Positions 1 to 64,000 of a DNA stretch of 64,000 nucleotides are shown here, one piece after another. The position numbers and the translations under genes are program-made. The notes below the pieces were generated by a model that was given only the letters and a program-made list of their open reading frames with translations, was not told where the DNA came from and made no database searches. The first letter of the stretch is position 1. Each line of letters opens with the position of its first letter. This DNA is from Octopus vulgaris. Its lineage: Eukaryota. Location: assembly GCA_951406725.2 (NCBI GenBank), contig OX597831.1:46190001-46254000 (forward strand). Reading direction: 5' to 3'.

Positions 1-140
1 ACGTACGTACGTATGTATGTATGTATGTATGTATGTATGTATGTATGTTTGTATGTATGTATGTGTGAGTGTATGTTTCTATGTATGTATGTATGTATGT
101 ATGTATGTATGTATGTATGTATGTATGTATGTATGTATGT

Positions 141-610
141 ATTATGAAAACCATTTTATTTGACATCAAGGAATTGATTGTTTTCCAAGAAGAAAGTTAC
201 GTTTGATTCCACTGGCTTCTCGAATTTTTTAACAATACGAGTGTTCAGTAGATTAGGCGGTAATTCACCGTGAGCAACTTATTTCCCTCTTCATAATAGC
301 CGGAACTGTCAAACACAGCTCCTCCATCACGTTGATGGCTTTCTAAAAGCTCTAGGAAAGGGCTACAGTACAGATGTTATTTATTTTGATTTCAGTCAAG
401 TTTTTCACAAAGTCTACCACAGAATTCCGCTGAAGAAATTATCCACATTTAGAGTCCGTGGTAAGCTACAGCAGTGGATGAAATATTTTCTAACAAATAG
501 GACTCGATATTTTGTGGCTCATGCAATTTAAACAAGAGTAATAATTAGTGGTGTTCCCCAGGGTATTATGTTAGGCCCACTTCCGTTTAATGTTTACATA
601 AACAACTTGA
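141..610 (+). mobile_element. Decayed CR1/Jockey-group LINE RT fragment (also at ~10644-11100, 24439-24910, 33489-33960)
   Basis: Translates with frameshifts to DVIYFDFSQVFHKVYH (cf. YLDFSKAFDKV) and SGVPQGIMLGPLPFNVYIN. Confidence 0.8.
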
Positions 611-1599
611 AAATGCAAGCAAGCAAAAGTAAAGAAACTCGGCTGACACAGTGGGACAGAAAACGTTCAGGAATAAGGCCTGGATCCAGTGAATTCCCCC
701 AGAGATTGCCAGGAGAAGACGCAAATTGATTCTTGCACAGTTTCAGGATAATAATTGAGAGAAATCTGTCGGGTTAAATTGAGTTTAATTTTATTAAAGC
801 CACAAGCAATACGTCACTTGAGATAACGTAATACTTTTCTCTAAAGAGAGTCTGTGAGAGAATGATGGAATGTTACGGGCATATAATAATAGAATATACA
901 TAAACGCATAGTTTAACTAACCTAGTAAAAATATATAGAAACGAGGTTTATCCTTCAGAGAATATACCGAAACATTTTCATATAATAACAGAAATATATA
1001 TAAACGAAGAATTTAACTAACCTTGTAAAAATATATAATCGATGTCTACGCTACAGAGAATATACTGAAAAATGTAGGGGAAATCAAAATGATGTTGAAA
1101 TTATTTGCAACTGTAATATATTTTCACGAGAGAGAACGCTATTACTCTAGAAACGGCTATTATTCTGTCCGCATGCACTAAGGACGTTCTCTGTTTTCCT
1201 CGATTTCTAAACTATCAAGTTTCTGTAAAGAAGAAAAACAAAACATTCCATAAATTACATCCAGATGGTAAATAATTTCATTTTTAATTTTAATGAATGT
1301 CTCTCTTCGTAATTCATCCGATTAATAAGTTGCAGATTATATGATGCTGAATTTTTCGAAAACAAATGAAATAGCACTCTACATGATTAATATGTACTAG
1401 AAATTATAAAAGCATCGTAACAGATTAAAACAGATTGAATATAAGAATTTTAAGCATATTCTTTTTTGTCGTCCCTAATTTCATATTCAAATTTCTAGTC
1501 CCGCCTCGTGTTGTGAGGGAATAGTTATTTTCCTTGTTCTAACGACTACTGCCAGAGGGAACAACATGTATTTTATCAAATGTCTGCCCTTGTGATTTA

Positions 1600-3960
1600 T
1601 TGATCGTTCTACTGTGTGTAAGAGTGCTTGTATTTGTGAATCATTTTTTGAGAAGAGTTTCAAGCCATTCATATAAAGTAGATGATTAACTGTTTTTCCA
1701 CTCACGTTGTAACCATACTATCTTTCATTTAGGAGTTTACTTAGAGGAAAAATAGTGCTAAGCAGAATAACAAAGGAGGTAAGAGACTCCTTGAAAGATT
1801 CCACGTTTAATGTTGAGTCTACATATGTATTTGTAGAGACAGTGTTGAGAATTAATGTCGTTTCGACAGAGCTCCATGGCATGGGATACAAAAACCCTGA
1901 TTAATGGTGAAATTTTGAATATCTCAAAGCGTCATTTTTATTTAGCTGTGAGGAAGACTATCAAAATTCTTTTGTACTCTATCCATGCCACTGAGAGATG
2001 TCTTTACCTGATATGATGTTTTTTCACGTGTGAAATACAAGATTTTCTGGTTATTAGTGAAATTTTGAACAACTCCGGGCATTTATTTATAAAGCTGTGA
2101 AGAGGACGATCAATGGCTGTCTTGTAGTCTATACAGCCTACTGAGAGATGTTTTCCTTTTGTGATAATGTTCAAAAATCATTCTGAGTTTTTTTTTGTTC
2201 ATCAGGGAAGATGTTGTTAATGAGAAAATTATATGTATGTTTATTAGGAGATATATATATGGGTATTGTACATTGTTGAAAGTCAGGTTATAGGCCTGTA
2301 GTAGTTAGGGGTTTTTGTTTAATTTTTTTAGAGAGTAAAAAGATCCTACCATTGGCCAGCCATTGTGGTGTGGTCTGCGATTCTTTCATAATTGCGTAGT
2401 ACAACACGTTAGTTTCTTGTGTGAGTTTGTAAACATATTGAACCAGTAGTTGGGAACTTATCCATAGCAGATGACTTTTTAAATGCGTGTCTAACACCTA
2501 GTATACTTATCTCTTACCATATTTACTCTTCAATAAGCTCAGCGTCTTCTTTTCTTCCATTAATCCATAGGATGTCATAGTTGTGCTACTTTTCACCTAC
2601 AAAAATTTTCCTCTAGAATTCCAGTATTTCATGCTGTGAGTGGACTTCTATTTTGATGGTGCTTTTTCCAATATGCCAGTAGAACATCTTTGGATTATTA
2701 GGAAACATGCGGTTATCTTTGAAGAAACTGGACTGTTTTCGATGTGGCCTATATGCGTGGTTTCGCCTTCACTTTTTGATATATCTTCTTCACCACTCCA
2801 CCAGATTGGTGTTCTAACTTTAATTCGAACTTTTACACTATCTTTCTCTTCTTAGAAGGTTTTATATTTTGATTGTTGCTTAGGTTTTTCTGTTTCTATA
2901 TTAGCTCAGAGACCATTGATTTGATTTGTGATCATTATTTTCTTGCCTGTTGGTCTTTCATAACGTTTTGTCACTCTCTTTTTCAGTTTTGCGTCTTACA
3001 TTTAGAGTACATCATTCAACGATATGCTGTTTATGTTGGATTTGAGGGCTGTTTTCACCTGGCAGATTATTTTGCATGTTCATTTTTACTATTGTGAATC
3101 TTAGGAATGTCACTGCGTTCCTTCATGTCTACAGTTTTGGATTTTGATCCATTCATCGATCATTTCTTCTTCGAGCTCTTTCGGGTCCATTGCCTATATT
3201 ATTTAAATTGTTGATAGTCTCTTTAGTATGCTCATCTGCAATGACACGATCAGAGAGAATATTAAAGTTGTATCTAGTTATATGTCGTGTCGTTTATAAC
3301 TTCTTGCAAAGATTTTTCTTCTATGACTGACATAGTCTTTGCCTGTTGATTTGCGAGCTGTAATCGCTGGTTCGCTCCTTAGAACTGATTCATACATTTT
3401 CCTTTATCATTTGACGTCGGTTAACAATTTCTGTTTACAATATTTCTTCGTACATTTACAAGCTTGTTGCTGTCTATGTTCATTCTTGTGTTAGGATTCT
3501 TTTCCACATAGAATGATTCTGCTTGTTCAGAGTTTGAGACGTTTGTTGATTGATACATGACTATGTAGCAAGACTCAATAGCCTGTTTATTATCTTCTTT
3601 GGACCATTTCTCTCTTTTGATTTCATTGGTGCTTGTAGGTTTTGGGCTTGGAGGGCCTTGAGAAAGCCTTGTTCTGTTGTGGGAGACCTCCAGACTCATA
3701 TTGCTGGGAAGGAATCTCTTGTTCACCTGGGCGACGATTGATCCGATATAGATGATGCATCGTTGAGTTTTGGCTTGTGGCCATTAAAACAACATTGGGA
3801 TCAGGAGACGAGTCTGTTTGCTTCGAGTTAACTTTTGGACAGAACACCGCCTCCGAGTCCTTTGAATGGATGTGTTTCTCATATCGTAATCGCAAGAGTC
3901 TTACAGAGCGAATTTTGGTTGACATAACTCCAGGCATGACAGATTAGTGGTGATTTAAAC
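1600..3960 (-). mobile_element. Decayed, 3'-truncated R4/Dong-type non-LTR retrotransposon, copy A
   Basis: RT motifs NHLLYMNGLKLFSKND (cf. HLLYMDDLKL), IFQG.SL and NYRP, plus an N-terminal REKWSKEDNK region; many stops and frameshifts. Confidence 0.75.
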
Positions 3961-4841
3961 TAAAGGATTAATTGCTTCTTTTGCGTGTGTTGCTGCTAAG
4001 TCGCTTTGTTTTTGTTTTGTTCTACTTCGCTTGCGTCACGTGTTTTGCGTGTGTGTGTGTGTGTGTATGTGTGTGTGTTTGCATGTGCATATGAATATGC
4101 GCGTGCGAGCGTGTGTTGTGTGTCGTGTGTACATGTGTGTATGTGTGTGTGTGTGTATGTGTGCTTGGTGAGATAAAGGAAGAAAACAATAATTTTCTGT
4201 CGTCCAACCCATGTAAGGGAAATAAATCCACGTGCTTGAATTATGAACTACAAATCATGCATAATTTATCTTATACGTAAGATATTCTTTTTGTTTTTAT
4301 TTACTTCCCTGAGATACTCTACGTGCAACTCTTCCACAGCAGTAATATTTGATTCCTTTGAGTCTTTTAAACTAAAGTACATAGCATGCTCATTTGATGA
4401 GTGCAAGCTCAGAATCATATATATATATATTTATATATATATATTTATATATATATATAACTTAATTGGAAATGGATGCGTGGCCTTGTTCTTGTTACAA
4501 CTTTAACCCTCCGCAAATACCAAATTTTATTTAATTTGCTTTGCCGGAACAACTGTTTTAACGAAGTAGGGGAGTAGATAAAACAGGGGTCAACTGATGA
4601 ACGGATTGCTCTGTATGTTGCCTGCCTCGTTTCTTTATTTGTTTCTTTCGTTGTCCGAAAAAAAGTTCGTTTTCCATGTTTTAATTATGTTCCCGTTTTT
4701 CCATTTTCACAATTTTTTGACGTCCGGTATTTTAACCCATATATGCATGTATATATACATATATGTAGGTATGTACATATATGTATGTATATATGCATAT
4801 ATATATTATTTATATTATATATATGTATATATGTATGTATG

Positions 4842-4913
<72 letters not shown>

Positions 4914-5449
4914 TATATAAAAGTAGATAAATGGTACCACAAGGCACAAATATTTACTGGAAAATAGCAATCGACATAAATACGACTCTATTGTATAGCT
5001 TCACTGCATATATACAAGCTAAGACGTGCGCACGCTTGTATGTATGTGTGCAACAAACATGAAAGAAATTTGTCTTACCTCTAGGAAGAACATTCGATAA
5101 ATGGACAACCTAAAATCGGATAATGCAAGAACGGTTTCTAACTCTTCAAATACGTTTGTCAACGTAAATTTGATTAGTCTTCATCAGCTGCATTTACCTC
5201 GACAAAATTTCAAATGTTGCCACGTCAATGCCAGTACACTCGTCTGAACGCCAAAACGTTAACAGAACGAGAATAATGAAGACGTTTTAATGAAAATAAT
5301 AATGCAATACAAAGGCTGGATATTGTGGGGCTCGTTGCAGTTTGATTATCATAGAACATATAAGTTTGCAAGCGATGTAAAGTAGAGCTACTGAAGTGTT
5401 TTGGGAGTAGATTACGGATAATGTCTACAAAATCTTACAAGATATCAGA

Positions 5450-5556
<107 letters not shown>

Positions 5557-5711
5557 ACACACATATACATTCATACATGCATATATATACATAGATACAC
5601 ACACACACATACACATACACAAATAGCTTTTACTTTGAAGAACTTTTACTGAATATCTCTCTTTTAGTGACATAGAAATAATGCTTAAACATACATACAT
5701 AAATACATACA

Positions 5712-5777
<66 letters not shown>

Positions 5778-6046
5778 CTAGCAAACGCACCTGTCCTTTG
5801 GACGGTTGAAGTTGCTTTCGTGGTTTATTTTACAACAAATAACTGAACTACCGAGAAGGTTTATGTATAGGATGGCAATCTGTTTCCGACTAACCTGGGA
5901 ACGGAAAATCAAATTGTAGGCTGGTTATTATGGAGGTCGTTGCACTTTGATTATCATAGAACATATAAGTTTGCAAGCGATGTAAAGTAGAGCTACTGAA
6001 GAGTTTTGGGAGTAGATTACGGATAATGACTACAATATATACAAGA
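5778..6046 (-). mobile_element. Short Helitron-like element (also 18121-18389, 30872-31140, 40236-40503; partial at 45230-45375)
   Basis: The minus strand ends in a hairpin (ccgtcc-aaa-ggacgg in the unit 4 copy) followed by gcgtttgCTAG|T. A candidate 5' end is A|TCTTGTATAT. No TSD. The 5' boundary is uncertain. Confidence 0.5.
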
Positions 6047-6318
6047 TAGCAGATATTTTGCAAAATGTATTTCACGGACTAATACATGCTCACTAGCTGT
6101 GAAAGGATAATAAATTATAAGACACACAAGTACATATAACTACCAAATGCGGTGTGTGTTACATGTTGCATTCGATAGTATATGTTCCTATATTTTTGTC
6201 TTTTTATATGTCGGAACGTGTGATTATTCTTGTATAATGCATTTAATCGATATTGAAAGCTAATTACCCCAACATAGCAAGGCCAACTCAAGAGAAATTT
6301 GATCGAAAGAAATAATTA

Positions 6319-6891
6319 GGATCTTTTCATTTTGAAGGCCAGATTTTCCTAGTTAACTAAAGAATTTGAAACTTCGTATACTGGTAGAATGTGTCAAAAG
6401 AAAACATAATTGTAAACCAAAATGAAAACGGAATTGTAATTTCTAAGTTTAACGTTGTTTAATAATTCGAATTTTAACCAATGGTATTCTTTCTTTCGAC
6501 TTCAAATCAATTATTGCCTCTCAAAATATTGTTACTGTGACGTAAAAGCTATTTTGTGACGTAGTTAACGTAAACATGCAAATAGCTAAAATGTAAACAT
6601 CTGCTTATCGTAAACAGCTAAATTCGCTTGGCATCGTACACAGCTTTTTCAGTTCCCTGAATTATATTTGAAACAAAATAAAAATAAAAAGATTCATACG
6701 CATAAATATCCATCCTTAGACATCAGAAAGATTAGAAATGCAACAAAAATTTAAAATACCGGATCTTTACCTTTTGACCTACAGATTTAAAAAAATAATT
6801 TTTTCTAACTGAACACTTTCAAACTTCGTGGAGTATATATAAAATTTGTGTAGATCCTAAATAGCTATACACACATGTATACAAACATATG

Positions 6892-6928
<37 letters not shown>

Positions 6929-7119
6929 CTATACACACATATTCTAATACATATGCATATATGTGTATATATTTATAATGTGTGTGTATTATAGATGCAT
7001 ACATTATATATATATAAAAGATGTTTACATACAATATATATATATTTTATATACATCTACATGTATATGTATGTATGAATATATAAGTACCACAGAATTT
7101 GAATCAAACTGTTTTGATC

Positions 7120-7164
<45 letters not shown>

Positions 7165-7938
7165 ACACACACACATACATACACACATACTAAAATTACA
7201 TCGTTGGAGCAGTAATTTATTTATGTATTTTTTGTTATACAATTTATTTTTAAGCTGAATCCCTATCCTGCCATTAACCCCTTTCTTATAAAATAGTTGA
7301 AGAATCTGGGGTGTAGGAATTGGGCCAGTATTGGAACTTTTAACTTCTTGCTCTCTATCTTATGATCTCCGAAATTTAAGAATCTTGTGTTAACTGGGCT
7401 CTTATTATTTACTCTGACTCTGCCACCACCTCAATGCAAAGACTATCAATATCAGAATCATCTTCACAACCACCACTGAGACATCCTAACATAATCAATG
7501 CCACTACTACTATCATCATCCACTGCCGCCACCACCACCACCACCTCTACAAAAACACCAACACTATAATTGCTGCCATCATTTACATCCACTGTCACCA
7601 CTACACCACCACACCACCACCACCACCACTGCCATGATAACCACATCTACCACAGCTGTTTGCTTACTGCTTTATCCACGCTGTTTAAAATTTTCACAAA
7701 ATAGCTGTCTACGTCACAGTAACACTATGCAGTTAATGATTTCAAATGAAAACAGACAATACGATTGGTTAAAATTCGCAGATTTAAACTACGTTTAAAC
7801 TTATGAAATACATTTTTCTCAAAAAAACAAGATGAAATTAATGTTTTCTTTTGACACATTCTACCAGTATACGAAGTTTCAGATTATTTAGTTAACTAGA
7901 AAAATCTGAAAGATCTGGCCTTCAAAATGAAAAGATCC
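6319..7938. mobile_element. Non-autonomous TIR DNA transposon with 8-bp TSD (Merlin-like GG ends)
   Basis: Perfect 26-bp TIR ggatcttttcattttgaaggccagat, extending imperfectly for ~250 bp. TSD aataatta at 6311-6318 and 7939-7946. The empty site is present in unit 3 (~31405). Confidence 0.88.
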
Positions 7939-8442
7939 AATAATTAAATGTGATGATGCCCTAATGTGTGTATCTACTAATTTTGAAGTCTCGTATAAGC
8001 TCGTGTAAGCACATACAGTTCCATCCAAAATGGACGCGATTACCAGCATCCAAAAGGCAGAGCTTGAAAAATCGCCTTTGAGAAGACACTATTGAAACAA
8101 TGTTACTCCCAAATAAATTATATATATGTATATTCAGACACACAGTACTCACCAAAAAGCTTTTAATTAGTTCAGTGTAGTTACATACTCTGATTGTTTT
8201 ATTTATTTTAATATAACGCTTAAATGTTTAGGTAAAATTATTTTACATGGTGAATATTTTAAACTGGGAAGAACTTGCCGTGTTCATTTCAGGTGAAATG
8301 TTTCATTTGCGAAAAGATATAAGGTGACGAATTCATTGAGTTTCGATATTTTGTTTTTATTTAGCTGTGAGGATGACTATCAAAAGTCTTTTGTACTCTA
8401 TCCATGCCACTGAGAGATGTCTTTTCCTGATATGATGTTTTT

Positions 8443-9501
8443 TCACGTGTGAAATACAAGCTGGAAAATGTTGTGAAACAAAGCAAGTATTTCCTTACGA
8501 AACTGCCGATTGAAAACTCCGTAAATACACGGATTAAGAACAGAGCTGATATAAAAAGAATAATTTAAGAATTTGTGAATCACTAGTTCTTTATCACTTG
8601 CAACGAATTCAAAATCTTTAACAAACAACCACCAGAATGCTCCAATGAAATGTGGTATGTAACTGATTATCCATACCAAGGTGATAACAAAGAATATTAT
8701 ATTAGACCGAGCTGGTGGTCTTTTACGACGGTCAAAAGGGATGCTACTACTATCTGTAGACTGACCTGACTGAAGTTTGGAACTGTTACGAGTTGTGGTT
8801 TCACGAAACTGATCTGCTCTTATTTTCTTAATTTTGTAAATTCTCCAAATGCGTATTCCAATTAATAAGTATATAATCAAAAGAATCATAAACAAACAAG
8901 AGCAAATGGATGTCAGAGTAGTATAATAGACTAAAGAATATAATGTGCCATTTATATAAGGAGAAAGTGCACACACTTCTCCAATATATCCACATTGTTC
9001 CACCATTGTGTTTTGTCTGCCGTATACAAAATATGATGGTGTAGACAAAATAAACGCGAAGATTGATAAAAATGCTAGAATTTTTTTTGAATTATTAGCG
9101 GAAATATTTTGCTTAAGAGGTCGACATATGAGAATGTATCTATCGACAGCTATAAGAAACACAATGAAAGCTGAATTAATTACTGCTACAGCTACCACAC
9201 CACGTATCACACGACATGCAGCATCATTGTGAAATGTGTAGGAAAAATGTAGAACTACAATGTCCATAGGTATACATATTGTGCAAGTTAGAAAATCACA
9301 CACCGCGAGTGCTATAATGAACAAATGCGTGGCTGTCTCATTAAATTTATAATAGTATATATATGATACGAAGCAATTTCCAATTGCTCCAATTGCCATT
9401 GAAATTCCGAGATACATTATCACTGGAAAATAAACATCCACCATTCTTGTACTTAGTTCTACTGAAATACTAGCACAAATGTCACTATTGTTTTGCTCCA
9501 T
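8443..9501 (-). CDS. Class A (rhodopsin-like) 7TM GPCR, array copy 1 (352 aa)
   Basis: Uninterrupted ORF with seven hydrophobic segments and class A motifs: TM1 GN, TM2 LAVCD, TM3 Cys and DRY(ILICRP), ECL2 Cys, TM6 SYIP, TM7 NPCIY, helix 8 FNRQFR, N-terminal NNS sequon. The ligand cannot be assigned. Confidence 0.92.
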   Translation of the reverse strand: MEQNNSDICASISVELSTRMVDVYFPVIMYLGISMAIGAIGNCFVSYIYYYKFNETATHLFIIALAVCDFLTCTICIPMDIVVLHFSYTFHNDAACRVIRGVVAVAVINSAFIVFLIAVDRYILICRPLKQNISANNSKKILAFLSIFAFILSTPSYFVYGRQNTMVEQCGYIGEVCALSPYINGTLYSLVYYTTLTSICSCLFMILLIIYLLIGIRIWRIYKIKKIRADQFRETTTRNSSKLQSGQSTDSSSIPFDRRKRPPARSNIIFFVITLVWIISYIPHFIGAFWWLFVKDFEFVASDKELVIHKFLNYSFYISSVLNPCIYGVFNRQFRKEILALFHNIFQLVFHT

Positions 9502-9566
9502 TTTCTTAATATTGTTTGAAACTTTGAGGACAGTGTCCTGATTTGCAATGGTATTCCTCGTAATTC

Positions 9567-9585
9567 CTGGAACGAAAAAAATGCT
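9567..9585 (-). promoter_or_regulatory. Putative 3' splice acceptor 65 nt upstream of the GPCR ATG (equivalent site in all four copies)
   Basis: The minus strand reads tttttttcgttccag|G in copies 1-3 and cttttctttgtctttccag|G in copy 4, at identical spacing. Confidence 0.65.
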
Positions 9586-9784
9586 GGTTTGTAACTATTT
9601 AATTTTCCATAAACTCTGAAATATGCTTTACATCGAGAGTTAAGTAAACAAAGACGTGTACAAAATCAAGAAATACGTTTATCAAATATCAATTATACAT
9701 GATATTTATGAACGAATATTTGTGGATATACAGTGAAATTGTTAAATATTAAGCGTTCATCACAATTATCAATAAATAGGATAC

Positions 9785-10023
<239 letters not shown>

Positions 10024-10601
10024 CGTGCAGGACTTGTTAAGTGTTCGACATCAATCATATATTGGGAAGAGTAGTAAATGAACCATATAAGTATGTGCTT
10101 GTGTGTATGTGTGTGTTCGTTTTTAATGGTTGAATCCGAAGTAGATGAAGCTGTAAATAATAGTATATAGATATTAGGTTAAAAATACCATTTGGGAGGA
10201 AGGCGTGGCAGGCTACCCTTGGGTCTCGAACCTACACGTATTGCAAAACATGACAGACGTTCTGCTATTGAACCAAAGTAATATTTGGAGCTTCTGTATC
10301 CATTTTCGAAACTCTTTTCTTACCAGCGAGAACTGCATGTTTTTGACATCATAAAAAATTTGAAATTTCAAGATAATGTGAAATAATTCGTTTTTTACAT
10401 TTGAAGTGGAAGTAGATAAAGTTATAAATAATAGCGTCTAAATATTGACTTAAGGAACACTGGGTAGAAAAAGCCGAAAATATGTATCTATGTATGTATG
10501 TATGTATGTATGTATGTATGTATGTATGTATGTATGTATGTATGTATGTATGTATGTATGTATGTGTGCGTGTGCGTGTGTGCATGTATGTACGTACGTA
10601 C

Positions 10602-10632
<31 letters not shown>

Positions 10633-12099
10633 TGTATGTATGTATTATGAAAACCATATTATTTGAGATCAAGGAATTGATTTTTCTCCAGGAAGAAAGT
10701 TATGTTTGATCCCACTGGCTTCTCGAATTTTTTAACAATACGAGTGTTTAGTAGATTAGGCGGTAATTCACCGTGAGCAACTTATTTCCCTCTTCATAAT
10801 AGTCGGAACTGTCTAACACAGCTTCTCCATCACGTTGATGGCTTTCTAAAAGCTTTAGGAGAGGGGGTACAGTACAGGTGTTATTTATTTTGATTTCAGT
10901 CAAGTTTTTCACAAAATGTATCACAGAATTCCGCTGAAGAAATTATCCACATTTAGAGTCCGTGTTAAGCTACAGCGGTAGATTAAATATTTTCTGACAA
11001 ATAGGACTCGATATTTTATGGCTCATGCAATTTAAACAAGAGTAATAATTAGTGGTGTTAGACCCACTTCCGTTTAATGTTTACATAAACAACTTGAAAA
11101 TGCCAGCAATCAAAAGTAAAGAATAAGTTTAGAAACTCGGCTGACACAGTGGGACAGAAAACGTTCAGGAATAAGGCCTGGATCCCGTGAATTCCCCCAG
11201 AGATTGCCAGGAGAAGACGCAAATTGATTCTTGCACAGTTTCAGGATAATATTTGAGAGAAATCTGTCGGGATAAATTGAGTTAAATTTTATTAAAGCCA
11301 CAAGCAATACGTCACTTGAGATAACGTAATACTTTTCTCTAAAGAGAGTCTGTGAGAGAATGATGGAATGTTACGGGCATATAATAATAGAATATACATA
11401 AACGCATAGTTTAACTCACCTAGTAAAAATATATAGAAACGAGGTTTATGCTTCAGAGAATATACCGAAACATTTTCATATAATAACAGAAATATATATA
11501 AACGAAGAATTTAACTAACCTTGTAAAAATATATAAAATCGATGTCTACGCTTCAGAGAATATACTGAAAAATGTAGGGGAAATCAAAATGATGTTGAAA
11601 TTATTTGCAACTGTAATATATTTTCACGAGAGAGAACGCTATTACTCTAGAAACGGCTATTATTCTGTCCGCATGCACTAAGGACGTTCTCTGTTTTCCT
11701 CGATTTCTAAACTATCAAGTTTCTGTAAAGAAGAAAAACAAAACATTCCATAAATTACTTCCAGATGGTAAATAATTTCATTTTTAATTTTAATGAATGT
11801 CTCTCTTCGTAATTCATCCGATTAATAAGTTGCAGATTATATGATGCTGAATTTTTCGAAAACAAATGATATAGCACTCTACATGATTAATATGTACTAG
11901 AAATTATAAAAGCATCGTAACAGATTAAAACAGATTGAATATAAGAATTTTACGAATATTCTTTTTTGTAGTCCCTAATTTCATATTCAAATGTCTAGTC
12001 CCGCCTCGTGTTGTGAGGGAATAGTTATTTTCCTTGTTCTAACGACTACTGCCAGAGGGAACAACATTTTTTTTATCAAATGTCTGCCCTTGTGATTTA

Positions 12100-14420
12100 T
12101 TGATCGTTCTACTGTGCGTAAGTGTGCTTGCATTTGTTGATCGTTTTTTGAGAAGAGTTTCAAGCCACTCATATAAAGTAGATGATTAACTGTTTTTCCA
12201 CTCACGTTGTAACCATACTTTCTTTCATTCAGGAGTTTACTTAGAGGAAAATTAGTGCTAAGTAGAATAACAAAGGAGGTAAGAGACTCCTTGAAAGATT
12301 CCACGTTTAATGTTGAGTCTACATATGTATTTGTAGAGACAGTGTTTAAAATTAATGTCGTTTCTACAGAGCTCCATGGCATGAGATACAAAAACCCTGA
12401 TTAATGGTGAAATTTTGAATATCTCAAAGCGTCATTTTTACTTAGCTGTGAGGAAGACTATCAAAAGTCTTTTGTACTCTAGATTTTCTGGTTATTAGTG
12501 AAATTTTGAACAACTCCGGGCATTTATTTATAAAGGTGTGAAGAGGACGATCAATGGCTGTCTTGTAGTCTATCCAGCCTACTGAGAGATGTTTTCCTGT
12601 TGTGATAATGTTCAAAAATCATTCTGAGTTTTTTTTTTTCATCAGGGAAGATGTTGTTAATGAGAAAATTATATGTATGTTTATTAGGAGATATATATAT
12701 GGGTATTGTACATTGTTGAAAGTCAGGTTATAGGCCTGTACTAGTTAGGGGTTTCTGTTTAATTTTTTTAGAGAGTAAAAAGATCATACCATTGACCAGC
12801 CATTGTGGTGTCGTCTGCGATTCTTTCATAATTGCGTAGTACAACACGTTAGTTTCTTGTGTGAGTTTGTAAACATATTGAACCAGTAGTTTGGGATCTT
12901 ATCCATAGCAGATGACTTTTTAAATGCGTGTCTAACACCTAGTATACTTATCTCTTACCATATTTACTCTTCAATAAGCTCAGTATCTTCTTTTTGTCTA
13001 TTAATCCATAGGATGTCATAGTTGTGCTACTTTTCATCTACAAAAATTTTCTTCTAGAATTCCAGTATTTCATGCTGTGAGTGGACTTCTATTTTGATGG
13101 TGCTTTTTCCAATATGCCAGTAGAACATCTTTGGATTATTAGGAAACATGCGGTTATCTTTGAAGAAACTGGACTGTTTTCGATGTGGCCTATATGCGTG
13201 GTTTCGCCTTCACTTTTTGATTTATCTTCTTCACCACTCCACGAGATTGGTGTTCTAACTTTAATTCGAACTTTTACACTATCTTTCTCTTCTTAGAAGG
13301 TTTTATATTTTGATTGTTGCTTAGGTTTTTCTGTTTCTATAATAGCTCAGAGACCATTGATTTGATTTGTGATCATTATTTTCTTGCCTGTTGGTCTTTC
13401 ATAAGGTTTTGTCACTCTCTTTTTCAGTTTTGCGTCTTAGATTTTGGTGTAGATTATAGCAGCAGTATAGTGTACGCCATTCAACGATATGCTGTTTATG
13501 TTGGATTTGAGGGCTGTTTTCACCTGGCAGATAATTTTGCATTTTCATTTTTTACTATTGTGAATCTTAGGAATGTCACTGCGTTCTTCATGTTCACAGT
13601 TTTGGATTTTGATCCATTCATCGATCATTTCTTCTTCGAGCTCTTTCGGTTCCATTGCCTATATTATTTAAATTGTTGATCGTCTCTTTAGTATGCTCAT
13701 CTGCAATGGCACGATCAGAGAGAATATTAAGGTTGTATCTAGTTATATGTCGTGTCGTTTATAACTTCTTGCAAAGATTTTTCTTCTATGACTGACAGTC
13801 TTTGCCTGTTGATTTGCGAGCTGTAATCGCTAGTTCGCTCCTTAGAACTGATTCATACATTTTCCATTATCGTTTTACGTCGGTTAACAATTTCTGTTTA
13901 CAATATTTCTTCGTACATTTACAAGCTTGTTGCTGTCTATGTTCATTCTTGTGTTAGGATTCTTTTCCATATAGAATGATTATGCTTGTTCAGAGTTTGA
14001 GACGTCTGTTGATTGATACATGACTATGTAGCAAGACTCAATAGCCCGTTTATTATCTCCTTTGGACCATTTCTCTCTTTTGATTTCATTGGTGCTTGTA
14101 GGTTTTGGGCTTGGAGGGCCTTGAGAAAGACTTGTTCTGTTGTGGGAGACCTCCAGACTCATATTGCTGGGAAGGAATCTCTTGTTCACCTGGGCGACGA
14201 TTGATCCGATATAGATGATGCATCGTTGAGTTTTGGCTTGTGGCCATTAAAACAACATTGGGATTAGGAGACGAGTCTGTTTGTTTCGAGTTAACTTTTG
14301 GACAGAACACCGCCTCCGAGTCCTTTGAATGGATGTGTTTCTCATATCGTAATCGCAAGAGTCTTACAGAGCGAATTTTGGTTGACATAACTCCAGGCAT
14401 GACAGATTAGTGGTGATTTA
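12100..14420 (-). mobile_element. R4/Dong-type LINE remnant, copy B
   Basis: Paralogous to copy A, with a 59-bp internal deletion at 12480/12481. Confidence 0.75.
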
Positions 14421-15246
14421 AACTAAAGGATTAATTGCTTCTTTTGCGTGTGTTGCTGCTAAGTCGCTTTGTTTTTGTTTTGTTCTACTTCGCTTGCGTC
14501 ACGTGTTTTGCGTGTGTGTGTGTGTATGTGTGTGTTTGCATGTGCATATGAATATGCGCGTGCGAGCGTGTGTTGTGCGTCGTGTGTACATGTGTGTATG
14601 TGTGTGTGTGTATGTGTGTTTGGTGAGATACAGGAAGAAAACAATAATTTTCTGTCGTCCAACCCATGTAAGGGAAATAAATCCACGTGCTTGAATTATG
14701 AACTACAAATCATGCATAATTTATCTTATACGTAAGATGTTCTTTTTGTTTTTATTTACTTCCCTGAGATACTCTACGTGCAACTCTTCCACATCAGTAA
14801 TATTTGATTCCTTTGAGTCTTTTAAACTAAAGTACATAGCATGCTCATTTGATGAGTGCAAGCTCAGAATCATATGTATATATTTATATATATATATATA
14901 ACTTAATTGGAAATGGATTCGTGGCCCTGTTTTTGTTACCACTTTAACCCTCCGCAAATTCCAAATTTTATTTAATTTGCTTTGCAGGAACGACTGTTTT
15001 AACGAAGTAGGGGAGTAGATAAAACAGGGTCAACTGATGAACGGATTGCTCTGTATGTCGCCTGCCTCGTTTCTTTATTTGTTTCTTTCGTTGTTCGAAA
15101 AAAAGTTCGTTTTCCATGTTTTAATTATGTTCTCGTTTTTCCATTTTCACAATTTTTTGACGTCCTGTATTTTAACCCATATATGCATGTATATATACAT
15201 ATATGTAGGTATGTACATATATGTATGTATATATGCATATATATAT

Positions 15247-16010
15247 CACATGAGTGATGACGCGACCTTTCATGTACATGTTGCTAAACTGACAATGAAA
15301 TGTAGACGGCTGGCTGGATGGATTCTTAGAACCTTTAGAACAAGAGAACAAGAAACCATGATGGTCCTCTGGAAGACACTTGTCCTAAGCCACTTTGACT
15401 ATTGCTCTCAGCTATGGTCACCATCCAGTGTCAAGTTGATCACAGAACTTGAGGCGATCCAACGAAGCTACACAAAGAAGATAGCCTCTATGCAGAATGT
15501 AAGCTACTGGGAAAGACTCAAAAGATTAAAATTATATTCCCTGGAGCGTAGGCGGGAAAGATATGCCATAATATACATCTGGAAGATCCTGGAGGGAAGT
15601 GTCCTGAACTTTGGCATCGAGAGTTACGCAAATGCCAGAACTGGGCGCCACTGCGTGGTGCCTAGGACTCCAAACCTGCCATCAAGATGTAGGACAAGAT
15701 TCTGTGATAGCCTGGTCTTCCGAGGCCCACAGCTCTTCAATATCCTCCCGAATAACCTGAGAGACCTGCATGGGGTGGATACAGATGTCTTTAAAATGAA
15801 GCTGGATCTCTTCCTGTCAGGTGTCTCAGATGAACCAACTTCACGGCAGGAGGGGCAGATGAGGGCAGCTGCATCGAACTCACTCATGCACCAAATAGCA
15901 GTTGCTAGAAAGCCTCCATGAAGTGAAACCAAGTAGCAACACCAAATGGCGGTGCCCCAGCATGGCCACAGCTCATAAGCTGAAACTAGAATCAATCAAT
16001 CAATCAATCA

Positions 16011-16014
<4 letters not shown>
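15247..16014 (+). mobile_element. 5'-truncated CR1-group LINE 3' end with (ATCA)n tail
   Basis: Open C-terminal ORF2 segment (LVLSHFDYCSQLWSP, LEAIQRSYTK, YWERLKRLKLYSLERRRER) with a stop at 15921, then a 3'UTR and (atca)n tail. Inserted in a (TA)n tract, in unit 2 only. Confidence 0.88.
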
Positions 16015-16086
<72 letters not shown>

Positions 16087-16607
16087 TAGATAAATGGTAC
16101 CACAAGGCACCAATACTTACTGGAAAATAGCAATCGATATAAATACGACGCTATTGTATAGCTTCACTGCATATATACAAGCTAAGTCGCGCGCGCGCTT
16201 GTATGTGTGTGTGCAACAAACATGAAAGAAATTTGTCTTACCTCTAGGAAGAACATTCGATAAATGGACAACCTAGTATCGGATAATGCAAGAACGGTTT
16301 CTAACTCTTCAAATACGATTGTCAACGTAAATTTGATTAGTCTTCATCAGCTGCATTTACCTCGACAAAATTTCAAATGTTGCCACATCAATGCCAGTAC
16401 ACTCGTCTGAACACCAAAACGTTAACAGAACGAGAATAATGAAGACGTTTTAATGAAAATAATAATGCAAAGGCTGGATATTGTGGGGCTCGTTGCAGTT
16501 TGATTATCATAGAACTTATAAGTTTGCAAGCGATGTAAAGTAGAGCTACTGAAGTGTTTTGGGAGTAGATTACGGATAATGTCTACAAAATCTTACAAGA
16601 TATCAGA

Positions 16608-16653
<46 letters not shown>

Positions 16654-16756
16654 ACCATCTATCTAACCATCTATCTAACCATCTATCTATCCATCCATCC
16701 ATCCATCCATCCATCCATCCATCCATCCATCCATCCATCCATCCATCCATATATAT

Positions 16757-16842
<86 letters not shown>

Positions 16843-16920
16843 CAGGTATCGGTTTATTCGATTTATTCTTAATAAGATAATTCATTCAACTACTCAAATA
16901 TATATATATATATATAAATA

Positions 16921-17310
16921 TACTCTTTTTACTCTTTTACTTGTTTCAGTCATTTGACTACGGCCATGCTGGAGCACCGCCTTCAATCGAGTAACTCGAC
17001 CCCGGGACTTATTCTTTTGTAAGCCCAGTACTTAATCTATCGGTCTCTTTTGCGGAACCACTAAGTAACGGGGACATAAACACACCAGCATCGGTTGACA
17101 AACACAGACACACAAACACGCACACGCATATATATATACATATATACGGCGGGCTTCTTTCAGTTTCCGTCTACCAAATCCACTCACAAGGCTTTGGTCG
17201 GCCCGAGGCTATAGTAGAAGACACTTGCCCAAGGTGCCACGCAGTGGGACTGAACCCGGAACCATGTGGTTGGTAAACAAGCTACTTACCACACAGCCAC
17301 TCCTGCGCCT
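16921..17310 (-). mobile_element. tRNA-derived SINE
   Basis: Minus-strand head aggcgcaggagtggctgtgtggtaag...ggttcagtccc (Pol III A/B boxes), then gcaccttgggcaagtg. Tail made of gagtaaaa repeats. Unit 2 only. Confidence 0.85.
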
Positions 17311-17364
<54 letters not shown>

Positions 17365-17399
17365 TTCATACATGCATATATATACATAGATACACACAC

Positions 17400-17434
<35 letters not shown>

Positions 17435-18002
17435 GACACACATATATATACATATATAATACATCAAGAATAACTATTGTTTCTTTGATAAAAAAATTAA
17501 AAACTCGTATAGGAATGTCCCATCAGAAGGCGACTAACAATTTATCAAATACTTTAAAATACTAAAAATATGTTATGCTGGAAAAGTTGAGAAAGGGGGT
17601 AAACAAATAAAGAATAAATCGACTAATAAGTTATATTTACTTCACCCACACCATGAGTAAAACTTCTTTTTTCAAATAAAAATATACGTCCACACAAAAT
17701 ATATTACTTCATGAGTAAGGATTCACCAATTGAATTAAACGTGATGTTCGAAAATATAAGAACCAAGATACTGTGGCTTATAGCCAGCTGGAAACGAGGT
17801 TTCCTGTGGCTAAATAATAGTTACAGTCGTCCCTTCCAGGACAGCCACATTATGTTGGCAAATAGCTTTTACTTTGAATAACTTTTATTGAACATCTCTC
17901 TTTTAGAGACATAGAAATAATGCTTATACATACATACATACATACATACATACATACATACATACATACATACATACATACATACATACATACACACATA
18001 CA

Positions 18003-18036
<34 letters not shown>

Positions 18037-18057
18037 CATACTTATATATATATATAT

Positions 18058-18120
<63 letters not shown>

Positions 18121-18661
18121 CTAGCAAACGCACCTGTCCTTTGGACGGTTTAAGTTGCTTTCGTGGTTTATTTTACAACAAATAATTGAACTACCGAGAA
18201 GGTTTATGTATAGGATGGCAATCTGTTACCGACTAACCTGGGAACGGAAAATCAAATTGTAGGCTGGTTATTATGGAGGTCGTTGCACTTTGATTATCAT
18301 AGAACATATAAGTTTGCAAGCGATGTAAAGTAGAGCTACTGAAGAGTTTTGGGAGTAGATTACGGATAATGACTACAATATATACAAGATAGCAGATATT
18401 TTGCAAAATGTATTTCACGGACTAATACATGCTCACTAGCTGTGAAAGGATAATAAATTATAAGACACACAAGTACATATAACTACCAAATGCGGTGTGT
18501 GTTACATGTTGCATTCGATAGTATATGTTCCTATATTTTTGTCGTTTTATATGTCGGAACGTGTGATTATTCTTGTATAATGCATTTAATCGCTATTGAA
18601 AGCTAATTACCCCAACATAGCAAGGCCAACTCAAGAGAAATTTGATCGAAAGAAATAATTA

Positions 18662-20318
<1,657 letters not shown>

Positions 20319-20823
20319 AATAATTAAATATGATGATGCCCTAATGTGTGTATCTACTAATTTTGAAGTCTCGTATAAGCTCGTGTAAGCACATACAGTT
20401 CCATCCAAAATGGACGCGATTACCAGCATCCAAAAGGCAGAGCTTGAAAAATCGCCTTTGAGAAGACACTATTGAAACAATGTTGCTCCATAAATAAATT
20501 ATATATATGTATATTCAGACACACAGTACTCACCAAAAAGCTTTTAATTAGTTCAGTGTAGTTACATACTCTGATTGTTTTATTTATTTTATTATAACGC
20601 TTAAATGTTTAGGTAAAATTATTTTACATGTTGAATATTTTAAACTGGGAAGAACTTGCCATGTTCATTTCAGGTGAAATGTTTCCTTTGCGAAAAGATA
20701 TAAGGTGACGAATTCATTGAGTTTCGATATTTTGTTTTTATTTAGCTGTGAGGAAGACTATCTAAAGTCTTTTGTACTCTATCCATGCCACTGAGAGATG
20801 TCTTTTCCTGATATGATGTTTTT

Positions 20824-21882
20824 TCACGTGTGAAATACAAGCTGGAAAGTGTTGTGAAACAAAGCAAGTATTTCCTTACGAAACTGCCGATTGAAAACTC
20901 CGTAAATACACGGATTAAGAACAGAGCTGATATAAAAAGAATTATTTAAGAATTTGTGAATTACACGTTCTTTATCACTTGCAACGAATTCAAAATCTTT
21001 AACAAACAACCACCAGAATGCTCCAATGAAATGTGGTATGTAACCGATTATCCAGACCAAGGTGATGAGAAAGAATATTAAATTGGACCGAGCTGGTGGT
21101 ATTTTACGACGGTCAAAATAGATGCTACTACTATCTGTAGACTGACCTGACTTAAGTTTGGAACTGTTACGAGTTGTGGTTTCACGAAACTGATCTGCTC
21201 TTATTTTCTTAATTTTGTAAATTCTCCAAATGCGTATTCCAATTAATAAGTATATAATCAAAAGAATCATAAACAAACAAGAGCAAATGGATGTCAGAGT
21301 AGTATAATAGACTAAAGAATATATTGTGCCATTTATATAAGGAGAAAGTTCACACACTTCTCCAATATTTCCACATTGTTCCACCCTTGTGTTTTGTCTG
21401 CCGTATACAAAATATGATGGTGTAGACAAAATAAACGCCAAGATTGTTAAAAATGCTAGAATTTGTTTTGAATTATTAGCGGAAATATTTTGCTTAAGAG
21501 GTCGACATATGAGAATGTATCTATCGACAGCTATAAGAAACACAATGAAAGCTGAATTAATTACTGCTACAGCTGCCACACCACGTATCACACGACATGC
21601 AGCATCATTGTGAAATGTGTAGGAAAAATGTAGAACTACAATGTCTATAGGTATACATATTATGCAAGTTAGAAAATCACACACCGCGAGTGCTATAATG
21701 AACAAATGCGTGGCTGTCTCATTAAATTTATAATAGTATATATATGATACGAAGCAATTTCCAATTGCTCCAAGTGCCATTGAAATTCCGAGATACATTA
21801 TCACTGGAAAATAAACATCCACCATTCTAGTATTTAGTTCTACTGAAATACTAGCACAAATGTCACTATTGTTTTGCTCCAT
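20824..21882 (-). CDS. Class A GPCR, array copy 2 (352 aa)
   Basis: Same motifs as copy 1, with about 21 amino-acid differences by eye and the same VFHT* C-terminus. Confidence 0.92.
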   Translation of the reverse strand: MEQNNSDICASISVELNTRMVDVYFPVIMYLGISMALGAIGNCFVSYIYYYKFNETATHLFIIALAVCDFLTCIICIPIDIVVLHFSYTFHNDAACRVIRGVAAVAVINSAFIVFLIAVDRYILICRPLKQNISANNSKQILAFLTILAFILSTPSYFVYGRQNTRVEQCGNIGEVCELSPYINGTIYSLVYYTTLTSICSCLFMILLIIYLLIGIRIWRIYKIKKIRADQFRETTTRNSSKLKSGQSTDSSSIYFDRRKIPPARSNLIFFLITLVWIIGYIPHFIGAFWWLFVKDFEFVASDKERVIHKFLNNSFYISSVLNPCIYGVFNRQFRKEILALFHNTFQLVFHT

Positions 21883-22165
21883 TTTCTTAATATTGTTTGA
21901 AACTTTGAGGACAGTGTCCTGATTTGCAATGGTATTCCTCGTAATTCCTGGAACGAAAAAAATGCTGGTTTGTAACTATTTAATTTTCCATAAACTCTGA
22001 AATAAGCTTTACATCGAGAGTTAAGTAAACAAAGACGTGTACAAAATCAAGAAATACGTTTATCATATATCAATTATACATGATATTTATGAACGAATAT
22101 TTGTGGATATACAGTGAAATTGTTAAATATTAAGCGTTTATCACAATTATCAATAAATAGGATAC

Positions 22166-23821
<1,656 letters not shown>

Positions 23822-25909
23822 CGTGCTGGACTTGTTAAATGTTCGACATCAATCATATATTGGGAAGAGTAGTAAATGAACCATATAAGTATGTGCTTGT
23901 GTGTATGTGTGTGTTCGTTTTTAACGGTTGAATCTGAAGTAGATGAAGCTGTAAATAATAGTATATAGATATTAGGTTAAAAATACCATTTGGGAGGAAG
24001 ACGTGGCAGGCTACCCTTGGGTCTCGAACCTACACGTATTGCAAAACATGATATAGGTTCTGCCATTGAAACAAAGTAATATTTTCTAAACTTTGTTCTT
24101 ACCAGCGAGAACTGCATGTTTTTGACATCATAAAAATTTAGAAATTTGAAGATAATGTGAAATAATTCGTTTTTTACATTTGAAGTGAAAGTAGATAAAG
24201 TTATAAATAATAGCGTATAAATATTGACTTAAGGAACACTGGGTAGAAAAAGCCGAAAGTATGTATGTATGTATGCCATTATTCAGTTTTATTTCACGAT
24301 TTCTTGCCATTAGAGAAAGAGCCGGTTTCTAACCTAGATTCAAGATTCCTTGATTGAGATTTCGACATGAAGCTATTTTTGCATGTATGTATCTATACAT
24401 GCATATTTGTATGTATGTATGTATGTATGTATGTATGTATTATGAAAACCATTTTATTTGACATCAAGGAATTGATTGTTTTCCAAGAAGAAAGTTACGT
24501 TTGATCCCACTGGCTTCTCGAATTCTTTAACAATACGAGTGTTTAGTAGATTAGGTGGTAATTCACCGTGAGCAACTTATTTCCCTCTTCATAATAGTCG
24601 GAACTGTCTAACACAGCTCCTCCATCACGTTGATGGCTTTCTAAAAGTTTTAGGAGAGGGCTACAGTACAGATGTTATTTATTTTGATTTCAGTCAAGTT
24701 TTTCACAAAGTCTACCACAGAATTCCGCTGAAGAAATTATCCACCTTTAGAGTCCGTGGTAAGCTACAGCAGTGGATGACATATTTTCTGACAAATAAGA
24801 CTCGATATTTTGTGGCTCATGCAATTTAAACAAGAGTAATAATTAGTGGTGTTCCCCAGGGTATTATGTTAGGCCCACTTCCGTTTAATGTTTACATAAA
24901 CAACTTGAAAATGCAAGCAAGCAAAAGTAAAGAACAATTTTAGAAACTGGGCTGACACAGTGGGACAGAAAACGTTCAGGAACAAGGCCTGGATCCAGTG
25001 AATTCCCCCAGAGATTGCCAGGAGAAGACGCAAATTGATTCTTGCACAGTTTCAGGATAATAAAAGAGAGAAATCTGTCGGGTTAAATGGAGTTAAATTT
25101 TATTAAAGCCACAAGCAATACGTCACTTGAGATAACGTAATACTTTTCTCTAAAGAGAGTCTTGTGAGAGAATGATGGAATGTTACGGGCATATAATAAT
25201 AGAATATACATAAACGCATAGTTTAACAAACCTAGTAAAAATATATAGAAACGAGGTTTATGCTTCAGAGAATATACCGAAACATTTTCATATAATAACA
25301 GAAATATATATAAACAAAGAATTTAACTAACCTTGTAAAAATATATAAAATCGATGTCTACGCTTCAGAGAATATACCGAAAAATGTAGGGAAATCAAAA
25401 TGATGTTGAAATTATTTGCAACTGTAATATATTTTCACGAGAGAGAACGCTATTACTCTAGAAACGGCTATTATTCTGTCCGCATGCACTAAGGACGTTC
25501 TCTGTTTTCCTCGATTTCTAAACTATCAAGTTTCTGTAAAGAAGAAAAACAGAACATTCCATAAATTACTTCCAGATGGTAAATAATTTCATTTTAAATT
25601 TTAATGAATGTCTCTCTTCGTAATCCATCCAATTAATAAGTTGCAGATTATATGATGCTGAATTTTTCGAAAACAAATGAAATAGCACTCTACATGATTA
25701 ATATGTACTAGAAATTATAAAAGCATCGTAACAGATTAAAACAGATTGAATATAAGAATTTTAAGCATATTCTTTTTTGTAGTTCCTAATTTCATATTCA
25801 AATTTCTAGTCCCGCCTCGTGTTGTGAGGGAATAGTTATTTTCCTTGTTCTAACGACCACTGCCAGAGGGAACAACATGTATTTTATCAAATGTCTGCCC
25901 TTGTGATTT

Positions 25910-28295
25910 ATTGATCGTTCTACTGTGCGTAAGAGTGCTTGTATTTGTGAATCATTTTTGAGAAGAGTTTCAAGCCACTCATATAAAGTAGATGATTAAC
26001 TGTTTTTCCACTCACGTTGTAACCATACTTTCTTTCATTCAGGAGTTTACTTAGAGGAAAATTAGTGCTAAGTAGAATAACAAAGGAGGTAAGGAGACTC
26101 CTTGAAAGATTGCATGATTAATATTGAGCCTACATTTATATTTGTTGAGACAGTGTTGAGAATTAATGTCGTTTCGACAGAGCTCCATGGCATGAGATAC
26201 AAAAACCCTGATTAATGGTGAAATTTTGAATATCTCAAAGCGTCATTTTTATTTAGCTGTGAGGAAGACTATCAAAAGTCTTTTGTACTCTATCCATGCC
26301 ACTGAGAGATGTCTTTACCTGATATGATGTTTTTTCACGTGTGAAATACAAGATTTTCTGGTTACTAGTGAAATTTTGAACAACTCCAGGCATTTATTTA
26401 TAAAGCTGTGAAGAGGACGATCAAAGGATGTCTTGTAGTCTATCCAGCCTACTGAGAGATGTTTTCCTGTTGTGACAATGTTCAGAAATCATTCTGTGTT
26501 TTTTTTTGTTCATCAGGGAAGATGTTGTTAATGAGAAAATTATATATATGTTTATTAGGAGAGATATATATGGGTATTGTACATTGTTAAAAGTCAGGTT
26601 ATAGGTCTGTAGTAGTTAGGGGTCTTTGTTTCATTTTTTTAGAGAGTAAAAAGATCATACCATTGGCCAGCCATTGTGGTGTGGTCTGCGATTCTTTCAT
26701 AATTGCGTAGTACAACACGTTAGTTTGTTGTGTGAGTTTGTAAACATATTGAACCAGTAGTTTGGGATCTTATCCATAGCAGATGACTTTTTAAATGCGT
26801 GTCTAACACCTAGTATACTTATCTCTTACCATATTTACTCTTCAATAAGCTCAGTATCTTCTTTTTGTCTATTAATCCATAGGATGTCATAGTTGTGCTA
26901 CTTTTCATCTACAAAAATTTTCCTCTAGAATTCCAGTATTTCATGCTGTGAGTGGACTTCTATTTTGATGGTGCTTTTTCCAATATGCCAGTAGAACATC
27001 TTTGGATTATTAGGAAACATGCTGTTATCTTTGAAGAAACTGGACTGTTTTCGATGTGGCCTATATGCGTGGTTTCGCCTTCACTTTTTGATTTATCTTC
27101 TTCACCACTCCACGAGATTGGTGTTCTGACTTTAATTCGAACTTTTACACTATCTTTCTCTTCTTAGAAGGTTTTATATTTTGATTGTTGCTTAGGTTTT
27201 TCTGTTTCTATATTAGCTCAGAGACCATTGATTTGATTTGTGATCTTTATTTTCTTGCCTGTTGGGCTTTCATAAAGTTTTTCACTCTCTTTTTCAGTTT
27301 TACGTCTTACATTTTGGTGTAGATTATAGCAGCAGTATAGTGTACGCCATTCAACGATATGCTGTTTATGTTGGATTTGAGGGCTGTTTTCACCTGGCAG
27401 ATTATTTTGCATTTTCATTTTTTACTAGTGTGAATCTTAGGAATGTCACTGCGTTCCTTCATGTCTACAGTTTTGGATTTTGATCCATTCATCGATCATT
27501 TCTTCTTCGAGCTCTTTCGGTTCCATTGCCTATATTATTTAAATTGTTGATAGTCTCTTTAGTATGCTCATCTGCAATGACACGATCAGAGAGAATATTA
27601 AGGTTGTATCTAGTTATATGTCGTGTCGTTTATAACTTCTTGCAAAGATTTTTCTTCTATGACTGACATAGTCTTTGCCTGTTGATTTGCGAGCTGTAAT
27701 CGCTGGTTCGCTCCTTAGAACTGATTCATACATTTTCCATTATCGTTTGACGTCGGTTAACAATTTCTGTTTACAATATTTCTTCGTACATTTACAAGCT
27801 TGTTGCTGTCTATGTTCATTCTTGTGTTAGGAGTCTTTTCCACATAGAATGATTATGCTTGTTCAGAGTTTGAGACATCTGTTGATTGATACATGACTAT
27901 GTAGCAAGACTCAATAGCCCGTTTATTATCTTCTTTGGACCATTTCTCTCTTTTGATTTCATTGGTGCTTGTAGGTTTTGGGCTTGGAGGGCCTTGAGAA
28001 AGACTTGTTCTGTTGTGGGAGACCTCCAGACTCATATTGCTGGGAAGGAATCTCTTGTTCACCTGGGCGACGATTGATCCGATATAGATGATGCATCTTT
28101 GAGTTTTGGCTTGTGGCCATTAAAACAACATTGGGATTAGGAGACGAGTCTGTTTGTTTCGAGTTAACTTTTGGACAGAACACCGCCTCCGAGTCCTTTG
28201 AATGGATGTGTTTCTCATATCGTAATCGCAAGAGTCTTACAGAACGAATTTTGGTTGACATAACTCCAGGCATGACAGATTAGTGGTGATTTAAA
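25910..28295 (-). mobile_element. R4/Dong-type LINE remnant, copy C
   Basis: Paralogous to copy A. Confidence 0.75.
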
Positions 28296-29196
28296 CTAAA
28301 GGATTAATTGCTTCTTTTGCGTGTGTTGCTGCTAAGTCGCTTTGTTTTTGTTTTGTTCTACTTCGCTTGCGTCACGTGTTTTGCGTGTGTGTGTGTGTAT
28401 GTGAGTGTTTGCATGCGCATAAGAATATGCTCGCGCGAGCGTGTGTTGTGTGTCGTGTGTACATGTGTGTTATTGTGTTTGTGTATGTGTGTTTGGTGAG
28501 ATACAGGAAGAAAACAATAATTTTCTGTCGTCCAACCCATGTAAGGGAAATAAATCCCCGTGCTTGAATTATGAGTTACAAATCATGCATAATTTATCTT
28601 ATACGTAAGATGTTCTTTTTGTTTTTATTTACTTCCCTGAGATACTCTACGTGCAACTCTTCCACATCAGTAATATTTGATTCCTTTGAGTCTTTTAAAC
28701 TAAAGTACATAGCATGCTCATTTGATGAGTGCAAGCTCAGAATCATATATATTTATTTATATATATACATTTATATATATATAACTTAATTGGAAATGGA
28801 TGCGTGGCCTTGTTTTTGTTACCACTTTAACCCTCCGCAAATCCCAAATTTTATTTAATATGCTTTGCAGGAACGACTGTTTTAACGAAGTAGGGGAGTA
28901 GATAAAACAGGGGTCAACTGATGAACGGATTCCTCTTTATGTTGCCTGCCTCGTTTCTCTATTTGTTTCTTTCGTTGTTCGAAAAAGAGTTCGGTTTCCA
29001 TGTTTTATTAATTGTTCTCGTTTTTCCATTTTCACATTTTTTTAACGTCCTGTATTTTAACACATATATGCATGTATATATAAATATATGTAGGTATGTA
29101 CATATATGTATGTATATATGCATATATGTATTATTTATATTATATATATATATATGTCTGTATGTATGTATGTATGTATGTATGTATGTATGTATG

Positions 29197-29234
<38 letters not shown>

Positions 29235-29767
29235 TAGTTAATTGGTACCACAAGGCACCAATATTTACTGGAAAATAGCAATCGATATAAATACGACGCT
29301 ATTGTATAGCTTCACTGAATATATACAAGCTAAGACGTGCGCGCGCTTGTATGTGTGTGTGCAACAAACATGAAAGAAATTTGTCTTACCTCTAGGAAGA
29401 ACATTCGATAAATGGACAACCTAGAATCGGATAATGCAAGAACGGTTTCTAACTCTTCAAATATGTCTGACAACGTAAATTTGATTAGTCTTCATCAGCT
29501 GCATTTACCTAGACAAAATTTCAAATGTTGCCACGTCTATGCCAGTACACTCGTCTGAACGCCAAAACGTTAACAGAACGAGAATAGTGAAGACGTTTCA
29601 ATGAAAATAATAATGCAATACAAAGGCTGGATATTGTGGGGCTCGTTGCAGTTTGATTATCATAGAACATATAAGTTTGCAAGCGATGTAAAGTAGAGCT
29701 ACTGAAGTGTTTTGGGAGAAGATTACGGATAATGTCTATAAAATCTTACAAGATATAAGATATCAGA

Positions 29768-29858
<91 letters not shown>

Positions 29859-30754
29859 ATTTATATGTATATATATATATACACACATAAACATTCATAC
29901 ATGCATATATATACATACACACACACACACACACACACACAGACAGACACACACACACACATATATACATATATAATACGTCAAGAATAACTATTGTTTC
30001 TTTGATAAAAAAATAAAAACGCATATAGGAATGTCCCATCAGAAGACGACTAACAATTTATTAAATACTTTAAAATACTAAAAATATGTCATGCTGAAAA
30101 AGTTGAGAAAGCGGGAAAACAAGTAAAGAATAAATCGACTAAAAAGTTATATTTACTTCACCCACACCATGAGTAAAACTTCTTTTTTCAAATAAAAATA
30201 TACGTCCACACAAAATATATTACTTCAGGAGTAAGGATTCACCAATTGAATTAAACATGATGTTCGAAAATATAAGAACCAAGATACTGTGGCTTATAGC
30301 CAGCTGGAAACGAGGTTTCCTGAGGCTAAACAATAGTAACAGTCGTCCCTTCCAGGACAGCCACATTATGTTGGCAAATAGCTTTTACTTTGAAGAACTT
30401 TTACTGAACATCTCTCTTTTAGAGACATAGAAATAATGCTTATACATACATACATGCATACATACATACATAGATACATACATACATACATACATACATA
30501 TATTTTGTTCGTCTTGAGGCTGATAGAAGTATGCAGTCTTCGAAACATGTGCTGAGAGTAAAGGAATTTTGTTAAAATCTTCGTTCGGCTCCATTCTTTC
30601 ATTTATTCATATAAAAAAACACACAAATTACCACACAAGAACACGGTGTTTCTGCCTTTGGCATGTAGCTTCAACCGTGTTTTCTGAAGTGAATTTGCTA
30701 CCCAGGTATCGATTAACCGAATTATCAATACTAAGATAATTCATTCACATACTT

Positions 30755-30803
<49 letters not shown>

Positions 30804-30833
30804 ATTCTAATATATATACCTGTACATCATCTC

Positions 30834-30871
<38 letters not shown>

Positions 30872-31790
30872 CTAGCAAACGCACCCGTCCTTTACACGGT
30901 TTAAGTTGCTTTCGTGGTGTATTTTACAACAAATAATTGAACTACCGAGAAGGTTTATGTATAGGATGGCAATCTGTTACCGACTAACCTGGGAACGGAA
31001 AATCACATTGTAGGCTGGTTATTATGGGGGTCGTTGCACTTTGATTATCATAGAACATATAAGTTTGCAAGCGATGTAAAGTAGAGCTACTGAAGAGTTT
31101 TGGGAGTAGATTACGGATAATGACTACAATATATACAAGATAGCAGATATTTTGTAAAATGTATTCCATGTACTAATGCATGCTCACTACCTGTGAAAGC
31201 ATAATAAATTATAAGACACACAAGTACATTATACTACCAAATGCGGTGTGTGTTACATGTTGCATTCGATAGTATATGTTCCTATATTTTTGTCTTTTTA
31301 TATGTCGGAACGTGTGATTATTCTTGTTTAATGCATTTAATCGCTATTGAAAGCTAATTACCCCAACATAGCAAGGCCAACTCAAGAGAAATTTGATCGA
31401 AAGAAATAATTAAATGTGATGATGCCCTAATGTGTGTATCTACTAATTTTGAAGTCTCGTGTAAGCACATACAGTTCCATCCAAAATGGACGCGATTACC
31501 AGCATCCTAAAAGGCAGAGCTTGAAAAATCGCCTTTGAGAAGATACTATTGAAACAATGTTACTCCATAAATAAATTATATATATATATATTCAGACACA
31601 CAGTACTCACCAAATAGCTTTTAATTAGTTCAGTGTAGTTACATACTCTGATTGTTTTATTTATTTTATTATAACGCTTAAATGTTTAGGTAAAATTATT
31701 TTACATGGTGAATATTTTAAACTGGGAAGAACTTGCCGTGTTCATTTCAGGTGAAATGTTTCATTTGCGAAAAGATATAAGGTGACGAAT

Positions 31791-32867
31791 TCATTGAGTT
31801 TCGATATTTTGTTTTTTACATAGCTGGAAAATGTTGTAAAATAAAGCAATTATTTCCACACGAAACTGCCGATTGAAAACTCCGTAAATACACGGATTAA
31901 GAACAGAGCTGATATAAAAAGAATAATCTAAGAATTTGCGCATTACATGTTCTGTATCACTTGCAACGTCTTCAAAATCTTTAACAAGCAACCACCAGAA
32001 TACTCCAATGAAATGTGGTATGTAACCGATTATCCAGACCAAGGTGATAACAAAGAATATTAAATTAGACATAGCTGGTGGTCTTTTACGACGCTCAAAA
32101 GAGACTTTACAACTATCTGTAGACTGACCTGAAGGAGGTTTGGAAGTGTTACGAGTTGTGGTTTCACGAAACTGATCTGCCCTTTTTTTCTTAATTTTGT
32201 AAATTCTCCAAATGCGCATTCCAATTAATAAATATATAATCAAAAGAATCATAAACAAACAAGAGCAAATGGATACCCCAGTAGTATAATAGACTAAAGA
32301 ATATATTGTGCCATTTATATAAGGAGAAAGTGCACACACTTCTCCAATATTTCCACATTGTTTCACCATTTTGTTTTGTCTGCCGTATACAAAATATGAT
32401 GGTGTAGACAAAATAAACGCCAAGATTGTTAAAAATGCTAGAATTTTTTTTGAATTCTTAGCGGAAATATTTTGCTTAAGAGGTCGACATATGAGAATGT
32501 ATCTATCGACTGCTATAAGAAACACAATGAAAGCTGAATTCATTATTGCTAGAGCTACCACACCACGTATCACACGACATGCAGCATCATTGTGAAATTT
32601 GAAGGAAGAATGTAGAACTACAATGTCCATAGGTATACATATTATGCAAGTTAGAAAATCACACACCGCGAGTGCTATAATGAACATATGCGTGGCTGTC
32701 TCATTAAACTTATAATAGTATATATATGATACGAAGCCATTTCCAATTGCTCCAAGTGCCATTGCAATTCCGAGATACGTTACCACTGGAAAATAAACAT
32801 CCACCATTCTAGTATTTAGTTCTTCTAAAATACTAGCACAAATGTTGTCACTATTGTTTTGCTCCAT
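31791..32867 (-). CDS. Class A GPCR, array copy 3 (358 aa)
   Basis: Same motifs; keeps the inferred ancestral C-terminus QLCKKQNIETQ*. Confidence 0.92.
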   Translation of the reverse strand: MEQNNSDNICASILEELNTRMVDVYFPVVTYLGIAMALGAIGNGFVSYIYYYKFNETATHMFIIALAVCDFLTCIICIPMDIVVLHSSFKFHNDAACRVIRGVVALAIMNSAFIVFLIAVDRYILICRPLKQNISAKNSKKILAFLTILAFILSTPSYFVYGRQNKMVKQCGNIGEVCALSPYINGTIYSLVYYTTGVSICSCLFMILLIIYLLIGMRIWRIYKIKKKRADQFRETTTRNTSKPPSGQSTDSCKVSFERRKRPPAMSNLIFFVITLVWIIGYIPHFIGVFWWLLVKDFEDVASDTEHVMRKFLDYSFYISSVLNPCIYGVFNRQFRVEIIALFYNIFQLCKKQNIETQ

Positions 32868-33124
32868 TTTCTTAATATTGTTTGAAACTTTGAGGACAGT
32901 GTCCTGATTTGCAATGGTATTCCTCGTAATTCCTGGAACGAAAAAAATGCTGGTTTGTAACTGTTTAATTTTCCATAAACTCTGAAATATGCTTTACATC
33001 GAGAGTTAAGTAAACAAAGACGTGTATAAATACACATGATATTTATGAACGAATATGTGTTGATATACAGTGAAATTATTGTTAAATATTAAGCGTTCAT
33101 CTACAATTATCAATAAATAGGATA

Positions 33125-33238
<114 letters not shown>

Positions 33239-35029
33239 GTGCAGGACCTGTTAAGTGTTCGACATCAATCATATATTGAGAAGAGTAGTAAATGAACCAT
33301 ATAAGTATGTGCTTGTGTGCATGTGTGTGTTCGTTTTTTACATTTGAAGTGGAAGTAGATAAAGTTATAAATAATAGCGTCTAAATATTGACTTAAGGAA
33401 CACTGGGTAGAAAAAGCCGAAAGTATGTATGTATGTATGTATGTATGTATGTATGTATGTATGTATGTATGTATGTATGTATGTGTATATTATGAAAACC
33501 ATTTTATTGGAGATCAAGTAATTGATTTTTCTCCAGGAAGAAAGTTATGTTTGATCTCACTGGCTTCTCGAATTCTTTTACAATACGAGTGTTTAGTAGA
33601 TTTGGCGGTAATTCACCGTGAGCAACTTATTTCATTTTTCATAATGGTCGGAACTGTCTAACACAGCTCCTCCATCACGTTGATGGCTTTCTAAAAGTTT
33701 TAGGAGAGGGCTACAGTACAGATGTTATTTATTTTGATTTCAGTCAAGTTTTTCACAAAGTCTACCTCAGATTCCGCTGAAGAAATTATCCACCTTTAGA
33801 GTCCGTGGTAAGCTACAGCAGTGAATGAAATATTTTCTGACAAATAGGACTCTATATTCCGTGGCTCATGCAATTTGAACACGAGTAATAATTAGTGGTG
33901 TTCCCCAGGGTATTATGTTAGGCCCACTTCCGTTTAATGTTTACATAAATAACTTGAAAATGCTAGCAATCAAAAGTAAAGAACAATTTTAGAAACTGGG
34001 CTGACACAGTGGGACAGAAAACGTTCAGGAATAAGGCCTGGATCCAGTGAATTCCCCCAGAGATTGACAGGAGAAGACGCAAAGTGATTCTTGCACAGTT
34101 TTAGGATAATAATAGAGAGAAATCTGTCGGATTAAATTGAGTTAAATTTTATTAATTACCGCAACCTTATTCGCATTACTGAAAGTTATAGCCATCTTTT
34201 ATTGACAATGTTTTAAAGGCATAATATTAAGCAAACCAATACGTTACTTGAGATAATGTAATATTTTCCTCTAAAGAGAGTCTTGTGAGAGAATGAAAGA
34301 ATGTTACGGGTATATAATAATAGAATATACATAAACGCATAGTTTAACTAACCTAGTAAAAATATATAGAAACGAGGTTTATGCTTCAGAGAATATACCG
34401 AAACATTTTCATATAATAACAGAAATATATATAAACGAAGACTTTAACTAACCTTGTAAAAATATATAAAATCGATGTCTACGCTACAGAGAATATACCG
34501 AAAAATGTAGGGGAAATCAAAATGATGTTGAAATTATTTGCAACTGTAATATATTTTCACGAGAGAGAACGCTATTACTCTAGAAACGGCTATTATTCTG
34601 TCCGCATGCACTAAGGACGTTCTCTGTTTTCCTCGATTTCTAAACTATCAAGTTTCTGTAAAGAAGAAAAACAAAACATTCCATAAATTACTTCCAGATG
34701 GTAAATAATTTCATTTTTAATTTTAATGAATGTCTCTCTTCGTAATCCATCCAATTAATAAGTTGCAGATTATATGATGCTGAATTTTTCGAAAACAAAT
34801 AAAATAGCACTCTACATGATTAATATGTACTAGAAATTATAAAAGTCTCGTAACAGATTAAAACAGATTGAATATAAGAATTTTAAGCATATTCTTTTTT
34901 GTAGTTCCTAATTTCATATTCAAATTTCTAGTCCCGCCTCGTGTTGTGAGGGAATAGTTATTTTCCTTGTTCTAACGACCACTGCCAGAGGGAACAACAT
35001 GTATTTTATCAAATGTCTGCCCTTGTGAT

Positions 35030-37380
35030 TTATTGATCGTTCTACTGTGTGTAAGAGTGCTTGTATTTGTGAATCATTTTTTGAGATAGTTTCAAGCCAT
35101 TCATATAAAGTAGATGATTAACTGTTTTTCCACTCACGTTGTAACCATACTTTCTTTCATTCAGGAGTTTACTTAGAGGAAAATTAGTGCTAAGTAGAAT
35201 AACAAAGGAGGTAAGGAGACTCCTTGAAAGATTGCACGATTAATATTGAGCCTACATTTATATTTGTTGAGACAGTGTTGAGAATTAATGTCGTTTCTAC
35301 AGATCTCCATGGCATAAGATACACAAACCCAGATAAATGGTGAAATTTTGAACATCTCAAAGCGTCATTTTTATTTAGCTGTGAGGAAGACTATCAAAAG
35401 TCTTTTGTACTCTATCCGCGCCACTGAGAGATGTCTTTTCCTGATATGATGTTTTTTCACGTGTGAAATACAAGATTTTCTGGTTACTAGTGAAATTTTG
35501 AACAACTCCAGGCATTTATTTATAAAGCTGTGAAGAGGACGAACAAAGGATGTCTTGTAGTCTATCCAGCCTACTGAGAGATGTTTTCCTGTTGTGATAA
35601 CGTTCAAAAATCATTCTGAGTTTTTTTTTGTTCATCAGGGAAGATGTTGTTAATGAGAAATTTATACGTATGTTTATTAGGAGATATATATATGGGTATT
35701 GTACATTGTTGAAAGTCAGGTTATAGGTCTGTAGTAGTTAGGGGTTTTTGTTTCATTTTTTTAGAGGGTAAAAAGATCATACCATTGGCCAGCCATTGTG
35801 GTGTCGTCTGCGATTCTTTCATAATTGCGTAGTACAACACGTTAGTTTGTTGTGTGAGTTTGTAAACATATTGAACCAGTAGTTTGGGATCTTATCCATA
35901 GCAGATGACTTTTTAAATGCGTGTCTGACACCTAGTATACTTATCTCTTACCATATTTACTCTTCAATAAGCTCAGTATCTTCTTTTTGTCTATTAATCC
36001 ATAGGATGTCATAGTTGTGCTACTTTTCATCTACAAAAATTTTCCTCTAGAATTCCAGTATTTCATGCTGTGAGTGGACTTCTATTTTGATGGTGCTTTT
36101 TCCAATATGCCAGTAGAACATCTTTGGATTATTAGGAAACATGCTGTTATCTTTGAAGAAACTGGACTGTTTTCGATGTGGCCTATATACGTGGTTTCGC
36201 CTTCACTTTTTGATTTATCTTCTTCACCACTCCACCAGATTGGTGTTCTAACTTTAATTCGAACTTTTACACTATCTTTCTCTTCTTAGAAGGTTTTATA
36301 TTTTGATTGTTGCTTAGGTTTTTCTGTTTCTATATTAGCTCAGAGACCATTGATTATTTTCTTGCCTGTTGGTCTTTCATAAGGTTTTGTCACTCTCTTT
36401 TTCAGCTTTGCGTCTTACATTTAGAGTACATCATTCAACGATATGCTGTTTATGTTGGATTTGAGGGCTGTTTTCACCTGGCAGATTATTTTGCATTTTC
36501 ATTTTTTACTAGTGTGAATCTTAGGAATGTCACTGCGTTCCTTCATGTCTACAGTTTTGGATTTTGATCCATTCATCGATCATTTCTTCTTCGAGCTCTT
36601 TCGGTTCCATTGCCTATATTATTTAAATTGTTGATAGTCTCTTTAGTATGCTCATCTGCAATGACACGATCAGAGAGAATATTAAGGTTGTATCTAGTTA
36701 TATGTCGTGTCGTTTATAACTTCTTGCAAAGATTTTTCTTCTATGACTGACATAGTCTTTGCCTGTTGATTTGCGAGCTGTAATCGCTGGTTCGCTCCTT
36801 AGATCTGATTCATACATTTTCCATTATCGTTTGACGTCGGTTAACAATTTCTGTTTACAATATTTCTTCGTACATTTACAAGCTTGTTGCTGTCTATGTT
36901 CATTCTTGTGTTAGGATTCTTTTCCACATAGAATGATTCTGCTTGTTCAGAGTTTGAGACGTTTGTTGATTGATACATGACTATGTAGCAAGACTCAATA
37001 GCCCGTTTATTATCTTCTTTGGACCATTTCTCTCTTTTGATTTCATTGGTGCTTGTAGGTTTTGGGCTTGGAGGGCCTTGAGAAAGCCTTGTTCTGTTGT
37101 GGGAGACCTCCAGACTCATATTGCTGGGAAGGAATCTCTTGTTCACCTGGGCGGCGATTGATCCGATATAGATGATGCATCGTTGAGTTTTGGCTTGTGG
37201 CCATTAAAACAACATTGGGATTAGGAGACGAGTCTGTTTGTTTCGAGTTAACTTTTGGACAGAACACCGCCTCCGAGTCCTTTGAATGGATGTGTTTCTC
37301 ATATCGTAATCGCAAGAGTCTTACAGAACGAATTTTGGTTGACATAACTCCAGGCATGACAGATTAGTGGTGATTTAAAC
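35030..37380 (-). mobile_element. R4/Dong-type LINE remnant, copy D
   Basis: Paralogous to copy A; ORF pieces KHLSVGWIDYK and AIFQGVSLPPLLF. Confidence 0.75.
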
Positions 37381-37829
37381 TAAAGGATTAATTGCTTCTT
37401 TTGCGTGTGTTGCTGCTAAGTCGCTTTGTTTTTGTTTTGTTCTACTTCGCTTGCGTCACGTGTTTTGCGTGTGTGTGTGTGTATGTGTGTGTTTGCATGT
37501 GCATATGAATATGCGCATGCGAGCGTGTGTTGTGTGTCGTGTGTACATGTGTGTATGTGTGTGTGTGTATGTGTGTTTGGTGAGATACAGGAAGAAAACA
37601 ATAATTTTCTGTCGTCCAACCCATGTAAAGGAAATAAATCCACGTGCTTGAATTATGAACTACAAATCATGCATAATTTATCTTATACGTAAGATGTTCT
37701 GTTTGTTTTTATTTACTTCCCTGAGATACTCTACGTGCAACTCTTCCACAGCAGTAATATTTGATTCCTTTGAGTCTTTTAAACTAAAGTACATAGCATG
37801 GTCATTTGATGAGTGCAAGCTCAGAATCA

Positions 37830-37888
<59 letters not shown>

Positions 37889-38248
37889 CTTAATTGGAAA
37901 TGGATTCGTGGCCCTGTTTTTGTTACCACTTTAACCCTCCGCAAATCCCAAATTTTATTTAATTTGCTTTGCCGGAACAACTGTTTTAACGAAGTAGGGG
38001 AGTAGATAAAACAGGGGTCAACTGATTAACGGATTGCTCTGTATGTCGCCTGCCTCGTTTCTCTATTTGTTTCTTTCGTTGTTCGAAAAAGAGTTCGTTT
38101 TCCATGTTTTATTAATTGTTCTCGTTTTTCCACTTGCACGTTTTTTTAACGTCCCGTATTTTAACCCATATATGCATGTATATATACATAAAACTATGTA
38201 TATATGCATATATATATTATTTATAATATATATATGTATATATGTTTG

Positions 38249-38298
<50 letters not shown>

Positions 38299-38794
38299 AA
38301 AAAAGGTTTGAAAATGCAATTTAAACGATGTTTATTTACTTAACCGGTTTCACTCTTTGGTAAAAGATTGTCAAAAGTTACATTTAAGGAAACATTGAAT
38401 AATATGGGTTCAAAAAAAGTTTTTTACATAATTGTCACATTGAATATTATGCATTCAAAAAAGTTTTTTACATAATTGTCACATTGGATATTATGAATTC
38501 AAAAATGTTTTTTATACATAATTGTCACATTACATGTATATATATACAATCTTTGGTATATATATACAGCGTTTTGACAGCAAAAATTAAAATGGATTTT
38601 TTGTACATCTCAGAATATTTTAAGTATGTTTTTACTGACCTGTCAGTATTAGCAGAAAGGCTGAACTGAGAGAACAGAAGAAGTAGCCAATGTGGTGTAT
38701 ACTTCCCCTTTATGCATGAATGATTTTGGGGTTATCAGGAGGTTAGTATGCGGGTGTGAATAGATGTGTCCGTGCCTGCTGGTCAGATAGCGTC

Positions 38795-38828
<34 letters not shown>

Positions 38829-39368
38829 TGTGTGTTCAATAAATATGAAAGAAATTTGTCTTACCTCTTGGAAGAACATTCGATAAATGGACAACCTAGA
38901 ATCGGATAATGCAAGACCAGTTTCTAACTCTTCAAATATGTTTGTCAACGTAAATTTGATTAGTCTTCATCAGCTGCATTTACCTCGACAACATTTCAAA
39001 TGTTGCCACATCAATGCCAGTACACTCGTCTGAACGCGAAAACGTTAACAGAACGAGAATAGTGAAGACATTTCAATGAAAATAATAATGCAATACAAAG
39101 GCTAGATATTGTGGGGGTCGTTGCAGTTTGATTATCATAGAACATATAAGTTTGCAAGCGATGTAAAGTAGAGCTACTGAAGTGTTTTGGGAGTAGATTA
39201 CGGATAATGTCTACAAAATATTACAAGATATCAGATATGTATATATGTATTTATGTATGTATGTATGTATGTATGTATGTATGTATGTATGTATGTGTGT
39301 GTGTATGTATGTATGTATGTATGTATGTATGTATGTATGTATGTATCTATATATCCATCTATCTATCC

Positions 39369-39426
<58 letters not shown>

Positions 39427-39465
39427 ATATATATATATAGACATATACATATACATATATATGTG

Positions 39466-39660
39466 TACTGTTGGCGATCTTTTTCCCTCTGTCTTCCCTT
39501 TTCTGGATCTTTCCTTCTCCTATGTTTCCGACGAAGAGCTCCGCTCGAAACGTTAAACCCTCCTTCTTTCCTTCTTTCCTGAGCGTCCAATAATACTATA
39601 TCTGTTCAACATCCTCGCGTTGTTGTGTTTTTTTTTTGTGCTTTCTTGTTTGGATTAACT
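39466..39660 (+). mobile_element. Penelope-like terminal fragment with degenerate minimal hammerhead motif
   Basis: gttt-ccgacga-a-gagc-tcc-gctc-gaaacgtt-aaac at 39524-39558. Confidence 0.55.
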
Positions 39661-41243
39661 TTATATATGTATATATATATATATATATGCGAAAAAAAAA
39701 CTCGTATAGGAATGTCCCATCAGAAGACGACTAACAATTTATTAAATACTTTAAAATACTAAAAATATGTCATGCTGGAAAAGTTGAGAAAGGGGGTAAA
39801 CAAATAAAGAATAAATCGACTAATAAGTTATATTTAATTCACCCACACCATGAGTAAAACTTCTTTTTTCAAATAAAAATATACGTCCACACAAAATATA
39901 TTACTTCATGAGTAAGGATTCACCAATTGAATTAAACGTGATGTTCGAAAATATAAGAACACAGATACTGTGGCTTATAGCCAGCTGGAAACGAGGTTTC
40001 CTGAGGCTAAATAATAGTAACAGTCGTCCCTTCCAGGACAGCCACATTATGTTGGCAAATAGCTTTTACTTTGAAGAACTTTTACTGAATATCTCTCTTT
40101 TAGAGATCTAGAAATAATGCTTATACATACATACATACATACATACATACATACATACATACATACATACATACATACATACATACATACATACATACAT
40201 ACATACATACATAAATACATACGTACAAACATTTACGAGCAAACGCATCCGTCCTTTGGACGGTTTAAGTTGCTTTCGTGGTATTTTTTCACCAAATAAT
40301 TGAAATACCGAGAAGGTTTATGTATAGGATGGCAATCTGTTTCCGACTAACCTGGGAACGGAAAATCAAATTGTAGGCTGGTTATTATGGAGGTCGTTGC
40401 TCTTTGATTATCATAGAACATATAAGTTTGCAAGCGATGTAAAGTAGAGCTACTGAAGAGTTTTGGGAATAGATTACGGATAATGACTACAATATATACA
40501 AGACTAGCATTAAAGACCCGTCGTTGCTGGGTCATAGTACTAGTGCATGTATATATGTATATATATATATGTGTACATATTACATGTACATCTATATATA
40601 TTCGTCTACACATAAAATACAAAATACAAAGTCATATCTTGATATCGCTAGTGATAACAATACTCAAAATATGTAACAGACTGGAATTGTTAGCCTGTCT
40701 CTTGGAATTTCGAGCAATTGTATCTTGTCCTCCCTCTTGTATAGAAGTGTGGCTACAATCCAGCCTACCTCTACTTCGGGGTGGGGGGGGGATCTTAAAA
40801 ATTTTTTTGCGAGACGTCCTACGTCCCAGATTTAAAGGTAAAAGTAAAATATTTCCACTTTGCAAGTTCGAGTCGAGTACTCCTTTGCACGCTCCGTTGA
40901 CTCGAACCTTGCTTCTATTGTGGCGAATTTACCCCCTCTGATTAGATACCTTTCATAGTCGCACCAAGACACTTTTCGAAGGTGCTTTCCTCCATGTTGT
41001 TTTATTATTACCCACAAGGGGCGAACACAGATGGGACAATACAATCTGATGATGGGGTCAGACAAACGAATGGGTTTTTACAATAAATCGGGTTTAAAAA
41101 TTTTCATGAATAACAATAAATGGACAGAAATCGAGTGACAGGACAGACCGGAAGACATTACGGGTGGAGTGGGTGCGGGTTTAGCTCGGACCCCACGAGC
41201 CCCGCCTCCCCACTGATACTTTTGGTTGCACTTGGTATTACAT

Positions 41244-44200
41244 TTATGTTGTAACTTTCATTCGCAACTTCCGTGCTACATCCTTCCATCGTTCTTCATA
41301 CGCTCTCCTAGTCAGGCATATTCTCTCCAGCCCTATCTTCCTTTTCAGGTGAAAGATGAAATAATTCATCAAACCAGGGCCGGAGATGAACTTGCCTGAC
41401 TGTAAACCTTTCATTCTCGTCTTCCATATCACCTCTTTCGCGATTGCTACTACAACGAGAAAACGAAACTTACCTTCATTCACGAGGAAATCCGGTGGGT
41501 CAATTTTTGTAATCGACTCAGTCGACAGCTGTACTCTTCGTGTACCTGACAACAGGTGTTCGGCATAAACCCACACCTCAGACACGTCCGGACAATGAAC
41601 AATCGCGTGCGGGACGGTTTCCCTATCCCGCCCGCATCTTGGACATATCGGACTGTCTTGGCCACCGTGCCTTGCGAGTTTATCCCGAACAGGTAGAGCT
41701 CCTCTGTAGCATTGCCATGCCAGAGACTTCTGGAAGTTGTCCAGTGTCCTTGGCTCGAACGTACGTCGGAACAGACTGGCCAGCTGGTTATCGTCGAGAC
41801 CTAGGGTTTCCCCCAAGGTATCTTCACATTCCGCCTCTACCAACCCTCTATAGAAGAAAGTGGTGGAACCCCCACCGCAGGCGTTGCCCGAGCGACGGAA
41901 TAGCAGGAGAGCCTTGCGACACTCCGTGTACCAAGTACCAAGTTTCGATCTACGATTCAGCCAGGTTTCCCATCCACCGAAACTAGTGAACTTGGGAAAC
42001 ATCAGTTTTGCTAGCGAAGACCACACCCGTTCACCATCCAGGTAGAGCCACAGATGTCTTAACCTCAGCGCATGTCTGCGCATCATCAGCCAAGGCATCC
42101 CTAGCCCACCCTTTAACGGTTGTTGACAGCAAGTAGAGCGTTTCACAAGTGGTTTCCCGCCCTTCCACAAGAAGTAGAAGAGCTGTCTTTCCAACTTGAT
42201 CAACCACGAATCAGGGCAAGGAACGACGGAAAGGCGGTAGGTGATAACCGATGCGATAAACACATTGGCCACCTCCGCCCTCCCTTTCAGGGATAGCCAC
42301 CGCCAAGACCAGGTCTTGGCTACTGCAGCCACCTTGCTCGTTACCTCGCCCCAATTCTTCTCTATTTGGAGGTCTGGACCGAACCAGACCCCTAGCAGTT
42401 TAATCGGACCCTCCGTCCAACGTCCCACGACGCTGTCAGGAGGCATCGACTTGCCTCTCCAGGTGCCGAGTTGCAAGCCGACTGACTTTTCGCGATTAAC
42501 TTTTGCTCCTGTCACCGTCTCGTACACCTCTATGGCCTTGCCTACTTTACATAGGTGGTCCATTTCGGTTACGATGATGGTGATGTCATCCGCGTACGCT
42601 GACACTGATTTTCCATTACCTGGCTGTCTCGGGATGCCGCTCAGTTTTCGCAGTAATGGCTCAAGAGCCATCACGTACAAAAGCGGGGAGAGCGGACACC
42701 CTTGACGAACCGAGCGTTTGATTTTGAACGGCTTCGACAAGAAGCCGTTCACCCGAACTACCGAGTCGATGTTATCATAAATTTCGATAATCCACCTGAG
42801 GAATCCAAGGCTCAGCCCGAACTGTGCCAGGGCAGATACCAGGTAACGATGGTCGACCCTATCAAAAGCTTTAGATTGGTCTAAATGGACCAGTGCCCCA
42901 CCCTTGCCAGAATCACTATTAAACCCCTCTATAGTGTACCGCATTAGATGGAGATTATCCTGAATGGATCTGCCCGGAACGGCACATGTCTGTGCCCCTC
43001 CGATCAGACCATCCGCGACACGCGCCAATCTTTTCGATAACACTTTGGCCAAAATCTTCAACTCTGTGTTTAGCAGAGTGATGGGCCTGAAATTATCAAT
43101 GCACTCCCCCTTGCTCGGGTCCTTTCTGACGAGAGTCACTACTCCCCGGCGCACAGATCTGGGTATAAGCCCGTTCTGCTGCCAGTTCGCGTAGACCTCC
43201 GCCAGTAGGTGCCCGAACAAGTCTGGCATACTCTTATATAACTCATAGGGTAGACCATCCAAACCCGGCGCCTTGCCCGCACCGCAGTCCGCCATTGCCT
43301 CAACCACCTCCTCAGGCGTGATTGGCCCTTCACAGCCCTCCGCATCTCGCCCCGATAAGCGCGGCAGACCGTCGAGTAGGTCCGTAAAGGCCCTCCTCCT
43401 ATCCAGTCCGCCGCACTCACCGAAAAGCTGAGCGAAGTGCTCCTGAAAGGCCTCACACATCTCCTCGGGTTCGTTTATCAACTCACCTTGTTGGTTCGTC
43501 AAAGATCGAATCGTGGCATCGTTACCATGCTGAGCTTCCACCACTCGGGCCCATCTCACGGCGTTGATTCCTTCACATCCCATATGACGGATTCTAGCCC
43601 TGACAATGCAGCCCATGTGTTTGGCCTCGAGGTGCTGGTTTAACACCAGTCTCTTGGCCGCCACCTGAGCCGCAGAGCCAGTTTTCATGGCTTCCTCTAA
43701 TTCCTTAACTAGAGTAGTTTCCCTTCTAGCCTCTCTAGCCACTACTCCTATGCTATATCTAATAGACTCAAACTTGATGGCTCGTTTGAGGGCGTACCAC
43801 CATTTGTTATTAATGATGGTACCAGATAGTGCCCTCTGAATTATATTCCTAATCCGGTCTTTGTACTCCTTAATCGCCAAAAGGGACGTATTAAGTTTCC
43901 AGTAACCGGATCCTCTATTTTTAACCTTATCTATGTCAAGCTTACAAGTGACCATTTTATGATCACTGTAGCTGATCGGGTAAAACTGTGGACACTTAGC
44001 TATTTTACTGTCTACTTTTCTAATTAGTATTCTATCTAGATACGACCTGGAAGATCCGTCGCTGTTTGACCATGTCCACAATGGAGCGTTCGGAAATTCC
44101 AGCCTATAAGGATCTGCTAGCTCAAAGCGGCTTAGCAGTTCCATGAAGCCACTGTTGCCTTTTCTATCTGGACACGAGCCAACATAATCTACATCCGCTT

Positions 44201-44561
44201 TGCAAATTGTGTTAAAGTCTCCTAGCACCACTAATGAATGCGAAGTACCAAGAAAGTTTTCTAGTTCACGAAAATAATCACTTTGCCCTGTATGGTTGGG
44301 TGCGTAAATTGCAACCAGTCTGATAACTTTACCATTACTGAACGTCAAATCCATGACGACCAGCCTACCTTCTGGATCTGCAAAAATTAACTTTTTCTCA
44401 GAAACCCGGTTTCTTTTTAATAGGACCAACACCCCACTCCCGCCTGTAGGACTGCCAGGAGAGAAAAAACTCTCGTAGCCGTCAAACAGCGGGAGTAGAC
44501 CTCTTGGCCCCTCTAACCGGGTTTCTGTAGCAACAATAACATCTAAATTACGCGACCTGAT
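41244..44561 (-). mobile_element. Near-intact L1/Tx1-clade LINE ORF2 (APE endonuclease, RT, C-terminal Cys/His finger); 5' part lost in the gap
   Basis: About 1100 codons without a stop: APE motifs (VATET, LGDFN, SYLDRIL, SDH), RT motifs (NFRPITLLN, DQSKAFDRV, RQGCPLSP, YADD) and CPRC...H....CP. GC-rich. The 3'UTR extends toward ~40600. Confidence 0.93.
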
Positions 44562-44661
44562 NNNNNNNNNNNNNNNNNNNNNNNNNNNNNNNNNNNNNNN
44601 NNNNNNNNNNNNNNNNNNNNNNNNNNNNNNNNNNNNNNNNNNNNNNNNNNNNNNNNNNNNN
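44562..44661. other. Assembly gap (100 N)
   Basis: Run of N. Confidence 1.
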
Positions 44662-44830
44662 AATCTACCACAGCAGTAAGACTTGATTCCTGTGAGTGTT
44701 TTAAAAAGATTAATCAGCCGAAATTGCGAAGATGATCCGGTTCTTGAATGAAAATTGAAGGCTTCGAATGTCCCGTCCGTGTTTTTTGTATCGTCTTTTA
44801 AATGTTTCACGTTCTTGTCTCAGTTTGTAT

Positions 44831-44900
<70 letters not shown>

Positions 44901-45601
44901 CTTAACAGTATAAACCGGTCTTGCCTGGGATTAAGTTACGATTATTAAGCTAATCAAGTGCTTTATTTCAAACCAAACTAAGTAATATAGACGTGAAATT
45001 TGGGCGAAATTCGTTGAAGGTATATATATTATATATATATATATTATATATATATTATATATATTATATATATTATATATATATATTATATATATATTAT
45101 ATATATTATATATATTATATATATATATATAATATAATATAAATATATAGGGGCAACAGACACGAACACTCATACATACACGTACGTACGTACACCTATT
45201 GCATGTTTTGTGCATGCATACATGTTCATAAACAGAATCAAATTGAAGGCTGGTTATTGTGGAGGTCGTTGCAGTTCGATTATCATAGAACTTATAAGTT
45301 TGCAAGCGATGTGAAGTAGAGCTACTGAAGAGTTTTGGGAGTAGATTACGGATAATGACTACAAAATATACAAGATACCAGATATTTTGTAAAATGTATT
45401 TCATGGACTAATACATGCTCACTACATGTGAAAGCATAATAAATTATAAGACACACAAGTACATATAACTACCAAATGCGGTGTGTGTTACATGTTGCAT
45501 TCGATAGTATGTGTTTCTATATTTTTGTCTTTTTATATGTCGGAACGTGTGATTATTCTTGAATAAAGCATTTAATCGCTATAAGCTATAAGGTGACGAA
45601 T

Positions 45602-46684
45602 TCAATGAGTTTCGATATTTTGTCTTTTACATAGCTGGAAAATGTTGTGAAATAAAGAAAGTAATTCATCACGAAACTGCCGATTGAAAACCCCGTAGAT
45701 ATACGGGTTAAGAGCAGAACTGAGATAAGAAGAATAGAATAAAAACTTGTGAATCACTAGATCTTTATCACTTGCAACGTAATCAAAATCTTCAACAAAC
45801 AACCTCCAGTATATTCCAATGAAATGTGGTATGTAACTGATAATCCAGATCAAGGTGATAACGAAGAGTATTAAAGTAGCCCAAGCTGGTGGCACTGGTT
45901 GCTTTCTAAGACGCGCAAAAGCGGTAGAACTAATATCTGTAGACTGACCTTCAGGTTTGGAAATGTTAGGAGTTGTGAAGGCTTCACGAAACTGATTTGC
46001 TTTATTTTTCTTCGCTTTGTAAATTTTCCAAATGCGCATTCCAATTAATATGTATATAATGAAAAGAATGATAAACATACAGCAGCAAACGGTTGATCCA
46101 GTAGTGTAATAAGCAAAAAAATTTATTGTGCCATTTATATAAGGAGAATATGCACAAACTCCTCCAATATCGCCACATTGTTCCACCATTTTGTTTTGTG
46201 TGCCGGATACAAAAATTGATGGTGCAGACAAAATGAACGCGATGATTGTTAAACATGCTAAAATTGTTTTTGAATTCTTAACGGAAATACTTTGTTTAAG
46301 AGGTCGACATATGAGAATGTATCTATCGACTGCTATAACAAACACAATGAAAGCTGAATTGGTTATTGCTGCAACTGTCACAGAACGTATCATACGACAT
46401 GCAACATCACTGTGAAACGTATAGGGAAAACGTAGAACTACAATGTCCATAGGTATACATATTATGCAAGTTAGAAAATCACACACCGAGAGTGCTACAA
46501 TGAACATATGCATGGCTGCCTCATCAAATTTATAATAGTATATGTATGATACAAAGCAATTTCCAATTGCTCCAAGTGCCATTGAAATTCCGAGATACGT
46601 TATCACTGGAAAATAAACATCCACCATTTTGGTATTTAGTTCTAAAATACTAACGCAAATGTTGACACTGTTGTTTTGCTCCAT
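45602..46684 (-). CDS. Class A GPCR, array copy 4, most divergent intact paralog (360 aa)
   Basis: GN, LSVCD, DRY, SYIP, NPYIY and FNRQFR motifs; C-terminus QLCKRQNIETH*. Confidence 0.92.
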   Translation of the reverse strand: MEQNNSVNICVSILELNTKMVDVYFPVITYLGISMALGAIGNCFVSYIYYYKFDEAAMHMFIVALSVCDFLTCIICIPMDIVVLRFPYTFHSDVACRMIRSVTVAAITNSAFIVFVIAVDRYILICRPLKQSISVKNSKTILACLTIIAFILSAPSIFVSGTQNKMVEQCGDIGGVCAYSPYINGTINFFAYYTTGSTVCCCMFIILFIIYILIGMRIWKIYKAKKNKANQFREAFTTPNISKPEGQSTDISSTAFARLRKQPVPPAWATLILFVITLIWIISYIPHFIGIYWRLFVEDFDYVASDKDLVIHKFLFYSSYLSSALNPYIYGVFNRQFRDELLSLFHNIFQLCKRQNIETH

Positions 46685-46839
46685 TTTCTTAATATTGTTT
46701 GAAACTTTGAGGAAAGTGTTATGATTTGCGATTGTAGACCTCGTACTTCCTGGAAAGACAAAGAAAAGTTGTTTGTAAACAGTTTATTCCAACAGACTTT
46801 ATGAAATATTCTGCTTTACATCGAGAGTTAAGTTAACAG

Positions 46840-47190
46840 ATTTTACAGTTCTATATTTAAGAGATGTGGAATTATGTACATTATTTACATTTGACGGATA
46901 TCAGTCAAAATAGCATAAGAAAACATTAGATTTATACGCCCTAAAATTCACTCCGTAATAACCCGCGGACATATGGCGTAGTTAACACAACGTTTGGGCT
47001 GATATACCTCATTGTGTTTGTTGTTAACATAACGTTTCGGCTGGTTGGATTTTGGGGCTTGTAAATCTACTATTTTCCTATCCTTCCTTAAACCCGATGA
47101 AGACTGGAGGGTATATCAGCCGAAACGTTACGTTAACAACATACAAGAAGAGGAGAAATATCCGACATGTGTAAATAATGTAAATAATGT
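46840..47190. mobile_element. Penelope-like terminal fragments (direct and inverted) upstream of GPCR4
   Basis: ccgatga-agactg...cagcc-gaaacgtt at 47094-47129, with inverted partial copies at ~46980-47045. Absent from units 1-3. Confidence 0.55.
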
Positions 47191-47789
47191 CAACAAAGAT
47201 TTGTACAAAAACAAGAAATACATTTATCAAATATTAATTACGCATGATATTTATGAACGAATATTTGTGAATATACACTGTGCAATTGCTAAATTTTCGA
47301 TATCAATCATATATTGGGAAGAGCTAGTGAATAAGCCATATAAGTATGTGCTTCTGTGTATGTGTGTGCTCGTTGTTAATGGTTGAATCCGAAGAACATT
47401 AAGCAGTAAATAATAGAATTATGTTTAAAAATACCATTTGGAAGGATGAATTCTATTGTTGGGTCTCTGAACCTACACGTGTTGCAAATATGATAGACGT
47501 TCTGCCATTGGACCAAAATAATCTTTCAAATTTCTCCATCCATTTTCGAAACTTTGTTCTTATAAGTGAGAACTGCATATTGGTGACATCAAAAACTTTT
47601 TAGAGATTTCGTGTGAAATAATTCGTTTTTAATGGTTAAAGTCGAAGTAGATAAAGTTATATGTAATAGCATCTAAATATTGGCTTAAGAAACACTTTGG
47701 GGAGAAAAAGCCGAATGTATGTATGTATGTATGTATGTATGTATGTATGTATGTATGTATGTATGTATGTATGTATGTATGTATGTATG

Positions 47790-50700
47790 TATGTATAATA
47801 ACACTGTTTTCTGCAGCTGCACTAAATTCAAGTAGCTCTCTAAACATTCTTTACTACGTAGGAGTCTATATCTACTCTAGCTAACTCCACACAGTCTTCT
47901 ACTGATATTATCCCTCTTCCACTTCCTTTCTAGCCAAGTATAATCTTGCTTACTCCTGTATTGGATGGAGTCCTCCATTCATATTGAATTCATTAACAAT
48001 TCTTCCGTCTAACTTTGCTAATGCAGTTTTTGTCCAATCTACAAAAACTGCTGAGTATCTAAGTAAAGATACTATCCACGTATTTAAAGCCTTCACTAGT
48101 TTCGGACAATTTAGTTTTGATTTCATAAACTTCCTTATCCTTCTGATGTACTCCTTCTCAATTTTCGTTTCCGTTTCTATAGTTAGTACTCTGTCAGATC
48201 TAATACTCCTAGATACTTATAACTCTCTACTTCTCTCGGTGATTTTAATGTCTGGGCATCTCGTAATTGGATGCATTAGCTTTTGACTGCATGTCCCCTT
48301 TTCATGACAAATATTGCATACTTATCTATGCCAAATTCCATCCTATATCTTTGCTGAACAGTCTTGCTGTCTGTATTAAGGAATCTTTCTTTTTCATTCT
48401 TACCAGGGTTCCGACAGTTATTCGTACTACTACCACCTTTTCCATCGACCACAATTGCTTAACCTCTCAAGTTAACCTGTCATATCTATCGACATTTTTC
48501 TTCCTTATCGTATACCTTGTTGTCAGCTGTGCATGCTATATCCAGCATCGTTTGCTTTCTTTCTCAATTAACACTTTGTCTAGTTTCCTACTCTCTATCT
48601 CATGGTTTAATGCTCGTACCACGTTTTTGCTCTGTTAAGTCCATACTTGTTGCAAAGCGTCCAATGGCATGCATTGACTAGTAATATGCCACATGTCTCA
48701 CCATCTTGTCTACAAAGTCTGCACTTATCACTATCCAATGTGTTGTCTATTCTGTATTTGATGTAATTCGTTCTTGATGCTTGCTCTTCGACAGCACAGA
48801 TTAGGGATTCTGTTTCCGGTTATAAAATCACTTTTAGTCATCCATAGCCATCTTTTTCTCTCTCTGTCTTATCATCAACATCCCTATGAAATTGTCCATG
48901 CATTCTTTCTTTGTCCACCTATTTTCAGTTTCATTCACTCTCAAAGTGCTTGTACAGGGCTTTATCTTTGCAATCTTCCATCCTACACAAGCCTGACCTT
49001 CTTACGTCCAATAATAGTGGTTCTGTGGCATATTTTACATAGCATGCTATGCTGTTTTCCTCTGCTCTAATGCTGTGTTCGCATCAAATCAGTCCTCTTT
49101 CCCCTCCTTTTCTCGGTACATACAGTCTGTCTGTGTCACGTTTTGGATGGAGTATCCCATATCTAGTCAGCAACTTCCTTGTCATTCTGTTTAAGCTGTT
49201 TAATTAGTCTACTGTCCATGCAATTACCTCTGCTCCATATCTAAGTAGTGAAACTGCCCAGGTGTTGATAGCTTCAATCTTATTCCGTACGTTTAATTTT
49301 AACTTAAGGATCAGTCTCAGTCTGCGCAAGTACTCCACTTTAAATCTTTCTGTCATTTCTTTCTCCATCAATTTATCCATTTCCCAAATCCCCAGGTACT
49401 TATAGCCCGTATCTTCTATCTGCTTCATAACCTCCCCCGACAGTATCGCTAGCTCGTCCATACATTTGATTTTGCCTCTCTTCAAGACTAACGCACCATA
49501 CTTTTTCAGTCCGAACTCCATTTTGATGTCAGCACTGAAAGTATACACCGTATCAACGAACGAACTGACTTGGGATTCATCTTTACCATAAAGTTTGAGA
49601 TCATCCATGAATAATAAGTGGTTGACATTTTCTTGGCGGCTTTTGAATACATACACAGCCTTTGCTTTCCTCAGAATCAGTGTTAGTGGTATCATGTACA
49701 GTACAAAGATCAGTGGTGACAGGCAGTTCCCTTTGAAGATGTCTTTCCTGATTTCTATTGTCCCTAAACTTCTTCCATTTGCTGTCAATCGATCCATGAC
49801 ATGGCCAAGTTAGTTTACCTCCTCTTGCAGTCTCAAAGTACATTTTTTTGTCTACACGGAGTTGATCCTTGGTGCCTCTGCACTTAGGCTTGCAACTCTT
49901 CTGCTCATGTGGCAGGATTCCATTTCCCCGCCATATGTTCGTACATTGACTCTGCGAGTATTCCAGTCAATAATTTCCACATAAGTGGCAAGCAGGATAT
50001 CGGCCTGTAATTGATTTCATTCATTTCCCTAACAGAAATGACTAGTTCTGCCTGTTTTGGACAGACTACTGTTTGTTTAAGTTCTTGCAACCATTCAGCA
50101 TCCTTCTTATGTTTCTTGTCTTTGCTCCAGATGTGTACTTCTCCAAAACATTTGGTTTTGAATGTTATCTGGTAGGATAGTGACATTTTTACCTTCATCG
50201 ACTGGTTCAGGATCATGTTCATACCAGTAAGCAGGAGTGATGATTTTGTGGTGTTTACATATTTTCCAATGTAAATTCTGTCCTACCCTATCCTGGCGAT
50301 TTTGTATACGTTTGGTGTCAGCACAGGACATCCTGAGACAAGATGGTCTATTGTTAAGTGAAATTTATCGAAGAATCTGCATTTAGGGTTAGAACCGTTT
50401 TGAAGAACGTTAGCTGGTAGCTTTTGGTAAGCAAGCTTTGATCTTGTGCCGCCAATATGAAACCTTCAGTCTGTGCTTTCAGTCCTGAACTTCTCAGCCA
50501 CTGATGGGTTGGTCCTTGGTCAACATCAGTATTTCGACTTCGAAGTATATACTGTCCATGGAGAAGCTTCGGGATCTACTGCTCCTCAATTTGTTTCTGC
50601 CCGTTCTTTTTGCAGTCTGCTTGATGACAGTGCTTTTAGGTTCTTCATCTAATTCAGGGTTAATGCCAAGTTTCCTTGCGAATTTGTCGTACTCTTTCGC
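47790..50700 (-). mobile_element. Nested or mosaic R4/Dong-type LINE fragments
   Basis: ORF 49204-49797 (LSPLIFVLYMIPL, NHLLFMDDLKLYGK, MEFGLKK, YKYLGI); NYRPISCL at ~49960; a zinc-knuckle/RLE-adjacent piece (VGQNLHWKICK) at ~50250. Confidence 0.82.
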
Positions 50701-50739
50701 CACAACTTTCTCTCACTCTCTCTTCCTGTTTCTTGAGTA

Positions 50740-50850
50740 ACGATGCGATGGACTGGCGTCCCGTCCAGCTGGGGGGAACACATACGCAACAGAAACTGGG
50801 AAATCGGGCCCATGAGCCTGGCTAGGTTTGAAAAGAGTGACGTATTTTTT
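50740..50850 (+). mobile_element. SINE 3' fragment with V-SINE-like core
   Basis: gcgatggactggcgtcccgtccag core; related to the element at 63570-63850. Confidence 0.6.
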
Positions 50851-52269
50851 CTTATATAAACGCAGAGTTAGTAAAAATATATCGAAAAATGCAGATGAAA
50901 TCAAAATGATGTTAAAATTATTTGCAACTTTAATACATTTTTACGAGAGATAATGCTATTCAACGATTATTACTCTGTATGCAAGCACTAAGGACGTTCT
51001 CTGTTTTCCTTGATTCCTAAACTATCAACGTTCTATGAAGAAGTAAAATAGAGATTCTATATATTACTGCCAGATGGTAAATAATTTCATCTTTAATTTC
51101 AATTAATGACTCTCTTCGTGATATATCGATTTAATAAGTTATAGGTTATATCGTGCTGAAGGTTTCGAAAACAAATGAAATAGTACTATACTTAATCAAC
51201 ACGCACTAGCAATTGGAAATACATCGCAATAGATAAAAGGAAATTGAATATGAGAGTTCTGTGAGTATACTTTCTTGTAGTCCTTAATTTTCAACCCTGC
51301 CTCACATCGCGAAAGAATAGTTATTTTCCTTGCATTGACGGCTATTCCGAGAGGAAACGTGTATTTGAACACGAATATACTAAATCTTAAAGAATTCATA
51401 TTTCATCAGAAAATGATGAATGAAACAAACAGAAAATACGAAAACAGGTGGGTGAATAGAAGACTAGAAAAAACCTAGACAAAACGGGACGGTGTGATCT
51501 GCATATATATGCAAGAATAATTAGGAAGTATTCTTCGGAATAATTTAGAAGTCCGTCAAAAATAGAAATGTAGATGTGTTGTCAAGCTCACAAGGTCTCC
51601 AGGGACCATTAAATATTCTTTAGTACTGGCAATGCAGTTTTTGTGTTTCGTATCGTTCTTGATATTTAAACTTCATATGCGATGTCTTGCCTTGAAACCT
51701 ACCAACTAGTCTTTCACCAAGCAATTCCCGCATAACTATTTGCTAATCTGGTCACTGAAGGTTTCAAGAGCCGGGAACGATACATTAGCATATTATTTTC
51801 GTGTCACTGTTGACAATACGTAGAATAAATAAATTAAAGTAATATATGATATAGGTCAAAGTAATGGTAATTTTGTAGCTAATTTTAATGAAATTTGTTA
51901 TAAGAGAGACATAAAAAGGAGACAGAGAGGGAGATAAAGCAGGGAGAGAGGGAAAGAGAGGGGGAAAGGGGGAGAGAAAGACAGAGAGAGAGAGAGGGAC
52001 AGAGATAGAGAGAGAAGGATAGACAGGGAGAGAGAGAGGGAGAGATAAAAGTCGACAGATAAAAGTCGACAGAGAATATGGGAGATGGAGAAAAAAAAAA
52101 AAAAAAGCATGAGAAAACTTTCTGTCACTAAAACATATATGAGCTCTTTTCGTAAATTGACAAAAATACACATAATCATAATAGTTGAATGTGATGTTGA
52201 TATTCAGATGACATTCCTAAATGTTGAGTAAGAAATCCTTTCTACGACAAGTACAAGGCCTGAAATGTT

Positions 52270-52415
52270 GGGAGAGGGTACTAGTCGATTACCTCGACCA
52301 CCAGTGTTTCACTGGTACTTAATTTATCGACACCGAAAGGATAAAAGGCAAAGTTGAACTCAGCGGAATTTGAACTCAGATTGTGCAGGCGTACGCAATG
52401 CCGCTAAGCATTTTA
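52270..52415 (-). mobile_element. MetaSINE-like fragment
   Basis: The minus strand reads gagttcaaattccgctgagttcaactttgccttttatcctttcggtgtcgataaattaagtaccag (B box plus Meta-like core). Confidence 0.65.
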
Positions 52416-55223
52416 GTTTGTTAGAAGTCTAACTGAATAAATTTAGAATAGTATTTGGACCAATATAGCGTTTTTTTAATGCGGAATCGTCTAGGCAATT
52501 CTGAAGAGACTAATGAAAAAGTTCCAATATTCGGATAAACCTTACGGACTATTTGTATATCTGTAAGCAAAGACAGAAAAAAAGGAAAAGTGAAAGGTTG
52601 CTATCAATGCCTTATATAGACTTAGGAGTATTTAGATGGACTTGAAATCCCAGTTGTCTAATTTCACAAGGTTTTGACTGTGATCGGGACATTTAAATAC
52701 AGCAATGGCAGTTGAAAAGACGCAACACAGTAAGAGTAGCAATTGATTTATATGCAGCGAATGTTAAATCTTGTGCCTAGTCCCTCAAACTGCTAGAAAC
52801 AGAAAACAATTTTCTCTCATATAACATCCTAACTCAATAAAGAAAAGGTGGAATGGTTGTGAAGAGAGTGTCGTTGATCAGAGATTTGTTGGATTAGGAC
52901 TGACCTGAGGATAAACTATATCTGATTTATATAATATCCCGAGTAAATGTGATTTGATAGATGTTTGAGTGGATAAAGTAGTGAGATATATAATTATTAA
53001 TGTTCTTTGATCTATGGAGCTCAACACCACCACCACCACCACCACCACCAACAATAACAAAACATGCTAAAATTGACGAGGAGTGAGAGAGAGAGAGAGA
53101 TAGAAAGAGAGAGACAGAGACAGATAGAGAACAATATATTAAGTTATGTTAGAAAAGATGGTTCAGGAAATACAGCCCCTGAAAAAAAAAAAGAAAAGAG
53201 AGACAACATGATCATTGGTGAATTGTTTTTGATGATGGATTTGTTGGATCAGCTTCGATTACGGAGCTAAGCAAGAAGAAAATCATTAATATTTTAAGCG
53301 TATACATACCACCAGCAGTATTAGTAGATGTTTCGTTACTCTTCTCATGCGAGACTCAACACATTTCACAAGTAAATATAATTTTAATACGTCACACATC
53401 CTGTTACAATTAAAAGTTAATTAATCTAACCATATAGGGACACTAATATCTCTCATCAAGGAAGCTATATCAATGTATATCAAATAGCCGAATTAATTTG
53501 CATAACTCTCTCTGCGCTCGCGAGAGAGAGAGAGCGCGTGCGTATGTGTTGTGCATGTTTGTAATGGCGATCACATTATCTGACGGTGGCCATGATGCCG
53601 AACGTCGGGTGGAGCATAGCCCTACACTTGTAAGATTCACACGTTACGAATCTTAGTCTAACTGTACCAAGTACGTCTGCTGCGAGACTAAAAGACAAGA
53701 ATCTCTATTTAAATGAAAACTTGACATGGGAGGAATTTCATCCGGTATTCCTGGTCTGCTACCACAACAGCTCCTTTATAGGATCCAGTTAGCTCAAGAC
53801 ATCATCAGGAGGAACCACGTTCGGTTTCGGCCCATACTCATCTACCGTTTTGACGTGGCGCCTTCCCCTTTCGGAGGTGTCTTCATTTCTGGTGTTGGGT
53901 GCATGTCTTCGTTCTTCTGTTCCCTAGCCTCTTCGATGTTGCGTCAACGAATATCAGCGGGCGACTGGCTGTCTTGTCAAATTTCCCTTTAAATACCTTC
54001 TGCTAGCCTCCAGTAGGCAGCCCCAGCAAGTTTTCACGTGACACTGTCTCAACTTTAACTGACCAATGAAGGCGCGTGGTGGACTAAATATTAGGTAAAT
54101 AATTCCTTAATCTATCCACAAACAAGTAACAAAAGCTTTTCAATAGACATGTGCACTTTCCTGCGGGAATGAACAAAACAGTACATCCTGGCTGTTTGAG
54201 GGAAAAGAACGAAAGCTACAACAATAAAAGGAAGCTTTTAGAGAAATGTAATCCCAACAGCTGATGATGAGGGTTGCATTTAGCAGAAAAACGACCTATC
54301 TTAAGCCTGGAATGTAGCTAACTGCCAAATCGTAGGTGTTTACATGGTGTTCACATGAACGGAAGTACATTCTACAAAGCTACTTAAAGCATGTATAAAA
54401 TAGTTGAGACGATTTCTTTCGCCTCTAATTTTTTTCGAGTCGATCTTCTTCACAATCATTCACACATTTAAATACTCTTGTCCTTCCTTCTGTTATTCTT
54501 GAATTCCTACATCTCTCTTCCCATTTCACTCTACATCTTTCTCTTTCTATACTCACAAAAATGCTTTTCTTTTTCAAACTGGATGGCCCTCCCTCAAGCA
54601 AGCGAAAGGATTCTTCGTACCTCAGTCACGTGATATCGCCCCTGCGCGAGTTTTTCATTAAATATAGCATTTTAAATTTTACTTACCCGACGGATTTTCG
54701 TAGGTCTTCATGCAGGCCTTCCGCATCAGCCGTCTTTGATGTTTTTCAACTATAATACAACTGGGCATAATTTTCTATGCAGCTTCGTTCAGGGTCTTTC
54801 AACCAGCCAAGCTGGAAACAAGTGTAGGTTTTTTTAACCATAAAAATATACTGTATGACATTCTAAAATAAAAGGAAATAAGTTTTGACGATGTACCAGT
54901 TTCCATATTTTCTGCTGTTATAATTATTGCTAATATACACTCCAGATGATATTGCCATCCAGTGAAGCGAACACGGAGTTTTCAAAGTGAGTGACAACAC
55001 CTAGTAGTCATGGACGTTAAATACGAATCGATGCGGCTAGCCGTAAACTGGAAGATAACTGAGAGCGGCCACGGTATCCGCTCAGAAAATATTTTCCTCT
55101 ACACTCACTGACTCACTGACTCACTGACTCACTGACTCACTCACTCACTCACTCATTCTCTCTCTCTCTTTCACACACACACACACACACACACAGTTAT
55201 ATTCTTTTCTTTTAAATTCCTTT

Positions 55224-55367
55224 TTCTTGTTTCAGTCAGTTGACTGCAGCCATGCTGGAGCACCGCCTTTAGTCGAAGAAATCGACTCCAGGACTTATTT
55301 AGTGACTCGCAGTGGGACTGAACCCGGAATCGTGTTGCTGGGAAGCAAGCTTCTTACCATACAGCCT
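55224..55367 (-). mobile_element. Internally deleted copy of the 16921-17310 SINE family
   Basis: Shares cttgtttcagtca...catgctggagcaccgcc and cgcagtgggactgaacccggaa. Confidence 0.75.
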
Positions 55368-55524
55368 TTTGATTAGGTTCATGTAGTTATGTAGTCTGAA
55401 AACGCTTTATTTGTTTAAACATAATATTTAGATATTCAAAAAACATTGTCTTTTATGGCGAATCCTGTTTGCAATTGCTTAAAAGCAATATAAAACACCT
55501 GTGAATGATCATAAAATGTTCAAT

Positions 55525-55660
55525 TCAAGGAGTTCTGATATTTTGTCATTCTCATAACTGGAAAATTTTGCGAAATGAAGTCAGCAATTCATTACAAAAC
55601 TGTCGACTGAAAAGTCCGTAACTAAGAGCAGAGCTGAGATGAAAAGAATAGGTTAATAAC
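55525..55660 (-). pseudogene. Decayed GPCR paralog relic (TM7, helix 8 and C-tail only)
   Basis: Manual translation gives LTYSFHLSSALS---YGLFSRQFCNELLTSFRKIFQL*E*QNIRTP*, aligning to copy 4 FYSSYLSSALNPYIYGVFNRQFRDELLSLFHNIFQLCKRQNIETH*. It has a 9-bp deletion in NPxxY and two premature stops. Confidence 0.85.
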
Positions 55661-57236
55661 ACTTGGATATGTCGTATGAGGCTACGAAGGCATTGTTTTG
55701 ATTAATTGAGAAAGTTATTTCTTGTATTTTCAGGAGCGCGGGAAACCCACAAGGAAGCGGGTGCATCATTCCCAGTAAATACTAGGGACAAGGCCGCAGT
55801 TGCCACCCTTGTACCACTGAGGAATTTAACACCAAATCATCAACAGCGAACATTTGGACATCAAGAAAGAAACATTTCATTGCACGTGCAAGTAACTTAA
55901 ATTACAAAGTGCCAAGAATGACGCCTTGACCTCTATCCCATCTATTTAACCTAGGCAAATTCATGATGTAACTGGAAAATTGCGGATGTGGACAATTTAA
56001 ATAGGAGACATATACTCATTGGATTTCTAAACTGCATACTTATGTGCAACTTATACATAGCATATATACAAGATACCAGTTATATTGCGAAATGTATTTT
56101 ATGGACTAATACACGCTCACTACTTGTGAAAGCATAATAAATTATACGATACTCAAGTACTTATATCTACAAAATGCGGTGTGTGCTACATGTTGCATTC
56201 AATAGTATACGTTTCAATATTTTTGTATTTTCATATTTCGGTACGCGTGAATATTCACGTATTATGCATTTAATCAATACTGAAAGCTAATTATCCCAAC
56301 ATAGCAAGGCTAACGCAAAGGAAATCAGGAAGACAGAAATCACTAAATGAGATGATGCCCCAAATGTGTTTATCTACTAATTTTGAAGTCTCGTATAAGC
56401 TCGTGTATGCACATGTATTCGCATCCAAAATTGACGCGTTTACCAACATCCTAAAAGCAATGTTTGACATGATACCATTGAAGGCAGTGTTATTCCACAG
56501 ATAAATTTTTTCTCTCCGTTGTTGAAAATTTTGTATGCATTCAAAATTATTCAAAATTTATCATTTGGTTATAATATTTTTCTTGATAACCCTAAATTTT
56601 ATCTTTATACAACATAACAATATTGTTTAAATTAATCTCCTATCGTACCCCATGACAAAATTTCCTCTGTTTTATCATTATTGGTTTTATTAGCGTCTTG
56701 CCCTTTTAACTGGTAATTAACATCTTGTTTTGAGATCTTACACTAGCCAACCTCATTATAGCCAGTTACTTTATACTACTTCAAAATAATCTTGACAAGT
56801 TTTATGACTATACCCACTATGTTCTGTCAACTCTTTCCTGCCTTTTCCTAATAGACACAATTCTCTAGTTTTAGATTTGATAAACAAGACTAATAAATTA
56901 AAACTGAACCAAAATCAGTGACACGCTATGACCCAAACAATTTTTTTTTCCTGATGTCTTCTTACTCTATTAGAGTATTTAAGCAAAATTATATTAATGT
57001 GTCCGACTGATTAAAAAATTCTATTTATTTATTTATGCAGCTGAGAGTAGCCCTGCATTTAAAATGATGTAATGATTGCATTGTTCAATTAAAAGGAGCC
57101 GCTTGAAACGGTCGTACTGCATCAGCTCTGGATATCCTGTTGCTTTTTTGATTTCATTCACTTATTTTGAGGTTGTACGGATAGTACCGCACTAATGTTT
57201 GGTGCTTCAGCTTAAGTACCTAATTCATCTGAATCT

Positions 57237-57305
<69 letters not shown>

Positions 57306-57306
<1 letters not shown>

Positions 57307-58590
57307 GAGGGACGTTCAATAAGTAATGCCTCTGACCCACTTGCAGTTGTTTGATCTAGCTGCAATTTTGCATGTGCAATTAGTCTCTATAGAGTAAGTG
57401 GCAAATTACAGCTCTGAATTAATTGTGGTTTCTGATTTACAGGTGTTTGAACCGAGTCAAGTGTGAAATGGAGCCTGTTGAGTGTCGAGCAGTGATCCGG
57501 TTTTTGTATTTGAAAGGACGCACACCACGGGAGACTTTTGATGAAATGAAAGTAACTTATGGTGATGATGCCCCATCATATGACCTTGTAAAACGCTGGC
57601 ATCGTGAATTCAAACATGGTCGGAACTCTGTGGAAACAGCTCCCAGAGCTGGTCGCCCCCTTCTGCCATTGATGAGGCATCTGTCCGTCAAGTTGAGGCT
57701 GCCATTTTGGAAGATCGACGCATAGTTATTCGCCAAATAGCCCATGAGGTCAAGATTAGTACCGGGTCTGTGGAAACTATCATTCATGACCATTTGCATA
57801 TGCAAAAGGTGTCTGCCAGATGGATTCCCAGGTTGCTCACGCCTTTCCAGAAGCAAGAACGCGTCAAGTGCTCGAGGGTGAATTTGGAGATGTGCCAAGA
57901 AGATGAGTCAAAATTTTTCAAAAGACTGATTACACAGAATGAAACCTGGGTCCATCACGATGATCCAGAGACCAAATCCCAGTCAATGCAGTGGAAGCAC
58001 CGTGACTCACCCCCTCCAAAGAAGGCAAGGGTGCAGCCCTCCGCTGGCAAGGTCATGCTCACAGTCTTCTGGGACCAGGACGGAGTAGTGATGACAGATT
58101 TCCTGGCAAAGGGTACCACAATTGCAGGAGCCTATTATGCTTCACTTTTGAGGAAATTAAGAGAAGTTATCAAAATCAAGAGGCGGGGCAAGATCAGCAA
58201 AGGAATCCTCCTCCTGCAGGACAACGCTCCGGTCCACAACTCGCTTGTCGCCAGATTAGTAGCACAGGCGTATGGCTATGAACTCCTCCCCATCCCCCCT
58301 ACTTTCCTGACCTTGCACCCTCTGATTTTCACCTCTTCCCAATATGAAGTTGTTTTTGAAAGGAAAGCGTTTCCCAGATGATGCAGCCTTGATTTCTGAA
58401 GTGACGTTGAGGTTGGAGGACCAAGCTGGGTTCTTCTACAAAAACGGTCTCCAGAGCCGCATCAAACGATGGGAGAAATGCGTAACTCTGGGTGGTTCCT
58501 ATGTAGAAAAAGACTAATAACTGTGCCAAGTTTCGTTGCTCTACTCTTATGGGAAGTGGATCAGGGGCATTACTTATAGAACGCCCCTCG
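57306..58590 (+). mobile_element. Full-length defective mariner transposon (irritans-like)
   Basis: TA TSDs; ~30-bp TIRs cgagggacgttcaataagtaatgcc / ggcattacttatagaacgcccctcg. Transposase ~57468-58517 with an HTH, WIPRLL, QNETW (catalytic D to N), LQDNAP and YFPDLAPSDF; at least two frameshifts. Confidence 0.93.
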
Positions 58591-58597
58591 TATGTCC

Positions 58598-58644
<47 letters not shown>

Positions 58645-59396
58645 GTTTTTGTTTTTGTTTTTTTTATTGTATTTTTGTATTTATATTCGTGTAACATCAT
58701 CTGCTTTTCCGTCCTTGTTTCGTATGCATTGGATGCTTTTTTCCGTGGAATCTAATGCTTTTAGCTTAGTGTTTCCTTGGGGCTGGCAAGATTGCCGCAA
58801 TTTCAAGACTAATCAGCCGAAATTGCGAGTATGATTCGGTTCTTGACTGAAGATAAAAGGCTTCGAATGACCCGTCCGTGTTTTTTTTTGTATCGTCTAT
58901 CTAGATGTTTTGTTGTCCTTTTTTGTATCACCTAGTTGTCCGGATGTTTTGCGTTCTTGTCCAATTTTGTATTTTATTTGATATATATATATAGCGGGGT
59001 ACTTACACTTTGTTCTCTTATATGTAAGTACACATTTCACTAAATTTTGTACGACTTTTTCAACACTCTCTCCCCCTCTCTCTCACATTTCTTTGCCTTT
59101 CTGACTCACTCTGCACTTCGCTATGTCCCTGTCTCTCTCTTTTTTTCTCGCCACTCCTTGATTCTTCCGTCTATCTACCTCTACACACTCTCTCTCTGTC
59201 ATCTCCCCCTCCTTAATTCCTTTGTTTCTCTTTTCCTCTCTTTTCTCTTCTCACGTGACCGTTGGCCGACTGCTAGCCCTTTTTGAGTCTGACATCGGTC
59301 ACATCGACATCCTTCCCTCTGCCGTAAGGCTTCATTAGTACACACACAAGCTGAATTCAATTCGTCCCCAGTCGAGAGACGCCTGTTGTTATGTCC

Positions 59397-61600
<2,204 letters not shown>

Positions 61601-61601
61601 T

Positions 61602-62067
61602 TTTTTTTTCATTTTTCAAATTTGCTTCCATTTCTTGCCGAGTGTCTTCCCGACTCCTAGGGCAAAGAAACTCATAGTATACATTGGTAGGCCAGTAAAC
61701 CAAACTCAATAGTTCGTTCATTTTTTAAATTTTTTTTTAAAGTTAAATTAAAATACATGAACAGCAACAGTTCTCACATCGACAATGCTCTTCTCAATAC
61801 GTGTGATGTACCAGTTAAGGCAATCTTTTGCACTTCTTGCAGGGATGGTAAGCCAGGGATCATTCTCATATAATTTTCTGTTCCCTTCTTGATCATTCCT
61901 AGTGCTCCTACGATCACTGGTATTGTAACCGCCTTGAGGTGCCACATTTTCTCAATTTCAATGAGTAAGTCTTTATATTTTCTGAGCTTGTCAAACTCTT
62001 TCGCTGAGATATTATGATCACAGGGGATGCTCATGTCGATCAATAAGCAAACTTTATTGTTTTGGTC

Positions 62068-62070
<3 letters not shown>
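61602..62070 (-). mobile_element. R4/Dong-type LINE 3' end (restriction-like endonuclease) within (TAA)n
   Basis: LIDMSIPCD...KEFDKLRKYKDL...VIVGALG, with (TAA)n on both sides. Confidence 0.82.
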
Positions 62071-62136
<66 letters not shown>

Positions 62137-62139
62137 ATC

Positions 62140-62585
62140 ATTGCTTTTGCATAGCTTCTATCGCTAAAGATGTTTTACATTGGCAGCTGTTCACTACCTG
62201 TGAACTAAAGTAACAAATTTTATATAATTTTCGAGAAACTTTGGGAGTATTCGAGCGATTACAAGCAGTGCTGTTTCCTGCAAGTGTTCCACCCTTATTG
62301 CAGCCCCTATTTGTTCCATGTACTTCTCGAGATTTTTACTCACTGTTCCCAGGGCTCCGACAATTACTGGTACCACTACCACCTTTTTCATCGACCATAA
62401 CTGCTTTACCTGCCAAGCTTTTCTTTCTTCCTTACCGCATACCTTGTCGTCAGCTGGGCGTGCTATATCTATGATCCAGCATAGTTTGCTTTCTTTCTCA
62501 AGTAAGACTATGGCTGGCTTCCTATTTTCTATCTCATGGTCACATTGAATCATAAAATCCCACAGGATCTTTGCAGAACGATATT
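62140..62585 (-). mobile_element. Second R4/Dong-type LINE 3' end (RLE domain)
   Basis: IQCDHEIENRKPAIV...WIIDIARP...VIVGALG, adjoining a (TAA)n tract. Confidence 0.8.
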
Positions 62586-62749
62586 TTTGTAGATATCAAA
62601 AATGACTTCAAAATGGCGTCGTTTTCGTCTCCGAGTCAAGAAGAGAGGAGAGAGGAAGATGTTTTGAGGATGAAATCATCTTTGATAGCCAACGTTTTTG
62701 AAACAATTTTGCAGACTTTATTAAAAGTATTAGTAGCAGTATCAGTAGA

Positions 62750-62767
62750 AATAACAGCAGCAGCAGC

Positions 62768-62831
<64 letters not shown>

Positions 62832-62833
62832 GC

Positions 62834-62865
<32 letters not shown>

Positions 62866-62900
62866 GAACAACAACAACAACAACAACAACATCAACAACA
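62750..62900. repeat. (CAA)n/(CAG)n microsatellite
   Basis: Directly visible. Confidence 0.9.
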
Positions 62901-62999
62901 CCGATAGGCGCAGCAAGAACAAATGATAGGCCAGACACAGAAGCTCACAAAATCACCAGCAGTATCAGCAGCAATAGAAGCATCGGCACCATCGGTAGC

Positions 63000-63390
63000 A
63001 ACATTCTGGGCGGGACTCTGGGCTCCAATGTGGTTCAATGGCTTGTTCGTTCCAGAGGACTTTCCAACGCGGGACCCATAAACCTTTTACCTTTTACTGG
63101 ATGAAGGGCATTGCCATTTCGAGATAAACTCTACAAGCATGGAAGTGCCACGTAACCGGGCCTGGCGAAGCTGCACGTCGAGACACGAAACTATTCTGTA
63201 TGCATTTGTCCAGTGCCTGAGCATTGCTGACTCTTGGGTTTAAGTTGAACACTTGTTCCATGTAGGACGAATCCGGCTGTGAAGCAAGTCAATAGTGGGA
63301 ATCGACGATCTACCTTTCTTTGACAAAAAAGGGCAGTTCATTTTTCTCTTGCCGGTCTATATAGCAAAAGAAGTGGTGTGGCTTGCTCCT
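63000..63390 (+). mobile_element. Decayed L1/Tx1 ORF2 C-terminal fragment
   Basis: RALPFRDKLYKHG...ETILYAFVQC resembles RGALPVRDKLARHG...ETVPHAIVHCP of the element at 41244. Confidence 0.65.
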
Positions 63391-63569
63391 GTGGACGGGT
63401 ATTTTCCTCTCAAACCCAGATGGAATCTTTACTTCAAAGTCTGTGGTCCCGACGGGAAAGCCTGCGAGGTTTGAAAAGTATGTAAATAAACTGTATTTAA
63501 TAAAATAAAAGTGGTATCGAGCCTTTTAAACTTACCAGAAGAAGGAATAATTTATATACATGTTTGTTC

Positions 63570-63850
63570 CTTCAAGAGCCATGCCTGGCTTATAAGGGTC
63601 GGTTTCCCGGTTTCATTGGCGTATAGGTTCCCCACCTGGACGGGACGCCGGTCCGTCGCAGGTGAGCTGCAAGATGCAGGAGAAAAGGGTGAGAGAAAGT
63701 TGTGGTGAAAGAGTCAGCAGAAGCTCACCATTACCTTCTACCGGAGCCGCGTGGTGCTTAGCTGTTTCGCTCATAAACGGTCTGAGATTCGAACCGGCGA
63801 TCCCTCGACCGCGAGTCCGCTGCTCTGACCACTAGGCCATGTGCCTCCAC
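63570..63850 (-). mobile_element. tRNA-derived SINE with V-SINE-like core
   Basis: Head gtggaggcacatggcctagtggtcagagc...ggttcgaatc (A/B boxes) and core cctgcgacggaccggcgtcccgtccagg. Confidence 0.75.
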
Positions 63851-64000
63851 AATTTATATACATGCATACTATAATTTGTCATGTCGTTAAAAAAGAGGCA
63901 GCGGCAAAGAATCTTTACTAATAATATTTTAGTGGAGAACCACTGATCGAGATAATTGCCTTTGTTCAGCGTCGGAGAGGCAGGAAAGAGCAGTTCTTGA

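What the first reader, a model, noticed from the sequence alone, without database searches (positions are those of the whole stretch)
8354..8460. ~100 bp piece of the neighbouring LINE copied into the GPCR 3' end, creating a new C-terminus
Seen: in copies 1 (8354-8460) and 2 (20735-20841), the sequence tttttatttagctgtgagg...cacgtgtgaaatacaag sits inside what is the C-tail of copies 3 and 4. It nearly matches an internal RT segment of the unit's own R4-type LINE (1935-2041, ~26246-26352, ~35367-35473). There is no TSD or tail. Junction similarity is short (ttttacatagctg vs tttatttagctg on the left, ag on the right). The insertion supplies codons VFHT and a new TGA, replacing CKKQNIETQ*; the old tail and stop survive just downstream. 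Inference: a microhomology-mediated templated insertion (template switch or repair) exapted TE sequence as coding. It removed the Cys after helix 8, a common palmitoylation position, so trafficking or signalling could differ.
Basis: partly seen in the sequence, partly recalled or inferred. Interest (0 to 1): 0.8.

Follow-up and report, generated by a model that had tools for sequence, protein, structure and literature searches.

The report
LINE patch rewrites octopus receptor tail
A DNA copying accident pasted about 100 bases from a dead neighbouring retrotransposon into the end of a duplicated octopus receptor gene, giving it a shorter tail without a conserved cysteine; this kind of event is known, and whether it changed the receptor's behaviour is untested.

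Summary
Confirmed. Two of four tandem class A GPCR paralogs (G1, G2) share one insertion (net +95 bp) that is 97-98% identical to the RT motif-A region of a decayed LINE fossil in the same array. There is no target-site duplication or tail. The junctions carry 5 bp and 2 bp of microhomology inside longer imperfect matches (12 of 14; 6 of 7). A contig from another organism label bridges the LINE/GPCR junction, so it is not an assembly error. A run with a spliced contig holds G1/G2-type sequence as its deepest form.

Best explanation: a local DNA template switch out and back, before G1 and G2 duplicated. The patch gives VFHT-stop, destroys a Cys kept in 8 of 10 other family members, and adds an AATAAA 81 nt after the stop; use of that signal is only weakly hinted.

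New here: the fossil copy upstream of G1 has a 59-bp deletion ending at the insert's right junction (chance about 1-3%), possibly a scar of the same event, though the array's history argues for a later date. This is a known class of event (class 2 templated insertion or MMBIR-like). Exaptation and functional change are not shown.

The parts
8443..9501 (-). GPCR paralog G1 coding sequence, 352 aa, ending FQLVFHT then TGA (8445-8443)
   Evidence: Pfam 7tm_1 E 7e-27
8354..8460 (-). LINE-derived insert in G1 with its microhomologies (5 T at 8354-8358; AG at 8459-8460); 96-nt core 8359-8454
   Evidence: right junction bridged in X9
8356..8361 (-). AATAAA brought in by the insert, 81 nt after the new stop; absent at this place in G3 and G4
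   Evidence: use only weakly hinted
8336..8358 (-). Remains of the ancestral tail codons and old stop, now 3' UTR; Cys codon lost
20824..21882 (-). GPCR paralog G2, same VFHT tail
20735..20841 (-). Same insert in G2, identical junctions, 2 of 107 bases differ from G1's
31791..32867 (-). G3, ancestral tail CKKQNIETQ; empty target site near 31811-31825
45602..46684 (-). G4, ancestral-type tail CKRQNIETH
9567..11519 (-). 5' intron of G1 (GT-AG, about 1.95 kb); exon 1 runs from 11520 to at least about 11708
   Evidence: X3 contig joins 9568 to sequence found at this exon edge in units 2-4; assignment to G1's own copy is by position
12089..14457 (-). Fossil LINE copy L2, upstream of G1 exon 1; RT truncated just after the YxDD-like motif
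12435..12482 (.). Damaged donor in L2: 46 bp kept, then a 59-bp deletion after 12480 whose right breakpoint falls in the insert's right junction; private T>C at 12441 that matches the GPCR target
1935..2041 (-). Donor segment in fossil copy L1 (fossil about 1589-3994)
26246..26352 (-). Donor segment in L3, the closest match (2 differences); one copy of an old 150-bp tandem duplication of RT motif A (about 75% identity)
35368..35474 (-). Donor segment in L4; shares one ancestral base with the insert where L1 and L3 have a derived stop
6313..7946 (.). 1.6-kb element with imperfect terminal inverted repeats, present downstream of G1 and G2 but not G3; a second shared marker of the G1/G2 clade

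Best explanation
One germline repair or replication accident in the ancestor of G1 and G2. A DNA 3' end at the start of the receptor's tail left its template and paired with a short imperfect match in the decayed LINE copy a few kb away in the same orientation. It copied about 100 nt and returned through a second short match (SDSA-, MMBIR- or polymerase-theta-like templated insertion). One base was lost, or five replaced. The gene then duplicated. The result is an intact, transcribed receptor whose tail ends four residues after helix 8, has no Cys, and has an AATAAA 81 nt after the stop. Shown: donor, junctions, single origin, new tail, presence in a second organism label. Inferred: DNA rather than RNA template, direction of copying, use of the AATAAA, loss of palmitoylation. 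The change is most likely tolerated or mildly modulating, not a selected novelty.
For: Identical junctions in G1 and G2. They also share a 3-bp deletion and a 1.6-kb element absent from G3. No duplication or tail. The left match is 12 of 14, joint-best in the donor block; 20 sites reach that score in the window on both strands, 8 of them the donors, inserts and targets themselves. The right match is 6 of 7. The insert keeps the fossil's stop and frameshift. In X8, X9 and X10 the only LINE flanks among the 24 of 40 loose ends shown are this fossil's. The insert shows the donor's bases inside the longer match, as expected if a strand copied from the plus strand re-annealed there; that template is antisense to LINE RNA (inference). 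X9 bridges the junction. X3 has a spliced contig, and G2-like pieces at depth 173-245 against 50-82 for more divergent pieces. 0 of 31 donor-acceptor pairs tried in silico give the ancestral tail.
Against: Direction is not settled: the opposite direction leaves the 12-of-14 match unexplained but fits a T-run primer on an A-run of RNA. Published templated insertions are often RNA-linked (PMC5110952; 10.1101/2022.09.30.509517). No whole genome is held, so identical donors outside the window cannot be excluded. X3's library type is not on record, and no X3 piece among the 32 of 238 shown bridges a junction. One 9-letter loose end at 8448 suggests a related LINE may add depth there. X10 shows only the ancestral joint.
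Confidence: 0.66

Rival explanations
1. Coupled donor scar (a refinement of the best explanation). L2 was the physical donor and was broken or stalled at the same base. One accident gave the insert in G1 and the 59-bp deletion in L2, and gene conversion later copied the insert to G2.
For: The deletion's right breakpoint lies in the insert's right junction. It is 1 of 5 deletions of 10 bp or more among four 3.9-kb copies; chance is 0.010 for that junction and 0.028 for either. L2 also has a private base in the left match that moves it to 13 of 14 with the target; L2 has 47 private changes in 3822 sites, so at most about 2.5% for two sites. Conversion is common here: G1/G2 differ by 14 of 1801 downstream against 103 of 3822 for L1/L2, p 6e-7. 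Insertions are enriched near broken donors in human cells (10.1101/2022.09.30.509517, abstract).
Against: L1 and L2 are sisters at 25 of 45 informative sites, including 15 of the 16 between 1801 and 2321, yet L1 is intact. That dates the deletion after the duplication that the insert most simply predates. The insert region (10 of 530 differences) is older than the recent conversion tract (p 0.045). A 6-bp hairpin beside the breakpoint could make it a shared hot spot (whole region z -1.08). Both coincidences were noticed after the fact.
Confidence: 0.35
2. RNA-templated patch. A T-rich 3' end at a nick or break primed reverse transcription on an internal A-run of a transcript carrying the fossil in sense, for example read-through from the neighbouring paralog. 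A LINE RT or polymerase theta did the copying, and the cDNA joined by microhomology.
For: Insert, fossil and gene share one orientation; the target resembles TTTT/A. An L1-clade frame with endonuclease and RT domains lies in the same window. Class 2 insertions are attributed to RNA templates (PMC5110952).
Against: It leaves the extra 7-of-9 match beyond the T-run unexplained and gives no reason for lesions in L2. There is no duplication or A-tail. Published RNA patches come from distant loci, not from the next few kb.
Confidence: 0.2
3. The insert is a mild lesion in a redundant paralog under relaxed selection, and the new tail has no adaptive meaning.
For: dN/dS is about 1 in all six pairs. 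Relatives P0004, P0006 and P0007 have tails as short or shorter, and two lack the Cys. In the A2A receptor, adding a palmitoylated Cys did not change surface expression or ligand binding (PMC3516756, passages).
Against: All four frames are intact and their indels keep the frame, even at dS about 0.19. G2-like pieces are the deepest in X3. The Cys is kept even in a 25%-identical relative.
Confidence: 0.5
4. Assembly chimera, or a segment that is spliced out.
For: The window is repeat-rich and has a gap. X10 shows only the ancestral joint.
Against: Two copies with private differences; X9 bridges the junction; no skip inside the insert is listed for X3; 0 of 31 splice pairs restore the tail.
Confidence: 0.03

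Closest known systems
Class 2 templated sequence insertion polymorphisms (Onozawa and Aplan, PMC5110952; parts 1-2 of 4 read)
   Same: Germline patch of about 100 bp, partial LINE sequence as template, microhomology and microdeletion, no target-site duplication or poly(A).
   Different: The donor is a few kb away in the same tandem array, not distant. One donor copy is damaged at the junction. The patch lands in coding sequence and has since been duplicated.
MMBIR-linked templated insertions (PMC8421209; passages)
   Same: Switch out and back with 2-12 bp microhomology or imperfect microhomeology; found as germline variants.
   Different: The classic signature is an inverted copy within 100 bp; here it is a direct copy from kilobases away.
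Endonuclease-independent or internally primed LINE insertion (as summarised in PMC5110952; internal priming recalled)
   Same: Internal LINE piece without duplication or tail.
   Different: The template is a dead fossil with its own stops, so any RT would have to act in trans.
TE-derived C-termini and polyadenylation sites, such as the Alu-derived short TAF8 isoform (PMC12871804; search listing only)
   Same: Element sequence supplies a new protein end and possibly a new transcript end.
   Different: Here the sequence arrived by copying of a fragment, not by transposition or intronic exonisation.
Cephalopod-expanded neuropeptide-receptor-like GPCRs, groups 1 and 2 (PMC6408891; passages)
   Same: Tandem octopus paralogs named cholecystokinin-, orexin- or vasotocin-receptor-like, with fast amino-acid change.
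   Different: Group membership was not tested; the ligand is unknown and the names are automatic.

Membership tests
Class 2 templated sequence insertion | No target-site duplication and no poly(A) tail | tested here: met
Class 2 templated sequence insertion | Microhomology and microdeletion at the junctions | tested here: met
   5 bp and 2 bp; 1 base lost or 5 replaced
Class 2 templated sequence insertion | Donor left intact (copy, not cut) | tested here: inconclusive
   3 of 4 donor copies intact; L2 lacks 59 bp but keeps 46 bp that the insert also has
Class 2 templated sequence insertion | Donor in a distant region | tested here: not met
   donor copies lie 4.1 and 6.4 kb from the G1 site
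Class 2 templated sequence insertion | RNA intermediate | not testable with these tools
   only junction logic is available
Class 1 insertion / ordinary target-primed retrotransposition | Duplication of 5 bp or more, A-tail, signal 10-20 nt before the tail | tested here: not met
   features
MMBIR-type templated insertion | Microhomology or microhomeology at both switches and return to the original template | tested here: met
MMBIR-type templated insertion | Inverted template within 100 bp (classic signature) | tested here: not met
   direct orientation, kilobases away; definition
RLE-type non-LTR element (R4/Dong-like) | Reverse transcriptase domain | tested here: met
   62 hits at E up to 0.001; 7 of 7 long hits scanned carry RVT_1 and align to the fossil
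RLE-type non-LTR element (R4/Dong-like) | C-terminal CCHC knuckle and PD..D..K nuclease, no APE domain | tested here: inconclusive
   Of 7 relatives, 5 show CCHC, 3 show the nuclease motif, none has an APE hit; the fossil itself is cut before this part
RLE-type non-LTR element (R4/Dong-like) | Placement in the R4 clade by RT tree | not tested
   no named reference sequences were held; the clade name is recalled
Class A GPCR | 7tm_1 domain, DRY and NPxxY motifs | tested here: met
Palmitoylated class A GPCR tail | Cys about 20 residues after TM7 that is S-acylated | tested here: inconclusive
   position fits (Y+22); acylation needs an experiment
Exapted TE sequence | Function or selection acting on the element-derived part | tested here: inconclusive
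   VFHT-stop and AATAAA are unchanged in both copies, but only 2 of 107 bases differ, so there is no power; dN/dS about 1

The most novel reading that the evidence does not exclude
One repair accident scarred both donor and acceptor 4 kb apart and installed a complete new gene end. The stop codon comes from an off-frame reading of the RT, and the poly(A) signal exists only because the fossil had decayed. This founded a non-palmitoylated, short-UTR receptor clade that became the most expressed form and is shared between octopus species.
Probability: 0.15. Interest if true: 0.68.

Novelty: new member of a known kind. Interest (0 to 1): 0.42.

Why it matters
It is an unusually readable natural case of a templated insertion: the empty site, four donor copies and two descendants lie in one window, so junctions and order of events can be read directly. 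It shows that dead elements inside tandem gene arrays can feed sequence to neighbouring genes without transposing. The G2/G3 pair (85% identical) is a ready comparison for what a helix-8 cysteine does in an invertebrate receptor. If the donor deletion is linked, it would be a rare evolutionary record of both ends of such an event.

Tried and rejected
Own-genome search: no genome is held, so donors and paralogs outside the window are unknown.

Protein search: 8 of 2003 candidates scored, best 73% identity, none of the 7 aligned ends in VFHT. None of the four window proteins is in the collection by exact match. A search for short C-terminal fragments scored 0 of 2 candidates.

Runs: no RNA holder is listed on record; this says nothing about expression. 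Only 4 of 24 listed runs were laid. No listed piece in X8 or X10 bridges a junction, which proves nothing (32 of 238 pieces shown; about 80% of X10 read). In X3, bins 8054-8281 are covered only by one divergent contig at depth 50.1, while depth over the insert is 195-331. This fits G1/G2 transcripts ending shortly after the new AATAAA, but it is one study, contigs only, and a part without cover. G3 has its own AATAAA 120 nt after its stop. Kept as a weak hint only.

Structure: the AlphaFold model of G3 was poor (mean pLDDT 52.5, tail under 50) and was not used to place helix 8.

Folding: the donor region is not more structured than shuffles (28 of 200 as good).

Earlier scan notes: nothing found.

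Papers: a search for octopus + LINE + retrotransposon + GPCR + C-terminal tail + insertion found 0 papers; two searches listed none on this locus by title. Most subscription papers are not held, and no supplements were read.

Rejected: ordinary retrotransposition (no duplication or tail); a retrogene chimera (flanks and intron are shared among paralogs); splicing that restores the tail.

Full report
Setting. The window holds four tandem minus-strand class A GPCR genes, G1 to G4. Their closest named relatives are Octopus proteins with automatic neuropeptide-receptor names, at most 73% identical to G1. Four copies of a 3.9-kb block, 2.5-3.6% diverged, each hold a decayed non-LTR element. A contig in run X3 joins 9568 to sequence found at the edge of this block in units 2-4, at GT-AG sites. 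The low end of the block is therefore the receptor's 5' exon, and each fossil sits just upstream of a receptor. L2 is the copy upstream of G1.

Observation. G1 and G2 carry 95 extra bases where G3 and G4 encode their tails. The 107-base span differs from L1, L3 and L4 by 3, 2 and 3 bases, and between G1 and G2 by 2. The donor encodes the RT motif-A region, aligned to RVT_1 proteins, and is one copy of an old 150-bp internal duplication. The insert keeps the fossil's stop and frameshift, so the template was already dead. It keeps an ancestral base where L1 and L3 have a derived stop. VFHT-stop is read off-frame from the RT. Of seven long relatives, five have a CCHC knuckle, three a PD..D..K motif and none an APE hit, which fits an RLE-type element; the R4 label is recalled and was not tested by tree.

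Is it real? Of 24 listed runs, four were laid. X9, organism D, has a contig over 8419-8561 that bridges the right junction with 41 bases on the insert side. X10 shows the ancestral joint with five target bases between, and X8 and X9 show ancestral loose ends, as expected from G3-type paralogs. No listed piece in X8 or X10 bridges a junction; 32 of 238 pieces were shown. X3 has no library type on record, but its spliced contig marks it as probably RNA. Four of its pieces differ from G1 at exactly the number of sites where G2 does (3, 5, 1, 2), and a fifth equals G1. These have depth 173-245, against 50-82 for three more divergent pieces. Depth is continuous into the insert (521, then 331, then 195), but no shown X3 piece bridges a junction, and a 9-letter loose end at 8448 may come from a related element. 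In silico, 0 of 31 splice pairs and the exact excision restore the old tail.

Junctions and mechanism. The strict microhomologies are five T on the left and AG on the right. Both lie in longer imperfect matches: 12 of 14 on the left and 6 of 7 on the right. The left match is joint-best in the donor block on both strands. Twenty sites in the window reach that score, eight of them the donors, inserts and targets, so about one unrelated site per 10 kb. Pairing therefore guided the event. Read most simply, 96 bases were added and one was lost. The insert shows the donor's bases inside both matches, so the direction is ambiguous. If the minus strand was copied from a plus-strand template, the longer match explains the return and the template was DNA. 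If the plus strand was primed by the T-run, DNA or sense RNA could serve, but a 7-of-9 match is left to chance. With a donor 4-6 kb away, I favour a local DNA template switch (0.66) over an RNA patch (0.2). Such events are described as class 2 templated insertions (PMC5110952, parts 1-2 of 4) and MMBIR-linked insertions with imperfect microhomology (PMC8421209, passages). This case works like both but misses one defining feature of each: a distant donor, and a nearby inverted template.

The damaged donor. L2 lacks 59 bases of the donor, and the right breakpoint falls inside the insert's right junction. It is one of five deletions of 10 bases or more among the four copies; the chance is 0.010-0.028. 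L2 also has a private base in the left match that makes it 13 of 14 like the target. Insertions are enriched near broken donors in human cells (10.1101/2022.09.30.509517, abstract and passages). Against coupling: L1 and L2 group together at 25 of 45 informative sites, yet L1 is intact. The simplest history puts the insert before the G1/G2 duplication and the deletion after it. Coupling needs a later conversion. Conversion is evident downstream (14 of 1801 against 103 of 3822 differences), but the insert region looks older than that tract (10 of 530, p 0.045). A small hairpin beside the breakpoint could be a shared hot spot. I put coupling at 0.35.

Consequences. The tail after NPxxY shrinks from 30 to 25 residues and loses the Cys at Y+22. 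This Cys is present in 8 of 10 other family members, including one at 25% identity, and absent in two. Class A receptors usually carry a palmitoylated Cys about 20 residues after TM7; in the A2A receptor, adding one changed diffusion and coupling mode but not surface level (PMC3516756, passages). Loss of acylation is plausible, not shown. The insert also places an AATAAA 81 bases after the stop, made from the fossil's stop codon and the next codons. Its use is only weakly hinted (see Tried and rejected). dN/dS is 0.89-1.94 across six pairs, none different from 1, with all frames intact. This fits diversifying or relaxed selection; positive selection is reported for expanded cephalopod GPCR groups (PMC6408891, passages). 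Nothing ties selection to the insert, so exaptation is unproven.

Verdict. The feature is real and well resolved, and it belongs to a known kind. The searches showed no paper on this locus. Its extras, the possible donor scar and the new poly(A) signal, are testable but uncertain. Interest 0.42.

Noticed in passing
window 8443-46684 (four receptor genes): dN/dS is 0.89-1.94 between all paralogs while frames stay intact; G1/G2 against G3 gives 1.6-1.9 (p 0.07-0.13). Possible diversifying selection.
   Followed up: partly
window 6313-7946 and its copy near 18656-20326: 1.6-kb element with imperfect terminal inverted repeats and an apparent 8-bp target duplication, downstream of G1 and G2 only.
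   Followed up: partly
window 1024-1562, 11520-12062 and copies; 50876-51358: Conserved 5' exon and probable promoter of the receptors. The fossil LINE abuts it in units 1-4. The G4 copy diverges around the splice donor.
   Followed up: partly
window 1897-2165 and copies: Old 150-bp tandem duplication of the RT motif-A region inside the fossil, about 75% identical.
   Followed up: partly
window 41244-44819: Long L1-clade frame with endonuclease, RT and zinc-finger domains, running into the 100-N gap at 44562-44661.
   Followed up: no
window 55531-55656: Decayed 3' remnant of a fifth receptor paralog with downstream flank homology.
   Followed up: no
window 8448 (run X3): A contig matches up to 8448 and continues with 9 other letters; perhaps a related LINE copy. 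Unexplained.
   Followed up: partly
window 9263 and 9303 (runs X3, X10): Contigs leave the receptor coding region with long unrelated ends, the one at 9263 in both runs; perhaps an interrupted paralog or receptor fragment elsewhere.
   Followed up: no
window 2802-3667 and copies: L1 and L4 share a 24-bp deletion and several bases here, against the L1/L2 grouping elsewhere; a likely conversion tract.
   Followed up: partly
window 58688-61292: Four tandem copies of a unit of about 500 bp; in three of them a 152-bp core is 100% identical to the others'.
   Followed up: no
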